DNA from: an uncultured Omnitrophica bacterium
Lineage (GTDB): Bacteria > Omnitrophota > Gorgyraeia > JACQQV01
DNA: 64,000 nt
Assembly (NCBI GenBank): GCA_947085655.1
Contig: CAMTXH010000014.1
Coordinates: forward strand, 9,825-73,824
Direction: 5' to 3'
The notes below the pieces were generated by a model. The model searched no databases, was not told where the DNA came from, and worked only from the letters and a program-made list of their open reading frames with translations. The position numbers and the translations under genes were made by a program. This document shows, piece after piece, positions 1 through 64,000 of the stretch; positions within the stretch are counted from its first letter, which is position 1, and every line of letters begins with the position of its first letter.

Positions 1-58
1 GGCCGAGTTGCCGAAGAGTCTAGGCAATTCGGCCATTTTTATTGGAGGAGGTTTTAAG

Positions 59-829
59 ATGAAAAAAATAAAAACAATCGGGCTTTTGAGCGCAGCCGCT
101 TTTTTCGTTTTGGCGATGGGGGCGGAAGCGGCCTACGCGAATCCGTTTGACCCGCTTCATAACCGCGCTTTACGGGATCTTGTGATGAAACCGGTCAAGG
201 TTGACCCAACCAAATTGATTAAACCGATCAAGGTTGAGCCAGCCAAGCTGGTTGATGTGAAGCCGGTGGATGAGGTCAAGCCGGTGAAAAGAGTGAAAAT
301 TAATCCTATCGTGATTGACGGCCCGATTGAACAAGCAGAGGCGGTTCTTCTCCCTCACGAAGTGACGGCTATGGGAATTATCCCCCAAGTGGTGAAAGTC
401 GAACCGATCAAGGGGAGGGTTGTGGATATTCCGGAGCCGCCTGCTCCGGTTGAAAGAGTTACCGGTATTGAGAATGCCATAGAGATGAGCCAGACGAATG
501 TGGGCAAAGTGGTCGGCAAGGCGGGAACCCTCATCGGGCGGGAAGGGCCGGGAATGCAAGTGGAAAAGACAAGGCCGATCGGCCTGCCGCTTACCGCACC
601 GGTTGATGGAGGCGGCCCTCGGATGATTATGCCTGTTCCGGAAGAGACTAGGCCAATCGGACCACCGGAAACCGCACGCGTGGATGGCGGCGGGATCAAA
701 ACTTCGCCAAATGGGATTGCGGGGGATGTGGTCCGGAAGCGCGCCCCGAAGATGCCGACCGAGGAGGAGCGGAACCGCTTCAAACCGACCGACCTCAAGA
801 ATCAATTTTTCGGAATCGGGCGGAGGTAA
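59..829 (+). CDS. Secreted repetitive protein with a signal peptide, KP[VI]KV[DE]P..KL mini-repeats and a duplicated TRPIGxPxTAxVDGGG motif
   Basis: ORF 8..829. The first in-frame ATG at 59 is preceded by GGAGGAGG (45-52). The N-terminus MKKIKTIGLLSAAAFFVLAMGAEAAYA is a classic Sec signal. It contains short K/P/V-rich tandem motifs. The C-terminal PTEEERNR motif is shared with the next ORF. Confidence 0.6.
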   Translation: MKKIKTIGLLSAAAFFVLAMGAEAAYANPFDPLHNRALRDLVMKPVKVDPTKLIKPIKVEPAKLVDVKPVDEVKPVKRVKINPIVIDGPIEQAEAVLLPHEVTAMGIIPQVVKVEPIKGRVVDIPEPPAPVERVTGIENAIEMSQTNVGKVVGKAGTLIGREGPGMQVEKTRPIGLPLTAPVDGGGPRMIMPVPEETRPIGPPETARVDGGGIKTSPNGIAGDVVRKRAPKMPTEEERNRFKPTDLKNQFFGIGRR

Positions 830-835
830 AGGATC

Positions 836-1681
836 ATGAAGAAACTGGGCCTCGCGATTTGTTCGATTTTTGTTTTGTCCGGCATCGGCCAGGCAGAACC
901 GGTTGATCCGATGGACATGCGTGAACTTCAGATCAATATTCAACCGCTCATCAAGGCGGTTCAGATCAAGCCGGTGACGCTTCCGAAAATCTACGGGATA
1001 GACCCCCGGATCCAGCAGCTTTTCAACAGTCTCGTTGCGAAGGGGATGGAGAAGTATCGGGAAGCCGAACCCGGCGTGTATGCGGACGAAAAAGTCTATT
1101 ACGATGAGCAAGGCCGCGTCAGCCGGATCGTCCGGTATGAAAGGGTTAAAAACAAGGACCAATCCGGAGGCAGGCGGTGGATTTACACCGATTTTGTTTA
1201 TGACGAAGCCGGAAACGTCATCGGATACGATCAGACAATTATCGAAAAAGGCTGGCTCCCGGACCCGGAGACGGGGAAACTGGTTTACCATGACAATAGG
1301 GTCACGAAAATTTCTGTGCGCTATGATCCAATCAAGCCCGGGGCGGGAATTCCAGGACAGGGTGCTGCGGGGAACGAAAAAGATGCCAAGGCGGATAGAG
1401 GGGTCGGACAAAACGAAGGATTGAGACCTCTTTGTTCTGGTGATCCTTCACTTTGCGGGGAGTATTTGGAGTGGCAGGCGATGTACCCAGAATTGGATCC
1501 AATGGAATTTTGGATGCACCACATCAGGTTCCCTGATCGGGAAATAACACCGGTCTCGGTAGAACGATTGCCTCTTCCGGGGGATGTAACCCGGAATCGG
1601 ACCAAAACGCTTCCTACCGAGGAAGAGCGGGAGCGGAGGCAGTCGATGTCGTCCCAAGATCCGCTTTTCCGGTTGAGATGA
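836..1681 (+). CDS. Small secreted YD-repeat protein
   Basis: ATG at 836 is 8 nt after GGAGG. Signal peptide MKKLGLAICSIFVLSGIGQA. YD/RHS-type repeat motifs are present (YYDEQGRVSRIVRYE, FVYDEAGNVIGYDQT, LVYHDNRVTKISVRYDP). C-terminal LPTEEERERR motif. Confidence 0.65.
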   Translation: MKKLGLAICSIFVLSGIGQAEPVDPMDMRELQINIQPLIKAVQIKPVTLPKIYGIDPRIQQLFNSLVAKGMEKYREAEPGVYADEKVYYDEQGRVSRIVRYERVKNKDQSGGRRWIYTDFVYDEAGNVIGYDQTIIEKGWLPDPETGKLVYHDNRVTKISVRYDPIKPGAGIPGQGAAGNEKDAKADRGVGQNEGLRPLCSGDPSLCGEYLEWQAMYPELDPMEFWMHHIRFPDREITPVSVERLPLPGDVTRNRTKTLPTEEERERRQSMSSQDPLFRLR

Positions 1682-1691
1682 GGGTAGCGTG

Positions 1692-2015
1692 ATGAAACGG
1701 ATAACGCCTTTAACGATTTTGACGGTGAGTCTGGCAGCCCTCATTTCATTTTTAGGGATGACGGGTGCGGCATCGGCATTGGATGCCGCGATCGGACCCC
1801 ATCCGGGGCTTCAGAATGAAAAACAGGTTTCAAGACACCTTTATCACGACAAGGGGGGAGCCCGGCGCGTGATTCCCGGAAAGGACGTTGCGGTTGCAAA
1901 ACTGAACGGGATTCTCTTCCGGGAGACGATGCTGCGGCTCACCGCTCCGAACGCTTTTCAGATGAAACAGCCGATTCTTCCGGAGCGGCCGAATCCCCAT
2001 AGGATTGCGCAATAA
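1692..2015 (+). CDS. Small secreted protein, 107 aa, function unknown
   Basis: ATG at 1692 (in-frame GTG at 1689) sits 7 nt after GAGGG. N-terminus MKRITPLTILTVSLAALISFLGMTGAASA is a signal peptide. Begins immediately after the upstream stop. Confidence 0.5.
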   Translation: MKRITPLTILTVSLAALISFLGMTGAASALDAAIGPHPGLQNEKQVSRHLYHDKGGARRVIPGKDVAVAKLNGILFRETMLRLTAPNAFQMKQPILPERPNPHRIAQ

Positions 2016-2062
2016 TGAATGAAAAACTTGGCGGCGAGCGCCGCCAAATATGGAGGTGTAAC

Positions 2063-4030
2063 ATGATGGGAAGAAGGAAGGTAACAAAGGGAATAGGAGT
2101 GATGACACTTGCGCTCTTCGGTGCTTTCATTCTCGCGTCGAGTGCTTACGCAGTGTGTCCACCGAAGTGTACTCTGGATGATGGCGTCATCCCTGACACC
2201 GGTTTTGGAAAAGACCTCATCGAGGGAAAAGCGGAGGTGAAGGGAAAAGCGGAGGCGCTGCCACCGGAGGGACCGGGTTATGCGTTTGAATCCGTCACAG
2301 TCAGCAAGATCATCGACCAGATTTTCAAGAAAATCAGGGGCCGGCTCGTTGCGGTTAAGACGGTAATCGGAAGCCATACTGAAGATATTTTCGGAAGCAT
2401 ACAGGATCTGATTCAGACGTCGATTTCCGAATACACCTTTACCGGACAACTGGCTGCTCAGACCGGCCGCGTGGAGGGAACATTCAGTTCAAACGGCGGG
2501 TTGACGCATGGCACCATCTACGGCTCGCAGTCCTTTGAAATCGGTGCCGGCGGGCTTGCGATGCTGGACAAGTCCTCCAACATTCAGGAGGTCTTCGATG
2601 AACTGCTCATGACCCACACGGTCACGTTGAGCAACGAGGACCGGGCGAACGACCGGGCCACCGGCGTCGTTGACCCGGAGGCCACCACGGGCGGCTCAAG
2701 GACGTTCACCAACAATTTGAACTGGCAACTCATCGATCCGGCGGGGGATCCGACGGATCCGGCGAACAGAAGGATGGTGGACGGCTATGAGGTCATGACC
2801 CTTGCGGAAACGGTCAATGATTATGCGTTCATTGCCGGTGATATCCGTGTGATCCTGGCCACGACAGATTCATCGTCCTACAATTTTGAAACCGAGACCA
2901 CGACAACGTCAGAACAAAGCCAGGAGACGATCTATCACCCGGTGACCGGGCAGATTACCGGCGGGGGTCAAAGGTTCACCTCTGTCCAGACCTCTTTGTA
3001 TGAGTCCTGCGGAGCGAATAATGAGTGCTTGATTTGGAACGAAGCAGGAACAGAGATTATCGACACCACGTTGAGCGAGGCCACTTATACCACAGGGAAC
3101 ACAACGCTGGCACTCACCTACGCGGGGAATTTGGTTGCCACTGATTCGCTCGCTGCAAGCGTCAGCTTCCTGAAGGATCCGGAGCTCATGGATTTTTCAG
3201 AGTTGCAGGAAGACCCAGAAAGGGGAGCGACCCAGGTGAGCACTTCGATCCAGAGGCAGCACTTTGACTACCGCAGACTCGCCGATGGGACCTTGACCGG
3301 GCGCCTTGAGGATGCGCGGGGAACCGTTGTGACCGATTCCCGGGTGCTGAGACCGTTAGAGACTGGACCGGGTTATGACCGGACTGGTGATCCTCTCTCG
3401 AGGACAACGCAGAACACCACGATGGAGGCGATCGTTGTCAACAATCAGGCGGTTTTTAACGACATCTCCACGACGATTAGCGGGGTGGATAACCGTCCCG
3501 GACAAGACACTCAGAGGGTCACGAGTGGAACATCCCGCACGATCCTGGCTGTGGATATGACCACAGGGGCCATTTTGGAAGAGGGTTCCTTCCGCGACGA
3601 TGTCTTCGAGACGGGAAATGCAGCAGGCGGCGGGATCGCTCAGTGGGGCTACAGCTACACGAGGACGGAATCGCACACCGTGTTTGCGGTCATCGGAAAC
3701 GAGGCGCAGGATCGCGTCACCACAAGCGGGTCTCTCACCCTTACCAAGAATGCGGCAGGAGAGGTCACAGCCCTCCAATTCAACGGAAATGTCACCACCA
3801 CCGCGTATAACCCGTTGAAGGGTGTCGCATCCATTGACCTTGCCAGGACCCGCACCGATCCGTTTGATGGGCCGAATGCCACATTCGAAGCGCCACCGAC
3901 CGCTCCGATGAACAGTCTCTCGGATGTGATCGCCTATTGTGCAGCGGGCAATTGCGTTCAGGGTGCCAATGAAACCAACGCTGATTATGCAGCGCGGCTT
4001 TTCTTCCAACCGTTGCGTAGACCTATTTAA
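2063..4030 (+). CDS. Secreted Thr/Ser/Gly-rich protein, about 655 aa, function unknown
   Basis: The ORF frame is open from 2015, but the likely start is the ATG-ATG pair at 2063-2068 downstream of GGAGG (2053-2057). Signal peptide MMGRRKVTKGIGVMTLALFGAFILASSAYA. The body is rich in T/S/G/N, suggesting β-rich structure. No recognisable catalytic motif. Confidence 0.6.
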   Translation: MMGRRKVTKGIGVMTLALFGAFILASSAYAVCPPKCTLDDGVIPDTGFGKDLIEGKAEVKGKAEALPPEGPGYAFESVTVSKIIDQIFKKIRGRLVAVKTVIGSHTEDIFGSIQDLIQTSISEYTFTGQLAAQTGRVEGTFSSNGGLTHGTIYGSQSFEIGAGGLAMLDKSSNIQEVFDELLMTHTVTLSNEDRANDRATGVVDPEATTGGSRTFTNNLNWQLIDPAGDPTDPANRRMVDGYEVMTLAETVNDYAFIAGDIRVILATTDSSSYNFETETTTTSEQSQETIYHPVTGQITGGGQRFTSVQTSLYESCGANNECLIWNEAGTEIIDTTLSEATYTTGNTTLALTYAGNLVATDSLAASVSFLKDPELMDFSELQEDPERGATQVSTSIQRQHFDYRRLADGTLTGRLEDARGTVVTDSRVLRPLETGPGYDRTGDPLSRTTQNTTMEAIVVNNQAVFNDISTTISGVDNRPGQDTQRVTSGTSRTILAVDMTTGAILEEGSFRDDVFETGNAAGGGIAQWGYSYTRTESHTVFAVIGNEAQDRVTTSGSLTLTKNAAGEVTALQFNGNVTTTAYNPLKGVASIDLARTRTDPFDGPNATFEAPPTAPMNSLSDVIAYCAAGNCVQGANETNADYAARLFFQPLRRPI

Positions 4031-4051
4031 GCGCTGTCAGGAGGCATCTTG

Positions 4052-6766
4052 ATGGATCGTCTTTCAAAAAGACAGAACACGATCCGACCGAAAGGGCCGG
4101 GGAAAAACCCGGCCCTTGTCGGCTTTCTATGGGGGGTGCTCTTTTTTGCTTTTGCACCCCTCTGTGCGGCGGTTGATTTCCAGACTTTTGAACCTTACAC
4201 CCCCCGTGTCACCGGCGGAAGCGACGCCCGCTCAGGCGGAACGCGCGATGCCCAGTTTGATGCAAGGCGGGCGGTGATTCAGTTTCAGGAAAGAGCGCGG
4301 CGGGAGGAGCGGACAAAGGAGCGGAGCGAAGAAAAAGAGATGGTGACCGGCCAAGCACTTGGCATCGAGCAGCATGTGGCCCAGGAAAAGCAGGTCAGCC
4401 AGGCCACCTCCCAGCACCAGCATCAGGACGGCGAGTTCATCTACAACCGGACCACCGGCATCGACCAATATAGCGCGGACAAAGACGGCGGTTACTGGTG
4501 GAGCAAGGTGGGGCTTCTTTTTAAGGCATGGAATGTCCTCTCCCGAGACCTCTACGCTAACGAATCCCGGAGCGAAATGACCGATTTTACGTTTAACGAC
4601 CTTTTGAACATCACCGGCATGAACCGCAAAACGGTGGATCAGGCAGGCCGGGTGACGGATGCCATCATTTCGGATATTACTTACCAGGAGGGTGAGACTC
4701 TCCGGAATTTCCTCAGCAAAAATAAAGAAGCGACGCGGACGGAAGTGAGCACCACGCATCATCCGACCGGGGACCAAACAACCCGGACCCGCATTTATGA
4801 CATTGTTTATAACGAGGAGCAGGTGGTCTCCCAGAAAGCGGAAATCTTCGACCTTTCCGGGCCGAACAACCCAATCTTGCAGGAAACCTTTGACATGAAA
4901 TACGACAAGGAAGGGAATGTCATCGGGGCGAAAACCCGCATCACCGACACCCTGACAGGGGTGGTGACCGAAAGCAAAACAGACAGCAGTTTCAACGGCA
5001 ATCGTGTCGTTTCATCCGTCTCGACCAGCAAAACATTCGACCCTTACCGGAACACCCTGACCGAACAGCTCAGTACCCAATCGGTTTCCTACGGCGGCGG
5101 GACCCAAGTGGATGCAAAAACGACCACAACGATTTATTCGACAGATAGCGAAGGAAACATCACCCGCGATTTCAAAACCGTCACCGAGTCCACGCAGGTG
5201 ATGGAGAATTTCTTCGGGATTCCGGAACTGGTGGAATCGCTCTCCAATACCCTGACGGAGGATTTCCTCGAAGTCCAGACGGTCCGCTCCGAATCCAAGC
5301 AGTTTTTTGCAAGGGATAAACATGGGAACCTTTTGAGCGCACGGGGCCTTGAAAGCGGCACCACCGTGAATTTCGACGGCTCCGTCACCCAGACCACCGA
5401 AAGCACGATGGACTTTACGGTGGTGGCAGACCAGCCGTACCTCACCGGAAGAAGCGACAAGACCTTTACCAAAGACATGAACCGGAATTCGGATTCGACG
5501 ACCGCCTCGACGCTCACCGTCCGCTTGGGCGCAAAAGGGGAGGTGTTGAATGGAACCCGTGAAGCGGAGACCTTTTCTTCCAACGGGGACGGGAGCATCA
5601 GTTCGACCCTTCGCGTGATTGAGGATTATGACCGGGCGGGCCTTGTGAATGACTTGGGGCTCATCAGACGGGTCACCACAAACCGGACCAAAAATGAAAT
5701 TGACCTGACGGATGAAGAAGAGACCCGGATTTATCTTCAGACCCATGATGATTTTAACCGGGTTCTTTCCGCGGAAGAGACGATCGAGGGAAGCGGAACC
5801 ACCTTGGATAATGTCGGAAGCTGGACAAGGACTTCCGGCCGCGTTGAATATGCCGTCAGCGAAAGAACTCTGCGGCCCTATGCGGTCAAGACCACGGTCA
5901 CCACCACCGCTTTTAATGCGATCGATCTTCTTTTGACCGAGGCGACCCAGATTCAGACGGTGGATGCGGACAAGGCCACCGGACGGATTCTGGGCGGGGA
6001 GGGCCGGACCCAAAGCACCTCCTTTGTCACAGACCAGGAAGGGAATGTGGTCAAGGTCCGGAGGGGGGATGTCTATACGCCGGCGATGGGGGACCGAGGC
6101 GACCCGGATGAGTTGATTCCGGTGGTCACGGTCCGGACGGAAAGCATCGAGCATTTTGTCGGCCTTGAGCATGCGAATGCGCTCGGTCTTACGACCCGGG
6201 AAACGGTGACAGACAACCTGGATGTCCGGTCGCACGACCGGACGGTGGTCCGCGAAGTACTGACCCAGAACTTAAACAGCGTCGGGAAAGTTCTCGGCGC
6301 CAAGGGCGTTACCAGAAGCGTTTCGGACGATGAATGGGGATACGGCGTGAGCCGGACCGAATCCTACATCGAGACGGAATATTTCCTGACGGATGACAAC
6401 CGGATTCTTCCCTCCATTCTCAAGATTGTGGAAGTGACAAAAGACCGGAATGACGGTGCTTACCGGGTGGTTGTCCGGGAGGACCGGACCCGTTACGACG
6501 ATTTCGGAAGAATTCATGAAGTGGACAATAGAAATCCGAGCCAGGGCGGGTTTGAGCGGATCTGGTATCAGGATGTCACTGTCCGTCCGATTCCGCCGGA
6601 TGCGGAAACGCCTGAGCAGATTTTTGAGCGGTTCTTTGGGAATGCATCACCTACGCTTCTTTCGGAGACTTCCGGGACTCTTCGCAACGGAGATGCCCCG
6701 ACACCCTTTCATCCCTTTGATCTGCCCCATGGGTGGATTTTAAGAATGTTTGGCCGGACAAGATAA
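4052..6766 (+). CDS. Large secreted protein, 904 aa, with degenerate YD-like repeats
   Basis: ATG at 4052 (TTG at 4049) is 7 nt after AGGAGG. N-terminal hydrophobic segment ALVGFLWGVLFFAFAPLCAAVD. Degenerate YD motifs (KYDKEGNVIGAKTRITD, TDQEGNVVKVRRGDVYTP, RTRYDDFGRIHEVDN). Thr-rich. Confidence 0.65.
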   Translation: MDRLSKRQNTIRPKGPGKNPALVGFLWGVLFFAFAPLCAAVDFQTFEPYTPRVTGGSDARSGGTRDAQFDARRAVIQFQERARREERTKERSEEKEMVTGQALGIEQHVAQEKQVSQATSQHQHQDGEFIYNRTTGIDQYSADKDGGYWWSKVGLLFKAWNVLSRDLYANESRSEMTDFTFNDLLNITGMNRKTVDQAGRVTDAIISDITYQEGETLRNFLSKNKEATRTEVSTTHHPTGDQTTRTRIYDIVYNEEQVVSQKAEIFDLSGPNNPILQETFDMKYDKEGNVIGAKTRITDTLTGVVTESKTDSSFNGNRVVSSVSTSKTFDPYRNTLTEQLSTQSVSYGGGTQVDAKTTTTIYSTDSEGNITRDFKTVTESTQVMENFFGIPELVESLSNTLTEDFLEVQTVRSESKQFFARDKHGNLLSARGLESGTTVNFDGSVTQTTESTMDFTVVADQPYLTGRSDKTFTKDMNRNSDSTTASTLTVRLGAKGEVLNGTREAETFSSNGDGSISSTLRVIEDYDRAGLVNDLGLIRRVTTNRTKNEIDLTDEEETRIYLQTHDDFNRVLSAEETIEGSGTTLDNVGSWTRTSGRVEYAVSERTLRPYAVKTTVTTTAFNAIDLLLTEATQIQTVDADKATGRILGGEGRTQSTSFVTDQEGNVVKVRRGDVYTPAMGDRGDPDELIPVVTVRTESIEHFVGLEHANALGLTTRETVTDNLDVRSHDRTVVREVLTQNLNSVGKVLGAKGVTRSVSDDEWGYGVSRTESYIETEYFLTDDNRILPSILKIVEVTKDRNDGAYRVVVREDRTRYDDFGRIHEVDNRNPSQGGFERIWYQDVTVRPIPPDAETPEQIFERFFGNASPTLLSETSGTLRNGDAPTPFHPFDLPHGWILRMFGRTR

Positions 6767-6767
6767 A

Positions 6768-9700
6768 ATGAAGAACAATCTTCTTGATCATAACCTGGAT
6801 GTCGCACGAATAGAGGAGCGGGACACCTCTATCCAGAAGTGGCAAACCCCTCGGTTGAAGCCGATTCTGGGGGCTTTGGCGCTTGTGGTTGCGGAGCTCT
6901 TTTTCGTGACACAGGTCGCCTGGGCCCTGGACTTGAATCATATCAATGCCTTCAAACGGCAGTTCCGGCAGCGGACCCTTGAGATGCAACGGATGATGCT
7001 TCCGCAACAGATGGATCGGAAACGGCAGGAACAGCAGGCGGCCCTTGACCGGAAAAACCTTGTGATTGAGAACTTCGGCAACACCGACTCCTCCTTCTTG
7101 GCGCTTGCGGATGTGGAAAGTCAGCCGCTCACGGAAGATTCGGTTCCGCGGCCGGTCTACCGGCTGGGGGAGGAGGAAAAGGATGACCGCAAGGTCATTC
7201 AACTCGCCCGCGGTCCCTTGGTCGGCGTTGAAGTCCTTGGGCGGACGACGGACGAGGCGGGTTTTGGCCATGTGACCTTACGAACCGAGGACGGCGCTCT
7301 GAAAGATGCCACCATCGGCTCTTCCTTATTTACGAAAGTGCCCGCCAAAGAGAAAAAACCGGTTGCGCCGGGAACCTATCTTGCCGAGGGCCTTGCCGGA
7401 GGAGCAGGTCTCCTTGAAGCGAGGGAGACTTTGGGCGGAGAACTGATTACGAGTCTTTCCCCCATCCTTCATATGAGGGAAGAGACACCCGAAAAAGCTT
7501 CCTTGCGCGAAACCATTCAAAGGCAAACCCAAGTTGCCGAATCAGAAACCGTTTTACCCGAAACTTCCAGTACCCTTCCGGTTGATATTGACACATTCAA
7601 AGACGAATACGGGCAGATTCCGGTGATCGATGCCCGGACCGGCAAGGCGAAGACCAGTTTTGAAAAATACATCGACAGTCTCTCCGAACTCTTCCATGCG
7701 GCAGGCCGCGCCGCCCTCAAGGCATTCCTCGAGGAGGCGGAGGAACTGGAGAATATCGAAAGGACCGATCCTGAAGCGGCGCGGATCGCCAAGGCCCACC
7801 TCACAGGAAAACGCGAACGGGACGGCCAAGAGCCACCGAACCCCGGCCAGCAGGATACCCCGAGAGACAGATTCCAATTCTCCAGTTCGGGCAACGCCCA
7901 GTTTGACGCCTTTCTCCAGAATCTGACGGAAGAAATGGAGAGGCGTCTTGCGGAAGGCCCGGAGACGACCAAAGATTCCTACACGTATGTGGCGAAAGAG
8001 GTCGGAGTTAAGTTTGATGCGGACGGGAATGTGGTCTCGACCTATACCCGTTATGTGAAAAAGACCTTCACCCTCCACCGCGGAGAACTCCGACTCATCG
8101 GACGGACCACCACAACCAATTATGAGAATGCGGACGGCACCACCGGCACCAAGGTGGAGATGGCCAAGTTCGGCTATGATGACCGGGGCCGGCTGGTGAC
8201 GCGGGATATTGAAATTCTCCTGAACGGCTTTGTCTACGACGAAGACCTGGAGAGAGTGACCGGACCATTTAACAATTTCCGGATGACGCTCCACCAGCAA
8301 GCGATTCGGGATGAGGAAGGCCAGATCGTTAAATTCATCTCTGTCTCCACGGTCGGGGACATCGAAAACCGCTACGTCCTTGAAATCGAAGAGCGCGACA
8401 CCGCCTACCAGAAGACCCGGTGGAAAGAAACCACCACCGTCACGAATCTCCGGACCGGAGAGGTCCGTACCACCGAGACCGAAGGACACGCCACCGGCTT
8501 TGACGACCAGGGCCGCGCCACCGGCTTTGAAATCAACGAACATGTCTTCGGCGGTCAGGATGATTACTTCCGGACGATCACGATCGAAGGGATCGTTTAC
8601 GGCAGAGACAACGAATGGGTGTCCTTCCGGCGGACCATTGAAACGGATGGCTTTGTCGGATTGCCGGACGGCGGCGGGGAGATGGTGCATCGGCGGGAGG
8701 TTTATGATCATTGGGTGGATTCCGAGACGGGTGACGCGATGATCACCACGAGAGTGTATGAAAACGGCGTATTGATTGACACCACCACTTACCGTCAGAG
8801 TGAGATGCCCGAATATATGGCCCTTTACCTGGACGGCCGCTTTGTCGCCCTGGCTCCTCTTCTTGGGATCAATTTCGAAACCTTTGTCAACGGCACTCTG
8901 GATGCCCAGAACTTCCTGACCGCCATGGGCATCAGCATGCCGCTTGAGACGCTGCTGGGTCTTACCGGAGACAGCGAGCTTGCGGCCGCTTTTGCCCAGA
9001 TGGACCCGGATGCAGTGGATGCGCTGGTCGCCGGTGCGTTGATGGCGCTTCTCTTTGAGGTGGTTAAGACTTACGCCGAGAATGTGGGACAGGATATCGC
9101 GGATGAGGAAGCGGAGAATCGGAGGACAAAGGTTATCAATAACTTTGTCGACAGGATGCCGGATCACCTCAAAGCGGCGGCACGTCAAATTGCCGAAAAC
9201 CTCTTTGACAATCTTGCAGACGTTCTGGCCGATATTCAGCAGGATCCTGCCAAGATGGATGCCCTGATCGGCCGCTTAAGGGATGCCGGTTTGACGGGCA
9301 ATCTCTCCAAGGTCGAACTCCGCTCGATGGGTTATACCGAAACGGTGATGTCCAGCACAAGCGACATCATCGAAAGGCGGACCGTTATCTTCGAATATGA
9401 CGAGGAAGGACGCATCTCCCAATCCCTTGAAAGGGTCCACCGCTTCGGGAGGGACAATGACGGAAAGGTCATTGACCAGACCTACAGCATCGAGCGCTCC
9501 GATTACCGCTACAGCGAAAACGGGGTCCTGATCGGCTATCGCGAAACCCTCATCGGCGTGAATGAAAACGGCGAAGTGACCCCCGGATTGAAAGTCGAAC
9601 GGGATGTCACGCCGGAATACGGCCCGGATGGCCGGCTCATCCGGATGACCTCGGTCAATACCTACAGCATCACCGATGAAAGAAGGGCGGAAGTCCAGGC

Positions 9701-12700
9701 CGGGATCGATGCCATTGACAGACGGGTCGCCGAAATCAAAGCGAAACTAAAAGGGAAAGTCGGTTATAAGGAACTCATCAAACTCCGGAACGAACTGAAG
9801 GTATTAGAAGAGCGGAAAAAGAGACTGGCAGCCGAGCGGGATGCCGAGCCCTTTACCCGGAAAACGGTTCAGGACCGGTTTGAATATGACGAGCAGGGGA
9901 ATGTGATCGGATACCGGCAGATCACGCGCGATGCGGAAGGGAACGTCGTCGATCATAACGAAGTCTCCGGCATCTATATCCATCCGGTCACCCAAAATGT
10001 GGTGAGGCAGATCCGGACCACCTATGTCCGGGACGGGGTGACGCTGGAAAAACCGGAGGTCCGGACCGAGTACAACAAACAGTACGACATGCGAGGCCGG
10101 CTCATCCGTCAGACGATTGAGCAGGATGGGAAAACGTTCGTCGAAGCATTCAAATATAATCGCCTCGATCAACTGATCTGGAGCCGGAATCAGCAGGGAA
10201 TCACCTCCAATTATACCTATAACCGAAGCGGCCAGGTGACCGGCTATGAGATGCACTTCTTTGAAGGGGAGACGAAATACGTCAAAGTTTACAATATCCG
10301 CTATGACGGATTCGGCCGGAAAGTCGGCGAAACCCGCCGGGCCTATATAGAAAATAAAGATGTGAAGGGCTGGCAGACAACCACCGTCACCTATGGGTAC
10401 GACCAACTCGGCCGGATTGCCTGGGAAGAGACCCACAGCGTCTTCAAGGGCAACACAAAGAAAGGTGACCACAAGGTCACCATCAAGGAGGGGTGGCGGA
10501 CCACCTACACCTACGGGCCCAACGGACAGGAAAAGCGCGAAAGGAGACTCTATTATGACCAGGAGATAAAACGGGGCTTCTGGGCGAATGTAGTCCACAA
10601 TCTCTTCGGCGGGTTTGTCTTTGATGCGATCGCAGAAATCTTCGAAGCGTTCGGGTGGGAGAAGGGCGCCAACTTTGTCCGTCAGATTACCCCGATTCTT
10701 CAGATGGTCGGCATTATGATCGCTGCCATACTCGCCGCGCCCTTCTCCGGAGGCCAGTCGCTCACCTTCGGCATGATGCTTGGGAACGCCCTTTTTGTGG
10801 CGGCCGTGACCGGTGCAGCCGCCTTCATGATGAATGTGGCAAACGGCATGTCCGTGAAAGATGCCCTTATCGCCTTTGCGAAGGGGCTTGCCCTCGCCGT
10901 TGTCACCGCGGGCCTCATGCAGGGGCTTGAAGCATTTGCCAGCGTCATCGATTCCATAGCGAGACTCGGGTGGGACATCTTGACCACGATTCCGAAACTG
11001 ATCGGCATCGCCCTGAAATTTGTGAAGGATGTCGGCACAAAGATTTATGATGCGCTGAATACCGCCTATACAAAGACTCTCCGGAAATTCATCGAGAAAT
11101 TCGGCGGAACCGCAGGGGCGACCGGTGGAATGATCACCCTTTCAACCGCCGGAAAGATTATGCAGGATGTGGTCCGGCAACTTGTGACCGCCGCCTTCAT
11201 GCAGATTAAGTTGCTCCGGGATTCCGACACCGCCAAGCTCCTCACCCTCTTCGCCCTCGGCGCCTACTTCGGAAATGTGGTGAATAGTTTCATCCTCCCG
11301 ATCGGACAGGAGATGATCCAGGGGAACAATCCGGAGGATATGGGTTATGCGGTCTATGCGCTTTATGCCTTTAACGTCGGGCTTCAGGCCTCTGGAGGCG
11401 ACTTCCTGAATCTTTTCCGGAATGCGGCGGGTGAACTGTCCGCTGTTGTCAGTAAAGGGGCCTTTATCGCGCAGTCGCTCTATCAGGCCCTTCAGGACCA
11501 GCTCCTTGCGGAACTCGGCGAAGCGCTCAAGCCGGATGTGATCCTCAAGACGGATGATTACGGAAACGTTCTTGAAAAGAAAAAAGGCGACCTTTCTCTC
11601 GGGGACAACATCTTAATTTCGATCGCCCGTTCCCTGACCGGCTACGAGATGTTCACCGCCATCCGCCACTTCACCTTCGGCAAGGGCCCCTTGATTGAAA
11701 AACAGGCGACCCCCGGCGGAAAATACCAGACTCTTCAATTCAATACCTTCGGCGATTTCCTGAAAGGCCGCGCCTCCCACATCGCCTTCTGGAGCGGCTT
11801 GCCGGATCCGGCGGATCCGAAAAAACTCATCTTCGGCTCCCAGCAGATGGCGATCAGCCGGCTGGGCGGTCAGACCCAAATTCAATACTTCAACAGCCTC
11901 TTTGAGGGGGGCGCAAAACCGTTCCGGACCGATCTCCTCAATCCGGGCGGCAAGTCCACCATTTCCCTTCATACGTATAAGCCGGACGGGACACAAGTCA
12001 CATACCGGACTGATTTCTTCCAAAACAATAAACCGGTTGCGACGGAACTTTATAGCGAAGATCACACCGTCCGGATCAACCACCTGGATAACACGGTGAC
12101 CGTTGTCGGACGCGGCGTCATACCGATACCGATTTACCCGATTTTCCCGTTTGTCCAATTCACATTCCCTCAGGCCATTGCCAATACCCAGCTGGACGGT
12201 CCCTTCCTGAGGATTCAGGGGAAGAACGGGGATATCGCGACGTATGACTTGAATAAAGTTATGGAGGGATGGGGGGAGAACATCGTTCCTCTGACAACGG
12301 CCACGTTTGACAAAAAAGGACAACCGACCTTTACCTATCATCCGGAAGGGCTTTCAGAAAGGACCTTTTCCTCCGAGGCCTTCCGGAATCAGCTTCCTGA
12401 AGCCCTCCGGGACGTGGAAATCACCAGGGACCGGCTCGATATCCGCTTCGGCACGCAGGTTTATGTTTATGCGGATAACGAGAAGAGCAAACTTCTCTTC
12501 ATCCACGACCTTGCTTCGGGATGGACGCTGGTGGAGGGACGGGAGAAAAACGATGTTGATCTCTATGTGAGTGCCGCAGGTGGGCCAAAGTCGGTCCGTC
12601 AATCCCTGCCGGAACTGTTCAAGCATATTGAACTGAATCTTAAAAATATCCAGATGCAGCAGACCGCCGCAGGACCGCTTCTGACTATTTTTGACGCTGT

Positions 12701-15700
12701 CAAGGGACAGGGAATCCTCTCGCTGGATCTGGAGGGAGGGGAACTGGCCGTCTCCTTCATCCATCCGCAGGGCCTTGAGATCGCCCTCGGTAACCAGACG
12801 GGGCAGGTCCTGCATGAGTGGAACGCGGCGCATCCTGAAAACCAAATTGATCCGAACCGCTTGGATGCGAATGCGGCAAAGAATCTCTTCAGTTTCTTCA
12901 GCGAAAAACTGAGCCAGCTCCAAAATCCGGATATGGATATGGCGGAGCGGGAGGTGCGGGTCAACCAGATCCGGCCGCTGGTTCAACTGCTCATTGCCAG
13001 GATGGGTGAGTTGGAAGGGCTTCTCGGAAGCGATGAGATCCAGACTCTGAAGAATAGCATAACCACCTTCTATCAAATTGCCATTCAGGTTGTGGAATAT
13101 AAGATAAGTGCCGTCCAAAAGACCATTTCAATCTTGAAGGAAAATGCAACCGGCCCCGGGGCTGCGGATTATCAGAACCATCTCCAAAAACTGGAAACTC
13201 AATTGGTTCAGGCGACAAATGCACTGACCCATTTGGAGGACTCCATCGATCAAAACCATTTTGATGCGGCGGATGTATTCCTTTCAAACGCGATGAACCT
13301 TCCGAGTCTTCTGACCCTACGGAGTGAAGCGGCGGGACTTCTTTACAAGCAGGGCGGGATCCAAGAGGGTAGAGTCAATGCCCTCAAGACCCTTTTGAAA
13401 CTCTATGAAGCCGAATTGAAAGAGGCGAGGAGCACAGCCGCTCCGGATACGACACGGATCGAGGATTTAACCAAGGCGATCTCTTACCTTAATTCCGCCA
13501 TCAACACCGGCCTGATCAGTCCTGAACTGCAGAATATTCTTTTGACTCCCCAGCGGAGAGTCCGGCTTCTTTTGTCACAGGCCCTTCCGGAACTGCTGAG
13601 GACCCAGGCGGCAGGAGGAGATATTACGAAACTAAAAGCAGACCTCCTTGCGAAGGCGGAAGAAATCAGTCCGGCATTCAGGGAGAGACTGGAAAACGTC
13701 ATTCGTATTTCTGCCGGCATCACCAGTCCGGAAATGGAGAAACTTTCTTCCGAAGCCCGGGCTGAAAGGGTTGTAAACATTACCCGGACCGAACTCATTC
13801 CGGCGGTGTTGGAGTTGAACCGATTCCTCGAGACGCAGGGGTATCTTTTGTATGCGGTGCCGTCTGCGGACGGCCGCAGGGTGGAAAGCCGTGTTCTGGA
13901 TATCAATGAAATCCGCCGGTACAAAATCACCCTCAACGGGAAAACGCATGAATTCCGCGTCTTCTTTGTGACCTATCCGGGGGCCGACTCGGGTGTTCCC
14001 GGCGGCGCCCTCCATGATCTTGAGACCCGGCTCAGCCATTACGGATACAGCATGGGGGATTACAATGTGGTTCTCCAGGATAACCTTGGCCGGTTTGTGG
14101 AAGTGATCAACGACTCAACCTTCAGGGATGTGGAAGGGCAGCGCCTTGAGGGCTTGGTCGCGGGCCAAGCACTGACCGTGGCAGGGTATCAGGTCATTGC
14201 AAACCTCACTGCAGACCACGAAGTGGGTCATGCGGTCGAGCGGCTACTCGGACATATTGATCCAACGGATGCCCCGGCACAGGAGACAGCCGCCTACTTC
14301 CGGGAATTGGCCGGCGCCGAAACATTCCAAGAGGCATGGGGATCGCTTAAGGATCTCTGGGGGATGGCCAAACATGGTCCGGAAGGGGCGCCTCATACGA
14401 TTGCCGCCCGAAACGTCTTACGCGCACTTTATACACGGCTGGCTCAAAAGGAGGGGGGAGACTTTAATGACCTCTCAACCCATCCGAAATTCCAAAGGGT
14501 CCTGATGCGCCTTGCGGAGGCGAACCTTGACGGATTCCGGTCTCTTATCGGAGAAGGGTACGAGGCCCACTTTGGCAGGGCATTGGTCCAGCCGGAACTT
14601 GAAGAGGGCTCTACCATCCCGAACCGGCCGGTCAGTCTTGAGGCGGTTGGGCTTGCGCTGAACACAGCGGACGACACCTTCATCACAAGGGCCGAAAGCG
14701 CCTACAACCGGCTCGGGGCATTTACCGACGACATTATTACTGCAATCAACAATAACGATTTGGATGCGGCCAAAGGGCTTCTCCAGTCCTCTGGGGCGTT
14801 TGTTACCGACATAACCGCCTTCTTCAACGAGGTCAGCTCGGTGATGGACGCGCTGAGTCATGTTCCCTCCAGCATCTTCGGAGAGCAGATGTCTCCGGAA
14901 GAAACGGCAAATCTGAGCCGGACCCTTCGTCAACTCGGGGATATTGTTGCCGAAGAGGAACTGACGCTTTCGCAAGCCCAGCGCAGCCCAACGCTCCGGA
15001 TGACGGATAGCGATTCTATTCCTGTGGCCGCGGTGGTGAACGCTGTGAATGCGGCAGAGGTGATCCATGAAGATGACACCATCACGAAACCGGGTAGTGT
15101 CAAAACAGCCGACGGCACATCGGTTAACTATAACGAGCACCGGCACCTTCAAATCCAGAATAACGACACCCAGACCCTCACAACGATTGACCGTTACTTC
15201 CAAGGGGAGAAACTTGTCTACCTTCAAGTGAGCGTCAAGGATCTGGTCACCGGCCGGATCACGAATTTCGCCTATACCGGAACGATGGAGTTGAACAAAT
15301 CGGGCGGGCTTAACCTGATTGATGCAAAAGTGTTCAGGACCTACACGACCCTCGCGACCCTGAACGGCGTCCGGCAAGAAGTTCTCATCGAAGAGATTTC
15401 CATTATAAAGGATAACGAACTCATCAGCTCGAATCAGGTCCTGAAGAGTCTCGAAGGGATTCCCCTTGGGACTTTGGATCCGCAAGAGCTCCAGAATCAA
15501 TTGAACGGAGTGGATGCCTCCGGAGCCGCTCTCCGGTTTACCGCGTTGGATGACCCGAAGAATCTCGGGGAGATCGAGGGCCTTAGGGGAAGAGAGAAAC
15601 TCCTGACACTTTATGAAGTGACCCGGACGGTTGAGACAGAGGAAGGGCCAAAGACAGAGACCTTCCATGTCCTTGCCAATGATGATTTCTCCGAGCAGTT

Positions 15701-18700
15701 CAGGGTGGAGATCACGCGTCAAGGGGATGCGATTCAGATTACCAAGGTCATTTATGATTCTGTCGTCGATCCCCTGACCGGCAATATCACTGTTCCGTTT
15801 GAGGTTCTTGAAAACGGAAAATTTGTGAGCGACCGGTTTGAATATGCAAGACTCTCCGATCCGAAGAACCTTGCATCGGCCGAACTCAAACTGAAGGCGG
15901 AAGGGTTCCTTGAAGTGAGCGGCCTTCATCTCTATAAACTCACCCGGATTCATGGAACGCAGCAGGTGGGGGAGGCCTCCTATGTCCTTGCAACTCAGGA
16001 CCTCTCGGAACAATACGGTATCCGGCTCGGCAAAAATGGACAGATTAAGAGTATCCAAGTCCAGTTTAAGACGGAAGGCAATAATAAGAAAGTCACTTCC
16101 CTTGACTTTGAAAACGGCGAATTTGTCGTTACAGAAAGATTCTTCGGACGGAAGAGTGCCGCAAATCTCTCCTCGGCTCAAAAAATCCCGCTTTTGGCAG
16201 GGTTCCATCTCTATGAGGTGACAGAGACGGTCAAATTGGCGAATGGGAGTATTCGCCGCGGAGAAACCTCCATGGTCATGGCGAACGACGATCTCTCCGA
16301 TATTTACGGCGTCACGATGGAAGGGAGACAAATCGAAGCGATTCATATCTCCTTCGAGCGCCATGCCGAGGGCGCCACCTCCCGCTCCTTCATCTTTGAC
16401 AAGGGACGCTTTGAAGATACGATCAGCAAATACACACTGTCAGATTTGGCCGTGGAGAAACTCCCCGAAGCGATTGCCGCCTTGAAAGCGGCCGAAGGTC
16501 TCAAGATCGAAGGGAAACTTTCACTCTATCTCCTTGAGCAGACGGTGGACGGCAAAAAAGAGGCACCGGCATTTGTGCTGGTGAACGATCAGTTTACGCA
16601 GCAGTTCGGTGTCTCGCTGAATGAAGAAAGGACCCGGGTGATCGGGGGTCAAATCTCCTTTGATCGGAAGACCCTGACCGGGCGCGCCCTCGTCCTCAAC
16701 GAAAAAACCGGCCAATTCGATGATGTCATCAGCCATTACACAAAACTTGATTTGGTGCTCGGGAATCTGCCGGAGGCGGAAAGACGGCTCGGTGTCGGAG
16801 CGCTTACCGTCTACAAACTCAACCGGATCGTGAACGGGGTGGAAGAGGATCCTTCCTATGTTTTGATCAATAGCGACTTCAACAGACAATACTCGGTAGA
16901 GTTGAACGAAACCCAGACAGAGATTACCAGGATCCCGCTCGGTTCCAAAAAGGATCCCAAGACCGGAAATATCATTGTGACCTCCCTGGATGTCATCAAC
17001 GGCGAATTCCACGACGTGGAGACGCATCATCTCAATACACTGTTTAACCGGAGGGATTTGGAAGTCTACCGCTCCAGAATGAGGGAAGCGGGATATTCGC
17101 CCGAGGACTTCACCCTTTACGAGGTGGTCAAATATATTGATGGCAAACGTCAGCCGCAATCACCGACTCAGCACAGTGCCGCCCTTCTTCCGGCCCACGT
17201 TCCGACTATTCCTCTCGCCAATCTCTTTGAAGCGGACGGCCGCCAGTTTATTCTTCTGAGCAACGACTTCAACAAACAGTACGGCGTGAACTTTAGGAGC
17301 GGAAAAATCGAATCACTCAATTTCCGGACCGAAGGGGAAAACGGCGCTTTTACCATTACCACCTGGACGCCGAATAAGAAAGGCGGCATTGACGAACATT
17401 TGGATCTCTACGCACCGGTCTTCTTTGATGAATCGAGTCTTGGTGTATTCAGGGATCGGAATGTGATCGGAAGCGACCAGCACACCCTCTACAAAGTCAT
17501 TCAGAAACTGAATGGTGCCGTCCAGGCAGATTTCCATCTTCTGGTGAATGAGGACTTCAGCAAGCAGTTTGTGGCAACCCTTGAAGGGGACAGAATCACG
17601 AGTCTCATGCTCCGGACAGAGGATACGGACACCTTTAAACTCACCACCTTCACATTGTCCGGCAATGAAATTATCGAAACCTCTGCTATTTTCAACAAAA
17701 AAACTGGCGAACTGATCCGGGTCGAAAGCCCCTACGCCGAACGGCTCCAGACGCTTGAATCGCTTGTCGCGCAGCGGGACTACCTGAACGCCCTGATTCT
17801 TTATCTGACCGCCTCCTCGGATGCGCGGGATACACCGGGGCAGGACGGGCGGGATGCGCAGGTCGTTCTCCATCGGCAGGAGTTGGCAAGGATCGAAATC
17901 CAAATTGCCGAGGCGCAGGATCTGGTGGCGGCGGATCTTCTGGAATCGCTGAAGGCGCAAGGGTATGACACAACCCGGCTCACCCGCGAGAATGTCGTCT
18001 TTGTCAATAATGACAGATCACCGAAACTGACTGTCGATATTACATCTGAAAAGGAGGTCGGCGGGCGGAATCAGGTCATCAAAATCGAACCGAACGCCAT
18101 CTTTGGAATTGATGCGCAGACCGGAGGATATGCGGTCCACACAGGCGTTCTCCGGGTCGGGAATCTCAAACTGGCCTACCGGGACTTTAATCCGGAAATA
18201 CCGGCGCCACAGGATGATCAGAAACCGCAGGCCGGCGAAATGGTCTCAACCGGCATCACCCAGGTCGAGTTAGATGTGGATGAAAATAATAACTACTGGG
18301 TGACCGGAAGGATTGAAGTAAAGGACTTTGCCCGGCTTTTGGTGGTCCCCGGCTCGCGGATCGCTCTGCTCGGCAATCAGCAAGCAATCATTCTTGGAGA
18401 TACTTTTGACCCAGCCACCTCCGAAATCGGCCGGGTGATTGTGATTGAATTTGACAGCCGCCTCGGCGAAGACGGGAAAACGCCTATCGGCGCGGTGGCA
18501 CGGGATATTACGGGAGAGGTCCTTGCCGCACAAGAGACATTCCGGCAGAAGCGGACGATGCCGCAACGCTATAGCGCCGGATTCGATGGTATGGTGGATG
18601 ACGAAAGAGCCGCGGCTCCCAGATTTGACAGTGACGTTGCCCCTAATTTCGACATTGTCCCTTCCGACGCGGGGACAGGAAGAGAACTCAACACCGCCCG

Positions 18701-21700
18701 CGAGTTGGTCAATGCCAATATAGGAGGCGACACCGTAAGAGCGATGCCGGTCCTGGATGCCTCGATCGGGCGGATTTTCGTTCAGGCGATGAAGGTTGTT
18801 TGGGGGAATGTTGTCATCCGGCTTGGAAAGGAGTTCCATAATAGAGGGTGGATCGAGTCAGGCGAGGCACTCGCCAGGGAAGGACAGATGAACCAGGCGG
18901 TTCTTGGCGGGCCGTGGAAACAGGCATTGGCAAAGCCCGGCATTCTCCCGGCCATTACCTCTTTCCTCAGCGGATTTGCCTTCTTTGCACTCGCCATGCC
19001 GCAGTTTATCGCTGAATTTGTGGGCAAGCCCTGGGAGCTCATCAAGAAAACACTCGATCCCAACTCACCCGATTTTATCCTGACTTCGATGGCGAGAACT
19101 TTTGCGCAGGATCTGAAGACGAATGTCTGGTTCGGGCTCGGTGAACTGGCGGTCTTCGGCGCTTCGTTTGCCGTCGGCGGTTTCCTAAAGGGTGCGGGCC
19201 TGTTCCGGGTGATGAAGCAGGCAGCAAAGGCCCACAATAGACCTGCTTTGGCGGCGAGGGCGCTTGGTGAATCGATCACTGCAGGCGTTTCATACGGTAT
19301 CCGTTCGGCTCTCATGCTTCCGGTGCACCTGGTGACCTTCCCGATTACAATGACGCTTGGCATCATCGGAAAAGGATTACAGTTTGCCGGCGTCATGCGG
19401 CTTGGGAAGCTATTCAACGCATTGGGCGGCAATGCCCTCCGTTCTTACCTTGCTAACTTTTCCCTGAATCATCCGATTGCCTTTGTCAGAGCAAACGGCT
19501 TCTTTGGAAATGTTTCCGCTTTCATGAACCAGTTCCGCTTTGCCGATGCAAGCCCCGAGCGGCTTCTGGAGAGTCAGGCCGAGGCGTATCTCTTGCAAAA
19601 GACCGCGGCGGAGATGCTGAAGGGGGGCAATAATTGGATTCAGAAGAAAAGTTTGCAGCTTGCCCTTCAGCACTTCACCAAACAGTTGGGCCGGATCGAT
19701 ACGGCGATTTTGCAACTGGCAGGACAAAGAGGCGAACTTGACAGACTCATCGATCTTGGTTCCGGCAGGGGGAATGAACTCTTCGGTCAGCGGATCTCCA
19801 ATCTTGAACCGCTTGCCAACCTGATGCAGAGGGCCGCCAACTTTTATTTCGGAGAGCTTCTAAGGACGGCAGGACACGCCGAATCCGTCTCTGTCTTTGG
19901 TGAACTCCTTCAAAGAGGGATGATGCCGGAGACGATCCGGGAAGCAGTCCTCGACGCCCTGAATGGCGGAGGCGCGGGCCCGAGAAGAATCGCCGGCATT
20001 GAAATTGTGAATACCAGTGTGCTTCGCGGCATCTTAAACCTTGCACAGAAATTTAACAATACGCTCCGGCTTCCGGAACGGGTCCAGCAACTCGCCTTTG
20101 ACCAGTTTGTCTATGAAATGGTCCGGACGATGCCCGGTTACAGCCCGCAGGATATTCGAACCATCATTGACGGGGAGGGAAAACCGATCGATCTTCTCCT
20201 TCCGGGCGGCGATGCAAACTATAGCAGAGTCTACCGGACTGTCCGGCTTTCCAACGGCCAAGAAGTCGAGGTAACCCCGGTCCGTTTGGCCGCGGCAAGA
20301 AGGATTTATGAAGTACAGGGTGAGCGGGCGGCGAATCTTCTTTTTGAAGGGCTCTTTAGAGGGCTCCGGAATCCGGCTGAAATCCTGAACCGGTTGAATG
20401 CTCTCGGAAAAATCATCTTTGACCCGGCCAATTACGGAAAGACGTTAAGGGAAATTCTTCCGGCTGAATTGATGCCGCGGCTTCTCCGTGGGTCGCCCCT
20501 TGCCGACTATCGGCTGACGCCTCAGAGCCATTTGTTTAAACTCCTCCATACCAAACTGGAGAGCTACAATAGCCGTTTTGGCAATAAACCCTCTTTGTTC
20601 AACCTTGGAAATCCCTATCGGGACTTCTGGAAACCGGTGACCTCCACCAGCAGCGGAAAAAGCGCCCCCGGTGAATATGGAGGCACCCCGGAGCAGGTCC
20701 GGACACAGTTCGAAAGCCAGATGAATGCGGCCGAGAATCATCGGGCGAAGGCCAAGGAGTGGGCGAAAGCAAATGGCGTTCCCGAATCCCAAGCAGAGGC
20801 CAAATGGCTCCGGTCGGAACTGAAGCGGGTGAAACTGACCGGAAGAGAAATCCGGCACGCGGTCCGGCAGTATCGTCAAAATCCGGCCGGGTTACAAGAA
20901 TTCCTGAACGGACTTCGAAGGACCGAGCTTTTGACACCGGATGGCCGCGTTAATCCCGAAGGGCTCAGGAATCATGCGCTGGCGGAAGTCGTCGATCTCC
21001 TTGTCAATGTCTATCCCGATTTTAAACTTGACCGGAGGGGCTCCGGTGACCAACTCACCTTCCTTTATTTAATTACAGAGCGTGATTTCCTCCGGTTAAA
21101 CGGAGAAAGCGTTCCGACAGCCCTTCTCCAGTTGGTCCAAGGAGGCGGAAAAACACTCGGTGTCTTAATCGGAAAAGAGGCCGCTTACTCGCTTCATCTC
21201 AAACAGAAACCGAACGCCTCCTTCCATGACCTGATTGTGACCTCCAGGGATCAGTTGGCTTTCCAGTATTTCAAGGAAGGATCCCTTGAACGGAGGGTCA
21301 TTGACCATATGCGCGATACACTCGGAGTCGAGATCCGGAATGTCTCCTCCAAAGAAGTCCAAAACGTGGAGAACATCGGACCGGTCGGTCCCCGGAGTCT
21401 CCTCGTTATGGATAACTATAACTTCAAACGGCTGAGCATGAGTCTCACAAAACTCTACCAGGAGAAGGAAGCGCTTCAGCCGAAGCTCCTTGCCAAGGAG
21501 AAGGAGATTGAGATAGCCGGACAAGACCTTCGGGCAACAGAGGCACAATACCGGGCGAACACGGGACGGAATATCCCCTCCCTTTTGGATGCGGCTTCCG
21601 AGTTGGGTACAGCGAGGAGGACGGTGGTCGGCAGACAAGCAGACTGGTACCAGATTGCAACCCGGCTAAAGGAAGTGGAAGCCAAGATCGAAGATCATTA

Positions 21701-24700
21701 CCTTGCAAAAGTCAAAAAAGAAGGTGGCACCCTTTTTGACGAGATTCAGGAGGCACTTGCCGACTCGGACCTTATTGAAGGGCCGGGGGGCGCTCTCCTT
21801 GAAACTCAAGACCCGACGAAAATCGAGGGCATCCGGGCGGATATCCGGGGCCGGATCAAAACCTTCCAAGCGCTTCAGGAGGAATTCTTAAGGACGGATA
21901 ATCCTTACGATGCGATTGAAAATGTCCTTCATGGCCAGAGGCGCGTGCGGGGCCAGTACCAGTTTAGAGCCGAGGTGGTCCAAAGGGTCTCTGAGCGGTT
22001 GAAACACGATCCGGATGTTGCCTCACTCGGCGAGCGGGGGAGGGGAAGCGAGTTTGAGCAATTTGCCGATGCGACGGCCAATGCCCTCATGTACCGGGAG
22101 GGAACCGATTACTTTATCAGAGCAAGGGGCGAGGCCCTTCGGTATTCCACAGGGCGCTTCGGCGTCAACCAACTGGAGACGGTCTTCGGAAACCGGGAGC
22201 TTGGCACAGCGGTCCTCATCAAAGAATACCTGAATCCCGAAAGAAACTTTGTCCGTGCCGGCGAGAGTGTCAATGCCATGGCAAGACGCTTCACGACAAA
22301 CGAAAGCATTCTCAACAGCATTGCCGATAGCTATCTCCACCATGAATTCAACCGGACCACCACCTTGAATGCCCTTGCCTTGGTCGGGCTTGAAAAGACG
22401 ACCTTTGTGACCGGAACAAGCAAAGGGATCCGGCATACCCTTAAGAAAATCGGTGCTTTAGTCTACGCAATCCAGAAGGAATCGCCGATTAAGTATCAGG
22501 AGAATTTGGAGCATGTCTTGGAAGTGCCTGTAGCCAATGAAGGCGACTCGATCAAGGAAGCAGTCAAGCAGGTGAGAAAGGCGCTTGCTGCAAATGCAAA
22601 AGGGGTCAAGATCGTGATTACAGGCGCGGATGGCGCACTTCTTGCGCAGATTCGTGAGGCACTCATCAAGGCAGGCCTCGGCGAACAGCTTCATATTACA
22701 AGAATCCGCGGACAGAAAGGAAGCGCCCATATTACCACAGCGCTTGATGCGGTCCGGAAGCGGTTTGAAAGTCATCCTGACCAGAATCACCTCATCTTGG
22801 TTCCCGATTTTGGCGCCGGGTCCAACCTCTTTGCTTTCATTGAGAATGTTCTCACGGGGGAAAAGATGCCCGGATCTCTCAAGCCGACCATCATTGAAAT
22901 GGGTCTCCGGGGCGAAACCCACCGGCAGCAGCTGGGCGCCCGGATGAACGGCGTTATCAGAGCCGATGTCCAGGGACGTGAAACCGGACGCTTCATCACC
23001 ATTATTAATGAACAGGGCCGGGAGCTGACCGATACCGAGCGGGTAACGCTTGGCCGCATCACCGACCCGGCCAAGCGGGAAGCTTTCTGGAGAGACACCT
23101 CCCGGAGAATGGACCGGGAGATTGATACCCAGAATGTGGTCCGGGTGGTCCAGGTCTCCCTCACGCATGCGGAGAGACGTCTGGTTGAGCACCGGATTTA
23201 CGACCGGGTGGTCAAGGGAGCGCTCGAACGGTCCAAGCGGAGAGCGGAAGTTTCGTTTGAAGAGGCGGTTAAAAATATCACCCAATTTAGAGAAGCACTT
23301 GAAAAACTCGGCATCCCTGTCCTGCTTATCCCGGACGTGGTGAACGCCATTCAAGGGTTCCGGCTCGGGAATCATCGCCTTCTGGACGAGGACGGGAACT
23401 TTACAAAAGAGGGGACCGCATTCCTTCGGCTCATGGATGACCTGATTCAGTTCGATGCTTCGCATGAACTGAAGGAGGACGCTCTTGCGCTCATCGCCAG
23501 CGCAAAGGTCTCTGTGGTCGACAAGCTCCGACAATTGAATGGGGCGGCAGCGACCCTTAGAGAGGCACCGGAGAAATATGCGGCGGATGTGGCCTTTATC
23601 GCTTTAGGGTGGATGGAATATGCGAATTCCTCGGATCCCTTTATGATGGACCCGTTGAGTTTTGCCGGGGCGCGGAATGCTTTCCGGGAGACCTTCAACG
23701 AGGCACTTCTTGCGGTACTCGAGGTTCTTCCGGATGCGATGGCCGAGGATCTGACAGATGAAGAATTCAATGTTCTCTTCGAGGAACTGGTCACCAAGAT
23801 CAAAGAGGTACAGAAGAGCCATAAGGATGTCCCTGCCTTCATGCTGACAGAGAAATTTACTGAACTGGTCCTTGCCCGGATTGACCGCGCCTTGGCAGGG
23901 AATACCTTATCCCCGATCGAGCGGGAGCGTGCGGAACACCTCAAGGGGGCCATTACCGAGCTTTCCGGAAGTCTGATGAAAACGGTGGATGGCAAAGAGG
24001 AGCCGAAAAGTTTTGAAGAGTTTATGTTCACCATGATGCAGATTGCGGCGAAACCGGAATATCCGGAAGTCTCCGCACTCGACCTTTTAAGCGCCATGCA
24101 GCCCTTGATGAGCCACAGCAAACGGGAACAGGCCGGGCATGCGATGGATGCCCTCGGACAGGTGGTGAAGGTCGGCCGGCTCGAAGAACTCGGACTTAAG
24201 GAAGCGGTCCTTGCAAAAATCAGGGAATCCACGAGAGGCGAAAAGATTGATACGGTAGCGGTGCTTCAAAGAGGGCTCACAACGAACGTTCTTGCCGGAC
24301 GGAATTTCCTTCTTGTTTCGCATCGGCCCACCCTGACCGGGAACGGGATGGTCTATCAGTTTGGCACGAGTCCCCTTCAGTACCGGGAGGAAGACGATCG
24401 GCTTATCCTGACAGGGGATAGCCGGGGAACGCGCACGCCAACCGGTGAGCTGGTCAAGGAACCGCCTGTCAAGAAAGTCGCTGTGAGGGAGATTGAGGAT
24501 GAAAAAGTACGGGCTGCCCTCGCGGCTCGCGGCCTTGGGGAAGACGGCGCCGTCCGAGTGGTGAATTACGAAAAAGGCCTCCTCACGGAAACGTATTACC
24601 TTGCTCCGGAGGCGGATCGCATCCTCCATGCAGCGGTGGATATTCCTCTTTATACCGAAGACCTTGCAAGGAGTCTTGGGTTCCTCTTCCCGGGTGCAGG

Positions 24701-27700
24701 AGCACTCAAGAAGGGCGACCGGCTCCTGGTGCATAATTATTACAAAGAAGGAGAAAATCTGGTCCAAAGCGCTGTTTTCGCAAGGGACTCCCTGGGTGGT
24801 GAAAGAAAAATCGGACAGGTTCGGGTTGAGCAGATGCCCTTGAGAGAGTTCAGATTCAGCACCGTACCGGGCCGGGAGAGTCTCTACAGAAGACTCCTCC
24901 GTCACGGCGTTCATTCGGACCAGACGGTGGCGATCCGGACTTTCCAGGATCATCTCGGCAATGATCTGAGCGATGTGGGCGGGGAGAAAATCCTGCATGT
25001 GAGCGCCATTCAAGCGGGCAATGCCGCCCTTCCGACGACGGCGCGCCATCTCTTCGGCAGAGCCGTGACAAGCCAGGTCTCCACCGAAGAGCGGAAGCCC
25101 GGACTCCTTGTGATGGAACTTGACTTCATGCAGAAGGACTCGATTGACATGCGGAACGACTCGCCCACCGGAGAAGTCGAGAATTTTGAAAGTCAGGTCA
25201 GCATCAACTATCATCCCGGGCTGATGGACGCCTTTGAAAACCGGTTCGGATTCGACCCGGAGAGCAGCCATACCGTTGCAGGCGTTGACAAGAAACTCTA
25301 TCTATTCCTCTCCCTCTTTTACCGGATGAATATCCACGAGTTCCGCGGACACCTACGGTTTGAGAGCCCCGTCCTGAAAGAGGCAGTGGCAAAAGAACTG
25401 GGTCTTACATCACGCATCCTGACGGAGGATCTCCTGAAAGAAATTTTGGCAAAGAAGGATCAACTCGGAATCACGGTGGTTCCATCCGAAGCGCGTCCCG
25501 GCATCTTGGAAATCCGGCTTCGAAACGGGGATGTTTTGGTCGGGTTGGATGATTCCAACAACATTGCGACGCTCGGCACGGAATTGACGGATGCAAACGG
25601 GCGCTTCAGCGGATTCAAGCATTTTGACAGCCACGGCTCCTACAAGATTCAGACCAGCGAGCGGATCGCGGAGACTCTGAGCGGCGCGCATTACCGGGCG
25701 ACCGATCATGCGGCCCGCTTCATGTGGTTCTTCGGTCTGAAGCAGGAGCAGCACAGCGCTGACCGGATTGACCAGAATATCGAGGAGATGGTCCATCGGT
25801 ACGGTGCGCGCGAGGCGGATGATTATCTCTCTCTTATTCATGATCCGGTATTGAAGGAAGATGTGAAGCATGTGACCAAGCGCTTCAGCGAGGGCCACTT
25901 CAAATCACTTGATGAACAGAGAACACACCGCCTGGCGCGCTACTACGGGGTTGAGCCGGAGCGTTCCCTGACGCCTCCTGAGCCGCCCAAGACCCGCCTT
26001 GAGAGCGGACATTCCATCCTGGATATTCCGGCGATGGTTCCGATGATCATGTCGATCGGTCAGGGTCTGATGGTCGTGGACCGGGGAACCTACGATAGGA
26101 TCAAAGGCGATTATGAAATAGAGAAACTGGCCGATCCGAACTCGCCGTTTGTGCGGGTGATGTCCCTTTTCTTTGAAACAGACACGATTGATTTGGGCAA
26201 CCTTCAGAGTGCGGTTGAAGCGCGGCTTAGCCGACTCGGAGAGCTTTCCATTGCGGATCGTCGCGCCCTCTCCGAACGGCTGACTTCACTCTACCAGGTC
26301 ATTGAAGGGGCCCGGCTCCTTGCCTCCGCCTTCCGGTCCGGTCCAACCGCTGAGCGGGATGCCTTGGTCTATGAAGTGGGGCAGGCCCTTGAAGCGCTTA
26401 TCCGGCAGGTTGCGCACATTGAGGTGGGTGAGGGGATGTTGTTTGAGACAAGATCGTTACTTTCCGCCCTCCGGACCTTTGCGCTCATCTTTAGGGATGA
26501 CAAGGCGTTTGGGCAGGCGTTTAACCGGATGGCCTTCTTCTTCGACAAACAGGGCGGACGGCTCCTGAATGACAGGGAGCTTTCGGCACTCATCCGGAGC
26601 CGCGGAAAGAATATCTTCGACGGAGGCGCATTCCCGATCGAGAAATTCGTTACGTTCTATAATGAAATGTTGAGCCGGGGCATCAAACCGAACGAGGCGG
26701 AACAGGCAGTTTTAAGCATCCTCACGCTGAAAGACCTCATCGACCGGGATCTTAAGACGGGTCGTTACTTTGTCAAACACCCGGAGAATCCCGGCTCCAT
26801 TGCCGCATTCGACCGGAGCAAATCAAGCGATGAATCCTCGTTCATCCTCGCTGTGCATGAAATCATTCATACGTTCCAGCATACCCATAAGCCGCTCATG
26901 GATGCGTTGAGGAACTACCACCGATCGCTTGCCAATCGGACAGTGACGGTTCAGGGGAAAGCCATGAACGGTCTTGAGGTTGTGAAGATGGTCCTGAGCG
27001 CCAACGGAGAATATAAAACCAGCGATCCGGAACTTATCGTGAGAGAATTCCACGCCCACTTCCGCGAGCCGCGGCAGTTCCTCGGGAAGTTGCAGGGCAA
27101 GCTTGACCAGAATGCCCGTCGCTTTATCGAAGAGATCCGGTTAGAGCTGAGACAGCTGGAAGCGCCGTTCCTTGCGGAGGTGCTGGGTGTTGCAGGAGAA
27201 GAGGCGGCAGCGGCTGTTCGGGATGCAGGGGTCAAAATCACGAATTTTGAGTCGATGCAGCATACGGGCGGCCAGGAACTCAAGACACTTCCGCTTCTTC
27301 CGGGTGCACCGCCAAAACCGTCGATTCCGATGTCGTTCAATTTGCCTAAGATCAACATAGGCCTTGAGGTCATTCCGGTGGATGAGGATAATGACGACCA
27401 GTTTGTGTTCGATGGCAATGTCGTTCAACTCGCATCAGTCCGTTCTGCCAAACGGGCCTTTGCTCAGGAAGGACCGGTGGCGACGGAGCAACCGACGCGG
27501 ACGCGGTGGGTGGAGGAGGCAGAGGCGAAAACCGCTCAGGCAAAACCGGTTCAACTGAGCGAGATGCGGCCCAAACAGGAAGCGGTCCCGCCTGAGATGC
27601 GCGAATGGTTCGTCGTCGGTGAGATTGCCAGAAAAAGCGGCGGCATTCCGGCCGAGGGACGGAAAACCATCCAGAAAATCCTCCGGGCGAATCCCGAGGC

Positions 27701-28025
27701 GCGCGACCTTCTCTATGATCATATCGACCGGATTGAACTTCCGAAACATTTCCAGGAAGGGATCCAGCAGGGAGAACTGAGGCCGGCGGAACTTCTGAAA
27801 CTTCTGATTCTCGTGAGCCGTATTCACAAAGCGGGCGTGCTTGACGGGGTGAAGATTAACGGAGTCAACATCACGGACGTGCAGAAATTCTTCGAGGGAT
27901 ACGGAATCGGAGAAATTCCGATCACAGCGATGGACCTTCTTCTTTTCCTGAATGCTGCAAAGGGCGCCCTCAATGCAGAACTCTTTGTGGAAAAAGTGAA
28001 GGTAGAACTTTTGCGGAACGTCTAA
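6768..28025 (+). CDS. Giant membrane-anchored YD-repeat protein (7,085 aa from ATG 6768), teneurin/RHS-like shell followed by polytopic membrane regions, tandem repeats and two HExxH motifs
   Basis: Uninterrupted 21.3 kb reading frame; the track gives 6750..28025 with a TTG at 6750. The first ATG at 6768 lies 1 nt after the upstream TAA, consistent with translational coupling. Near the N-terminus there is one hydrophobic helix (LKPILGALALVVAELFFVTQVAWAL). Many canonical YD repeats lie between about 7980 and 10580 (FGYDDRGRLVTRD, FEYDEEGRISQSL, FEYDEQGNVIGYRQI, YDMRGRLIRQT, YNRSGQVTGYEM, RYDGFGRKVGE, YGYDQLGRIAWEE). Features are then Gly/Ala-rich hydrophobic helices, tandem repeats, and HEVGH and HEIIH motifs. 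Confidence 0.8.
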   Translation: MKNNLLDHNLDVARIEERDTSIQKWQTPRLKPILGALALVVAELFFVTQVAWALDLNHINAFKRQFRQRTLEMQRMMLPQQMDRKRQEQQAALDRKNLVIENFGNTDSSFLALADVESQPLTEDSVPRPVYRLGEEEKDDRKVIQLARGPLVGVEVLGRTTDEAGFGHVTLRTEDGALKDATIGSSLFTKVPAKEKKPVAPGTYLAEGLAGGAGLLEARETLGGELITSLSPILHMREETPEKASLRETIQRQTQVAESETVLPETSSTLPVDIDTFKDEYGQIPVIDARTGKAKTSFEKYIDSLSELFHAAGRAALKAFLEEAEELENIERTDPEAARIAKAHLTGKRERDGQEPPNPGQQDTPRDRFQFSSSGNAQFDAFLQNLTEEMERRLAEGPETTKDSYTYVAKEVGVKFDADGNVVSTYTRYVKKTFTLHRGELRLIGRTTTTNYENADGTTGTKVEMAKFGYDDRGRLVTRDIEILLNGFVYDEDLERVTGPFNNFRMTLHQQAIRDEEGQIVKFISVSTVGDIENRYVLEIEERDTAYQKTRWKETTTVTNLRTGEVRTTETEGHATGFDDQGRATGFEINEHVFGGQDDYFRTITIEGIVYGRDNEWVSFRRTIETDGFVGLPDGGGEMVHRREVYDHWVDSETGDAMITTRVYENGVLIDTTTYRQSEMPEYMALYLDGRFVALAPLLGINFETFVNGTLDAQNFLTAMGISMPLETLLGLTGDSELAAAFAQMDPDAVDALVAGALMALLFEVVKTYAENVGQDIADEEAENRRTKVINNFVDRMPDHLKAAARQIAENLFDNLADVLADIQQDPAKMDALIGRLRDAGLTGNLSKVELRSMGYTETVMSSTSDIIERRTVIFEYDEEGRISQSLERVHRFGRDNDGKVIDQTYSIERSDYRYSENGVLIGYRETLIGVNENGEVTPGLKVERDVTPEYGPDGRLIRMTSVNTYSITDERRAEVQAGIDAIDRRVAEIKAKLKGKVGYKELIKLRNELKVLEERKKRLAAERDAEPFTRKTVQDRFEYDEQGNVIGYRQITRDAEGNVVDHNEVSGIYIHPVTQNVVRQIRTTYVRDGVTLEKPEVRTEYNKQYDMRGRLIRQTIEQDGKTFVEAFKYNRLDQLIWSRNQQGITSNYTYNRSGQVTGYEMHFFEGETKYVKVYNIRYDGFGRKVGETRRAYIENKDVKGWQTTTVTYGYDQLGRIAWEETHSVFKGNTKKGDHKVTIKEGWRTTYTYGPNGQEKRERRLYYDQEIKRGFWANVVHNLFGGFVFDAIAEIFEAFGWEKGANFVRQITPILQMVGIMIAAILAAPFSGGQSLTFGMMLGNALFVAAVTGAAAFMMNVANGMSVKDALIAFAKGLALAVVTAGLMQGLEAFASVIDSIARLGWDILTTIPKLIGIALKFVKDVGTKIYDALNTAYTKTLRKFIEKFGGTAGATGGMITLSTAGKIMQDVVRQLVTAAFMQIKLLRDSDTAKLLTLFALGAYFGNVVNSFILPIGQEMIQGNNPEDMGYAVYALYAFNVGLQASGGDFLNLFRNAAGELSAVVSKGAFIAQSLYQALQDQLLAELGEALKPDVILKTDDYGNVLEKKKGDLSLGDNILISIARSLTGYEMFTAIRHFTFGKGPLIEKQATPGGKYQTLQFNTFGDFLKGRASHIAFWSGLPDPADPKKLIFGSQQMAISRLGGQTQIQYFNSLFEGGAKPFRTDLLNPGGKSTISLHTYKPDGTQVTYRTDFFQNNKPVATELYSEDHTVRINHLDNTVTVVGRGVIPIPIYPIFPFVQFTFPQAIANTQLDGPFLRIQGKNGDIATYDLNKVMEGWGENIVPLTTATFDKKGQPTFTYHPEGLSERTFSSEAFRNQLPEALRDVEITRDRLDIRFGTQVYVYADNEKSKLLFIHDLASGWTLVEGREKNDVDLYVSAAGGPKSVRQSLPELFKHIELNLKNIQMQQTAAGPLLTIFDAVKGQGILSLDLEGGELAVSFIHPQGLEIALGNQTGQVLHEWNAAHPENQIDPNRLDANAAKNLFSFFSEKLSQLQNPDMDMAEREVRVNQIRPLVQLLIARMGELEGLLGSDEIQTLKNSITTFYQIAIQVVEYKISAVQKTISILKENATGPGAADYQNHLQKLETQLVQATNALTHLEDSIDQNHFDAADVFLSNAMNLPSLLTLRSEAAGLLYKQGGIQEGRVNALKTLLKLYEAELKEARSTAAPDTTRIEDLTKAISYLNSAINTGLISPELQNILLTPQRRVRLLLSQALPELLRTQAAGGDITKLKADLLAKAEEISPAFRERLENVIRISAGITSPEMEKLSSEARAERVVNITRTELIPAVLELNRFLETQGYLLYAVPSADGRRVESRVLDINEIRRYKITLNGKTHEFRVFFVTYPGADSGVPGGALHDLETRLSHYGYSMGDYNVVLQDNLGRFVEVINDSTFRDVEGQRLEGLVAGQALTVAGYQVIANLTADHEVGHAVERLLGHIDPTDAPAQETAAYFRELAGAETFQEAWGSLKDLWGMAKHGPEGAPHTIAARNVLRALYTRLAQKEGGDFNDLSTHPKFQRVLMRLAEANLDGFRSLIGEGYEAHFGRALVQPELEEGSTIPNRPVSLEAVGLALNTADDTFITRAESAYNRLGAFTDDIITAINNNDLDAAKGLLQSSGAFVTDITAFFNEVSSVMDALSHVPSSIFGEQMSPEETANLSRTLRQLGDIVAEEELTLSQAQRSPTLRMTDSDSIPVAAVVNAVNAAEVIHEDDTITKPGSVKTADGTSVNYNEHRHLQIQNNDTQTLTTIDRYFQGEKLVYLQVSVKDLVTGRITNFAYTGTMELNKSGGLNLIDAKVFRTYTTLATLNGVRQEVLIEEISIIKDNELISSNQVLKSLEGIPLGTLDPQELQNQLNGVDASGAALRFTALDDPKNLGEIEGLRGREKLLTLYEVTRTVETEEGPKTETFHVLANDDFSEQFRVEITRQGDAIQITKVIYDSVVDPLTGNITVPFEVLENGKFVSDRFEYARLSDPKNLASAELKLKAEGFLEVSGLHLYKLTRIHGTQQVGEASYVLATQDLSEQYGIRLGKNGQIKSIQVQFKTEGNNKKVTSLDFENGEFVVTERFFGRKSAANLSSAQKIPLLAGFHLYEVTETVKLANGSIRRGETSMVMANDDLSDIYGVTMEGRQIEAIHISFERHAEGATSRSFIFDKGRFEDTISKYTLSDLAVEKLPEAIAALKAAEGLKIEGKLSLYLLEQTVDGKKEAPAFVLVNDQFTQQFGVSLNEERTRVIGGQISFDRKTLTGRALVLNEKTGQFDDVISHYTKLDLVLGNLPEAERRLGVGALTVYKLNRIVNGVEEDPSYVLINSDFNRQYSVELNETQTEITRIPLGSKKDPKTGNIIVTSLDVINGEFHDVETHHLNTLFNRRDLEVYRSRMREAGYSPEDFTLYEVVKYIDGKRQPQSPTQHSAALLPAHVPTIPLANLFEADGRQFILLSNDFNKQYGVNFRSGKIESLNFRTEGENGAFTITTWTPNKKGGIDEHLDLYAPVFFDESSLGVFRDRNVIGSDQHTLYKVIQKLNGAVQADFHLLVNEDFSKQFVATLEGDRITSLMLRTEDTDTFKLTTFTLSGNEIIETSAIFNKKTGELIRVESPYAERLQTLESLVAQRDYLNALILYLTASSDARDTPGQDGRDAQVVLHRQELARIEIQIAEAQDLVAADLLESLKAQGYDTTRLTRENVVFVNNDRSPKLTVDITSEKEVGGRNQVIKIEPNAIFGIDAQTGGYAVHTGVLRVGNLKLAYRDFNPEIPAPQDDQKPQAGEMVSTGITQVELDVDENNNYWVTGRIEVKDFARLLVVPGSRIALLGNQQAIILGDTFDPATSEIGRVIVIEFDSRLGEDGKTPIGAVARDITGEVLAAQETFRQKRTMPQRYSAGFDGMVDDERAAAPRFDSDVAPNFDIVPSDAGTGRELNTARELVNANIGGDTVRAMPVLDASIGRIFVQAMKVVWGNVVIRLGKEFHNRGWIESGEALAREGQMNQAVLGGPWKQALAKPGILPAITSFLSGFAFFALAMPQFIAEFVGKPWELIKKTLDPNSPDFILTSMARTFAQDLKTNVWFGLGELAVFGASFAVGGFLKGAGLFRVMKQAAKAHNRPALAARALGESITAGVSYGIRSALMLPVHLVTFPITMTLGIIGKGLQFAGVMRLGKLFNALGGNALRSYLANFSLNHPIAFVRANGFFGNVSAFMNQFRFADASPERLLESQAEAYLLQKTAAEMLKGGNNWIQKKSLQLALQHFTKQLGRIDTAILQLAGQRGELDRLIDLGSGRGNELFGQRISNLEPLANLMQRAANFYFGELLRTAGHAESVSVFGELLQRGMMPETIREAVLDALNGGGAGPRRIAGIEIVNTSVLRGILNLAQKFNNTLRLPERVQQLAFDQFVYEMVRTMPGYSPQDIRTIIDGEGKPIDLLLPGGDANYSRVYRTVRLSNGQEVEVTPVRLAAARRIYEVQGERAANLLFEGLFRGLRNPAEILNRLNALGKIIFDPANYGKTLREILPAELMPRLLRGSPLADYRLTPQSHLFKLLHTKLESYNSRFGNKPSLFNLGNPYRDFWKPVTSTSSGKSAPGEYGGTPEQVRTQFESQMNAAENHRAKAKEWAKANGVPESQAEAKWLRSELKRVKLTGREIRHAVRQYRQNPAGLQEFLNGLRRTELLTPDGRVNPEGLRNHALAEVVDLLVNVYPDFKLDRRGSGDQLTFLYLITERDFLRLNGESVPTALLQLVQGGGKTLGVLIGKEAAYSLHLKQKPNASFHDLIVTSRDQLAFQYFKEGSLERRVIDHMRDTLGVEIRNVSSKEVQNVENIGPVGPRSLLVMDNYNFKRLSMSLTKLYQEKEALQPKLLAKEKEIEIAGQDLRATEAQYRANTGRNIPSLLDAASELGTARRTVVGRQADWYQIATRLKEVEAKIEDHYLAKVKKEGGTLFDEIQEALADSDLIEGPGGALLETQDPTKIEGIRADIRGRIKTFQALQEEFLRTDNPYDAIENVLHGQRRVRGQYQFRAEVVQRVSERLKHDPDVASLGERGRGSEFEQFADATANALMYREGTDYFIRARGEALRYSTGRFGVNQLETVFGNRELGTAVLIKEYLNPERNFVRAGESVNAMARRFTTNESILNSIADSYLHHEFNRTTTLNALALVGLEKTTFVTGTSKGIRHTLKKIGALVYAIQKESPIKYQENLEHVLEVPVANEGDSIKEAVKQVRKALAANAKGVKIVITGADGALLAQIREALIKAGLGEQLHITRIRGQKGSAHITTALDAVRKRFESHPDQNHLILVPDFGAGSNLFAFIENVLTGEKMPGSLKPTIIEMGLRGETHRQQLGARMNGVIRADVQGRETGRFITIINEQGRELTDTERVTLGRITDPAKREAFWRDTSRRMDREIDTQNVVRVVQVSLTHAERRLVEHRIYDRVVKGALERSKRRAEVSFEEAVKNITQFREALEKLGIPVLLIPDVVNAIQGFRLGNHRLLDEDGNFTKEGTAFLRLMDDLIQFDASHELKEDALALIASAKVSVVDKLRQLNGAAATLREAPEKYAADVAFIALGWMEYANSSDPFMMDPLSFAGARNAFRETFNEALLAVLEVLPDAMAEDLTDEEFNVLFEELVTKIKEVQKSHKDVPAFMLTEKFTELVLARIDRALAGNTLSPIERERAEHLKGAITELSGSLMKTVDGKEEPKSFEEFMFTMMQIAAKPEYPEVSALDLLSAMQPLMSHSKREQAGHAMDALGQVVKVGRLEELGLKEAVLAKIRESTRGEKIDTVAVLQRGLTTNVLAGRNFLLVSHRPTLTGNGMVYQFGTSPLQYREEDDRLILTGDSRGTRTPTGELVKEPPVKKVAVREIEDEKVRAALAARGLGEDGAVRVVNYEKGLLTETYYLAPEADRILHAAVDIPLYTEDLARSLGFLFPGAGALKKGDRLLVHNYYKEGENLVQSAVFARDSLGGERKIGQVRVEQMPLREFRFSTVPGRESLYRRLLRHGVHSDQTVAIRTFQDHLGNDLSDVGGEKILHVSAIQAGNAALPTTARHLFGRAVTSQVSTEERKPGLLVMELDFMQKDSIDMRNDSPTGEVENFESQVSINYHPGLMDAFENRFGFDPESSHTVAGVDKKLYLFLSLFYRMNIHEFRGHLRFESPVLKEAVAKELGLTSRILTEDLLKEILAKKDQLGITVVPSEARPGILEIRLRNGDVLVGLDDSNNIATLGTELTDANGRFSGFKHFDSHGSYKIQTSERIAETLSGAHYRATDHAARFMWFFGLKQEQHSADRIDQNIEEMVHRYGAREADDYLSLIHDPVLKEDVKHVTKRFSEGHFKSLDEQRTHRLARYYGVEPERSLTPPEPPKTRLESGHSILDIPAMVPMIMSIGQGLMVVDRGTYDRIKGDYEIEKLADPNSPFVRVMSLFFETDTIDLGNLQSAVEARLSRLGELSIADRRALSERLTSLYQVIEGARLLASAFRSGPTAERDALVYEVGQALEALIRQVAHIEVGEGMLFETRSLLSALRTFALIFRDDKAFGQAFNRMAFFFDKQGGRLLNDRELSALIRSRGKNIFDGGAFPIEKFVTFYNEMLSRGIKPNEAEQAVLSILTLKDLIDRDLKTGRYFVKHPENPGSIAAFDRSKSSDESSFILAVHEIIHTFQHTHKPLMDALRNYHRSLANRTVTVQGKAMNGLEVVKMVLSANGEYKTSDPELIVREFHAHFREPRQFLGKLQGKLDQNARRFIEEIRLELRQLEAPFLAEVLGVAGEEAAAAVRDAGVKITNFESMQHTGGQELKTLPLLPGAPPKPSIPMSFNLPKINIGLEVIPVDEDNDDQFVFDGNVVQLASVRSAKRAFAQEGPVATEQPTRTRWVEEAEAKTAQAKPVQLSEMRPKQEAVPPEMREWFVVGEIARKSGGIPAEGRKTIQKILRANPEARDLLYDHIDRIELPKHFQEGIQQGELRPAELLKLLILVSRIHKAGVLDGVKINGVNITDVQKFFEGYGIGEIPITAMDLLLFLNAAKGALNAELFVEKVKVELLRNV
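7980..10580 (+). other. YD/RHS-repeat region of the giant protein
   Basis: At least ten YD motifs of the xYxYDxxGR[LIV] type spaced at about 20-60 aa. A K/E-rich coiled-coil insert (AEIKAKLKGKVGYKELIKLRNELKVLEERKKRLAAERD) lies in the middle. No canonical RHS-core (PxxxxDPxGL) was seen afterwards. Confidence 0.7.
10570..11490 (+). other. Predicted polytopic membrane block 1 of the giant protein (Gly/Ala-rich hydrophobic helices)
   Basis: Roughly 300 aa of successive hydrophobic stretches (FWANVVHNLFGGFVFDAIAEIF, ILQMVGIMIAAILAAPF, FGMMLGNALFVAAVTGAAAFMM, GLALAVVTAGLMQGL, LFALGAYFGNVVNSFILPI, AVYALYAFNVGL) immediately after the last YD repeat. Confidence 0.5.
14216..14254 (+). other. HExxH motif 1 (HEVGHAVERLLGH), candidate zinc-binding or metallopeptidase-like site
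   Basis: The sequence TADHEVGHAVERLLGHID is read directly. It has an HExxH core with a further His 8 residues downstream. The fold cannot be assigned without a profile search. Confidence 0.35.
15598..17750 (+). repeat. Seven tandem degenerate repeats of about 95-120 aa inside the giant gene (L[YS]LY[EK][VL]T...YVL[AV]N[DS]DF[ST]xQ[FY]GV...SLD..NGEF)
   Basis: Successive units begin at LLTLYEVTRT, LHLYKLTRIH, HLYEVTETVK, LSLYLLEQTV, LTVYKLNRIV, LYEVVKYIDG and LYKVIQKLNG. Each has a YVL[AV]NDDFS/QQFGV core and a downstream NGEF motif. Periodicity is about 290-370 nt. Confidence 0.6.
18900..19530 (+). other. Predicted polytopic membrane block 2 of the giant protein
   Basis: Hydrophobic segments ILPAITSFLSGFAFFALAMPQFIAEFVG, WFGLGELAVFGASFAVGGFL, ITAGVSYGIRSALMLPVHLVTFPITMTLGIIGKGLQFAGVM and IAFVRANGFFGNVSAFM. 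Confidence 0.45.
26856..26870 (+). other. HExxH motif 2 (HEIIH) in the C-terminal part of the giant protein
   Basis: SSFILAVHEIIHTFQHTHKP is read directly. HExxH is followed by H-x-H. The context is helix-rich. Confidence 0.3.
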
Positions 28026-28051
28026 ATCAACGGGGGCTCCAAGGCGTTTTC

Positions 28052-28095
28052 CGAAAGCCGGGTGAACTAAAAATTCATCCGGCTTTTGTTTTCCT
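28052..28095. terminator. Putative rho-independent terminator after the 7,085-aa gene
   Basis: Inverted repeat AAAGCCGG (28054-28061) and CCGGCTTT (28079-28086) with a 17-nt loop, followed by TTTGTTTTCC. Lies 27 nt after the stop. Confidence 0.35.
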
Positions 28096-28186
28096 TAAAA
28101 ATAAACAAAGTTTCAAATTGAAACAAAGTTTTTTAATGTAAATATTTTAAAATAAACATCTTAAAATGTTAAACGAAACAAATTCT

Positions 28187-28216
28187 TGTTTAAAAAAGAG
28201 CATTTCGTGATATACT
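28187..28216 (+). promoter_or_regulatory. Candidate sigma70-like promoter (-35 TTGTTT, -10 TATACT) in the AT-rich intergenic region upstream of the 6,100-aa gene
   Basis: TTGTTT at 28187-28192 and TATACT at 28211-28216 with an 18-nt spacer. The surrounding 231 bp is strikingly AT-rich compared with the coding DNA and carries repeated AAACAAAG motifs (28103, 28121, 28171). Confidence 0.3.
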
Positions 28217-28256
28217 TAAGATAGAAGACGTAACTTCTTAAAGGACAGTTCCTTCA

Positions 28257-31200
28257 GTGAAAAATTCAGAAGAAAAAAGTCCAGAAATCAAGGGACGATT
28301 TCCATCTTGGTTTAGACCTCTTGCCTTCATTGTGGTCGAAACCTTTTTATGGACGACTCTCTCTTTTGATATTGCACTCGCCTTTGAACATCACGCCGCC
28401 GTTCATCTCCGCCCGAAGGCCTCCACACTGAAAGACGGCGGAGTGAAGGGACTCCGGGAAGCGCTCCGCGGAGAGGAACTTTTGGACTTGCCTGCCGAAC
28501 CCTCGGTCGCTGAGGACGGTGCCCGAAAAGGAAAGCCGTTCCGGGGAAAATATCCGACCCTCCACTTCCTGCACCGACCCAGCGAAACCGGCGGTCTTGA
28601 ACTGTCCGGTTTCGAAACGGACATCATGAAGATGGCCATTGCACCGAGCGCCGGCTCCAATGAAGGCCTGTCATTGAGCAATGAAGAGGCCGCCGCCTTC
28701 TTCCGCTTTGCGAGAGCGGTCGGTTTTGAAGACCTCATGATGATTCAAAATATGAATGACCGGCTTAACCGGGTACCGGAAGGAGACCGGAGGCGGCTTC
28801 TTCAGGGTGCTGTTCCAAGTCTCAAGAAAAAAGTCGTTCCTGTTCTTCCCTACGTTCTCAATCCCTTCGATGAGGGACTCGCCGAAATTTTATTGAGCGG
28901 AACAGAAGAGTTGAATTATTCCCTCCAGAGCCGCTTGAGCGGCGCGTTTGCCAAGGCAAGCGAAGTCAAGGGAACACCGGTAGAAAAATTAGCCCATCTT
29001 AGAAATGAGCTTTTGGAAGAAGGGGACCCCTCCAAAGCAAGGCTGCTGCGCATCCTCGAATTGATCGCAGAGCTCCAGACACCGGAGGCCAAACGGAAGG
29101 CCATCGTGGCCTTCACCGCACGGTATCTTTTCTCCGTGGAGAATAGCTTGCAGCTTGTGAAAATTTTTGGGCTTGCGGAAAGGGGATCGGAGACCGCTTC
29201 GGACGGCGCCAGAAAAACCATTGAGGGGGGCTATCCTTCGTTTGAGTACATGCATCAGCACTTCAGCCCGGCCGAACTTGCCCTTGTCCGCTTTATGATG
29301 CATCCGGATGCGGCGTTTGACCTGCAGGGTCGACTGAGCGTTCCGGAAATCCTCTTCTTTTTCAAAGCACTCCATGCGGTCGGTTTTGAGAATCTCCTTC
29401 TGATTCAAAACGTGGAGAAGGAACTTGAACAAACGGCTTTGCAGAAGAAAGAAATCCAAGAAGCGATTCATGGACTTCAGGCAAAAATTCCCCCTTTGCT
29501 TGAAAAAGTCACCTTTTCAGGCAAAGCGACAATCGGTTTAAGCAGTATCTTGGCGACCAGAACCGAAACGCTGGACGATGGCGTGAAACATCGCCTCCAA
29601 AAGGTCCTCGGGATGATTCAGAGGGCCAACGACCGATTTGCGGTTCAGACCGTGGACGATCTTCGCGAAGGTAAGATGCGCCTTCCGGATTCCAAGCCGA
29701 ATCAGCGGCTTATCGCGATTCTCCGTTTAATTGCCGACCTCCCGACCGTTCCTGAAAAAGAGAAAGCGGCCGTCGCTTTTGCCAAGCGCTTCCAATTGGA
29801 TGACCAAGATCTTTTTCACCTCCAAAGGGTTATGGGCGTCTCGCGAGTGATGTCCGGCCGGCTTCCGAACGAAGAGCAACTCAGAAAGGGGCTTAACCGT
29901 TACATCCGCCTTTTGATTCTTTCTGTTTTGAGAAAGGGATCCCCTGCGAAAGTGCTGGCGAAACCGACACTTCGCGATTCCCAATTCAGCGACGAGGAGA
30001 TCTCCCAATTTCTGGTGGAGGCCTATCAGCACCCTGACCGGCTTGTTGAAACGGCACGTCGTCAGTTTGAGGAAGCCCGGGCAGGACTTGTGCAAAGGAT
30101 TAGTCCAGAGGATCTGCGGGGATATGAACATGCGCTGCTTCAGATGGGTCCGGAGATTCGCGGCTTTTTGGAGCAGTATGCCTTGGTCTCTCCGGAAGGA
30201 ACAGAGGGAAGAGCCGCTGTTGCATCCCGTGACCGCCCGCCTGTTTCTCCTCTAGAACCGGAATCTCAAACTGCTGAAAGCAGCGGGCCGCTCAACGAGC
30301 TGTTGTCGGTCATCCGCGATCTTTTTGTCCAGGAGATCGGTTATCCGCTCCCGAATGACGCACTTGAACTTTTCCGAAGACCGCTGCAGAAAGGGCAAAT
30401 CACCCCGGATCAGATCATCTTTCAAATTACGGAATTGAGCGACCGGCTGACCGACAAAGAAAAAAGAGCCCATCAGGGAGACCGGATTTATTGGGTTCGG
30501 TTTGCAAAAGAGGCCATTGCCATCGAACCGATTACCCTGATCCAGCATGGAAAAACCCCCTCTCTCAAAGGGGTGCCCTATCAAAAAGAGCTTTATGAAT
30601 TGATGAATCGGGGTGCCATCACCAACACCCAGGCCTACTGGACCAAGGCGCTCATCCGGCATGCCGGCTTTGATCCGAAAAAGCTGGGCGCCGTCCTCCC
30701 GGCCGAAAATGGGAGCAGGCGGTTTGTGGACTTTGGAGCGCTTATCTCGGTTTTGGAGGCAGCGGGTAGCGGCAAATACACGGATGAGACAAAGGCGAAC
30801 ATTGTGTACGATTTCTTCCGGCATATTGCGACCCGGGAATCCAGAAAGGAACACTTTGAGGATCCGCGCACCCCCCTTCATTTATTCGGCGCACTCTATC
30901 CTTTTGTGGAATCCAACGTCCACGCATTTATTTACGAGGTGACGGAGGATATCACAAAAGGGGAAAAGCGTTTTCTCTATGACCCCGAAGGAAAACTCCT
31001 TCCTCCTGAAAAGACGGATGAGGTCGTTCAAAAAGTCTCCCGTTTGCTTGCCGGCAAAGGAAGAAAACTGAAGCGGGTGGATCAGTATCTGCTCGGGCGT
31101 GTCGTGAAAACTGTCCTCACAATGGACTACGAAAAGGGCCCCTCTGAGAGAACCCGCGACGGCGGCACCCGGCTGGCGAGTCGGGCGAGAGGACGCCTCA

Positions 31201-34200
31201 GGAGAGCATTTCATAACTTCCTCCTTTTGACGCAGTTGGTATATTCGGTGACAGTGAGCGTCAATCCTCCATCTGCTGCCGCGGCCCTTCCGGCAAGAGT
31301 TGCTGTACACCAAACGGTCTCTGTGCAACTTCCAGAACCCGAGTTTTCAGAACCGAGGGTTGAGACAAAGGCGGTTGATGAGTCAAATAAACCGATTCTC
31401 TCCAGAGGAAGCCGTGGAGAATCGGTTGCCGATTTGCAGAGGATGCTCGAGAAGACGGTTCATTTCGACGAACTTGGACAACTCCTTGCAGGGACAGGTG
31501 TGGATATCCCGAATCTGATCGCAGGATGGAAAATCGACGGTCTTTACGGCTGGCGGACCGAGGCGATGGTTTATGCCTTCCAGACGAAATACGGACTGAC
31601 GCAGGATGGGGATGTTGGTCCAGCGACTTGGCCGAAACTCGAAAGTGCTTCAGAGACAGTCGGAACGCCCATCCATGCAAGGGCGAGTCTGAATGAAAAT
31701 CTTCTCCCGCAGGAGCCGCATGATGTCACCGAAGGGCCGCTCCTTGCGTCACTGACACCTGATGTCATGTCCGATGTCGCGATGACAGCCGCCTTTCAAC
31801 CGGCAGCTCCGTCCCCTGTTCCCACATCCGCTCGGCCCGGCACCCACGCCGTCGTTGCCCCTGTTACGAAAACAGCAGTCTCACCCGCCGGCACCCCTCC
31901 GACGCCCCCTTCTCCCGCCGATACGCTTTCGGTCACGGCTGCCGCGACCGCTGATACTTTGCAGGTTTCGGGCGTTCCGCTTCTGACTTATGATTACGTT
32001 TCGGGCGATTTGTCCAAGTACCCGATGTATCTTACGGAAGACAGAGACGGACGGAAAGGACGATTCGGCGGATTCACGGAAGAGGAGAGCCGGCAGGTCA
32101 GACGGGCCTTGCGGGGAGAAGACCCGGCCTTTCCCGGAAAATACAGAGGAACCGGAGCCATTGTCTGGAGGAGTCTAGGACAGACCCTCTGGCGGAATGC
32201 AGAAGGCGCCCGGGAGATGATTGAAGAGGCCGAAAACTTTGTGAACGAGGCGGTTTCTAAAACCCCTTCCACGGATGTCTCAAAGTGGAAGGCCTCTTTG
32301 TTCGCGCCTTTCCCTGTCGCAGGTGTTCAGGATGCGGTTTTCCTCATGGATCCGCTTGGGATTCCGGCAGCCAGAATCCCGGAGTATGTGGCGGGGCTTT
32401 CAAAGGCGGGGGTCAATACCCTCTTTGTCAACACAGGCGGTTTGATGATGCTGGATGAGGCCAAGCGGCCGGAGGCGCGGGCCAAATACAATTTCCTCCT
32501 TCTTGAAGCAAGGGCGAGGGGAATCCGGACCGGGAATTGGGTCTCTGACGTGGTTCTCATGGGCGATCCGTTTCTCCCGATGGCGCTCGACGATGTTGAA
32601 CTGATCCGGAAATATTTCAACCTTTTGGCGGACGAAGTCCTTCCGTTCGATTTCCATCTGGTTGACCTTCAGCCGATGGATGATCTTCAGTGGGCGAATT
32701 ACGTCTCCACGGTCCGCTTCATTCAGACCGCCCTTGCGGTAAACGGCGGCGGGGACCTTTTCGTTTCAGTCGATCCTCAGGAAGTTTCTCACGCCGAATA
32801 CTGGAACCTTCCGGACGGCGTCGGATACATGGTCAAGGCCTACGCGACGACAGAGGCGGGAATCCTCCATAACGTCTATCAGGCCAAACTCGGTTTTGCG
32901 GCATCCCTCTTTGACGGAGTGGAGGTGTCGGATGGCGTTCGGTCTCTTTTAGAGCAGGCGAGGTCCGTCAGCAAAGAGTTGGAGCGGCTCGCTGCCGTCA
33001 GAAACCACGAGGCAAGCCGCGGCCCGGCGGAAGCGGCTTTCCAGAAGGGACTTGAACTTCTGAAAAAAATCCGGGAGGCCTTCGAACCTGCCCTCGGCAC
33101 CGCCCGGACCGCCGAACGGCCTTATACGTTTGTGGTCGGAACCTCTCCGCGTCTTGAAGACGGCGACCGGAGTTTCTTTAGACAGGAGGACCGGATTGCC
33201 GCCGTGACCGGGGAAACAGCCGCATTTTTGGAGGGAACGGACGGAGAGACCTTTGAAGGGCGAAGCATCCATTTCAATTCCTTCCAGGACCAACTGCACG
33301 TTTTGAAAGGGGGTAAGACGAGTTGGGCGAAGGGTGTCCGGCTTCAGGTGGTGGACCCGGCCGTTCGTTGGACGGTCCAAGCGATTGAAGATGCGGTGAA
33401 TTTTATCCGGCCGGGCGTGAGACCGAAGCGGACCGAAGAGGTGAGCCGGCCTCTTCTCACCCAAACGGGCGATTTTCTGATATTGAAGGGAAAAGGACTT
33501 TCCGGCGGTATTTTCGGGGCGAGTTTTGAGGTGCCCCTTGCGGATAATCTAGGAATTCTTTACGGCACCATGACGGGACTCCGTGGCATTGCCTTTACCC
33601 ATGTGGCAGATATCCAGAAGGAGACGTTCAGTCTGCGGGTGGTGGATGCGGACGGAAACGTTGTCCCTTTGAAAGATGCGGACGGAAATGAAAGACCGTC
33701 CCTCAACGCGGAGGAACTCCGGGCATTGACCCAAGCGGGAAGGGCTCTTCTTCTCCCAAGAGACCGAGGCAAATTGTATGCCGAGGCGACCTTCACGGTT
33801 GCCAAACGACTGGATGACCGTCCCAAAGATTTAGGAAGGATCTATAGCGGCAACATCGTCATTCCGTCCAATCTTCCGACGCAGTTTGGATGGGAGGAGA
33901 CATTTTCAGAAGAAGTGATCATCCCGGCGGGTGTTGCAGAAAGGGAGATCACTGTTCGCTCCCCGATCGCAGAAGGGCAGGTCAGTCAGATGCGGATGTT
34001 TGCAGTGAGTGAGGTCCGGCCCCATCTGGAATTCATCTCGCGTGAAGCAATCAGCGGCCGTGAAATTCCGCGCTTTATGTTCGGGGAAGAGCGGTTCCAA
34101 ATCAGCGGGGAGGAAGTTGTCCGGGAGGGCCATGAGGTCGTCTTTCCCCCGCTTTTTTACGGTGTCGCGGATACCACCGCCTATTTTCCGTTTGAATTTC

Positions 34201-37200
34201 ATAACCGCGGGACGGTTCCGGTTTCCCGGTATCTTTATCACCTTGTCCTCACCAATCAGGATGCGGGGGTGACCCTTCCGCCGAATGGTGAAACACGGGA
34301 AGTGGTGTTGAATCAAGAACGCTTTCGCGCCTGGATTGAGACGGATGAGGAAAGCGGAAGACAACGGGTGATCCTTGAACCGGTGGACGGCTCTTTCAAC
34401 GGGGAAGTATCGATTGGGGGAGAGGTTTTCTCACCTCCCGTTTTTGTCTCGCGTCATATCAAGCTGAAAGAGGTCGATTTTCTTGCGCGACTTGAGGGAA
34501 ATCGGATTATCCTTGAGCATGCCCGGTTGGGAGAGGGACGTCTTGTGGCAGATCCCGCCCCCATTCCCAAAGAAATCCTCGGTGTTCCGACCGATGGAAA
34601 AACCGTTTCTGTGGAAATCGACGGCAGGCGTTTCGCCGGCCGGATGGAAGGAAACCGGCTCACGCTCGTTCATGAGGGAGGATTGATTACCGAGCCGGTG
34701 CTTGTTGACAATGTCGAACTGCAACCCTCCCATGTCGTTGTTGAAAGACTCGAGGTGGGAGTGAACAGCCCCGACACAAAAACCGGCGTTGATTATTCGC
34801 TTCGGGGTTATGTTGAAGGGGACCGGATCATCCTTGAACCGACGCACGACTCCGGACGCCTCAGAACGCCTTTCATGATTTACGATGAGCGGATGCTGAG
34901 AGGATCGCTTAGAGCCGAGGCGGAGAGCGACCTTGAGACCTACCTTGACCTCCGGCATCTGCCGCCGGGCGGATACAAAGTGAGCGGCATCGTCTACTCG
35001 GTCCATCTTTCAGGCGAGGAGATCCAACGGATCCGGCTGGCGGAGGGCGCTGCGCCGGAGGCGGACGAAGTTTTCGGAATTCATGGCAGTTTCCGGGTCG
35101 GAAAGCCGTCCCTTTCAACCGGTGCGCCCGGCGGCCATGGTTTTCCGAGGGCCCACTCTCCTGCAGCGGCTGTTGTCGAAACAAGCATTCGGAATGACGG
35201 GGACGCCCCGGTCACAGTCTATCCGGTCGGCGTCTCACAGAATAAGCGGACCGGCCGGGTGATTACAACGGATGAGGATCGGAGCGACCCGCATGAGGCC
35301 TACTTTGTCACTTCAACTGGCGAGCGGCTTGAAGCGGTGACGCTTGCAGCGGGCGAAGAAATGAGGGTCCGGGTGAAACTTTTGCTTCCGGAGGATCCGC
35401 TGGATAAAGAAAAGCGTGATTTTACCGCCATTCTGGTGAGTCTTCGCAAACTTGATTTTGAACGGCCCCTTTCTGATGTGAGGGGCGAGGTCCTTGCACT
35501 TTTTGACCAGGCGGAATCGGTCGGGGAAGAAGCACTTCAGAGCCGCCGGCAGGATGAGAGACGTCATCTTGAGACCCGTTCGGAACTTGAAAGGAATAGA
35601 GAGAACACGAAAGATCTGGATGAGGCGCTCAAAGGGCTCCGGGAGGGGACCCAAAAACTTGAAGCGGCCTTGAATGGGCTGGATGAGGCGAGACAGGACA
35701 TCTCCGAAACAGATGACCCTGAAATGATTTCCCGGATTGCCTCCGGTTCCATCGGTGCCGTCTCAAGGGGACTTCGAGAGGCCTCCGACGCCGTTTACGG
35801 GGTAAGGGTCCTTTTTGTGGACACTGGCAAAACCTCTCCGAAAGAAAAAACCGAAGCAGACGGCGCTTACCTGGGCGACCGGGGGATTCTTGCGCGGACC
35901 GAGCCCCTTCTTTACGAGGTTCAAAGCGAGTCGCTCCTTAGATGGAAATTCGAGGGGCTTGCCTCACAGATGGATGACCTCCGGAGGGCCGAAGCAGGCA
36001 TCCTCCAACTGGAGGCGGATCGGGAGCGGCAGAGAGAAGGTCTTGAAGAGGAGAGGGCGTATCTGGGACGGTCCCTCCGGGCAGGCCCGGCCGCCGTTTC
36101 GGCACAGGCCGGCAATCTCCTTTTAGATGCTTTGTCCGGAAATACGCTCATGGCGGATCTGGAGAATGCCATCAGCACCGTCATGAACGACTCCCTTGCT
36201 GTGAGAGTGGCGGAATTAAACGGGGATGACCTGACACCGAAAAAGCGCGGATTCTTCGGGAAGGTTGGGTATGTCTTGGGCAGACCGTTTGCCGCGCCAG
36301 TCCGTGCTATCGGTTCACTCTTTTCGGAGGGGGAAAAGCGGGTTCCGCCGGATCAGATGCTTCACGCACTCTTCCCTGATTCAGCGTCCGTGGAAGCATT
36401 CCGCGAGGCGACGTTCAATGCCACCCGGACCCGTTTGGAAGAGCAGGGGAAAGGTTCTCTGCTTCAATTGATGGATTTCATCGCCCTTCGGGATGAACTT
36501 TCCGAGTTAAACGCAGAGCTTGAGGCAAACTATAAAGATGTGGCAGAAAAAGAGGCCTTGATTGCGGCGAATGAAGAGGTCGACCGGATTCTGGAGCGGC
36601 ACGGCGGAGTGGCCGGAGTCTCCGAAAAAATCTGGCGGTTGGTTACAATGGTTCTTACGCTGCAAGGCAAAGAAGCGCCGGTTGTGACGGTTACCGATCT
36701 TTCGAGTCTTCGGGATGCCGTCGTCCAAGCGAGAGAACTTTTACCCGAGACCCTTTTCGCGCAACTCATTCAATCGATGGATCGTGAAATCTCGGATAGC
36801 CAAAGAAGGGAGGAAGCGATTCAAAGAACCCTTGCTTCCATCGGGCGGCTTGAAAATGAAAAACTTCCGGAGGCAAGGACGCATCGCGACCGGTTGGCCG
36901 GAGATCTTGCCGAGTTGAAAAAGCGGCTGGGCGAGACCCTTCCTTTGAATGCGGATGAATTGCGGGCGCGGTACCACTCGGTCCTTGCAGAACTTGAGGT
37001 GGCGATTGCGGAAGAGAAAGAGGCGGTCCGTCGGTTGGAGGCAGAACTCGCCGGGCTCAGAGAGCGGCGGGAAGCACTGACAAGGCAGATTTCGGTTGAC
37101 CTTGAGCCCCGCGAACTGCTGACACAACTTGAGCAGGAACTTGAGGCGCTTCGGGATCAAAGCATACCCGAGATCATCCGGCTTTCGGAGGAGGGGGAAC

Positions 37201-40200
37201 AGGCCCTGAAGAAAAAAGAATATGAAGAAGCAAAACGCTCCTTTGACCAGGTCCTTGCCCTTGAACCGCTTCATCCCAGAAGCGCGCAATCCGAAGAAGT
37301 GAAGGAAGCGATTGAACAGGCGAGGAAGGGATGGCAGAAAGCGGATGAAAAACTGAAAGAAGAGGGCCTTCCGGTCGGAAAAGTCGAGGCGACAAAGATC
37401 ACCCTTGCGCAGACAGACCGATTTTTGGCGGTCGCCATTTCATCCATGGAGATGCTCCGTGCAGAGCGGGAGAAGAAGAAAGACGAGAAGCGGGCTGAAG
37501 CGTTCCAGGGATATCTGGACAAACTCTTTGCCCTCCGGCAAAAACTCCACGGAATGAAGGAAGGAGACGACCTTTCCTCCCTTTTGGTGGAGGCAGAGGA
37601 GGTGTTGGATGAGGCGTATGAGTCGGTAAGCGGCTTTTCCCTCCGAGTCACCGGCGTGAATCTGGCCCTCTCCTTTGTCCGGGACAAACTCAAACTCGGC
37701 GTGATCGGATTGATTCCGGTTTTCAACGTGACGATTCCGGATGGCCGCGCACCGATGCAAGGCCCGCTTAGGGAGTTGACCCTCGGTGCGGATGCGGTCC
37801 GGATGACGACCGAAAGCCAACCCTACGCGCCTTCCTTTAAAGGGGAAGGAGAGCGGTTGATTGACCGGCTCTTCGCCGGACACACCCCAAGCCGCGAAGC
37901 GGACCGGGAGGCATTCGACCTTGAGCAGAAGATTCGCGAGACGGAACGTGCGCTTGGGGAGGAAAGGAACCAGCTGAAGGCGGATGAATCCCTGCTTGGG
38001 GTGTTGACGGAGAAGCCGATTCAGAAATCGCATGCCAAAGCGCCGAAGGTGGTGACCGCAGAAGAGAAGGTCACCCAGAATCTCATTGCCTCCAGAGAAG
38101 CGAGGGATAGAGCCCGTGAGGCGCTTGACGTGGTGCAGCGCGATAAACAATTCGCCGAAGATGCCGCGCTCGTCCATCAAAAAGAGCTTGAACTCCGGGA
38201 AGCACAAATTGCGTTTGACTCGGCAGTCGCCGATTCCCTTGCGGAAGAACTCGATGCATCGGCACAGATCCTTTACCGGCATCTTGTCGGACGGTTTGAG
38301 GCGTCCGAGGCGATGGTCCGCGCCCAAAAAGGATATGAGGCAACAGGGAAGTGGCATCTCCATACCCCGTTCCATCTTCTTAAAAATCCGAAACAGCTTT
38401 TTTCATTAGAGACATTTGCCGGCGTAGGGGCCGCCTTCTTCCTCGGTCGCGAAGAGATTCCGGGCGGAATGGGCAAAAAAGCGATGACCGCCGCCGGATT
38501 CCCCTATCCGGAGCATCCGCTCCTTTCGTTCACAACGGGCCTTGTGACCGTTTCAAGCCCGGACCAGGAACTGACGCTGGGTGCAGGGGCGATCTCGATA
38601 CCTGACTACCTGAAGCAGCTGGATGAATATGAAAGAGGACTCCGGGATGAAAGACCGACTTTCCCGGTCGGTGTCGGAATCAATTTTAAACTCAGTGAAG
38701 AGGATCAAAGACTCCTTGCGAAAAAATACCTCACCTCAAAAGAGGCGGCTTACATCATCGCCCGTGTGATGGCGGAGGAATATGCGGATGAGTTGATACA
38801 GGGCGTGCAGGATCTTTCCCGAAGGACGAGCGACTTGGAGAAGGGGAAAGCAGACCTTGCCCGGAGAAAAGAGGAAAAGCGGCTCCTTGGGCGCTTTATC
38901 CGCCGGCTTGAGGCCGATTCCACAAGGGCCGCTTCTGAACTTGAAAGAGCCAATCTGGAGGCGTTCCGGAGCGCTGCCGCGCTTGACAGTCTGAAGGTCT
39001 TGATGGCGCGCCAAAGGGAAGCGGAAGAGGGGACCGGAAATTACCGGTACGTGAAACCGCCGGTTCCGGGAAGCGCTACACCGGCAGACACTACTGCGAA
39101 AGTTTCTCCTGATACAACGGGTACCGCAACCCCCGCCTCGAAATCTCGCGGAAACAAAGCGATCCCGACCGTCCTTGGCGGAACGGCGCTCCTCTGGCTT
39201 GCCTGGCTCCTCCGCAAAAGCAGGGAGTGGGGAGAATCTGCCAAAGACGGCGGCAATAAAGGGATCTTTGCGATTCGAAATGTGGCAAAAGAGTTCAGAA
39301 CGCAGAAAGTCGCTCCTTTCACTGCCAAGCGATACGCCACACGGCGCGTGAGCCAGTGGGAAGAGCCGAAGAAGGTTGTGAAAAACGTCGTTACGTTCGG
39401 CACCGGTATCTGGAACAGAATGGGCCTTGTGGATATCACCCCTGCCAATCCTGAAACGGAGACTCAAGCAAAAATCAGAACATGGGTCCGCCGGATCACC
39501 AAGGGGGCCCTCTTCGGCACTGCCACCCTTCTTGCCGCATCCGCCTTTCCCGGCGTCGGCCTTTTGGCAACGGCCATGCTGGGCGGTTTAGCCCTACTCC
39601 CTGGCTCTATTAAGCCGCTTGCCACCGTGGCGCTCGTGGTGGGAAACATGGCGCTTGGAGGCCTCCCCTTCAGTTTTTGGCTTCTTTTCAAATCGGTGCT
39701 TGCGGTTCAATTTGTTCCGAGCGGTTTTGTCACCCTGCGGCATGCCGTTCAGAACTTCTACCAGCACTTTGCCGTCTCCCACACGTCGCTCAGGGAATCG
39801 GGAGAGCACATTGGACGAGCGAGGTTCGGGCGAGAAACGTACGTCACTCTCCGGACACTTCTCATTGGCGCAGGTCTTGCTGGCTTTTCTCTTCTTGGCA
39901 TCGTTTCGAGTCCCTGGTGGTTTTTAGGGATTCCGGCGAATCATCTTCTCTTCGGGTTTGGTGAACTTCTCTTCTCCTTGAGACGGCCTCCTTTGACAGA
40001 AGCACAATTTGCGGCGATCGCTTCTCTCCGTGGGCGGAGTCTTCAGGATTCGGAGGACCGGTTTAACCGCAGGGAGTTACGCGAGTTAAGCGACGATTAC
40101 AATGATTTCAAAAGGGAAAAAGAAAGAGCGGAAAACAGGAAATTCAGAAGCGAAAAAGAGAAAGCGGAGCTCTTTAATGCCTTCCTTGAGTATGAGAGGG

Positions 40201-43200
40201 GACTCAAAGAAGAGACCCTTCGGATGCAGGCGGAGGCGGAGAGAGAAATCTCAGACCGGGCCATCGCCGCTCATCAGGGAATTTTTGAAACCGGATACCC
40301 TTACCAAGGACAACACTACGATCCGCTCACAGAAGAGGAGCAGATATTTCTTGCGGAACTTCTCATGAAATATCCTCATGTAGTGAAATTGCATCTCAAT
40401 GATGAGTTGGGATTGGTTGGGAAAGCAGAGGAAGGGAGAATTGAGGCCACGATTGCAGAGCTAGAGCGTGAAAGGCCGTGGCTAAACCCTGAAGAGCGGA
40501 CCAATTTCTTCAAGAGTCTTGACCCGGATGATTTGATTGCCATCATGCGGGTGCGTGAGGAAGTTCGGAGAGTCTCTCTTGGGAATCCTTCACTGACCCC
40601 ATGGGGAAGAGACGATGGCGTCAAACAGACATTGACTGCTCTCTTTGCTCATTACCGCCTCGATACCACCGCACAGCACGCGGATGTATCGCATTTTGAC
40701 TTTGGGGCCTATGTGAGAGGGGCCTCCCTCAGTCAGATTTACCTCTCTTTCCGGAAGGATAAAACACAAATCGCCTTAAACCCGGGTCTTTTTGTCTGGA
40801 CCGGATGGGGCTTGTGGATGGAAATATTCCATAAGACACGGACAGGGGAAATCCCATTCCGGAAAGGAATCCTGGCGCTACTTCTCACGCCATTGACCCA
40901 GGTCTTGAGTTATTACCCGAATGCGGCTGCTCTCCGGCCGCTCCGTGGCTATGAAAAAGATACGAACCAGCGGTTTAGTCTCCGGATGATTGCCGAAAGC
41001 GATCCGGAACTGGATATCTGGTCCTGGACCTTCGGTGTTTTTGCCCGCTGGATCTATGGCCACCTATTTACGATTGCCCCTGAAATAGTGGGAGGCGAAA
41101 TCTTTCTCCGTGACCTGATTGCGCCGCACCGGTTTGAGTATAAAAACGAAGGGGGATGGATAGATCCGGTAACCGGCATCCGGGTACCGATGTTCTATGC
41201 AAAATTTGCCCAGGAACTTGATCCTTCCAGACCCCCCGAAGACCAGCTCGCCGCGATGCTGGATGCGATGGGGAATCCGGAGACGACCAATACCCTTTTC
41301 CCCGGCGCCCGAGTGGATCGGATTCATGATTTGATTTACCTTGGACGACTCACCGAGGATAGCCGGAGTGCGATGGGGAAGGACGGCGAGACGGAGAGGA
41401 CCTCTCTCCACCGCGACCTTATCGTCTCGCGGCTCATCCGGGACGACGGCGTTCTTGTGATTCTCCCGAACGGCGACAGTTTCCTTTTCCGGGTCGCGAA
41501 TCCCGGCTATCTGAACCGGATTGCAAAAGGGGCTGCCCTCGGGATGCTTCTGATTGTGTATCTCTCCGGACGGGTCCGGGTTCTTCCAAGACTTTCGATT
41601 GTGAACGGGCGCCCGGTCCTCGAAAATGAGACGACCAGCGGTTATGAAACCTATGCGCACGAGGTTAGGGAAGCCGATGAGATATCCAGAGAGGTCAGCG
41701 AAGCGCGTGCCCAGCGGGCCCAACAGTTTATTCATCGGCAGATGGGTCAGACTTATACGATTGATCCGGAAGGAGACCGAAAAGAGATCCGACTCGGCGC
41801 AAGAGTCGGTTACGACCCGGACAGTTACGGCATGGCTCACTTCTTCCGACGGGGCAAGGCCAAAATCTTTGGTCTGATTCCCCTTTCCCTTTACGGCGGT
41901 GCAGGGGACAACAATCTGGAACAGGTCGTCAAGGCATTCTATGATCCGGAAGAGGTGATCCGATTTGTGCAGGAGCAAATCAAGGAAGATCAGAGAAAAG
42001 CGGGGACATTTGCTTCGCTGAGGGACTCATTTTCAAATGTGACCCTCAAAATTGAAAAGGAAACCCCGGACATCCTGCATCTTTCTTCGGCAACGCTTGA
42101 TCCGGCAGCGCAAGAAGCGTACGCCCTTTATCTTGGGCAACTTCTCCGGATGCGCGGCATTGATGTTCCTGAAAGAATTTTAAGGGCCCATGCGCCAGCC
42201 CTAACGCATCCCCTTGAGGCACTTCCGACCTTCATTCAGCATGTGGTGCGGGCGGTTTTGGACATTGATGAAGCGGCCATTCAAGGCGAGGATCACCGGC
42301 TCCTTTACGAAGGCCTTTTCCTTGCCACCAGCAAACTCTATCTTAAGGCGATTGCGCGCTCCATCGCGGATCCTTATGTCACGGTCGAAGGAACAAAGCG
42401 GCGCGATCTTGTGAAGGCGGTGGATTCCCTTGCCGCAGGAATCGGAACATCCGCTGCTCCCACACGGCTCACCGGCTTCAAAGAAAGCACCGCTTTGGAA
42501 TTTTTCCTCCTTTCCGATGAGCGGGGTGAACGGAGTGCGGTTGGCTCAGGCGTTGCCAGAGACCTTTATTATCTATCGGGCAAAGCAGGCGTCATGCGGC
42601 TCGGCGATCAGACATTCGGAGAATGGCGGGGGGCTCTCCACCTGATGGAGAAAATCCGGGATCGCTTCTTCGGACAGGATCGGTCCTGGACATGGCTGGG
42701 TCGCCGGAGTGCAACCCACGGCGCTTCAGAACTCGGCTCCGAACTTTTCCGGATTTCGAGGAATGCCGAGCCGGGGCTTCAGTCGCATCTCGAAGCATTT
42801 CTCCGTGCCGCAAGCGACCAGGGCCTTTCCATCCAGCGGCTTCATGTGACGCGGGGGAGAGATCTCGTCGTTGTCGCAGACTATGCGGGGGCACAGAATT
42901 ACAGTCGGTTGAAGGAAAAAGACGGAGCCCTTTTCTTCGATGGGAAACCGATGAAGCGGAGAAACGAACGGGTTGAACGGATTCTGGGTGAGCACGGACT
43001 CAATATTCGCCATGCCTTCGAACGGGTGATTGTTTTCAGCCCTGCGGAATATGACGTGTTGCGAAACCACGATCTCTATCGGACAAAAGAATTGAATGTG
43101 GATGCTCAAGATGGGGCGAGAAAAGCAAGACCGGCCACCCCGACATGGCTCTCACGACTCAGAAACGGCTTCGTCACCTATAGCCGGAGTTATCTTTTGG

Positions 43201-46200
43201 TAGGAACCCTCGGCACCATTGCCTATGGTCTTGCCGCCCTCTTTGGTGTTCCGGCCCTTTCCGCTCCGGCGCTTGCCATCGGTGCGGTTTCAGGAACAGG
43301 ACTCATTGCGCTGGGATGGCTTATGTCGAAAATACGGTCTGATTCTTTGATGGCACCGGCGCTCAAGAACTTTTTCGGAATTACAATCCTCTCCGGTACA
43401 GCGGCATATGGGCTCATGGCCGGAATAGGCGGGCTGGCCGCGAAACTCTTATCATCCCTTGAAGATCCCCTTATCTCGACAGCACTCCTTGCTCTGGGCC
43501 CGCTTTCCGCATTGGGCCTCGTCGGAACCAGTTGGCTCTGGTCTCGCCATCAGGAGGATGAATCCAGTTTTGCCAAGAAACTCCACAGTGTCTCCAAAAC
43601 GCTCGGCATCGCCGCAGCAGGGTATACCGCCCTTTATTTGGCGACTGCGCCCGTCGGAGGAATCGCCCTCTACTGGTTGGCGCTGCTCGGAGCCGGCACT
43701 CTTGCGCTTCCGGGCTTTGTTATCCAAGTCGTTCAGTTTGCCAAGCGGTGGTTTGGGGACAGCGACGAATATCCGGCCATCAGCGCCTCTGAAAAGAAAG
43801 CAGCACTGGATGAGGAAATTCAAAGGGCGATCTCCGGGAATTCGCCGGTTCGGATTTACGAAGGAGATATCAGTGAAAAAGGCCGGGCCAGCAGCCGGCT
43901 GGATCCGCTCTTTGTGGTGAACGAAGCCCACCGGACAAAGCAAAACGGATTTGTAGATGGAGACAGGAACAGATTTGAGGTTGTGAGAGAGACGGCCGAG
44001 TGGCTTAATGGAGTCATTGAAGATGAAAACACCATTACGGTCCGGCGGGCCTCTGCTCCTGAGATACATTTGGTTGAAACTCCGCAACGCGATTACGCTG
44101 AATCGGTCGCGGCAAACTCCGATGTCGAGCAGGCAAGAGAAGATTTAGACAAGACCATTCGGGAAGTTGGAAAGAAAGCTCTGCGGGGAGAGGACGCAGA
44201 AAACTTAAGGGCGCTTGGGCTTCAAAAAGAAGTCGAGCAAGGATCGGTCCACGTCTTTAGCGGCTTGATGAGAGGCATTTCTGCAATCGGAAGCGCATTG
44301 AGTTGGATGACCAGAAAAGCGGCCTTTGTCGGCGCGTTCACAGCGGCCTGGCTTATCCCGGGCCTGGGATTCTTTGATGCGGGAACCGGTCTGGGAGCTC
44401 TTCTTGTCAAGGCAACCTTTATTTTGGCCACCGGTGTCTTTGGACTCATTGTCGGCTCCTTGGCACGAACCGCGGTCAAAATTGCTTTTACTTTTACTGC
44501 CACAAAATTCATCGGACTCATCGGCTGGATTGAAAAACCGCACAAGCGGTTTGGGAACCGGCCGATCCCTCTCCTGAGCCGGTTTGTGAATATCGAAAAT
44601 GTGGTCTTAAGCCGCGGTTTTGTGAAATTGGTGAGGGCGTACGGCCATGAGCCGAAAGCATTCCTGGCAAACTACTATGGCGAGGCGGAGTATCCGCTTG
44701 TCTTCGGGATTCCGTTCCTTCCGGGTCACTTCAAATTTGTGGTTCCCCTTCTCACAAGGAAGTTCCATGTGCATCGCGTCCCGAGCGAGTTGTCGCTCAC
44801 GGCGATGTTGACGAAACTCCATGAGCCGCCGATGACCCTTCCGGTTTCCGGCTATAACTTCCTCGAGGGAATCATCCAGCGTTTTAAGGTGGTCCTCATC
44901 TACACCGAGGATACCCTCTCCGGCATAGGGGTCACGAAGCCGGTCTGGCAGCCGGTGATGCCTGCCAAAGGGGAACTCCGGATGGAAGGGCTCATGGCGA
45001 TCGACACGTTTAGACGGTTCAACCAGTCACCGCAGCGGGCCCTCCTTTATGCGAAAGGGAAAGGACTTTATGAGGCGATTGAGGCGCTGGCTCGCGGCGA
45101 TGATCCGTATGTCGGGGACGCGTTCGCCCCATTTGCAGAATTCCTCCGGAACATGTTCTTTATGAAAGCATTTGACGATAATCAGGTGGATGTGGACGCT
45201 TCTGCCAAGAGCGCCGGGTTCTTCAGTTACATTTTCGGGCGCTTTACAAACCGGGACCTTGTCGGGAAGCATATCACCGAATTCGGTCTCGGCGATGCTC
45301 AGGCGTTCCGGGAGTTTGACCGGTATCATGCTTTGGATGAACAATTAGGTGGTAGGTTTGTGGATAACAGGTACCTCAAAGGTAGATTTTATCAGGTGAT
45401 GGATGCGGTTCAGGAGAGGATCCGTGAGGCGGTCCGTGAGCGCTTCGGAGTGGAACCGGAAGCATATTATCCGGTCGATCCGGAAATCGTGGCGGCTGCA
45501 GCTATGCTCTGGAATAAGTGGGAACGCGAAAATCTTCAAGACAATATTCACCGCCAGCTGGGACTCGGCCATCTAGCGGAGGAAGTCAATTCTATTCGCA
45601 TGAACCCAGAGATAACTATGGCGGTGGAGAACCTCTGGAGAGAGTGGATGAGGAATAGACGAACTATTCATAACATGGAAGAAGCACTTCAAATCCAAGT
45701 CGGTCGCATCCGTGGCACGGATAGAACTTCTGTATCGATTGCCCCAGAAATAGTAGGAGTGATTGAAAATCTCTGGGAACAGTGGATAAGAACTGAACAA
45801 TACATTACCCGGGAAGCGCTTGAGTCAGTCCTTGTGCTCTGGCAAGAAAGGGAAGATACAGGATTTTCTATTAACGAGGCCTTGAATCGCTTGCAGGATA
45901 CGATTGTCAATATTACCAACGAAAGATTAGGACTTGAGGATAGAAATTCTGTAATGAATAATCCCGAAGCGATCAAAGTCATCAATGCAACGCAACGACT
46001 TTGGAGAGTGTGGGATGAAACTGGGCGTGGACCGACATTTTCTGTCAACGAGGTTCTTGGAAGATTTGAAGAACTGATTGAGGTGACAGATGCGTCCGAT
46101 GGCGGGAGAAGGTATATCGAAGAATCAAAGCCCCTCCTTACCGAACAAGGAATCACTTATGAGAGAGAGATCGCTGTGACTTTGGCGCCCCAGGGGATGG

Positions 46201-46559
46201 ATGCCGAACTCTTTATCGAGCATGTTTCGTTCCTGAATCCTACAACGCGGGAGTTGGTCGGGCAGATTAAGGACAAAGTCAATGATGAAGACGTTGCGCG
46301 GATGATTGTGCCGGGGAGCGCCACAGAAGAGTTGACCGCGGAACGGCTTGTCAAACTCTATGCTCTCCTCGCCCATCACTTTAACGGCGGAAAGGATATC
46401 GAAGAGATTCGATTGCCCGAAGGCTTTACGTTGGATCAACTCGGAGAGATCGACTTCTTCGGGCTTGATATGATTGATGCGCATATTTCCCCGGATTTGA
46501 TCCGGGCGGTCTTTACCGAACAGCAGCTTGAAATGATGCACGTCTTGACGAAGTTCTAA
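28257..46559 (+). CDS. Giant membrane-anchored protein (6,100 aa, GTG start) with a peptidoglycan-binding domain, a GH-like region, a very long coiled coil, hydrophobic blocks and C-terminal repeats
   Basis: Uninterrupted 18.3 kb frame. The first in-frame start is GTG at 28257; the next Met is about 124 codons in, after the predicted TM helix. AAGGA lies 11 nt upstream. N-terminus: RPLAFIVVETFLWTTLSFDIALAFEHHAAVHLRPKA. Sub-features are listed separately. Confidence 0.8.
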   Translation: MKNSEEKSPEIKGRFPSWFRPLAFIVVETFLWTTLSFDIALAFEHHAAVHLRPKASTLKDGGVKGLREALRGEELLDLPAEPSVAEDGARKGKPFRGKYPTLHFLHRPSETGGLELSGFETDIMKMAIAPSAGSNEGLSLSNEEAAAFFRFARAVGFEDLMMIQNMNDRLNRVPEGDRRRLLQGAVPSLKKKVVPVLPYVLNPFDEGLAEILLSGTEELNYSLQSRLSGAFAKASEVKGTPVEKLAHLRNELLEEGDPSKARLLRILELIAELQTPEAKRKAIVAFTARYLFSVENSLQLVKIFGLAERGSETASDGARKTIEGGYPSFEYMHQHFSPAELALVRFMMHPDAAFDLQGRLSVPEILFFFKALHAVGFENLLLIQNVEKELEQTALQKKEIQEAIHGLQAKIPPLLEKVTFSGKATIGLSSILATRTETLDDGVKHRLQKVLGMIQRANDRFAVQTVDDLREGKMRLPDSKPNQRLIAILRLIADLPTVPEKEKAAVAFAKRFQLDDQDLFHLQRVMGVSRVMSGRLPNEEQLRKGLNRYIRLLILSVLRKGSPAKVLAKPTLRDSQFSDEEISQFLVEAYQHPDRLVETARRQFEEARAGLVQRISPEDLRGYEHALLQMGPEIRGFLEQYALVSPEGTEGRAAVASRDRPPVSPLEPESQTAESSGPLNELLSVIRDLFVQEIGYPLPNDALELFRRPLQKGQITPDQIIFQITELSDRLTDKEKRAHQGDRIYWVRFAKEAIAIEPITLIQHGKTPSLKGVPYQKELYELMNRGAITNTQAYWTKALIRHAGFDPKKLGAVLPAENGSRRFVDFGALISVLEAAGSGKYTDETKANIVYDFFRHIATRESRKEHFEDPRTPLHLFGALYPFVESNVHAFIYEVTEDITKGEKRFLYDPEGKLLPPEKTDEVVQKVSRLLAGKGRKLKRVDQYLLGRVVKTVLTMDYEKGPSERTRDGGTRLASRARGRLRRAFHNFLLLTQLVYSVTVSVNPPSAAAALPARVAVHQTVSVQLPEPEFSEPRVETKAVDESNKPILSRGSRGESVADLQRMLEKTVHFDELGQLLAGTGVDIPNLIAGWKIDGLYGWRTEAMVYAFQTKYGLTQDGDVGPATWPKLESASETVGTPIHARASLNENLLPQEPHDVTEGPLLASLTPDVMSDVAMTAAFQPAAPSPVPTSARPGTHAVVAPVTKTAVSPAGTPPTPPSPADTLSVTAAATADTLQVSGVPLLTYDYVSGDLSKYPMYLTEDRDGRKGRFGGFTEEESRQVRRALRGEDPAFPGKYRGTGAIVWRSLGQTLWRNAEGAREMIEEAENFVNEAVSKTPSTDVSKWKASLFAPFPVAGVQDAVFLMDPLGIPAARIPEYVAGLSKAGVNTLFVNTGGLMMLDEAKRPEARAKYNFLLLEARARGIRTGNWVSDVVLMGDPFLPMALDDVELIRKYFNLLADEVLPFDFHLVDLQPMDDLQWANYVSTVRFIQTALAVNGGGDLFVSVDPQEVSHAEYWNLPDGVGYMVKAYATTEAGILHNVYQAKLGFAASLFDGVEVSDGVRSLLEQARSVSKELERLAAVRNHEASRGPAEAAFQKGLELLKKIREAFEPALGTARTAERPYTFVVGTSPRLEDGDRSFFRQEDRIAAVTGETAAFLEGTDGETFEGRSIHFNSFQDQLHVLKGGKTSWAKGVRLQVVDPAVRWTVQAIEDAVNFIRPGVRPKRTEEVSRPLLTQTGDFLILKGKGLSGGIFGASFEVPLADNLGILYGTMTGLRGIAFTHVADIQKETFSLRVVDADGNVVPLKDADGNERPSLNAEELRALTQAGRALLLPRDRGKLYAEATFTVAKRLDDRPKDLGRIYSGNIVIPSNLPTQFGWEETFSEEVIIPAGVAEREITVRSPIAEGQVSQMRMFAVSEVRPHLEFISREAISGREIPRFMFGEERFQISGEEVVREGHEVVFPPLFYGVADTTAYFPFEFHNRGTVPVSRYLYHLVLTNQDAGVTLPPNGETREVVLNQERFRAWIETDEESGRQRVILEPVDGSFNGEVSIGGEVFSPPVFVSRHIKLKEVDFLARLEGNRIILEHARLGEGRLVADPAPIPKEILGVPTDGKTVSVEIDGRRFAGRMEGNRLTLVHEGGLITEPVLVDNVELQPSHVVVERLEVGVNSPDTKTGVDYSLRGYVEGDRIILEPTHDSGRLRTPFMIYDERMLRGSLRAEAESDLETYLDLRHLPPGGYKVSGIVYSVHLSGEEIQRIRLAEGAAPEADEVFGIHGSFRVGKPSLSTGAPGGHGFPRAHSPAAAVVETSIRNDGDAPVTVYPVGVSQNKRTGRVITTDEDRSDPHEAYFVTSTGERLEAVTLAAGEEMRVRVKLLLPEDPLDKEKRDFTAILVSLRKLDFERPLSDVRGEVLALFDQAESVGEEALQSRRQDERRHLETRSELERNRENTKDLDEALKGLREGTQKLEAALNGLDEARQDISETDDPEMISRIASGSIGAVSRGLREASDAVYGVRVLFVDTGKTSPKEKTEADGAYLGDRGILARTEPLLYEVQSESLLRWKFEGLASQMDDLRRAEAGILQLEADRERQREGLEEERAYLGRSLRAGPAAVSAQAGNLLLDALSGNTLMADLENAISTVMNDSLAVRVAELNGDDLTPKKRGFFGKVGYVLGRPFAAPVRAIGSLFSEGEKRVPPDQMLHALFPDSASVEAFREATFNATRTRLEEQGKGSLLQLMDFIALRDELSELNAELEANYKDVAEKEALIAANEEVDRILERHGGVAGVSEKIWRLVTMVLTLQGKEAPVVTVTDLSSLRDAVVQARELLPETLFAQLIQSMDREISDSQRREEAIQRTLASIGRLENEKLPEARTHRDRLAGDLAELKKRLGETLPLNADELRARYHSVLAELEVAIAEEKEAVRRLEAELAGLRERREALTRQISVDLEPRELLTQLEQELEALRDQSIPEIIRLSEEGEQALKKKEYEEAKRSFDQVLALEPLHPRSAQSEEVKEAIEQARKGWQKADEKLKEEGLPVGKVEATKITLAQTDRFLAVAISSMEMLRAEREKKKDEKRAEAFQGYLDKLFALRQKLHGMKEGDDLSSLLVEAEEVLDEAYESVSGFSLRVTGVNLALSFVRDKLKLGVIGLIPVFNVTIPDGRAPMQGPLRELTLGADAVRMTTESQPYAPSFKGEGERLIDRLFAGHTPSREADREAFDLEQKIRETERALGEERNQLKADESLLGVLTEKPIQKSHAKAPKVVTAEEKVTQNLIASREARDRAREALDVVQRDKQFAEDAALVHQKELELREAQIAFDSAVADSLAEELDASAQILYRHLVGRFEASEAMVRAQKGYEATGKWHLHTPFHLLKNPKQLFSLETFAGVGAAFFLGREEIPGGMGKKAMTAAGFPYPEHPLLSFTTGLVTVSSPDQELTLGAGAISIPDYLKQLDEYERGLRDERPTFPVGVGINFKLSEEDQRLLAKKYLTSKEAAYIIARVMAEEYADELIQGVQDLSRRTSDLEKGKADLARRKEEKRLLGRFIRRLEADSTRAASELERANLEAFRSAAALDSLKVLMARQREAEEGTGNYRYVKPPVPGSATPADTTAKVSPDTTGTATPASKSRGNKAIPTVLGGTALLWLAWLLRKSREWGESAKDGGNKGIFAIRNVAKEFRTQKVAPFTAKRYATRRVSQWEEPKKVVKNVVTFGTGIWNRMGLVDITPANPETETQAKIRTWVRRITKGALFGTATLLAASAFPGVGLLATAMLGGLALLPGSIKPLATVALVVGNMALGGLPFSFWLLFKSVLAVQFVPSGFVTLRHAVQNFYQHFAVSHTSLRESGEHIGRARFGRETYVTLRTLLIGAGLAGFSLLGIVSSPWWFLGIPANHLLFGFGELLFSLRRPPLTEAQFAAIASLRGRSLQDSEDRFNRRELRELSDDYNDFKREKERAENRKFRSEKEKAELFNAFLEYERGLKEETLRMQAEAEREISDRAIAAHQGIFETGYPYQGQHYDPLTEEEQIFLAELLMKYPHVVKLHLNDELGLVGKAEEGRIEATIAELERERPWLNPEERTNFFKSLDPDDLIAIMRVREEVRRVSLGNPSLTPWGRDDGVKQTLTALFAHYRLDTTAQHADVSHFDFGAYVRGASLSQIYLSFRKDKTQIALNPGLFVWTGWGLWMEIFHKTRTGEIPFRKGILALLLTPLTQVLSYYPNAAALRPLRGYEKDTNQRFSLRMIAESDPELDIWSWTFGVFARWIYGHLFTIAPEIVGGEIFLRDLIAPHRFEYKNEGGWIDPVTGIRVPMFYAKFAQELDPSRPPEDQLAAMLDAMGNPETTNTLFPGARVDRIHDLIYLGRLTEDSRSAMGKDGETERTSLHRDLIVSRLIRDDGVLVILPNGDSFLFRVANPGYLNRIAKGAALGMLLIVYLSGRVRVLPRLSIVNGRPVLENETTSGYETYAHEVREADEISREVSEARAQRAQQFIHRQMGQTYTIDPEGDRKEIRLGARVGYDPDSYGMAHFFRRGKAKIFGLIPLSLYGGAGDNNLEQVVKAFYDPEEVIRFVQEQIKEDQRKAGTFASLRDSFSNVTLKIEKETPDILHLSSATLDPAAQEAYALYLGQLLRMRGIDVPERILRAHAPALTHPLEALPTFIQHVVRAVLDIDEAAIQGEDHRLLYEGLFLATSKLYLKAIARSIADPYVTVEGTKRRDLVKAVDSLAAGIGTSAAPTRLTGFKESTALEFFLLSDERGERSAVGSGVARDLYYLSGKAGVMRLGDQTFGEWRGALHLMEKIRDRFFGQDRSWTWLGRRSATHGASELGSELFRISRNAEPGLQSHLEAFLRAASDQGLSIQRLHVTRGRDLVVVADYAGAQNYSRLKEKDGALFFDGKPMKRRNERVERILGEHGLNIRHAFERVIVFSPAEYDVLRNHDLYRTKELNVDAQDGARKARPATPTWLSRLRNGFVTYSRSYLLVGTLGTIAYGLAALFGVPALSAPALAIGAVSGTGLIALGWLMSKIRSDSLMAPALKNFFGITILSGTAAYGLMAGIGGLAAKLLSSLEDPLISTALLALGPLSALGLVGTSWLWSRHQEDESSFAKKLHSVSKTLGIAAAGYTALYLATAPVGGIALYWLALLGAGTLALPGFVIQVVQFAKRWFGDSDEYPAISASEKKAALDEEIQRAISGNSPVRIYEGDISEKGRASSRLDPLFVVNEAHRTKQNGFVDGDRNRFEVVRETAEWLNGVIEDENTITVRRASAPEIHLVETPQRDYAESVAANSDVEQAREDLDKTIREVGKKALRGEDAENLRALGLQKEVEQGSVHVFSGLMRGISAIGSALSWMTRKAAFVGAFTAAWLIPGLGFFDAGTGLGALLVKATFILATGVFGLIVGSLARTAVKIAFTFTATKFIGLIGWIEKPHKRFGNRPIPLLSRFVNIENVVLSRGFVKLVRAYGHEPKAFLANYYGEAEYPLVFGIPFLPGHFKFVVPLLTRKFHVHRVPSELSLTAMLTKLHEPPMTLPVSGYNFLEGIIQRFKVVLIYTEDTLSGIGVTKPVWQPVMPAKGELRMEGLMAIDTFRRFNQSPQRALLYAKGKGLYEAIEALARGDDPYVGDAFAPFAEFLRNMFFMKAFDDNQVDVDASAKSAGFFSYIFGRFTNRDLVGKHITEFGLGDAQAFREFDRYHALDEQLGGRFVDNRYLKGRFYQVMDAVQERIREAVRERFGVEPEAYYPVDPEIVAAAAMLWNKWERENLQDNIHRQLGLGHLAEEVNSIRMNPEITMAVENLWREWMRNRRTIHNMEEALQIQVGRIRGTDRTSVSIAPEIVGVIENLWEQWIRTEQYITREALESVLVLWQEREDTGFSINEALNRLQDTIVNITNERLGLEDRNSVMNNPEAIKVINATQRLWRVWDETGRGPTFSVNEVLGRFEELIEVTDASDGGRRYIEESKPLLTEQGITYEREIAVTLAPQGMDAELFIEHVSFLNPTTRELVGQIKDKVNDEDVARMIVPGSATEELTAERLVKLYALLAHHFNGGKDIEEIRLPEGFTLDQLGEIDFFGLDMIDAHISPDLIRAVFTEQQLEMMHVLTKF
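28620..29860 (+). repeat. Internal tandem duplication of an alpha-helical module of about 205 aa in the N-terminal region of the 6,100-aa protein
   Basis: Copy A has FFRFARAVGFEDLMMIQNMNDRL ... ARLLRILELIAELQTPEAKRKAIVAFTARYLF. Copy B has FFFKALHAVGFENLLLIQNVEKEL ... QRLIAILRLIADLPTVPEKEKAAVAFAKRFQL. Confidence 0.5.
31401..31644 (+). other. Peptidoglycan-binding domain (PG_binding_1-like)
   Basis: RGESVADLQRMLEK...GWKIDGLYGWRTEAMVYAFQTKYGLTQDGDVGPATWPKL matches the PG-binding three-helix consensus (G.xV..LQ..L...G...DG.FG..T..AV..FQ...GL..DG.VG..T). A Pro/Thr/Ala-rich linker follows (about 31790-31960). Confidence 0.6.
32300..32900 (+). other. Possible glycoside-hydrolase-like (TIM-barrel-like) region, very tentative
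   Basis: Alternating β-strand/α-helix pattern with conserved acidic residues (VFLMDPLGIP...GVNTLFVNTGG...GIRTGNWVSDVVLMGDPF...FDFHLVDLQPMDDL...LFVSVDPQE). Only loose resemblance to GH-like families. Needs an HMM search. Confidence 0.2.
35500..38300 (+). other. Extended coiled-coil region (E/R/L/A/K-rich heptad-like sequence) of more than 900 aa
   Basis: Long stretches such as LETRSELERNRENTKDLDEALKGLREGTQKLEAALNGLDEARQ and ELEVAIAEEKEAVRRLEAELAGLRERREALTRQ. Low-complexity charged helices typical of SMC- or myosin-tail-like coiled coils. Confidence 0.5.
39160..39990 (+). other. Hydrophobic, multi-helix membrane block A of the 6,100-aa protein
   Basis: IPTVLGGTALLWLAWLL, ALFGTATLLAASAFPGVGLLATAMLGGLALLPGSIKPLATVALVVGNMALGGLPFSFWLLFKSVLAVQFV, LLIGAGLAGFSLLGIVSSPWWFLGIPANHLLFGFGELLF. 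Confidence 0.45.
43170..44535 (+). other. Hydrophobic membrane blocks B (43170-43750) and C (44320-44535) of the 6,100-aa protein
   Basis: Block B: LLVGTLGTIAYGLAALFGVPALSAPALAIGAVSGTGLIALGWLM, ITILSGTAAYGLMAGIGGLAA, ALLALGPLSALGLVGTSWLW, AAAGYTALYLATAPVGGIALYWLALLGAGTLALPGFVIQVV. Block C: AAFVGAFTAAWLIPGLGFFDAGTGLGALLVKATFILATGVFGLIVGSLA. Confidence 0.45.
45478..46110 (+). repeat. Four tandem repeats of about 45-70 aa of a PE[IA]xxxxxNLW..W helix motif near the C-terminus of the 6,100-aa protein
   Basis: PEIVAAAAMLWNKWEREN / PEITMAVENLWREWMRNR / PEIVGVIENLWEQWIRTE / PEAIKVINATQRLWRVWDE. The repeat is also visible at nucleotide level (gagaacctctggagagagtgg versus gaaaatctctgggaacagtgg). Confidence 0.55.
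46230..46556 (+). other. Conserved C-terminal module (about 105 aa) shared with the next gene
   Basis: LNPTTRELVGQIKDKV...TAERLVKLYALLAHHFNGG...LPEGFTLDQLGEIDF here. LNPETRELVGKIQDKI...TAERLVKLHALLAHYFNGG...LPSGFQLNQLGAIDD at 50380-50690. About 50 % identity by eye. Confidence 0.6.
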
Positions 46560-46565
46560 AGGAAC

Positions 46566-49500
46566 ATGATGAACCGAAACAGGAAACGACAATTTGGAAT
46601 TCGATGGGTTGGCCTTATGGTGGCTCAAGCATTCGTCTTTGGCACCTTGCTGACAGATACTGCCTGGGCCTTCCGTCGAAACCCTTACGATCATCTTCGC
46701 CAGAGGCCCCTTGCCTCTCAGGATGGGGGAATGAAGGAACTGAAGGCGAAATTGACCGGGGGGGCTCCTACCGAAAATCTTCGGGAAGTTACGTCCAGCC
46801 CCCCCGTGCTCAATTCTGAGGGGGCAAGGGATTCTTTCCGACGGGGCGTTTTGAGACTGAGTCTTCTCGGACTTTTGGCCGGCTCGGGCGCCGCAATACC
46901 TGCCATCACCCATGCGGCCTTTCCTCTTTCTCCCCCGGCACAGGTGGAAGTTCAAGCACCCGACTCTTTAAAAGCAGTACGACTTGCACGGACGAAGCAG
47001 GCATACCTGAATGCCTATTTGAACTATCAGGAGGCCTTTTCAAGACAGAATAGGTCGTTAAGGGCGGTTCAGGAGGATGCTGCCTGGAGCAGGGTGGATG
47101 AAGAGTTTTTCCGGACGCTTGAAGCGATCCGGCAGTTTGTGAAATTCGAAGTAACGGCGATGGATAAAGTGATTGCGCTTCACACCTTTATTCCGGGAAG
47201 TGTCGGGAATGTCACCTTTGACGAATTTGCGCGGCTCATCCGGCAGGATGTGAACGCTCCCGGAGAGTTCTATATGCCGCCCGATCTTTTGAATCAGGTC
47301 TCCTTTGATATCACCGCAACGACCGAACTTGATTTTCAGGACGGGGTCCAGATTGAGGGCATTTTGACTGTGACCACTGCACGGGGTCCGGATCAGCGTG
47401 TTTATCAATATGAACTTCCTGTCACAGCAACCCTTAAGGACCCGGGAAAAATCGCGTTTCACTTTAATACGCTTCAACTCCGAAACGAGGGAAAGATCAC
47501 GAGGCGGCTCATTGATACGAAAGGAACCGAAACGGAAAGAGACGATGTGGTTTTGGGGAGCGGACAGGTCTCCCGGATCGAGGAAGGGGTGATTGCCAAT
47601 GTCAGTTTCAATGCCCTTTGGAACGGGATCGGTCTCCTTCCGAGGGGAGAACCGGTTTCGTTGGAAATCCCGTTTGTGCTGGCAGAGGGGGTCCTCCGTC
47701 CGGGGAGTTTCCAGGTTCTCACCAACAATATGGAGGATGTCGGCATTGCCCCAAGTTCTTCGGAGTTGAATCGATTTCCCTTTGAATACCAAATCCGCTA
47801 CGCCGATTCACCGACGCTTGCTCCTCTTTCCAAGGCGCATGGTTTGTATGAGTTGACCTTTACCCTCACCACCGACCGTCGGAGAACCTTTGTGGTCTCC
47901 GGCCAGATGGGATCCCTCTTGGGCCGTGGGGAGACCGGAACGCTCCGCTTCCGGCTTTCGGACCGTCCGATTGTGGAGACATTTCTGGGTCAGCGGGTCG
48001 GTGAGGTTTCCGAAGTTCCGACCGGATTTTATATCGTTTCGCTTTCGATTCTCGATTTGGATACAAAGTCTCCGCTGCAACCCAACGACCGGCTTGCAGG
48101 CCCGGTGGTCCGCCCGAATCTTTTGTTTGTGGGGAGCCGTGTTCAGTCCGGGTCGAATGCAGTGGCCACGGACGGGGAATGGTTTGTGGATGGAAGCGCC
48201 ATTTATACAGAAGGGAGGGGTCCCGGCACAAAGGTCTGGGCAGAGTACGAAATCGACCTTGGTCCCAATCCGCTCGAAGATCTCGGTCTTGTGGTCTATG
48301 CCAGGAACCGGACGCCAGGCCCCACGGGCACGTTCGATCTGGAGGTCTTTGTCGACGGAGAGCCGCTCGATCTGGGTCGGGGCTCACCTCATGTGATCCG
48401 CGTTCCGATTCATCCGGACGGTCTGGTCCGGACAAGCGGGACGCCGGCATTCGATCTTCCTTCAGGGGTGCATCGGTTCCGCTTGCAATGGGTGAACGAT
48501 ACCGGTCCTACAACGACCCTTCAGATTGAAAGGGTCTTGCTGACCATACCGAGACAGGCAGGAGGCGCCCTCTCTGCTCCCGTAGCCGGTGTTTCGATTC
48601 CGGAAGCAGGGGTCCTTGCAGAAGAACCGACCCGTGCTCAAGTCCGTGAAGAACGGCTCAAACAGGAGTTGGAAAGAGCCAAAAAAGAAAGCGAACGGCG
48701 CAGAAGTATTTTGGAGCCGAGACTTCTCCTTCTGCCTGAAGCCATGCGGCATCTTCCGATGGAATTGATTCATCTTTTACGGAACGACCAAGATTTGAGA
48801 GAGGCGGAGAAAACACTCCTTGCGCGCGCAGACGAGGTCCGCCAGGCCGCTCAAGGGGTGGAGGGAGCGGAGGCAGAGGTAGCGACGATGGAATGGCTTG
48901 AAACACAAAGGAAAAAACAGACGGCTCCTTATGCAACCGCTCGGATCACCGGTCTTAATTTGGAAGGGACGGAGGATGCGGTTGCTCATTTGAAACTCGG
49001 AGACTGGATCCGTCTCGGGCCGGTGGGTCTTTCCCCCTTTGTTGAATACCGGTTCAGAGCCCCTTATCTTTCGGGGAAATCGGAAAAAGACCAACTCCGC
49101 GACGAGGCGGCTGAAGTCCAAAAAGCGCTGGATGACATTGAGGCACGGATTAAAGCGGAGCGGGATCCGGAAGTGGCGAGGCGGCTGAATCAGGAAAGAG
49201 ACTCTCTCAAAAACCAACAGCTTGCCTTGGAAGAAAACATCGCTGAACTGGAACATCTGAAACGGGTCCTCCATCTGGAGGAGAATCTCCGATACGGCCT
49301 CCAAGGGTTTTACCTTCTTTCGGACCGGCATCTTGCCGGAAGTTTCCGGCTCGCCGGGTACGGCTCTCCGGTCTGGCTCGAAGAAGTGCTCCCCGGATAC
49401 GGGCATCTTCCGGGACTGAAGGAGCGCGGAACAAAAGTGAGCGAGTCGCAGCGGCTCCGGTTTGGTCTCCCGCGGCTTTATGAAGTCTCCAACACTCTTG

Positions 49501-50735
49501 CATGGGTTCATCCGAGCGATCTTTTGGAACTCGGCGGAAGCGGGATGCTCGTAACCGACCCGGACTTCTGGACGCTTTGGGCTCTTTCCACGCAGGCCCG
49601 TCTGAATCTTGGCTCCTCTTTCCAACTTGCTGTTGAACGGGGTGACGTCGGATTCGATGTTTCATTTTATGATTACCTCAGAGAAGCGACAGGCGGGGGG
49701 ACTTATCGGGAAGGGATCCTTGCGGCCTTGAGAGAAAAGGGTCTCGGAAATTCGTTCCATACTCAGGGAGACTACACTCTCGGCCTTCTTTCCTATCTAT
49801 GGGATAAAGGGGAAGGAAGTGCCGAATTTGGGACTGATTTCGGGGGGGCGTATCATCTGCGGCTGCAGGGGATTCTTTTGGGTGTGCCGTTTAATGCTCA
49901 AACGGTTCTTGCAAGACATGCCTCACCCCGAGTTGACGTTGGTATTTCGCGGGAAATCACCTCCCGGGGAAAACTTTTCGCATCGCTCGGAATAAATCCT
50001 AACGAGATAGATCCTAATCAGAAGGTAAAGTTTAGTCTCGGCCTTCGGATCGGGACTTCAAGACCGAGACTTCCGACAAAGCGCGACGCCTTCAATGCGT
50101 CTCAGGTCGGCGCTTCCTTTGAAAGGGACCTGAAACGGCTGGAACATCTCGGAGAGAATCCGGAAGAACTGATTCAGGGCGCGATCCCTTCGGAACTCCG
50201 TTTGAGAAGGAGCGAGGGAGAAACCGAATATACCGGACCGAGCGTTCGGGATCTGTTTGACCGTGTGAAACAAAAAATCGACGTGTCAGAATCAATCAGG
50301 CAGCAACTGGATCAAATTCAGACCACCGCAAAGTCTCTGACGCCTTCGAAGACCGATTCGTCGCTCTATATCCATCCTGTCAGCCGTCTCAATCCTGAAA
50401 CCCGCGAACTGGTCGGAAAGATTCAAGACAAAATAGACCCAAGCGCTTTACGGCGTCTTGTTCCTCCGGAAGAAAGATCTGATCGATTGACCGCCGAACG
50501 GCTCGTCAAACTCCATGCACTTTTAGCCCATTACTTCAATGGCGGGGAAGGGATGAGAGATATTCATCTCCCTTCCGGATTCCAGTTAAATCAACTCGGC
50601 GCCATCGATGATGTTTCTCTTGAAACCATCCATGCAACGACCTATGAAGGCCTTATCCTCAAGGTTTTCCCAGAGATGCAACAGTTGGAATTGGAGCAGC
50701 AGAAGCTTCAGTCGATGCGGGAAAAGCAGGTCTAA
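46566..50735 (+). CDS. Large membrane-anchored or secreted protein (1,389 aa) with a β-rich N-terminal half, a coiled-coil middle and the shared C-terminal module
   Basis: ATG-ATG at 46566 lies 6 nt after the upstream stop; AAGGAAC overlaps that stop. N-terminus RKRQFGIRWVGLMVAQAFVFGTLLTDTAWAF...HLRQRPLASQDGG fits the leader shared by neighbouring genes. Coiled coil around 48640-49260. The last about 105 aa are homologous to the end of the 6,100-aa protein. Confidence 0.75.
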   Translation: MMNRNRKRQFGIRWVGLMVAQAFVFGTLLTDTAWAFRRNPYDHLRQRPLASQDGGMKELKAKLTGGAPTENLREVTSSPPVLNSEGARDSFRRGVLRLSLLGLLAGSGAAIPAITHAAFPLSPPAQVEVQAPDSLKAVRLARTKQAYLNAYLNYQEAFSRQNRSLRAVQEDAAWSRVDEEFFRTLEAIRQFVKFEVTAMDKVIALHTFIPGSVGNVTFDEFARLIRQDVNAPGEFYMPPDLLNQVSFDITATTELDFQDGVQIEGILTVTTARGPDQRVYQYELPVTATLKDPGKIAFHFNTLQLRNEGKITRRLIDTKGTETERDDVVLGSGQVSRIEEGVIANVSFNALWNGIGLLPRGEPVSLEIPFVLAEGVLRPGSFQVLTNNMEDVGIAPSSSELNRFPFEYQIRYADSPTLAPLSKAHGLYELTFTLTTDRRRTFVVSGQMGSLLGRGETGTLRFRLSDRPIVETFLGQRVGEVSEVPTGFYIVSLSILDLDTKSPLQPNDRLAGPVVRPNLLFVGSRVQSGSNAVATDGEWFVDGSAIYTEGRGPGTKVWAEYEIDLGPNPLEDLGLVVYARNRTPGPTGTFDLEVFVDGEPLDLGRGSPHVIRVPIHPDGLVRTSGTPAFDLPSGVHRFRLQWVNDTGPTTTLQIERVLLTIPRQAGGALSAPVAGVSIPEAGVLAEEPTRAQVREERLKQELERAKKESERRRSILEPRLLLLPEAMRHLPMELIHLLRNDQDLREAEKTLLARADEVRQAAQGVEGAEAEVATMEWLETQRKKQTAPYATARITGLNLEGTEDAVAHLKLGDWIRLGPVGLSPFVEYRFRAPYLSGKSEKDQLRDEAAEVQKALDDIEARIKAERDPEVARRLNQERDSLKNQQLALEENIAELEHLKRVLHLEENLRYGLQGFYLLSDRHLAGSFRLAGYGSPVWLEEVLPGYGHLPGLKERGTKVSESQRLRFGLPRLYEVSNTLAWVHPSDLLELGGSGMLVTDPDFWTLWALSTQARLNLGSSFQLAVERGDVGFDVSFYDYLREATGGGTYREGILAALREKGLGNSFHTQGDYTLGLLSYLWDKGEGSAEFGTDFGGAYHLRLQGILLGVPFNAQTVLARHASPRVDVGISREITSRGKLFASLGINPNEIDPNQKVKFSLGLRIGTSRPRLPTKRDAFNASQVGASFERDLKRLEHLGENPEELIQGAIPSELRLRRSEGETEYTGPSVRDLFDRVKQKIDVSESIRQQLDQIQTTAKSLTPSKTDSSLYIHPVSRLNPETRELVGKIQDKIDPSALRRLVPPEERSDRLTAERLVKLHALLAHYFNGGEGMRDIHLPSGFQLNQLGAIDDVSLETIHATTYEGLILKVFPEMQQLELEQQKLQSMREKQV

Positions 50736-50867
50736 AATATACCTGCCTGTAACCCTTAGAAAAATTAAATGTTATGTAAGTAAAACAAGACAAAAGTTAC
50801 TTCCATAAAGCTTGATTTTGGTGTATCCTTGTATTGTCCCCTTTTCTAAGCGTAATGGCGAGACACT

Positions 50868-50892
50868 CCCTTATGTTCTAAGGGGCTTTTTT
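50868..50892. terminator. Putative rho-independent terminator
   Basis: CCCTTA (50868-50873), loop TGTTC, TAAGGG (50879-50884), then GC and TTTTTT (50887-50892). Lies 133 nt after the stop of the 1,389-aa gene. A TATAAAAT -10-like box follows at 50905-50912. Confidence 0.35.
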
Positions 50893-50947
50893 GGCAACCA
50901 CTTCTAACATCTTTATAAAATCGTGAAATAAGGAAAAACGCCAAAAG

Positions 50948-53900
50948 ATGGACCGATTCAGGAAAAATTTCCTTTTACCCTTCAATCTTCTTGCGCTCCT
51001 GGTTACGGAGCTTTTTTTGGGATCCCTCCTCCTGATCGATTCTGCTTATGCTTCCTCCCGTCCTTCCTTTAATACGCTCCGGCCCAGGGCCTCCAAAGCG
51101 CACTCTCCTTTTTTTGATGCCCCCTTTGTTTCGACTCCGAACGATCTTAGGGCGGAAGACGGCGGAAAAAGAAAGAGCACCGAAGAAAGGTGGCGGGAAG
51201 TTTTTGTCAAAGCGCAAACACTCTATCAATTTCTTGATGAAGGCCTTTTCCAGAGGGGGGGCGGAGTAACGCGCCCCATTCCCAATTCGGGAGAGGTCTG
51301 GGAGAAAGTCGTACGGCAACTTGAGAAAATCCAAAAAACCGTCCGGCCTTACGGTGAGGAACAGATATCTCTGAGCATTCAAGAAATACTGAAGGCCCTT
51401 TACCATTACAAATATGAAAGCGGCGCGCCGGGAGGAGATATGACCAGCATTTTGATTGCGGCCCACTCCCGGGTCTCAGTTGAACTTCTACCAAGAATCA
51501 AAGCCCTTGCCGGAATCCGGAGACTTGAAGATATCGTAAGGGAGGATTTGTCAAAGACGGAGGAGATTGACCGGCGGCGGCTTCCGGAACTCCCCGATTG
51601 GGAAAAACTGGAGGAGGAAGGACAGCTTCAAGACGCCTTCATTGTTGTTTCTCTTTTGGCCGGAAAGGGAAGCCGTTTTCATGTGGGAGAAGAGAGTCCG
51701 CCGAAAGTGGTGTATCCCATCGGGAATGAACCCCTTGCTTGGTATACGCTGCAAGGAATCCGGGATCTCCGTCATGAAGGGTTTCCCACCTTTACGATTG
51801 GAATTGTTGGGGGTCATCCCACCCCGGATGGCAAATCCGACCGCGTCATGGAAAAAATCGGGACAGGGTACGTGGACCGCTATGTCCGTCAGTCGGTCCA
51901 GCGCGGTTCCGGCCACTCCGCTTTCTTTGCAACATATGCGATTCCGAAAACTTACCCCGGATACGTGATTGTTACGTCAGGAGATGTAGTGGTTCCGAAG
52001 GAGGCGCTGAAACTTTTGATTCGGGAACACCGGCGCTCGGGCGCTGCTCTTTCCATTCTCACCACCGACCTTGAGAATCCTCAAGGCAAGGGGCGAATTA
52101 TCCGAAGGGAAAACGGCATCATTGACCGGATTATGGAGCAGTCGGATATCGACCAAGTCATAGAGGAGGGAAAGACCGTTACTCTTGCAGACGGAAAGGT
52201 GCTGAGCGGCGAAGAACTCCGCGCGATTAAGGAGATCAACCTGGGTGTCTATGCTGCCAGAGCGAAGACATTTTTCGCAGCGCTCCGGGAAGTCGAAAAC
52301 GACAAACGGTTCGAAGAGTGGTATGTGACGGATGTGATTGCGGAGTTAAGGAAGCAGGATCAAAGAATCGAGGGAGTCCGTTTCTTGAAGGCATCCGATA
52401 TCCGAAAGCTTTCAGGGGCAAACGATATTTCGGAGTTCAAAAACATCGTCTCGGAATTTCTTGAGGAACTTTTGTTTCCGGATACGGTGGGGCGCATTAA
52501 TGAGATTCTGACCGATGCCTTTGGCGGCCTGGGAGAGGAGGCGCCGCTTCAGGCCCTGAACACCGTCCTGACCGCAGCCCGGGTCTATCAACATCTTCCG
52601 CCGAAGGATGGCACCAAAACATCGGACGACATCTTTCCAGAAGTGGTCTCCCGCGCGGCCAAGGTCTCAAGCGATACCATACAATTCCAGGCAGCGCTTG
52701 AACGGGAGCTTCAAGCCGCTTTTCACCATGCGCAGGATGGCGGCATCAGGGAGGGGTTCAAAAGATTGGTTGAGCTGGGGCAGACGGATATCGGAGATCT
52801 TTCGCATTGGGTCCGTAACCGGATTCTCACCCGGAAACTCCGTCATCGGAATGTGATTCTCCACGGACGGCTCACGTCCGGAGAGATTACCATCGGACCG
52901 GAAGTGGACCTGAGCGATTTTAGAGGCGGAGAGATTGCTGCGGGTACCCAGATCACCGGAAAAAGCAAAATCGGCCCCGGAACACACCTCAGCGGAACCA
53001 TCCATAATTCCGTGATTGCAGAAGGCGTCCAGATTTACCGGGGACGGGAAATCCGGGATACGGCGATTGAGGAAGGAGCGGTGGTTGAAGAGAGTAAACT
53101 CATCAATACCACTGTGGGGAGAAATGCCTACCTTGAAAACGCCCAGGTGAGCGACTACGATTTGGAAGAGAATGTCCGGGTGATTCATGCCTCCCTTTCG
53201 ATGGACGGTGAGAGTTCCTTTGGAAACGGCGTTGAAATCCGGACCGGCCCCGAGAAAGAGGGAAAATGGGAAGTCCTTGCCTATGACGGACTCACATGGA
53301 AAGAGGCAAAAGAGGTCATCACCCGGCGAGCGGACACCGCCTTCCTGACCGGCTTCCGGGAAAAGGTCGGTCGACATGTTCAGGAAGTTGCTTCCAGAGG
53401 AGGCCGCGTGGGGAGGGGAGCTGTGATTGACCGGACACCGGTTCTCAAGAATGTGAGGGTGGGGCCGTTTGCGCACATTGAAAACGCCAGGGAAATCCGG
53501 GACGCCTCTATTTTAAGCACGAAGCAATTTCCGACGCATGTCAACTCCGGCGCCATTATCCGGCATGCGATTGTCCAAGAGGGAAGTTACGTCGGGGAGC
53601 ATTCCAATGTGAGTCATGCGATTCTTTTGAAGCACTCCGGCGCTGCAGATGGCGTGAAGGTGGAAGAGTCGTGGATTGCCCCGCATTCCATCATGCGGTT
53701 CGGACATGTAGTCGCCTCTTCCATCGGGCCTTTTGTCGGAAAAAACCACCCCTCGATTTTGATTGCGGTTCAATGGCTTGAGGGGAGGGGGAATATCGGA
53801 GGGCAGCATACGGGAAGTAACCACGCCGGAACCGGCCCAACCTATGTAGCGTGGTATCCCAAATTTGCATTTTTCGGAACCAATACGGATGTTCTTTATC

Positions 53901-55915
53901 CTTTTAGGGCCGCCACCGGCCTTATTGTGGGTGCGAGTCTCACCCTTTCTCCTGAGGAAATCGGTCCGCTTCCGGACGAAGAATCAGTCCATCCTTATGA
54001 GCAGAAAATGACCATTCCCTCCCAGGAGATTGACTTTCCTTTCTCGGTGATCACAACCTCCGCCAACCCGAGATGGAATGAGATCCTCCCCGGCGGAGGC
54101 CTTTATCTTCTCCCTTACTACTTTGCGCGCCTTGAATCCAACCACCGGCATATCGTCCGACAGAAGGGAACGGAGGATGAAATCGATACCCGCGTCTTTA
54201 CCCCGGAAGTGATTGACGAAATGATTAAGGCAAGGGATCGACTCACCCGCCCGCCGGTTTCCGGGAAGCCGAAAGGAGACGATGCCCTTTACAGCGAGAG
54301 AGACTATCCGGGGCTCGGTAAAAGCATCATGACCGAACAGAGCCGGCAGAAAGCGATCAAGGCCTATGACCTGTACATTCTGTACCATATCCTCAAAGCG
54401 TTCAGGAACCGTCTCAGCCAGATTTTCCCCCATCGTCCCGAGGAGGCGCTCTTTTCGTCTCAAAACTGGCGTGTGCTTCAAGGGACCCTTCTTTTGAAGA
54501 CGGACGACGAAGCTTGGGAACATGCCCGGGGCATTTTGGAGGAGCGTTTCGGAAGAAAAATCCACCGCTGGGACAAAAAATTCGTGTTGAATCTTCTGAA
54601 ACAACTACAGATGCTCGAGAATCAATATTACAGCGGCATCCTTGACCACAAGATGAGGGAACGCGTTCGGCTGATGAAGATGTTCGACGAAGAGTTTGAC
54701 AAGATCTACATTCCGTTGAGTGAAGTGGATGCCCTTCAACTCCTTCACCGGGACTTTGAGATGGGAACTTCGGAAAATAGACGGATTCTGGATGCCGTGG
54801 CCGCCCTTCAGCGCTCTGCCGACGGAGGAGAGAAAAACAACTTCTTGGGTCTGGTTGCCCTCGGAGCAAACGCCTTTGAAGGGGGAACCCCAGACGACCA
54901 ACTCCCGAGTCTCCGGAGGATGCTTGAGCCGGTCGCAGAGTTAATTGCCGAAGGAAAAACATTCCTCCTCACACACGGAAATGGCCCGCAGGTCGGAGAG
55001 GAAGCGGTTCGGGTGGAACTTGCCAAAGAGGCGGGCGAGGCCCCTTCGATGCGGCTCCCTTACATTGTAGCCAACACCCAGGGCTCCATGGGAAGCATGA
55101 TTGCGCTCACGCTCCGGAATTTGCTCAAGGAGCGGGGTGCTGAAAAAAGGGTCGTTTACCTTTTAACCCACGTTGTGGTGGATCCGGAAGACCCTGCCTT
55201 TCAGGATCCGACCAAATTCATCGGGAAGGGGTATAACCGGGGAGATTCTCTCTATCTCGAACAGGAAAGAGGATGGACCTTTAAGGAATATCAGAACGGG
55301 ATCTGGCGCCGGGTGGTTTATTCGCCGGCTCCCCGGGAAATTTTGGAAGAAGAGATGATCAACGGCCTTTTGGATAAAGGAACGATTGTCATTGCAGGAG
55401 GCGGCGGCGGGATTCCGGTGTTTCGGAAGGGAGATGGAACGTTGGAGGTTGTTGACCATGTTGTCATTGACAAAGACCGGACGTCGGCCCTTCTGGCAAG
55501 TAACATTGGGACGCACCCATTCGTTATCTTGACAAAAGTTCCTCAGGTCTTCCTTCATTTTGGGACCGAAAGACAAACACCCCTCTCCCACTTGACATTG
55601 GATAAGGCGAGGCAGTATTTGGCGGAAGGACACTTCCCTCCCGGAAGCATGGGCCCCAAGATTGAAGCAGCGATTGATTATCTGGATAATTTTGGTTCAG
55701 AGGTCATCATCACCGACGGCCCCCATCTGCGCGAGGCCCTTGAAGGAAGGGCGGGCACCCGGATCGGCTGGCCCGTGGCCAAAGATGGGGGAGAAAAGGG
55801 AATAACACTTCAAAGTCTTCCCCTTTTCGATCTCCTGCCCCATCTTCCCAGTGCAACCCCTTCCCTGCACGAGATACAGACCCCCGCCGAAACAGCCCTC
55901 GGAAACGGGGTGTAA
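50948..55915 (+). CDS. Multidomain protein (1,655 aa): N-terminal leader, sugar-nucleotidyltransferase-like domain, left-handed β-helix hexapeptide repeats, a helical middle and a C-terminal carbamate-kinase-like domain
   Basis: ATG at 50948 is 12 nt after AAGGA. Leader LLALLVTELFLGSLLLIDSAYA...TLRPRASKA. Nucleotidyltransferase glycine motif IVVSLLAGKGSRF. Hexapeptide repeats run from about 52880. Carbamate kinase hallmarks are LVALGANAF, LLTHGNGPQVG, VIAGGGGGIPV and IDKDRTSALLA. Confidence 0.75.
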   Translation: MDRFRKNFLLPFNLLALLVTELFLGSLLLIDSAYASSRPSFNTLRPRASKAHSPFFDAPFVSTPNDLRAEDGGKRKSTEERWREVFVKAQTLYQFLDEGLFQRGGGVTRPIPNSGEVWEKVVRQLEKIQKTVRPYGEEQISLSIQEILKALYHYKYESGAPGGDMTSILIAAHSRVSVELLPRIKALAGIRRLEDIVREDLSKTEEIDRRRLPELPDWEKLEEEGQLQDAFIVVSLLAGKGSRFHVGEESPPKVVYPIGNEPLAWYTLQGIRDLRHEGFPTFTIGIVGGHPTPDGKSDRVMEKIGTGYVDRYVRQSVQRGSGHSAFFATYAIPKTYPGYVIVTSGDVVVPKEALKLLIREHRRSGAALSILTTDLENPQGKGRIIRRENGIIDRIMEQSDIDQVIEEGKTVTLADGKVLSGEELRAIKEINLGVYAARAKTFFAALREVENDKRFEEWYVTDVIAELRKQDQRIEGVRFLKASDIRKLSGANDISEFKNIVSEFLEELLFPDTVGRINEILTDAFGGLGEEAPLQALNTVLTAARVYQHLPPKDGTKTSDDIFPEVVSRAAKVSSDTIQFQAALERELQAAFHHAQDGGIREGFKRLVELGQTDIGDLSHWVRNRILTRKLRHRNVILHGRLTSGEITIGPEVDLSDFRGGEIAAGTQITGKSKIGPGTHLSGTIHNSVIAEGVQIYRGREIRDTAIEEGAVVEESKLINTTVGRNAYLENAQVSDYDLEENVRVIHASLSMDGESSFGNGVEIRTGPEKEGKWEVLAYDGLTWKEAKEVITRRADTAFLTGFREKVGRHVQEVASRGGRVGRGAVIDRTPVLKNVRVGPFAHIENAREIRDASILSTKQFPTHVNSGAIIRHAIVQEGSYVGEHSNVSHAILLKHSGAADGVKVEESWIAPHSIMRFGHVVASSIGPFVGKNHPSILIAVQWLEGRGNIGGQHTGSNHAGTGPTYVAWYPKFAFFGTNTDVLYPFRAATGLIVGASLTLSPEEIGPLPDEESVHPYEQKMTIPSQEIDFPFSVITTSANPRWNEILPGGGLYLLPYYFARLESNHRHIVRQKGTEDEIDTRVFTPEVIDEMIKARDRLTRPPVSGKPKGDDALYSERDYPGLGKSIMTEQSRQKAIKAYDLYILYHILKAFRNRLSQIFPHRPEEALFSSQNWRVLQGTLLLKTDDEAWEHARGILEERFGRKIHRWDKKFVLNLLKQLQMLENQYYSGILDHKMRERVRLMKMFDEEFDKIYIPLSEVDALQLLHRDFEMGTSENRRILDAVAALQRSADGGEKNNFLGLVALGANAFEGGTPDDQLPSLRRMLEPVAELIAEGKTFLLTHGNGPQVGEEAVRVELAKEAGEAPSMRLPYIVANTQGSMGSMIALTLRNLLKERGAEKRVVYLLTHVVVDPEDPAFQDPTKFIGKGYNRGDSLYLEQERGWTFKEYQNGIWRRVVYSPAPREILEEEMINGLLDKGTIVIAGGGGGIPVFRKGDGTLEVVDHVVIDKDRTSALLASNIGTHPFVILTKVPQVFLHFGTERQTPLSHLTLDKARQYLAEGHFPPGSMGPKIEAAIDYLDNFGSEVIITDGPHLREALEGRAGTRIGWPVAKDGGEKGITLQSLPLFDLLPHLPSATPSLHEIQTPAETALGNGV
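51630..52350 (+). other. Nucleotidyltransferase (GlmU or RmlA N-terminal-like) domain
   Basis: The LAGKGSRF motif matches the G-x-G-[ST]-R-[LMF] nucleotide-binding loop of sugar-1-phosphate nucleotidyltransferases, with an α/β pattern downstream. Confidence 0.45.
52880..53770 (+). other. Left-handed β-helix (hexapeptide-repeat) region
   Basis: Repeating [LIV]-G-x-x-x-x hexads: ITIGPEVDLSDFRGGEIAAGTQITGKSKIGPGTHLSGTIHNSVIAEGVQIYRGREIRDTAIEEGAVVEES... and VLKNVRVGPFAHIENAREIRDASIL...GAIIRHAIVQEGSYVGEHSNVSHAIL. Confidence 0.5.
54835..55770 (+). other. Carbamate kinase-like (amino-acid kinase family) domain
   Basis: Motifs VALGANAF, LLTHGNGPQVG, IAGGGGGIPV and VIDKDRTSALLA closely resemble the ArcC carbamate kinase signatures. 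Confidence 0.6.
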
Positions 55916-55921
55916 TCCCGC

Positions 55922-58900
55922 ATGATCCGGCGTCTTATCTCCGTTATCCTCATTGAAACCTTCCTATTGAGTTCCCTCGGCACAGAATTTGTACGGGCCG
56001 AGCCGGTCATCTTTTCCCAGATGTTGCTCAGGGCCCGAAGCGTTGCCAGCGACGGCTCTTCCCGCCAGGAGCTCACTGACTCCCTCCGGACTGCAGACTC
56101 AATCGAAACGCCCCAGGATGTTCCCGCGGAGACCCCCTTCGGAAGTGAAGCAGAGCTCCGGAGGAAAATTTCGGGCCAGACCTTTACGCCGATTAGAGGC
56201 GGTGCCCAGATCGAAACCGTTTATCTCAGCCGGGATCTTGCTTTGTACGTTCCCAGGTTCACCGGGGCACTTTATTTAAGCGATACGGCCCGGTCGGAAA
56301 TAGATAAAAATCCTTTTTTGAAATTTTCTTATCAGTTGGCCAATCGGCTTGGATTCCCCCTCGCCATATCCCTGAAACAAAAAATCAAGTCGGCTATCCA
56401 ACAGGTGCGGGAAGATCTCGTTGGTTCAGATCCGGTCGGCCCAGCCCTTTTACAGAGCTACCGGCTGGCGGAGGGATTGGGGCCGCTGGTCGATCCCTTT
56501 CGCGTTCTGTGGGATGTCTCCATCAAAACGAAGAAGGGGAAGGTTGTGGATTTGCCTCTTGTCATTGTGAGGGAAAGAAGTAACACCTTTCTCATCGACG
56601 ACCTGAAAAGACTGGAGAACTCCGAAGAGGCAAGACAAAAAATCGAGGAGGTCTTTCGTCTTGAGGAAACCCTTTGGGAAAAGGGGATTGTCAATCTGGA
56701 CATCCTTTTCTTAAGAAACGCCCGAACCCGAAACGGCAACGTTGTCCTGCGGGATTTGGGAAATCTGACGCAAGATGGGGCGCATGTCCTTCTCCTCTTG
56801 GAGCGGCTTCACACCGGCGGCTTCAGCCGGAGATTTCATCCCATTGAGAAAGGGGCAAGGAGGATTTCGCGATGGGTCTCGCCCGAGCTCGGGACGTATT
56901 ACAAACGCCGGGCCTACGAGGTCTATTCCGCCGAAAACTTTCTCCGTCACTGGCCCTCCCCCATTCCTTCCGCTTCCGTGTCGGACGGCGGGGACAAAGT
57001 GCCGGAAGAAGGCAAACAGATCCCCCGCTGGACTATTCCGCGGGCCGCTTTGTTAGGTTCCTTCATCCTTGTTCCCAGCGTTTATCTGTCCGTCTCTCAT
57101 TTTTTGGAAGGGTATGCTTTTTTGAGAACGCACTATACCTGGCAGACGGATGTAACAGCCGGCGCATTGATTGTCGGACTCTCTGACATGTTGGGCCAAT
57201 GGATGGCCTATCGTTCAAAGGGCGTCCCCATTCTTAAGAAACAACTCGTTCTGGCCGCGGCGCTCGGAGGTTTGTTCGGATGGACCTACGGGGTTTTTTA
57301 CCACTGGATTGAGCCGTTTTCTCTTTGGAGCCGGGTGGGACTTGCCGCTTTCATTGGAAGCGCCAAGGGGGCTGTGTATGCCCTCATGGTCGGAAAAATC
57401 AAAATGAGTTCTCTTCCCCGTTTCCGAGACCATTACCGGACGAGACGCCAGGTCGAGAAATTCGTGACAGTGATGGCGTTTGAAATACCGCTTCGATTTT
57501 TGAGACATGTCATGATTCAGGGATGGGTGGACCCTTTTTACCGCCAGATTGTGAGTTTTGCCAGTAACGCCATTCTAGCCCCCATCGGCGGATGGATTTT
57601 TAACCGCCTCCAGGTGCCCCTTCCCGGTTTGGTCCAATTTCTGGAAAATACCCTTGCGCGACTGGGGATTGATGTGAGGACGAAAAGGGCACAGGATGGG
57701 GGGCGTCAAGTCTCTTCGGCCGAAGTGGCCCGGGAAGTGGCTGAGGCGGCGCGGGAGGAAAAATGGAAAGGCGAAAGTTTTATGAAAAGCCTTTTCATGG
57801 GCGAGTTTCGTCCGGAACTCCTTTCCCCGTATCCGGTGCAGGATCCGGTCGACAAAGCGGTGGGCGATGCCACTCTTGCGGGACTCGAGAGCTTCTTGAA
57901 GGAAAACGTTGACCCGTCACAAATTGACCGCAACACCAAAATCCCCCAGGATGTCATCGATGGCCTCTTCGCCCTCGGCGCCTTCGGCATGAGAATTCCC
58001 AAGGAGTACGGGGGGCTCGGGCTTTCCCAGACCAATTATTTGCGGGCGCTTCAGCTTACGGCAAGTTACAGCCCGATCGTGTCGGCCCTTCTCTCCGTGC
58101 ACCAGAGCGTCGGGCTTCCCCAGCCGCTTAAAATCGTTTATGCAGAGGCGCAGAAAGAGGGGGATAGGGCCATCATCGAGAAGACGCGGCGCCAGATGCA
58201 GAAATACTACCCGGAAATGGCCACGCATGCCCTTTCCGCCTTTTCCATCACCGAGAAGGAAGCGGGCTCCGATCCTTCAAAGGCCTCTTTGCGCGCGGAA
58301 CGTGCGCCGAATGGAAAAGGGTGGATTCTGAACGGGAGGAAACTCTGGACGACAAACGGGCCGATCGCGCGCTACATCCTCGTCCTCGCCAGAACCCCGG
58401 ATCAGAACGGCAGACCGCAGCTCACCGCCTTTATCGTCGATACGAACTCCCCGGGACTCCAAAGAACCCGGTTGGAATTTTCAGGACTACGCGGCATCGA
58501 AAATGGGGAGTTATTGATGGACAATGTGTATGTCTCAGACGAGGATGTTTTATGGAAGGAGGGGAAAGGACTTAAAATCGCTCTTGCAACGCTCAATACC
58601 GGCCGCCTCTCCATCGCCGCGATCACCCTGGGGACCCTGAAGCGTTCTCTGAATCTTGCCCGCGGGTACGCCAGCCGGCGCATCCAGTGGGGGAAGCCGA
58701 TCGGCCAGCACGAGGCCATGGCCCAGAAAATTGCGGGGATGGCAAGGACCATCTTTGCGCTGGAGGCGGTCCTCTGGCATGCCTCCCTCCTGGTGGACCA
58801 GGTCCCCGAGGAACAACTCGATATCCGGCTTGAGTCCTCCGCGTCGAAACTGGAGACCACGGAGCTGGGATGGCGCATCATTGATGACTTGGTGCAAATC

Positions 58901-60271
58901 TTCGGCGGATTGGGATATGAAACGGCAGATTCAAAAGGGGGGCGGGGAGAGCGCCCCATCCCGGTCGAGCAGCTTTTCCGGGACTTCCGGATTACACGCA
59001 TCTTTGAGGGGACCTCCGAAATTCAGCACCTCTTCATTGCGCGGGAAGCGACCGATTTCCACTTCAAACGCGCAAAGACCCTTCTGAATCCGAAAGCCCC
59101 CCTCTCTCAAAAAGCGGCGGCTTTCCTGCGGGTGGGCCTTTTTTATCTTGCGTGGTATCCCAAACAGTGGATTCCCCGGCGGCTTTTCCTGAAGGGAGAG
59201 GAACGGTATCTTGCCCGCATGAGCCAGCGCCTGGCGCGTCATACCTTCCATCAGATCCTCCGTCATGGGCCGGGACTTGAAAGGAGGCAGTCGGTTCTCT
59301 TTCCGCTTGTCGATATCGGCGACAAACTGTATTTAAGCGCTGCCGCCCTCGCAAGAGCAGAGTCGCTTAAAGGAAAGTATCCGAATGCGGTTGCGTTGGC
59401 AGAGCGTGTCGTTAAGGAAACCCATCATGCCCTCAAGGGCCGGTCTCTTTTCCCGAGTTTAGGAATCCTCGACCGGGCAGAGGAACAGAACTATCAACTC
59501 GCCCAGCGCGTTCTCGCCGGAGAATACGCATGGCTTGAGGAAGGAATCATTCCGGATCCGGAATTTCTTCCGGATGAGGCGCTGCGTGAGGTCCTTCACT
59601 CCAACGATATCCCTCCCCGGCGCGCCCGCGCCAGGGACGAACTCCTCCGCCGGCAGGCGTCGCGGGATGGGGGAGAGAAGGACAATTTTATCCCTTATGC
59701 AGAAATCGAGGAAGCGCTCAGGTCGCTGGGCGTCCCGATTCAAAGGTCTTCGGATCCGGTCAAGGGATTCATCCGGTTTGACGCAGAAGGGACGCTTTGG
59801 GTCGACCCCTTTGTCGTGGATCATCCCGTCCCCCGCGTCTTTTTTGAAAAAGGCCTTCTCCCGGCCCTTCAGTTTGAAAAGCTTCTTTTATCCCGTTTTG
59901 GGTTTGGGAAGGAAACAGGCGCGGGCACTGAGGATCAGGAGTGGACCCTTGAAATCCTCGGGCTTCAGCCGTTCACTCAAGGAATCGTTTCGCTTTCTGA
60001 AGAAGAACGTGGGTTCATTCAAGAGTGGGTCAGTGCACGTGTTACAGAGAGTCCCCGCGAGGACTTTTTGATGCTCCGGCGGCTTTTGTCCCTTGCCGAA
60101 TGGATCGAGCAACCCGAAATCCAAGAAGGTTTTGTCCGGGATTGGCTGGAGCGGGCCCGCTCGCCGGAAAATCCGGATCGCAAGCCGGATGGCGGGAGAA
60201 GGATTTTTTTCCACGACGCCATACATCCTGCCGTCATCCAGAGACCCGTTGCGGTTGAGAGCGGCGTATAA
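55922..60271 (+). CDS. Membrane protein fused to an acyl-CoA dehydrogenase (1,449 aa): N-terminal leader, unknown domain, polytopic hydrophobic block, VLCAD/ACAD9-like ACAD core and a C-terminal helical extension
   Basis: ATG at 55922 lies 6 nt after the upstream stop. Leader ISVILIETFLLSSLGTEFVRAE. Hydrophobic block about 57040-57400. ACAD motifs: FMGEFRPELLSPYP, IPKEYGGLGLS, AFSITEKEAGSDPS, GWILNGRKLWTTNG, YETADSKGGRGE...LFRDFRITRIFEGTSEIQHLFIARE. Confidence 0.75.
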   Translation: MIRRLISVILIETFLLSSLGTEFVRAEPVIFSQMLLRARSVASDGSSRQELTDSLRTADSIETPQDVPAETPFGSEAELRRKISGQTFTPIRGGAQIETVYLSRDLALYVPRFTGALYLSDTARSEIDKNPFLKFSYQLANRLGFPLAISLKQKIKSAIQQVREDLVGSDPVGPALLQSYRLAEGLGPLVDPFRVLWDVSIKTKKGKVVDLPLVIVRERSNTFLIDDLKRLENSEEARQKIEEVFRLEETLWEKGIVNLDILFLRNARTRNGNVVLRDLGNLTQDGAHVLLLLERLHTGGFSRRFHPIEKGARRISRWVSPELGTYYKRRAYEVYSAENFLRHWPSPIPSASVSDGGDKVPEEGKQIPRWTIPRAALLGSFILVPSVYLSVSHFLEGYAFLRTHYTWQTDVTAGALIVGLSDMLGQWMAYRSKGVPILKKQLVLAAALGGLFGWTYGVFYHWIEPFSLWSRVGLAAFIGSAKGAVYALMVGKIKMSSLPRFRDHYRTRRQVEKFVTVMAFEIPLRFLRHVMIQGWVDPFYRQIVSFASNAILAPIGGWIFNRLQVPLPGLVQFLENTLARLGIDVRTKRAQDGGRQVSSAEVAREVAEAAREEKWKGESFMKSLFMGEFRPELLSPYPVQDPVDKAVGDATLAGLESFLKENVDPSQIDRNTKIPQDVIDGLFALGAFGMRIPKEYGGLGLSQTNYLRALQLTASYSPIVSALLSVHQSVGLPQPLKIVYAEAQKEGDRAIIEKTRRQMQKYYPEMATHALSAFSITEKEAGSDPSKASLRAERAPNGKGWILNGRKLWTTNGPIARYILVLARTPDQNGRPQLTAFIVDTNSPGLQRTRLEFSGLRGIENGELLMDNVYVSDEDVLWKEGKGLKIALATLNTGRLSIAAITLGTLKRSLNLARGYASRRIQWGKPIGQHEAMAQKIAGMARTIFALEAVLWHASLLVDQVPEEQLDIRLESSASKLETTELGWRIIDDLVQIFGGLGYETADSKGGRGERPIPVEQLFRDFRITRIFEGTSEIQHLFIAREATDFHFKRAKTLLNPKAPLSQKAAAFLRVGLFYLAWYPKQWIPRRLFLKGEERYLARMSQRLARHTFHQILRHGPGLERRQSVLFPLVDIGDKLYLSAAALARAESLKGKYPNAVALAERVVKETHHALKGRSLFPSLGILDRAEEQNYQLAQRVLAGEYAWLEEGIIPDPEFLPDEALREVLHSNDIPPRRARARDELLRRQASRDGGEKDNFIPYAEIEEALRSLGVPIQRSSDPVKGFIRFDAEGTLWVDPFVVDHPVPRVFFEKGLLPALQFEKLLLSRFGFGKETGAGTEDQEWTLEILGLQPFTQGIVSLSEEERGFIQEWVSARVTESPREDFLMLRRLLSLAEWIEQPEIQEGFVRDWLERARSPENPDRKPDGGRRIFFHDAIHPAVIQRPVAVESGV
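57780..59070 (+). other. Acyl-CoA dehydrogenase domain (N-terminal α, middle β, C-terminal α) of VLCAD-like type
   Basis: Conserved ACAD catalytic-region motifs, including the FAD/substrate loop SITEKEAGSD and the C-terminal IFEGTSEIQ segment where the catalytic Glu normally lies. Confidence 0.65.
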
Positions 60272-60294
60272 TATAATGGTGAGCGAGTCGAACC

Positions 60295-62655
60295 ATGACA
60301 CCGGAGAAAAAGTTCAGAAGTATTCGGAAAGAATTAATTCTCCTCGGCATTTTTCTGGCCTTTGCCGTTTTGGTTGTGGTGGTTTTTCTCTTACAGCCGC
60401 CCTTTTTGGCGCACTTTTTGCCGAAGCGGCTCGTGACAAAAGGAATGACTATCCCCGAATCGGCGGCGGTTTCACCGGCGGTCCCCGCTCCAATTCCTAC
60501 CGAGGCACCGGTTCCCCCTAAAGCAGTTCCTCCTCGCGTACAAGTCGAGGTGGTTCCGGAAAGCCTCCTCGTTGACGATTTTGATCTGGGATCGGCCCGC
60601 GGCGTTTTTAAAGAGCGTTTCAATGCCCTCGGGACCTATCAGGGAACCTTTTCAAAGCGTCCTTCCTATACGGTCCTTTCCAAGACAACAACCATCCGCC
60701 GCGGGGAGAAGGGGCGGAGTCTCATCATTGATTATTTTACGGGCGGGGGCTGGTGCGGTTATTACACCCTTTTGGCCGGAATCGACATTTCCGCCTTCAA
60801 TACTCTCTCCTTCTGGATCAAGGGAGAACAAGGCGGGGAGGTATTCGATATCGGCCTTGCGGATCAGAGAATGCAGGAACTCGAAATCGATGCCGTCTAT
60901 CTTGGGTCTGTGAACCATTTCCTTCCGCAAGGCGTCAACACTGAGTGGCAGGAGGTGAAAGTTCCGCTCGGCAAGGTTGCGGCAGACATTGACCTGACCC
61001 AGATGGGATCTTTGGTCTTTTTCTTCCGCCATGAGGGGAAGGGGCGTGTCTATGTGGAGGATATCCTGTTTAAGAACGATCCGGAAATCGAGCGGATGCT
61101 TGCGGAGAACGCCCCGCGGGCGGAAACCGACCCCCTTCATCCGAGGAGCGTTTGGGTCTGGAAGACTGACCCGGCCCAAAATCTGAAGGCGCGGAAGGAG
61201 CTCTTGGAACTCTGCGAGCGGACCGGCATCAAGATTCTCTACCTTTTTGTCGGCGATTTCTCCGAAGAGGATGACCTTGAATATGCAAAAGGGCTTGAGG
61301 GGTTCCTTCGGGAGGCGCACCAAAGAGGTCTCAAAGTCGAGGCGTTGACCGGGAACCCGATCTGGCAGATGGAGGAACAACATGAGACCGCGCTGAACTG
61401 GGTCCGTTCGTTCCTTGAGTTTAACAAAAAGCGTCCTCCGGAGGCCCGGATGGACGGCATCTCCCTTGATGTGGAACCGTATCTGGCGCAGGAGTGGAAC
61501 GAGGACCGGGAGGGGGTCAAGGCGGGCTTCCTTTCCTTATTAAGGAAGGTCCGGGCCCTGATTGAGGAGTACCCGGAGCAGGAGTTCCGGTTCGGCGTGG
61601 TTGCCCCTGTTTTCTACGCTGCGGAAGGCCCTGAATTTGAGCGGGAGATTTTCAGGAACGTGGATGTGGTGGCGTTGATGGACTACTACGACACGGCGCG
61701 GGAGATTCTGGGAAATGCCAAGTATCATCTGGATCTTGCCGAGGAAATGGGGAAAAAACTCGCCATCGGCGTCGAGACACAGGATCTGGTTGCCATCAAA
61801 CAGGGAGGGCGGCGGAACACCTTCTTCGAGGAGGGATGGGAAGGGATGGAAGAGGTTTTGAAGGAGGTGAAAAAGGAGGTGGCCTCCACCAGCGCCTTTG
61901 AAGGGTTCGCCATCCATTATGACATCAGCTACAAAAACCTTCAGAAAGGGCGGAATGTCCCGACCAAAGAAAGAAAAATACTCTATACCCTCACCGCCGC
62001 GAAGGCGCCGGTCCCCCCTGTCATTGACGGCGATCTTTCAGATTGGAAGCGGGAGGAGTACCTCTGGGTGGTAACGGAGAAGGACAATGTGGTGTACGGA
62101 CAGGGGGCCTGGCGGGGGGCAGGGGATCTTTCTTTCCAGACAATGCTTCAATGGGATGAGCAAAACCTCTACTTTGCCGCCCGAATCACAGACGACCAGC
62201 ACGTGCAGGAGAAAAAAGGAAAAGACCTCTGGGAAGGGGATCATGTGGAATTTTGGCTCGATATGGACCTTGAGGGGGATTATCTTGAAGCGGTGAATTC
62301 AGACGATGACTTCCAATTCGGCTTCAGCCCGGGTAATTTCAAATCCCTCCCCCCCGAAATCTACATCTGGACCCCTCCGCTTGATCCGGAAAACCTGAAA
62401 CTGGCGGAAGTGGCCTGTCGCAAGACAGAAGAGGGCTATGTCGTAGAGGTCCGGCTTCCTGTATCATTCCTTTTTACCACCTCCAAGCGGAACCAGACCG
62501 AAAGGATCTTCAAACTCGGCGACCGCTACGGCGTCAGCATCGATATGAGCGATACGGATGACGCCAGAGCCCCCCAGAAATCGCTCCTTTCCACTTCAAC
62601 CAACCGGATCTGGGGAGACCCGACCACCTTCGGCATTCTGGAGTTGAAAGAATGA
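60295..62655 (+). CDS. Membrane-anchored protein (786 aa) with a Pro-rich stalk, a paralogous β-sandwich (CBM-like) domain, a GH-like α/β region and a C-terminal CBM9/DOMON-like domain (tentative)
   Basis: ATG at 60295. Upstream are TATAAT (60267-60272, overlapping the preceding stop) and GGTGAG. TM helix LILLGIFLAFAVLVVVVFLL. Pro/Ala/Val-rich linker. GGGWCGYYTLL...GGEVFDIGLAD...TEWQEVKVPL domain (60580-61080). α/β region VWVWKTDP...ILYLFVGDF...DGISLDVEPY (61140-61800). C-terminal LSDWKREEYLW...WDEQNLYFAARITDD...GDHVEFWLD (62030-62640). Confidence 0.7.
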   Translation: MTPEKKFRSIRKELILLGIFLAFAVLVVVVFLLQPPFLAHFLPKRLVTKGMTIPESAAVSPAVPAPIPTEAPVPPKAVPPRVQVEVVPESLLVDDFDLGSARGVFKERFNALGTYQGTFSKRPSYTVLSKTTTIRRGEKGRSLIIDYFTGGGWCGYYTLLAGIDISAFNTLSFWIKGEQGGEVFDIGLADQRMQELEIDAVYLGSVNHFLPQGVNTEWQEVKVPLGKVAADIDLTQMGSLVFFFRHEGKGRVYVEDILFKNDPEIERMLAENAPRAETDPLHPRSVWVWKTDPAQNLKARKELLELCERTGIKILYLFVGDFSEEDDLEYAKGLEGFLREAHQRGLKVEALTGNPIWQMEEQHETALNWVRSFLEFNKKRPPEARMDGISLDVEPYLAQEWNEDREGVKAGFLSLLRKVRALIEEYPEQEFRFGVVAPVFYAAEGPEFEREIFRNVDVVALMDYYDTAREILGNAKYHLDLAEEMGKKLAIGVETQDLVAIKQGGRRNTFFEEGWEGMEEVLKEVKKEVASTSAFEGFAIHYDISYKNLQKGRNVPTKERKILYTLTAAKAPVPPVIDGDLSDWKREEYLWVVTEKDNVVYGQGAWRGAGDLSFQTMLQWDEQNLYFAARITDDQHVQEKKGKDLWEGDHVEFWLDMDLEGDYLEAVNSDDDFQFGFSPGNFKSLPPEIYIWTPPLDPENLKLAEVACRKTEEGYVVEVRLPVSFLFTTSKRNQTERIFKLGDRYGVSIDMSDTDDARAPQKSLLSTSTNRIWGDPTTFGILELKE

Positions 62656-63797
62656 AGCCCAAAATTCTCATTCTTTGCCTTTTGGTTCTATTGCTTCTGC
62701 CTGTCAAGGGTGCGGCGGAGGCCGTTTCTTTGGCGGAGTTGCCCCCTCTCAATGAGGGGATCCTGGATCCGACCGAGCGGAATTTCGGGTTCCGGGGCCG
62801 GATCGGCGGTTTCAGTCTTCCCCCCTCCCGCTACGGGACTTTTTTGGACGACGATCAATTTTATCCGGAAGGAGAAGACCGGGAATCGATTAAATACATG
62901 TATGAACGAAAAGGGGAAGATTCGTTTGTGGGGACCTATGTCATCCTTGCAGCAGACCTTTCCCAATTCAAGACGCTCACTTTTTTTGTCAGGGGCCAGA
63001 AAGGGGGGGAGACCTTCGAGATCGGATTGAACGATGTGATTTCCAACCGACGGGAGGATGCGGTTTATGTCGGTTCCGTCTACCGGTATCTCCCGGGCGG
63101 GATCACCACCGAATGGCAGAAAGTCACGATTCCTCTTTCGGACTGGTTTGGTCCGGACCTTTCGATGGTGTTCAGTCTCGTCTTCAATTTCAATGAGGAG
63201 GGACGGGGGGTCTTCTGGATCGATGAAATCGTCTTCCATACAGACTCACTCGTGGACCGGGAAGCCGAAATCGAAAAAAAAGGGCATCTCCTTTTGGATA
63301 ACTTTGACCACAGCGACCAGAATCTTCTCGGAAGGAAGAGCAACACCTACAAAAAACTTCCCTCCGTCTGCCGGTTTTCGCGGGTTGTAGAGGGTCGCTG
63401 GGGAGAGTCGGGGCGTTCCCTCCGGCTTGATTACGACAAAAAAGCGACCGGTTGGTGCGGCTATTACACCCTTCTCAACGAAATCGACGGAGACTTTTAC
63501 GACCTTTCCTGGTACGACCGGGTCAGTTTCAGGGTGAGGGGCGAAAAGGGTGGAGAGATGTTTGAAATCGGGATGGCCGACCGGAACTGGCTCACCATCG
63601 GCGATTCGGTCAAGGCGGGGCCGATTGGCAAATATCTCCCGGGCGGGATCACCACCGAATGGCAGGAAGTGATCATTCCCCTTTCCGATTTCGGGCTTCT
63701 CGATTTTGCGCAGATGGGCTCCTTTGTCATTAATTTTTACAAAAAGCAGGAAGGGGTCATTTATGTGGATGACCTCAAATTCCATTTGAGCCGGTAA
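62652..63797 (+). CDS. Secreted protein (381 aa) made of two tandem copies of the GWCGYYTLL/TEWQ β-sandwich domain
   Basis: The ATG overlaps the upstream TGA (ATGA). Signal peptide MKPKILILCLLVLLLLPVKGAAEA. Copy 1 is about 62900-63240, copy 2 about 63290-63790. An identical 33-nt segment, tatctcccgggcgggatcaccaccgaatggcag, occurs at 63087-63119 and 63633-63665. Confidence 0.75.
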   Translation: MKPKILILCLLVLLLLPVKGAAEAVSLAELPPLNEGILDPTERNFGFRGRIGGFSLPPSRYGTFLDDDQFYPEGEDRESIKYMYERKGEDSFVGTYVILAADLSQFKTLTFFVRGQKGGETFEIGLNDVISNRREDAVYVGSVYRYLPGGITTEWQKVTIPLSDWFGPDLSMVFSLVFNFNEEGRGVFWIDEIVFHTDSLVDREAEIEKKGHLLLDNFDHSDQNLLGRKSNTYKKLPSVCRFSRVVEGRWGESGRSLRLDYDKKATGWCGYYTLLNEIDGDFYDLSWYDRVSFRVRGEKGGEMFEIGMADRNWLTIGDSVKAGPIGKYLPGGITTEWQEVIIPLSDFGLLDFAQMGSFVINFYKKQEGVIYVDDLKFHLSR

Positions 63798-63815
63798 CCG
63801 ATCAAGGAGGATGAA

Positions 63816-64000
63816 ATGACAGGGCGATGGAGAGGAATCGTCGGGATATTCGGAATCATTTTTCTCTTGGATCAGGGCGCGGCAACAGCCGAAATCATCA
63901 TCAGTCATTTCGACAAAAGGGACAATGAACTGGGAGGCCGCTCGAGCGTCTATCAACAAGCCCCCTCGATCGCCCGGGTGACGCTGACGGCGGAGACAAG
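63816..64000 (+). CDS. 5' end of another secreted paralogue of the same domain family, truncated by the window end
   Basis: ATG at 63816 follows AAGGAGG (63805-63811). Signal-like MTGRWRGIVGIFGIIFLLDQGAATA. ISHFDKRDNELGGRSSVYQQAPS parallels the LDNFDHSDQNLLGRKS and DDFDLGSARGVF starts of the neighbouring domains. Confidence 0.5.
   Translation, partial: MTGRWRGIVGIFGIIFLLDQGAATAEIIISHFDKRDNELGGRSSVYQQAPSIARVTLTAET

Follow-up and report, generated by a model that had tools for sequence, protein, structure and literature searches.

A modular Omnitrophota protein with a nucleotidyltransferase–beta-helix core, a carbamate kinase in an exchangeable slot, and recurring DGG peptides between its modules

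The locus and its reading frame

The stretch of DNA analyzed here (hereafter the window, 64,000 nt) carries a gene for a modular multi-enzyme protein, flanked by genes for other large proteins with the same type of N-terminal leader. The genes, and the modules of the multi-enzyme protein, are as follows.

28257..46559, + strand: 6,100-aa protein; same leader, four DGG.[KR] sites, PG_binding_1 at aa 1054–1127
46566..50735, + strand: upstream syntenic partner, 1,389 aa; same leader, one DGG at aa 53
50867..50895, + strand: terminator-like hairpin and T-run, a consensus match, in the 213-nt AT-rich gap upstream of the gene
50948..55915, + strand: complete ORF for the modular multi-enzyme protein; 1,655 aa, ATG start, no internal stop
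50948..51097, + strand: leader, aa 1–50; MDRFRK start, hydrophobic core aa 8–30, D31-x-A33-Y-A35, L44-R-P-R47 box
51152..51175, + strand: delimiter 1, A-E-D-G-G-K-R-K (DGG aa 71–73), after the leader; position kept in the relatives P0125 and P0126
51185..51637, + strand: conserved N-terminal domain, aa ~80–230, aligned with P0125, P0126, and P0127
51638..52444, + strand: GlmU-like sugar-1-phosphate nucleotidyltransferase, aa 231–499, by profile match and motifs
52730..52753, + strand: delimiter 2, H-A-Q-D-G-G-I-R (DGG aa 597–599), in the linker between nucleotidyltransferase and beta-helix
52895..54817, + strand: left-handed beta-helix/DUF4954 module with helical C-terminal extension, aa ~650–1290, by profile matches; acyltransferase-like fold
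54815..54838, + strand: delimiter 3, S-A-D-G-G-E-K-N (DGG aa 1292–1294), a few residues N-terminal of the start of free-standing kinases
54839..55777, + strand: carbamate kinase cassette, aa ~1298–1610, by profiles, homologue alignment, and predicted structure
55778..55801, + strand: delimiter 4, A-K-D-G-G-E-K-G (DGG aa 1613–1615), ~6 residues past the end of the kinase fold
55802..55912, + strand: conserved C-terminal tail of ~40 aa, ending -G-N-G-V, from the alignment of relatives
55922..60271, + strand: downstream syntenic partner, 1,449 aa, 6 nt past the stop; same leader type, four DGG sites

The frame is uninterrupted over 4,968 nt, which, together with gap-free assemblies, bears out the original prediction of a single 1,655-aa fusion protein. 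Three assemblies built from separate read sets agree with the window, showing 1–2 mismatches and no gaps, and two of the three include the gene or part of it: the Logan assembly of ERR3478686 and NCBI GCA_964374045.1 each show 2 mismatches and 0 gaps over the gene or the portion of it present, and the match of the third, ERR4904391, covers the left end of the window and not the gene at 50948..55915. A second database variant of the protein differs at one residue. The assembly fusion that the original prediction had raised against itself was not found, and it is extremely improbable that the frame is an assembly or frameshift artefact merging separate genes: the sole hint of this is that the kinase-bearing version is restricted to a single population, whereas the frame holds no stop, the matching assemblies are gap-free, on which ground an assembly chimera is rejected, and orthologues at 34–43% identity have the same continuous layout of core, cargo, and tail.

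The 64,000-nt window holds no marker gene. The nearest relatives of the protein belong to Omnitrophota, and the leader, core, gene order, and -GV tail are common to them; P0125 (locus L004, Candidatus Omnitrophota) is 42% identical over aa 15–1381. A full-length 1,655-aa query retrieved only itself, probably because word-based candidate selection is limiting for long queries, and in the scan of the genome collection a single-protein query gave no match and an alignment-based query gave one Omnitrophota locus. The order of a 46566-like gene, the core protein, a 55922-like gene, and a CBM protein recurs in locus L005 and partly in L004, L006, and L091. The 1,389-aa partner has no Pfam domain, and its C-terminal domain is also present in the 6,100-aa protein. 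In the downstream partner, a multi-TM stretch lies inside the protein, which also has an acyl-CoA dehydrogenase and an -ESGV end to its tail; its internal TM count of 4–6 is compatible with the dehydrogenase on either side. A glucosamine-6-P isomerase-family gene lies close downstream, and the gene string continues with CBM-containing genes. An AAGGA Shine–Dalgarno-like sequence, a consensus match only, stands ~13 nt 5′ of the ATG, and a new transcription unit probably starts at the gap upstream of 50948; promoter and terminator counts for the region are not above those of shuffled controls.

Core modules, the carbamate kinase, and the cargo slot

The conserved N-terminal domain (aa ~80–230) has no Pfam or other family match. 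The module that follows resembles the nucleotidyltransferase of GlmU, the bifunctional UDP-GlcNAc pyrophosphorylase/GlcN-1-P acetyltransferase: a GlmU-type profile matches aa 233–499 (E 5e-36), the match to Mtb GlmU 2qkx has E 6.6e-20, and the uridyltransferase signatures GxG[ST]R...PK, GD, NxG, E-Y-TD, and G-N are present in the alignment to Mtb GlmU (2qkx/3d8v), the motifs here being LAGKGSR...PPK (LAGKGSRF at aa 237–244), SGDV, NLGVYA, EWYVTDVI, and GAND. As in GlmU, an N-terminal nucleotidyltransferase with G-x-G-[ST]-R...P-K is followed by a left-handed beta-helix. Unlike in GlmU, the two are separated by a ~150-aa DGG-bearing linker, the beta-helix is of the DUF4954 type with a long helical extension, and the scores lie below cutoff. 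Specifically, the GlmU equivalog TIGR01173 fails (124.5 bits vs a cutoff of 366.85, with profile positions 3–231 of 452 matched), the GlmU hexapeptide model matches the beta-helix weakly (29.4 bits), and a GlmU-type C-terminal acetyltransferase beta-helix contiguous with the nucleotidyltransferase is absent, the DUF4954-type helix lying ~150 aa downstream.

An LbH profile matches aa 663–745, and DUF4954 (PF16314) matches aa 703–960 (E 1.6e-27; 96.7 bits vs a gathering cutoff of 26.2). Dozens of free-standing DUF4954 members of ~600–650 aa, which make up most of the best 150 matches listed, align to aa ~714–1260. The alignment to these proteins, typically of ~640 aa, is near full-length, and the motifs GPFVG..H..S and G..GSNH are conserved; in contrast to them, DUF4954 is here one module of a larger protein, and Omnitrophota-type relatives repeatedly fuse it to hexosamine-pathway enzymes. 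In the predicted structure m4b4193e51d97, the first ~110 residues (aa 600–710) have pLDDT <50. A PDB sequence search with the DUF4954 profile found generic beta-helix regions only, the gene neighborhood of one free-standing DUF4954 gene was uninformative, and the literature on DUF4954 yielded incidental mentions only. We infer that the core works on hexosamine phosphates or nucleotide sugars.

The C-terminal enzyme module matches a carbamate kinase profile over aa 1302–1607. TIGR00746 gives E 1.8e-82 and 276.8 bits, under its equivalog cutoff of 358.25, and the subfamily model NF009007 is marginally above its cutoff (267.9 bits vs 266). The motifs THGNGPQVG (aa 1342–1350), IAGGGGGIPV (aa 1482–1491), IDKD (aa 1507–1510), and SALLA (aa 1513–1517) are all in place, and profile searches and motif positions recovered every motif and domain identity quoted in the original prediction, which did not contain the DUF4954 identity of the beta-helix, the recurring DGG delimiter, or the conserved C-terminal tail. 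Sequence identity of the module is 41% with the Pyrococcus enzyme and ~50–53% with free-standing bacterial kinases. Its AF2 model has pLDDT ~90 over aa 1299–1609, and Foldseek gives TM scores (target-normalized) of 0.88–0.93 to 1e19, 2e9y, 3kzf, and 1b7b, with the full amino-acid-kinase fold present, including the carbamate-kinase auxiliary subdomain. Like carbamate kinase (ArcC; PDB 1e19, 1b7b, 3kzf), the module has the full-length fold, the auxiliary subdomain, and the catalytic Lys, Asp, and Asn-Gly; unlike ArcC, it is embedded at the C-terminal end of a 1,655-aa protein with a leader, has a DGG peptide on either side, and carries Gly-to-Ala and Asp-to-Tyr substitutions. The fusion is as unusual as had been proposed: the best 120 homologues of the kinase are all free-standing proteins of 307–330 aa, and a literature search for carbamate kinase fusions found nothing relevant.

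The catalytic set of carbamate kinases, in Giardia numbering, comprises the Asn-Gly oxyanion hole, Lys131, Lys216, Asp217, Lys278, and Arg163, and the phosphate-loop Gly13-Asn14 and Asp157 are described as invariant (PMC3659122). The catalytic Lys and Asp residues, whose conservation had been suggested as a check, are retained (K1423, K1509, D1510, and K1571), as are N1345-G1346, R1454, the Thr of ILTKV, and the GGGGIP loop. In contrast, GGN has become GAN, with Ala1307 in place of the phosphate-loop Gly, and Tyr1448 replaces the auxiliary-domain Asp (Asp157). Gly occupies the former column in 120/120 homologues and Asp the latter in 114/120, and the solved Pyrococcus and Aeropyrum kinases have Gly and Asp at the two positions. 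Calling the carbamate kinase motifs unmistakable was therefore an overstatement, although the catalytic Lys and Asp are retained and the domain identity is right.

The substitutions raise the question of whether the module is a pseudo-enzyme, or one of altered substrate, with a binding or structural role or with another carboxylate as its phosphorylation target. This reading gains from Ala1307, since the Gly that it replaces touches the beta/gamma phosphate through its backbone NH and is called invariant (PMC3659122), as is the Asp replaced by Tyr1448; from deviation at 18 of the 97 columns with 95% or higher conservation in the nearest clade; from the 276.8-bit TIGR00746 score; and from the limitation of the fusion to one population. 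We nonetheless consider it unlikely. The Gly contact is made by the backbone, so Ala may be tolerated at 1307; the remaining active-site residues (Lys1423, Lys1509, Asp1510, Lys1571, Asn1345-Gly1346, Arg1454, and the GGGGIP loop) are retained; the structural model is confident and close to known carbamate kinases; and of the same 97 columns, 21–22 differ in the solved kinases of Pyrococcus and Aeropyrum, so that the idea of a grossly degenerate kinase is rejected.

The position that the kinase occupies is filled by other enzymes in relatives with the same core: an aminotransferase in P0126, a phosphoglucomutase and a PIG-L deacetylase in P0136, an NAGPA domain in P0125, and ARMT1-like and CofD domains in L006. 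Relatives also join the core to GlmS-type GATase/SIS domains. Since other enzymes take the kinase slot in orthologues, the kinase is a lineage-specific, exchangeable cargo that lies outside the conserved machine. This bears on the original prediction of an anchored, uncut protein whose kinase, coupled to the nucleotidyltransferase/beta-helix core, would serve to carbamoylate or nucleotidylate a glycan or the giant proteins in situ. Its broader element, glycan or amino-sugar chemistry, gains support from the fusion partners of the relatives, which point to hexosamine and nucleotide-sugar chemistry, and from the glucosamine-6-P isomerase-family gene, and the CBM genes of the same string are in keeping with it. 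The specific activity is quite improbable: profile scans of the protein and its neighbors found no carbamoyltransferase domain, only the shared leader and adjacency tie the enzyme to the giant proteins, and the unrelated enzymes in the slot of orthologues argue against a conserved kinase–core coupling.

Delimiter peptides, leader, and the fate of the protein

The modules are separated by a delimiter peptide with the consensus [ST]-A-[RK]-D-G-G-x-[RK]-x-[IL], the logo of which draws on 40 sites. The four leader ORFs contain 13 DGG, every one of which fits DGG.[KRQ], where shuffles give a summed expectation of 0.55; this rules out compositional chance, and 22/22 sites checked lie outside domain envelopes (P ~8e-8). 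The kinase is bracketed by two DGG copies at the termini native to the free-standing enzyme. DGG sites are kept at orthologous positions in proteins that are just 34–37% identical, although delimiter 2 is a DGA variant in P0125 and is missing in P0126. The codons at DGG vary from site to site, which indicates that selection acts on the peptide and rules out a recombination signal in the DNA or an RNA signal. Variants with Gly-Ala, Gly-Ser, or Gly-Asp occur at positions equivalent to Gly-Gly, and in a sister clade an analogous delimiter, [AS]-G-L-E-E, follows the leader and recurs at intervals. In the structural model, the segment that links the last core helix to the first kinase strand has pLDDT <50, and the delimiters abut the kinase fold in low-confidence segments; low pLDDT is expected there anyway, because the flanks lack alignment depth.

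The leader is the sole hydrophobic segment of the protein and has a Sec-type signal pattern: a positive n-region (MDRFRK), an unusually long h-region of ~23 residues (aa 8–30) that contains Glu21, and a small-x-small A33-Y-A35 within a signal-peptidase-like AxA element, D31-x-A33-Y-A35. The pattern of a K/R-rich start, a hydrophobic core with E/Q, D-x-A-x-A, and then LRP[KR] is common to the ORFs at 28257, 46566, and 55922, so that the claim of a leader shared with the neighboring large proteins holds, and it extends to relatives elsewhere; in the 7,091-aa ORF the pattern is looser. Searched at database scale, a profile of eight leaders gave no matches. By hand count, eight leaders of the family carry 26 K/R N-terminal and 9 K/R C-terminal of the hydrophobic core, and leaders of this type also precede PG_binding_1 and NAGPA domains in the 6,100-aa protein and in relatives. 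As the charge bias and the conserved AxA fit a signal with the N-terminus in and the C-terminus out, the leader is predicted to export the protein with its body outside.

The reading that we favor, and consider probable, is that of a genuine single Omnitrophota gene whose product has a leader, a conserved core, a variable cargo slot, and a tail, with DGG-separated modules, and is exported and cut, the DGG peptides being the putative proteolytic processing sites between modules. The leader would send the protein out with its N-terminus inside, cleavage at DGG would free the other modules along with a kinase of ~320 aa, the core would act on hexosamine phosphates or nucleotide sugars, and the kinase would interconvert carbamoyl phosphate + ADP and ATP + NH3/CO2 for the chemistry of the core. 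Several observations count against this reading: the giant ORFs and the neighbors have no recognizable peptidase domain, ATP-, UTP-, acyl-CoA-, and FAD-dependent enzymes would be exported to where such cofactors are not known to exist, and Ala1307, Tyr1448, the sub-cutoff TIGR00746 score, the single population, and the degenerate delimiter 2 of orthologues weigh on the same side.

A possible, if less probable, alternative is that the protein stays intact, tethered to the inner membrane by its N-terminal hydrophobic segment and with its body perhaps on the cytoplasmic side, the DGG peptides being conserved flexible linkers or partner docking motifs. GlmU-type nucleotidyltransferases, carbamate kinase, and acyl-CoA dehydrogenases use cytoplasmic cofactors, and the enzyme modules here all require them. 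Scans of the window ORFs, giants and neighbors alike, and of the relatives found no peptidase family; the 7,091-aa ORF is without Pfam matches and PG_binding_1 is the sole one in the 6,100-aa ORF, leaving no protease candidate. The hydrophobic core of ~23 residues is long for a cleaved signal peptide, and 46% of Omnitrophota long proteins have been assigned a membrane-anchored topology with cytoplasmic domains (bioRxiv 10.64898/2026.06.07.730766). Against tethering stand the 26 vs 9 K/R bias and the conserved AxA, the peptidoglycan-binding and NAGPA domains behind the same leader, and the delimiter itself, as a plain linker needs no conserved eight-residue motif right after the leader and at native domain termini. 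We therefore prefer the processing-site reading, in which the DGG peptide may mark the cutting points of such multi-enzyme proteins.

Relation to known long proteins

Omnitrophota are abundant, ultra-small, and probably predatory or episymbiotic. Multi-enzyme long proteins of this phylum have already been described (bioRxiv 10.64898/2026.06.07.730766), and the present protein belongs to that class as one of its small members and shows a delimiter pattern not reported before. It shares with the “multi-enzyme metabolic cluster” proteins (10.64898/2026.06.07.730766; 10.1101/2023.11.21.568195) the phylum, by closest relatives; a leader or TM segment; adjacent giant ORFs; a prominence of sugar metabolism; and unrelated enzyme domains, the nucleotidyltransferase, LbH/DUF4954, and carbamate kinase families standing here behind one N-terminal hydrophobic leader in one polypeptide. 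The same puzzle, cytoplasmic-type enzymes behind export signals, applies to both, although the protein is of 1.6 kAA and those catalogued are of at least 10 kAA. In text-term searches, carbamate kinase is not mentioned in either 10.64898/2026.06.07.730766 or 10.1101/2023.11.21.568195, and neither “motif” nor “cleav” occurs in the 2026 preprint 10.64898/2026.06.07.730766; on this basis, we regard the kinase cargo, the DGG delimiter, the architecture with a cargo slot, and the -GV tail as undescribed there. Two preprints raise the question of whether the giant and multi-enzyme proteins of Omnitrophota are cleaved, and one of them states that no cleavage points are known. A search of the literature on Omnitrophota and polyproteins found nothing relevant.

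By analogy, the architecture may be compared with two further kinds of system. Viral polyproteins, MARTX multi-effector toxins, and proteins with double-glycine (C39) leaders are processed precursors, and the resemblance would lie in a short recurring peptide at domain borders, modules of the size of free enzymes, and Gly-Gly-type sites; unlike in those systems, no protease was found here, and the hydrophobic positions of C39 leaders are missing from the DGG logo. In polymorphic toxins, VENN in CdiA and DPxGL in Rhs mark where a conserved region gives way to exchangeable C-terminal cassettes, a placement that the DGG peptides would share. The differences are that the cargo here is metabolic, that there are several delimiters per protein and no immunity genes, and that conservation is at the level of the peptide and not of the DNA.

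A more speculative and rather doubtful extension is that DGG and AGLEE serve as the signal for cleaving the giant and multi-enzyme proteins of Omnitrophota, which would then be polyproteins, exported by a dedicated leader, that yield free enzymes outside the cytoplasm of the producer, possibly in or on prey or host, with the -[ST]GV tail as a processing or sorting handle. The tails of relatives end in -ESGV, -TSGV, and -LTGV; a GlyGly-CTERM/rhombosortase signal is ruled out, as the tail has no TM helix.

Collectively, the gene and its relatives provide a concrete, testable pattern of a leader, a peptide-level delimiter at module borders, an exchangeable slot, and a tail. Should the delimiters prove to be processing sites, functional units could be delineated computationally within giant proteins, and a bacterial polyprotein strategy would be established. 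A carbamate kinase behind an export-type leader sharpens the question of how cofactor-dependent enzymes work there. In addition, the repeated fusions tie the uncharacterized DUF4954 family to hexosamine metabolism.

Architecture of the 1,655-aa protein

Window positions 50948-55915 (+) hold a single open reading frame, 1,655 codons long and uninterrupted by stops. The original prediction had allowed that this fusion might be an assembly fusion or a frameshift, but an assembly artefact is ruled out by other assemblies: the exact protein is called on the Logan assembly of ERR3478686 and is present in NCBI GCA_964374045.1, and the ERR3478686, GCA_964374045.1, and ERR4904391 assemblies (the last covering the window's left end) match the window with one to two mismatches and no gaps. 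A second database variant of the protein differs at one residue. The motifs quoted originally are all found (LAGKGSRF, aa 237-244; THGNGPQVG, aa 1342-1350; IAGGGGGIPV, aa 1482-1491; IDKD, aa 1507-1510), and profile searches recovered the proposed GlmU-type nucleotidyltransferase (NTase), left-handed β-helix, and carbamate kinase, together with a DUF4954 domain that the first reading had not recognized.

Features of the 1,655-aa protein
aa 8-30: hydrophobic segment, the sole one in the protein, preceded by MDRFRK
C-terminal side of the hydrophobic segment: D31-S-A33-Y-A35 and L44-R-P-R47 box
aa 71: DGG site 1
aa ~80-230: conserved domain without family match (N-domain)
aa 233-499: GlmU-type nucleotidyltransferase (profile search, E 5e-36)
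aa 597: DGG site 2, in the linker past the NTase
aa 663-745: left-handed β-helix repeats (profile search)
aa 703-960: Pfam DUF4954 (profile search, E 1.6e-27)
to aa ~1290: helical extension of the β-helix/DUF4954 module
aa 1292: DGG site 3
aa ~1298-1610: carbamate kinase (TIGR00746 at aa 1302-1607, E 1.8e-82)
aa 1613: DGG site 4
C terminus: tail of ~40 aa, last residues GNGV

Aligned with Mycobacterium tuberculosis GlmU, the NTase retains the GxG[ST]R...PK, SGDV, NxGVYA, E-Y-TDVI, and G-N motifs. The protein resembles a GlmU-type enzyme with a carbamate kinase attached, and it falls outside the equivalogs of both.

The kinase module shares 50-53% identity with free-standing carbamate kinases, and all of its best 120 homologues are 307-330 aa long and without a further domain. 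Its AlphaFold model is confident across aa 1299-1609 and superimposes on solved carbamate kinases with target-normalized TM scores of 0.88-0.93. Residue roles were taken from the Giardia and Enterococcus enzymes (PMC3659122) and mapped by pairwise alignments. The catalytic Lys and Asp residues singled out for checking are kept: the retained residues are the Asn-Gly oxyanion hole (N1345-G1346), Lys131 (K1423), Arg163 (R1454), Lys216/Asp217 (K1509/D1510), Thr236, and Lys278 (K1571). Two residues described as invariant in carbamate kinases (PMC3659122) have changed: in the GGN phosphate loop Ala1307 stands in for Gly13, and in the auxiliary domain Tyr1448 stands in for Asp157. Of the 97 columns at least 95% conserved in its nearest clade, the module departs from the consensus at 18; because the solved Pyrococcus and Aeropyrum kinases deviate at 21-22 of the same columns, gross decay was rejected. 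It scores below the TIGR00746 equivalog cutoff (276.8 vs 358.25) and narrowly above the NF009007 subfamily cutoff (267.9 vs 266). On balance, it is probably an active, if atypical, kinase.

Relatives and the cargo slot

An exhaustive search with aa 100-1299 matched 3,738 proteins with E values no higher than 0.001. Among the best 150 of these, most are free-standing DUF4954 proteins of ~600-650 aa that align to aa ~714-1260; the top matches are the large multidomain proteins P0125, P0126, P0127, and P0136, and P0128 and P0130 are giants bearing the NTase module near the C terminus. The species-representative genome collection yielded a single relative, a locus of a Candidatus Omnitrophota bacterium (L004), which encodes P0125 (42% identity over aa 15-1381); P0128 comes from the same MAG. 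The gene order seen here, the 1,389-aa protein, the core protein, the 1,449-aa protein, and a carbohydrate-binding module (CBM) protein, is repeated at relative locus L005 and in part at L004, L006, and L091.

Genes and gap around the 1,655-aa ORF (window positions)
6750-28025: 7,091-aa ORF
28257-46559: 6,100-aa ORF
46566-50735: 1,389-aa ORF
50736-50947: AT-rich gap of 213 nt, the sole sizeable gap in the gene string
55922-60271: 1,449-aa ORF, starting 6 nt past the stop of the 1,655-aa ORF, same leader type
60295-62655 and 62652-63797: two CBM9/CBM30/CBM11-like carbohydrate-binding protein genes with N-terminal hydrophobic anchors

In a three-way alignment with P0125 and P0126, the leader, N-domain, NTase, β-helix/DUF4954 module, and C-terminal tail are conserved, and the segment between this core and the tail is not, being carbamate kinase here, a class I/II aminotransferase in P0126, and an unannotated region in P0125. 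The carbamate kinase is therefore lineage-specific cargo. Additional modules in relatives are NAGPA, phosphoglucomutase, PIG-L deacetylase, ARMT1-like, and CofD, and in a second clade (P0131, P0170, P0212, P0224, and P0179; 900-4,000 aa, with another leader, …PAWALRPE…), DUF4954 is fused with GATase and SIS domains of the GlmS type. On the strength of these fusion partners, the core is probably part of hexosamine or nucleotide-sugar metabolism. Past the window's right end on the same contig (L002 12063-14149), another CBM30 protein is followed by genes for a Glucosamine_iso protein (NagB/Pgl, glucosamine-6-phosphate isomerase family) and an NTP_transf_4 plus hexapeptide protein, which fit the hexosamine theme.

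The shared leader and neighboring ORFs

One specific leader is common to ORFs 28257-46559, 46566-50735, 50948-55915, and 55922-60271, and it recurs in relatives from other metagenomes. Its start is K/R-rich and often reads R-P-L; next come a hydrophobic core containing a conserved E/Q (VETFLW-like), then D-x-A-x-A and H-L-R-P-[KR], and after these the first delimiter, DGG-x-K-x-L-x3-L-x-G. The claim that this leader is shared with the giant proteins thus holds for the 6,100-aa ORF, but the 7,091-aa ORF has only a looser version; the latter has several hydrophobic-helix clusters, and neither a Pfam match nor a DGG.[KRQ] site was found in it. In eight leaders counted by hand, 26 K/R residues lie N-terminal of the hydrophobic core vs 9 after it; leaders end in small-x-small, and the domain behind the leader is peptidoglycan-binding in the neighbor of 6,100 aa and NAGPA in P0125.

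The 1,449-aa ORF has DGG sites at aa 355, 592, 1249, and 1423, four to six internal hydrophobic helices (aa ~377-560), a complete acyl-CoA dehydrogenase (aa 655-1042), and the tail -ESGV; no Pfam domain was found in its L005 counterpart (1,268 aa, ending -TSGV). The 6,100-aa and 1,389-aa ORFs have a common C-terminal domain (…LVKLYALLAHHFNGG…I.LP.GF…; window 46059-46559 and 50235-50735), which also stands at the C-terminal end of P0128, P0129, and P0130 and of the ORFs lying upstream in L004, L005, and L006. Ahead of this domain, the 1,389-aa protein gives the impression of being β-strand-rich and outer-membrane-barrel-like. The gap at 50736-50947 contains a terminator-like hairpin (50867-50885) followed by T-runs, and AAGGA precedes the ATG start codon; the enzyme genes may be transcribed as a separate unit. 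The CBM genes overlap by 4 nt, and the 60295-62655 gene is syntenic in L005.

DGG delimiters and possible processing

In the window's four leader-sharing ORFs, every DGG tripeptide (13/13) is followed by x-[KRQ], where composition-preserving shuffles of the same ORFs lead one to expect ~0.55 such sites in total. The logo [ST]-A-[RKSQ]-D-G-G-x-[RK]-x-[IL] was built from 40 sites, drawn from these ORFs and from seven relatives. None of the 22 sites in five domain-mapped proteins falls inside a domain envelope (P about 8e-8), several are only 3-12 residues from a domain edge, and the pair flanking the kinase coincides with the start and end positions of a free-standing kinase. Model confidence is low in the segments holding both flanking sites, as expected regardless, since the flanks lack alignment depth. 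DGG codons vary among sites (GAC/GAT; GGC/GGA/GGG), so conservation is at the peptide level and DNA-level conservation is excluded. DGG is kept at orthologous positions despite 34-37% protein identity, with DGA, DGS, and DGD variants at equivalent positions. Every leader has one site after it, and enzyme-type proteins have one ahead of the conserved tail, which ends in -ESGV, -TSGV, -LTGV, or -GNGV. The sister clade uses [AS]-G-L-E-E likewise, after the leader and at intervals. What this shows is a modular layout, in which a leader and a delimiter are followed by modules, by cargo with a delimiter on either side, and by a tail.

On the most likely reading, the leader exports the protein, as the K/R bias, the small-x-small ends, and the peptidoglycan-binding and NAGPA domains behind it suggest, and the DGG delimiters would be processing sites that part the modules; processing there would free a kinase-sized product. 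What the kinase does is a matter of speculation: it could use carbamoyl phosphate to regenerate ATP, or be a source of carbamoyl phosphate or of ammonia. Such processing would agree with the West-Roberts preprint (10.1101/2023.11.21.568195), which suspects cleavage of Omnitrophota giant proteins, reports C39 and S8 peptidase domains, and describes the cleavage points as unknown. A Pfam search of the window ORFs, including the 7,091-aa and 6,100-aa ORFs, found no protease. The main rival is an intact, membrane-tethered multienzyme protein in which DGG serves for linking or docking; in its favor are the cofactors that every module requires, and the same puzzle is raised for giant multienzyme proteins in a second preprint (bioRxiv 10.64898/2026.06.07.730766). 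We regard this rival as possible, if rather doubtful. That these are exported bacterial polyproteins, cut at DGG/AGLEE delimiters and possibly acting at or in prey, we advance as an unlikely reading, which would be of high interest if true.

The 1,655-aa protein agrees in all but size with the Omnitrophota multienzyme proteins of the second preprint. Term searches found neither "motif" nor "cleav" in that preprint and no mention of carbamate kinase in either one. On that basis, four features are taken to be undescribed in both: carbamate kinase as cargo, an architecture with a cargo slot, the delimiters DGG and AGLEE, and the -GV tail. V-D-G-G-G occurs twice (aa 200 and 226) in a small leader-bearing ORF at window 8-829, which also has repeated segments rich in KPV/KPI.

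Follow-up and report, generated by a model that had tools for sequence, protein, structure and literature searches.

What is an acyl-CoA dehydrogenase (ACAD) doing in one polypeptide with a leader and a block of hydrophobic helices, in an Omnitrophota locus that also encodes giant surface proteins? The open reading frame in question (the target; Table 1) lies in a 64-kb stretch of DNA, the window, and its coordinates had been given exactly in an earlier note made from the DNA letters. The protein is recorded in two NCBI assemblies and one Logan assembly, where it is identical or carries one substitution (A672T). Its recovery from three assemblies indicates that the ORF is not an assembly artefact.

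Table 1. Features of the target and its flanking genes (nucleotide positions in the window; aa numbering of the target).
Feature	Positions	Strand	Remarks
Whole ORF	55922..60271	+	1449 aa plus stop; order leader, N-domain, membrane block, ACAD, C-domain, tail
Family leader, aa 1-26 (MIRRLISVILIETFLLSSLGTEFVRA)	55922..55999	+	basic N-terminus, hydrophobic stretch with conserved E/Q, [AVS]-x-A end
Leader-proximal junction-type motif, aa 35-46 (LLRARSVASDGS)	56024..56059	+	DGS variant; homologous site DGA in P0002, DGG in L007b, w6100 and w1389
N-domain, aa 75-346, protein-kinase-like fold (suggested by model)	56144..56959	+	conserved GGxQ, NxDxxxxxN, RDLG; 18 residues separate the two Asp
Junction 1, DGG aa 355-357 (SVSDGGDK)	56984..56992	+	P0003 homology stops at aa 346; P0002 counterpart VARDGGDR
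Membrane block, aa 371-564 (predicted)	57032..57613	+	six hydrophobic helices: H1 377-395, H2 411-429, H3 442-460, H4 472-490, H5 514-532, H6 543-561
Junction 2, DGG aa 592-594 (KRAQDGGRQ)	57695..57703	+	P0002 homology stops at aa 588-590; stand-alone ACADs begin at ~aa 598
ACAD cassette, aa 595-1245	57704..59656	+	Pfam N/M/C domains nt 57884-59047; VLCAD-type C-terminal helical extension ~nt 59048-59551
Catalytic base Glu1029 codon	59006..59008	+	RIFEGTSEIQ; aligned with Glu of ACAD9 IFEGTNEIL
Junction 3, DGG aa 1249-1251 (QASRDGGEKDNF)	59666..59674	+	homology with P0003 and L004 C-domains starts at aa 1246-1251
C-domain, aa 1252-1420	59675..60181	+	small alpha/beta plus helical module; kept in P0003 (after N-domain) and L004 upstream gene (after carbamate kinase)
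Junction 4, DGG aa 1423-1425 (RKPDGGRRIFF)	60188..60196	+	DGG ahead of tail also in P0002, P0003, L005, L006, L007a
C-terminal tail, aa 1426-1449	60197..60268	+	ends RPVAVESGV; family consensus [KR]P[VI]x V[EG][SG]GV-COOH
Upstream sister gene, 1655 aa	50948..55915	+	same leader, GlmU-like nucleotidyltransferase, LbH/DUF4954, complete carbamate kinase between two DGG, tail
Downstream CBM30/CBM9 gene, 786 aa	60295..62655	+	conserved synteny anchor

Judged from its sequence, the ACAD module is a complete, apparently functional enzyme of the VLCAD/ACAD9/FadE type. The three Pfam families that the earlier note had named all matched: Acyl-CoA_dh_N at aa 655-746 (3e-12), Acyl-CoA_dh_M at aa 773-869 (3e-20), and Acyl-CoA_dh_1 at aa 881-1042 (5e-34). 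The top solved relatives were ACAD9 (8phe, 2e-61) and then VLCAD (8ca1, 7s7g, 3b96, and 2uxw), with the VLCAD alignments extending across the C-terminal extension to approximately aa 1156. The catalytic glutamate, which the note had also singled out, is retained. The complete VLCAD/ACAD9-like domain with its C-terminal extension described there was thus borne out. The top NCBIfam match was the long Bacillus-type FadE (aa 657-1152), and the target falls far under every NCBIfam equivalog cut-off (191 bits against 600). An exhaustive ACAD search of 1.84 billion representatives returned 29,660 matches with E values up to 0.001. The best 150 of these share 31-56% identity with the target and are mostly stand-alone or fragmentary; the full-length relatives nearest the top among them have 600-650 residues, equal to the whole module, and 42-50% identity. 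None of the best 150 carries the N-terminal modules of the target, and in that sense the combination of leader, membrane block, and ACAD was seen in no other protein. Among the relatives, P0004 carries the ACAD9-ACADV_C domain (PF21343), the 48%-identical P0005 has transmembrane helices of its own, and P0007 belongs to a beta-oxidation operon alongside an acyl-CoA synthetase, a FadB-like enzyme, and a thiolase. Genes for ETF, acyl-CoA synthetase, hydratase, or thiolase were detected neither in the window nor in the readable rest of the contig.

The leader (Kyte-Doolittle mean 1.66) is common to the 7091-, 6100-, 1389-, and 1655-aa ORFs of the window and to relatives elsewhere, in agreement with the earlier note, and all nine aligned family members show its basic N-region, hydrophobic core, and [AVS]-x-A end. 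With its AxA-type end, it resembles a cleavable Sec signal peptide, and it is shared with a giant bearing a peptidoglycan-binding domain; both observations argue for export over a cytoplasmic location. The N-domain corresponds to the domain without assigned family that the note had placed between the leader and the hydrophobic helices. It gave no match in Pfam or PDB sequence searches. A Foldseek search of the PDB with the AF2 model of the P0003 homologue (pLDDT 68) returned protein kinase domains as all 50 best matches (E down to 2e-4, TM-score 0.25-0.39), and the model suggests that the N-domain is protein-kinase-like. The C-domain had no Pfam match and was moderately well modelled by AF2 in the P0003 homologue. 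The C-terminal ~200 aa (conserved domain and tail) were absent from the earlier note, as were the cassette architecture and the DGG junctions described below; we judge the architecture and the junction motif more interesting than the features that it listed.

The hydrophobic block is covalently joined to the leader and the ACAD, as claimed before. The 3-5 helices previously placed at 57040-57400 were correct as to the presence of such a block but not its extent, which comprises six segments at aa 377-561 (nt 57050-57604). The block has no Pfam match but recurs, conserved, in P0002 and L006; an hhalign comparison with an MPV17 sequence gave 37% probability. The numbers of K+R in its successive loops are 4, 1, 4, 0, 8, 1, and 5, a pattern kept in P0002 and L006. 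This alternation places the segment after H6, and hence the ACAD, inside under 6-TM and 5-TM models alike. The topology check suggested earlier favors six helices with the ACAD inside, from hydropathy and loop charge, but the 19-residue Kyte-Doolittle means are moderate (1.2-1.7) and the six long helices in the AF2 model have an unreliable pLDDT of 38, so the polytopic topology is a prediction.

Every module junction of the target carries a DGG, belonging to a family consensus [AS][RKQ]-D-G-[GSA]-x-[KR] that is apparently undescribed so far. The target contains four DGG against 0.37 expected, and for the strict motif the expectation is about 0.01 per protein, with up to four copies observed. 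The summed distance between the four DGG and the homology breakpoints is 18 aa, a value matched or bettered by only 7 of 200,000 random placements. Codon choice within the motif varies freely, so it is the peptide that is under selection. The ACAD cassette is flanked by two such motifs, DGG-592 and DGG-1249: the N-termini of stand-alone ACADs align directly after the former, from about aa 598, and the last conserved C-terminal ACAD motif (AWLEEGI) lies about 45 residues ahead of the latter. The carbamate kinase of the upstream gene is likewise complete (profile positions 5-307 of 309), beginning about 8 residues after its first DGG and ending about 6 before the second.

Sister loci, recovered using the downstream CBM30/CBM9 gene as a synteny anchor, revealed exchange of the payloads. 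In the five syntenic Omnitrophota loci, the slot of the target holds other cassettes, with payloads lacking an assigned function, or is empty; the ACAD cassette occurs in none of the five and, among the family loci, only in the target genome. P0002 occupies the same syntenic position; it matches the target over aa 1-590 and then continues into a different payload of ~1000 aa. L006 and L007 have other payloads in the slot, and in L005 it is empty. In P0003, the N-domain is directly joined to the C-domain and both are fused to the modules of the upstream gene. In one sister locus, the upstream gene has an aminotransferase in place of the carbamate kinase.

We consider, with a probability of roughly 0.7 for the reading as a whole, that the target is a membrane-tethered, cytoplasm-facing acyl-CoA dehydrogenase within a clade-specific modular multi-enzyme protein, that this protein belongs to a small, clade-restricted Omnitrophota family, and that the ACAD is one swappable cassette in it. 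Each family member would consist of the common hydrophobic leader, independently folding modules strung behind it, and the common short tail; in the target, the string would run from the leader through a protein-kinase-like domain, a membrane block of about six helices, a long-form ACAD, and a small alpha/beta domain to the tail. The ACAD, probably dimeric like VLCAD, would act as an FAD-dependent alpha,beta-dehydrogenase of acyl-CoA, probably of medium to long chain, and its electrons would pass to an ETF-type acceptor encoded elsewhere. VLCAD is held at the membrane by its C-terminal domain. E. coli FadE has two or three strongly hydrophobic N-terminal helices that hold it in the membrane, a precedent for the arrangement in the target. 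The earlier opinion that a covalent membrane-ACAD fusion is unusual was not borne out, given these helices and those of P0005. Counting against our reading are the moderate helices, the Sec-like leader, the lack of detected ETF and beta-oxidation genes, the low NCBIfam equivalog scores (which bear on substrate and chain length), and the small family sample, which comprises nine proteins encoded at six loci within a single narrow clade.

The earlier note had suggested a role for the ACAD in supplying or remodelling acyl chains, with which the giant surface proteins of the locus might be lipid-anchored. Only the co-location, the leader shared with the giant genes, and an acyltransferase-like left-handed beta-helix (LbH) module in the upstream gene speak for this proposal, to which we give almost no credence. 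The sister loci retain the other genes without the ACAD cassette, indicating that the locus does not need an ACAD; the relatives of the module are stand-alone enzymes, with P0007 placed in a beta-oxidation operon; the surroundings of the target showed no lipobox, lipoprotein-processing gene, or lipid transferase; and the LbH module is GlmU-like, pointing to sugar-nucleotide chemistry. ACAD9 serves complex I assembly, and as the top solved relative it raises the idea that the module is mainly a structural scaffold or assembly factor rather than a metabolic dehydrogenase. The placement of the module in a string of unrelated domains and the lack of beta-oxidation partners in the locus would fit. 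This is very improbable, however, because the catalytic Glu is retained, the conserved sequence blocks in common with ACAD9 are aligned at high confidence, and the module is closer to its nearest relatives, ordinary stand-alone bacterial ACADs (42-50% identity), than to ACAD9. Export of the whole leader-bearing set, giants and enzyme strings alike, by a true Sec-type or dedicated secretion signal seems unlikely to us, if less so. In that case the ACAD and the other enzymes would have their site of action in the periplasm, at the cell surface, or within a prey cell, comparable to the effector arrays of MARTX toxins. The leader pattern in all nine members, its occurrence on both the 6100-aa protein (the one with the peptidoglycan-binding domain) and the 7091-aa giant, the carbohydrate-binding-module proteins encoded by neighboring genes, and the predatory lifestyle proposed for Omnitrophota agree with export, and multi-enzyme long proteins were mostly called signal peptide plus TM in a 2026 Omnitrophota survey (bioRxiv 10.64898/2026.06.07.730766). 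Against this, the payloads require cytoplasmic cofactors and substrates (FAD, acyl-CoA, ETF, ATP, and NTPs), and the strongly basic loops (K+R 8 and 5) lie on the ACAD side of the block, and an all-outside model breaks the positive-inside rule. Basic residues directly after a cleavage site disfavor Sec export, and they immediately follow the putative site here (e.g., AWA|FRR). Carbamate kinase precedes the C-domain in L004 and the ACAD precedes it in the target, which implies that all modules should share one compartment.

Compatible with the membrane-tethered dehydrogenase, and adding a maturation step to it, is the tentative possibility that the DG[GSA] junctions are cleaved by a Gly-Gly-specific protease, such as a C39-type double-glycine peptidase. 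Cleavage would remove the leader and tail and free the kinase-like domain, membrane block, ACAD, and C-domain separately, leaving the ACAD as an ordinary free long-form enzyme. Double-glycine-type sites tolerate G, S, or A at P1, and the third position of the motif is almost always one of these. The conserved residues of most junctions are concentrated on the upstream side of the GG (R-x-R-S-x-A-x-D-G-G), and the native N-terminus of the next module begins a few residues past it for both the ACAD and the carbamate kinase; a leader-type recognition site would be expected to have this geometry. The presence of the motif at every module border, its conservation as a peptide rather than as codons, and the predicted disorder of the N-domain/C-domain junction in the AF2 model point the same way. 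The motif is a candidate double-glycine-type processing site at which cleavage may occur. Conversely, Pfam, NCBIfam, and PDB sequence searches found no protease domain in any gene of the window; two junctions of L006 are degenerate (DGQ and DGD); and the 7091-aa giant has the leader but lacks such a junction motif. In classical double-glycine leaders, positions -4, -7, and -12 are hydrophobic, whereas position -4 of the junctions in the target family is R, K, or Q. Long proteins of Omnitrophota commonly contain a C39-type double-glycine peptidase domain. In Omnitrophota giants, West-Roberts et al. (bioRxiv 10.1101/2023.11.21.568195) described peptidase domains of the C39 and S8 families and suspected cleavage, stating the cut points as unknown. 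If cleavage does take place, the DGG peptide could be the missing cutting site of these long proteins. Also in favor of processing, the same set of modules occurs as a single gene in L003, where the modules of the upstream gene are combined with the N- and C-domains of the target, and is split between two genes in the window, L004, and L007, which indicates that covalent linkage is not needed for function.

The ORF lies exactly where the earlier note had placed it, at 55922-60271 on the + strand with a length of 1449 aa, and it encodes an intact long-form acyl-CoA dehydrogenase (ACAD) cassette within a clade-specific modular protein (Table). All of the parts listed in that note are present, but the protein has more parts than were listed. 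Pfam and NCBIfam searches assigned no family to the leader, N-domain, membrane block, C-domain, or tail, and no known relatives of the C-domain and tail were found. As the note had claimed, the leader is shared: it is common to the 7091-, 6100-, 1389-, and 1655-aa ORFs of the window and to relatives elsewhere. All nine leaders begin with basic residues, continue with a hydrophobic stretch in which an E or Q is conserved, and end in [AVS]-x-A. A basic LR(P/A)R.S stretch ending in DGG, DGS, or DGA follows in eight of the nine and is absent from the 7091-aa giant. The protein is on record in two NCBI assemblies and one Logan assembly, either identical or with one substitution (A672T). Because the same protein appears in three assemblies, the fusion is not an assembly artefact; with the three concordant and the reading frame unbroken, an assembly or frameshift artefact was rejected. 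Codon 672 (window 57935-57937) reads Thr in the window and in protein P0153, and Ala in GCA_964374045.1 (P0001). The relatives are annotated as Candidatus Omnitrophica/Omnitrophota.

Modules of the 1449-aa protein, related ORFs of the window, and module order upstream of the CBM30/CBM9 anchor gene in the window and in syntenic Omnitrophota loci (L003-L005 and L007)
Feature	Protein position (aa)	Window position (strand)	Remarks
Hydrophobic leader	1-26		
N-domain	75-346		conserved
Membrane block	371-564		six hydrophobic segments
ACAD cassette	595-1245		
ACAD core domains (Pfam)	655-746, 773-869, 881-1042		
C-domain	1252-1420		second conserved domain without a Pfam family
Tail	1426-1449	60197-60268	ends RPVAVESGV
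Four internal DGG junctions	355, 592, 1249, 1423		one per module border
Upstream gene		50948-55915 (+)	1655 aa: leader, GlmU-like nucleotidyltransferase (aa 233-499), LbH/DUF4954, carbamate kinase, tail
Giant ORF with family leader		6750-28025 (+)	7091 aa
Giant ORF with family leader		28257-46559 (+)	6100 aa
Order in window			[...carbamate kinase, tail] [leader, N-domain, membrane block, ACAD, C-domain, tail]
Order in L004			[...carbamate kinase, C-domain, tail] [leader, N-domain, membrane block, X, tail]
Order in L007			[leader, NTP-transferase, LbH, further module, aminotransferase, tail] [leader, W, tail]
Order in L003			single fused gene
Order in L005			carbamate kinase gene, then CBM gene directly

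The cassette is a member of the ACAD superfamily and belongs to its long VLCAD/ACAD9/FadE-like branch. The three Pfam core domains were all found well above their gathering scores (PF02771, 47.3 bits against a cut-off of 22.9; PF02770, 72.5 against 33.3; PF00441, 117.9 against 22.4). The catalytic Glu is retained as E1029 in RIFEGTSEIQ, aligned with the Glu of ACAD9 IFEGTNEIL, and the blocks TEKEAGSD, LWTTNG, RIQWG, and GGLGYE align to ACAD9 with high confidence. The closest solved structures are those of ACAD9 (8phe, 2e-61) and VLCAD (8ca1, 7s7g, 3b96, and 2uxw). The phmmer alignments to the four VLCAD entries reach query position 557 (approximately aa 1156) and thus run through the helical extension, which bears out the proposed VLCAD/ACAD9-like core with a C-terminal extension. 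VLCAD, ACAD9, and the bacterial stand-alone FadE-type enzymes (600-650 aa) share with the target this architecture of a three-domain core followed by a helical C-terminal extension of about 180 aa, as well as a catalytic Glu in (I/R)FEGT(S/N)EI. The similarity amounts to E ~1e-61 for VLCAD/ACAD9 and 42-50% identity for the stand-alone bacterial members. The protein falls far below every curated NCBIfam equivalog cut-off: the top match is the long Bacillus-type FadE (aa 657-1152, 191 bits against a cut-off of 600), and FadE_coli (NF038187) scores 39.9 bits against 1300. PF21343 (ACAD9-ACADV_C) was not listed at E <= 0.1 and PF21263 appeared weakly at 0.056; PF21343 is on record for P0004, a 50%-identical ACAD relative. 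An ACAD-fold sugar N-oxygenase was considered and rejected, as the catalytic Glu and the long-form architecture speak for a true ACAD. A recent foreign origin was also rejected, the GC3 of the cassette (0.67) lying inside the range of the neighbouring genes (0.52-0.69).

The cassette is a whole stand-alone enzyme inserted in the protein. An exhaustive search of 1.84 billion representative proteins with aa 592-1257 as the query gave 29,660 hits, and the full-length matches nearest the top are almost all stand-alone. The N-termini of these stand-alone enzymes (e.g. P0004, ...EARDVAEAARESEWREPSF) align immediately past the DGG at aa 592, and AWLEEGI, the last motif conserved toward their C-termini, is separated from the DGG at aa 1249 by about 45 residues. 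For one of them, P0007, the operon partners are an acyl-CoA synthetase, a thioesterase, a FadB-like hydratase/dehydrogenase, and a thiolase. The other modules of the target occur in none of the best 150 of the 29,660 matches. Two possible sister fusions were discarded, P0009 being a FadB-ACAD fusion and P0075 a chimeric fragment. Unlike VLCAD, ACAD9, and stand-alone FadE, the target ACAD is an internal cassette of a 1449-aa protein; its flanks hold DGG junctions, a block of several helices, a domain resembling a kinase, and one more domain.

The membrane-ACAD fusion, which had been called unusual, is real and unique, but it is not unusual in kind. Membrane association belongs to the biology of the long-form ACAD family, and E. 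coli FadE (814 aa) is likewise a β-oxidation ACAD with hydrophobic membrane helices covalently ahead of it. The E. coli enzyme differs in its C-terminal domain and in its helices, which number two or three, are very hydrophobic (Kyte-Doolittle 2.1-2.2), and lie within the first ~60 residues; the target carries a conserved block of about 200 aa with six helices and extra domains. In addition, the ACAD relative P0005 (48% identity) has TM helices of its own, and may represent another case, arisen independently, of membrane embedding within this ACAD branch. The target has a 15-aa insert after PQPLK, a position common only to P0005 among the matches listed. P0005, a 1040-aa protein on a 3.1-kb JGI contig, has two of its TM helices at the N-terminus, and the third is inserted where the core gives way to the C-terminal extension. 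The role in lipid anchoring that had been suggested for the fusion found no support.

The N-domain gave no Pfam match and no PDB sequence match, a PDB profile search included. In the AF2 model of the relative P0003 (pLDDT 68), all 50 of the top 50 Foldseek PDB matches were protein kinase catalytic domains, Syk, FAK, PknB, and CDK2 among them, with E-values down to 2e-4 but TM-scores of only 0.25-0.39. The domain also contains the invariants N-x-D-x5-N and R-D-L-G with 18 residues between the two Asp, a spacing that matches the distance from the catalytic loop to DFG in protein kinases. We regard the N-domain as protein-kinase-like with moderate confidence.

The membrane block has no match to PF04117, and its AF2 model is of low confidence (pLDDT 38). 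Its motif Y..L...Y(P/T)WQ....GA...GLSD..GQ aligns in register with TM1-TM2 of MPV17, a member of Mpv17/PMP22. Against MPV17, hhalign gave a probability of 12% with two sequences and of only 37% with three (E 3.6e-4 over 69 columns). The block differs from Mpv17 in an extra first helix and in having six rather than four hydrophobic segments. Its successive loops contain 4, 1, 4, 0, 8, 1, and 5 K+R residues, a pattern kept in P0002 and L006. The strongly basic H4-H5 loop and the segment after H6 are both predicted to be inside whether or not H2, the weakest hydrophobic segment, spans the membrane; the ACAD is therefore predicted to lie on the cytoplasmic face. The C-domain comes after the ACAD in the target, but in L003 it comes after the N-domain and in L004 after the carbamate kinase; all modules should thus share one compartment. 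A cytoplasmic location with six helices is then the sole assignment that fits the positive-inside rule. Running counter to this placement, the leader has the appearance of a signal peptide that could be cleaved off, and a giant with a peptidoglycan-binding domain starts with the same leader. The target sharpens this topology paradox, since a signal-peptide-like leader stands ahead of enzymes needing cytoplasmic cofactors; the same tension has been noted for other long proteins of the phylum (bioRxiv 10.1101/2023.11.21.568195 and 10.64898/2026.06.07.730766). If the predicted topology is correct, the ACAD would be tethered by the helices ahead of it and would oxidise acyl-CoA on the cytoplasmic side of the membrane, acting either inside the fusion or once excised at the DG[GSA] sites.

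The borders of the modules are marked by a short peptide motif. DGG occurs four times in the target against 0.37 expected from composition, and the consensus in eight family proteins is [AS]-[RKQ]-D-G-G-x-[KR], often with R-x-R-S ahead; DGS or DGA sometimes stands at homologous junction positions. Shuffling predicts about 0.01 copies of the strict motif per protein, and up to four were seen. The four DGG of the target lie a summed 18 aa from homology breakpoints compiled after the fact, and only 7 of 200,000 random placements were as good. The upstream gene has four DGG junctions between its parts, and two DGGs enclose its carbamate kinase, which is complete (aa 1303-1606, scoring above the cut-off of NF009007; profile positions 5-307 of 309), starts about 8 residues past the first DGG, and stops about 6 ahead of the second. 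The junction between the N-domain and the C-domain of P0003 is disordered in the AF2 model. The grammar is not universal, because L006 has a degenerate DGQ and DGD at two junctions and the 7091-aa giant possesses the leader without any junction motif of the DGG type. R-x-R-S or R-R-x-x-S is frequent upstream of DGG (window 56024-56059 and 59651-59674, and homologous junctions), which resembles basophilic protein-kinase sites. Since kinase-site-like residues and a kinase-like domain occur in the same family, phosphorylation of the junction linkers may be possible.

Comparison of syntenic loci indicated that the modules between these junctions are exchanged. The first homologue search found only two non-self relatives, P0002 and P0003. 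P0002 (1629 aa) is 42% identical over aa 1-590 of the target, covering the leader, N-domain, and membrane block, and continues with an unrelated payload of about 1000 aa. P0003 (2256 aa) holds the nucleotidyltransferase, LbH/DUF4954, and carbamate kinase of the upstream gene, followed directly by a target-type N-domain and then by the C-domain, a further module, and the same tail. Both genes occupy the same syntenic place, upstream of a 786-aa CBM30/CBM9 gene that is ~65% identical between loci. A genome scan with the N-domain alignment matched only the contig of P0003, and a first metagenome scan yielded no loci; the CBM30/CBM9 gene, used later as an anchor, recovered 23 metagenome loci. In L007, an aminotransferase takes the place of the carbamate kinase. 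The ACAD cassette was found in the window's genome only, among the syntenic loci compared. In distant loci (~50% anchor identity) the upstream genes are unrelated and DGG is almost absent. The slot of the target is wholly empty in L005 (1-2046), where the tail region joins SRDGGGKGK, a sequence seen at the Y-module junction of P0003, to the SGV tail, resembling an internal deletion that fused two junctions. The anchor gene (CBM30/CBM9) and a CBM30 gene of 381 aa, together at window 60295-63797, are partly paralogous, and their synteny spans far more Omnitrophota loci (L003, L004, and L005-L024) than the DGG-modular upstream genes do.

What the junction motif does may be considered at the level of DNA or of the peptide. 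A recombination site in the DNA could mark the borders of exchanged cassettes, but the codons of the motif are free to vary (GAC/GAT and GGN); the variation points to selection on the peptide, and the DNA-level explanation was rejected. At the level of the peptide, the modules may be excised at DG[GSA] junctions, a tentative explanation to which we give somewhat less than even odds. Excision would fit the tolerance of G, S, or A at the final motif position, the location of the conserved residues mainly upstream of GG at most junctions, the closeness of the next module's native N-terminus behind GG, and the occurrence of the same modules as one gene and as two genes. The looser motif [AST]xDG[GSA]x[KRH], with 27 copies in eight proteins, has the Gly at P2 and the Gly, Ala, or Ser at P1 that characterize double-glycine sites, and, as in the sites processed by C39/PCAT peptidases, its first Gly is invariant while the next residue is G, A, or S. 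It also recurs between functional modules and past an N-terminal leader, as do double-glycine, LXGG, and MARTX sites; the LXGG sites of polyproteins cut by viral papain-like proteases and the effector junctions of MARTX are analogies. Moreover, C39 peptidase domains are reportedly a common component of the giants of Omnitrophota (bioRxiv 10.1101/2023.11.21.568195). Against excision stand the lack of a protease in the window, where no ORF of the 64 kb matched a peptidase family that could supply a cognate C39 enzyme and neither C39 nor SecA-like domains were found in the target or the neighbours searched, and the lack of the hydrophobic residues at -4, -7, and -12 of classical double-glycine leaders. 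Here, position -4 is R, K, or Q, position -5 is A or S, and the upstream region is Arg-rich. The putative DGG cleavage site differs from double-glycine sites in its invariant Asp at P3 and its basic or polar rather than hydrophobic P4, and its cargo would be large folded enzymes instead of small peptides.

A more far-reaching reading is that [AS]-[RKQ]-D-G-[GSA]-x-[KR] is where the products of a cellular polyprotein system in bacteria are processed, with swappable enzyme cassettes being cut apart by a Gly-Gly-specific protease; we consider it unlikely as a whole, at a probability of roughly 0.3. The cassettes of such a polyprotein, restricted to one clade of Omnitrophota, would be whole metabolic enzymes (the ACAD, carbamate kinase, GlmU-like transferase, aminotransferase, and kinase), flanked by a dedicated leader and tail. 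The target comes from the same phylum as the Omnitrophota "multi-enzyme metabolic cluster" proteins and the Archaeovorin-type giants, and it resembles these long proteins in stringing unrelated enzyme domains along a single polypeptide that has TM helices and an N-terminus like a signal peptide, and in being encoded beside giant genes and carbohydrate-binding proteins. It combines kinase-like and ACAD modules, and its sister genes contain GlmU-like, LbH, carbamate kinase, and aminotransferase modules. At 1.4 kaa, however, it is a small representative of this kind of architecture, far shorter than the long proteins of the surveys, whose counts are given for 10 kaa or more. Cleavage of Omnitrophota giants has been suspected, with the cleavage points stated to be unknown (bioRxiv 10.1101/2023.11.21.568195), and proteins that string several enzymes together behind a start like a signal peptide, with TM helices, have been described for the phylum (bioRxiv 10.64898/2026.06.07.730766). 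Term searches of the two surveys found no mention of an ACAD, the junction motif, the leader/tail grammar, or cassette swapping, and full-text literature searches found no DGG or double-glycine motif in Omnitrophota. The missing cleavage points are named in the literature as an obstacle to dissecting the long proteins of the phylum. If the motif is a processing site, the long and giant proteins of Omnitrophota would for the first time have a concrete grammar of cleavage sites. Taken alone, the ACAD is a commonplace enzyme with an unusual location; the importance lies in the surrounding grammar. The main interest thus lies in the junction motif, which is short and statistically solid, and in the cassette swapping: in members that are small and tractable (1.4-2.3 kaa), whether and where the proteins are cut becomes directly testable.

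Several observations concern the ends of these proteins and the giants of the window. Nearly all members (window, P0002, P0003, L005, L006, and L007) carry a tail of the form ...[KR]P[VI]x V[EG][SG]GV-COOH after the last DGG, and the S-G-V end resembles a C-terminal sorting signal or a PDZ ligand of class I. Another type of tail, ...LPL..LP..P.A.PSL.EI..P, is present in the 1655-aa gene and in the upstream gene of L004. The 7091-aa giant gave no Pfam match at all and has no junction-type DGG. Its TTG start overlaps the end of the preceding 905-aa ORF by 17 nt (6750-6766), and the Logan record begins the ORF a few codons later (7085 aa), leaving the true start uncertain. The sole Pfam domain of the 6100-aa giant is PG_binding_1 (aa 1054-1127), and the protein contains about six loose junction motifs. 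Its C-terminal ~190 aa (45975-46556) are homologous to those of the 1389-aa protein (50163-50732), with 41% identity, and this shared module is distinct from the SGV tail. In L003, a partial 1720-aa ORF is orthologous to the 1389-aa protein.
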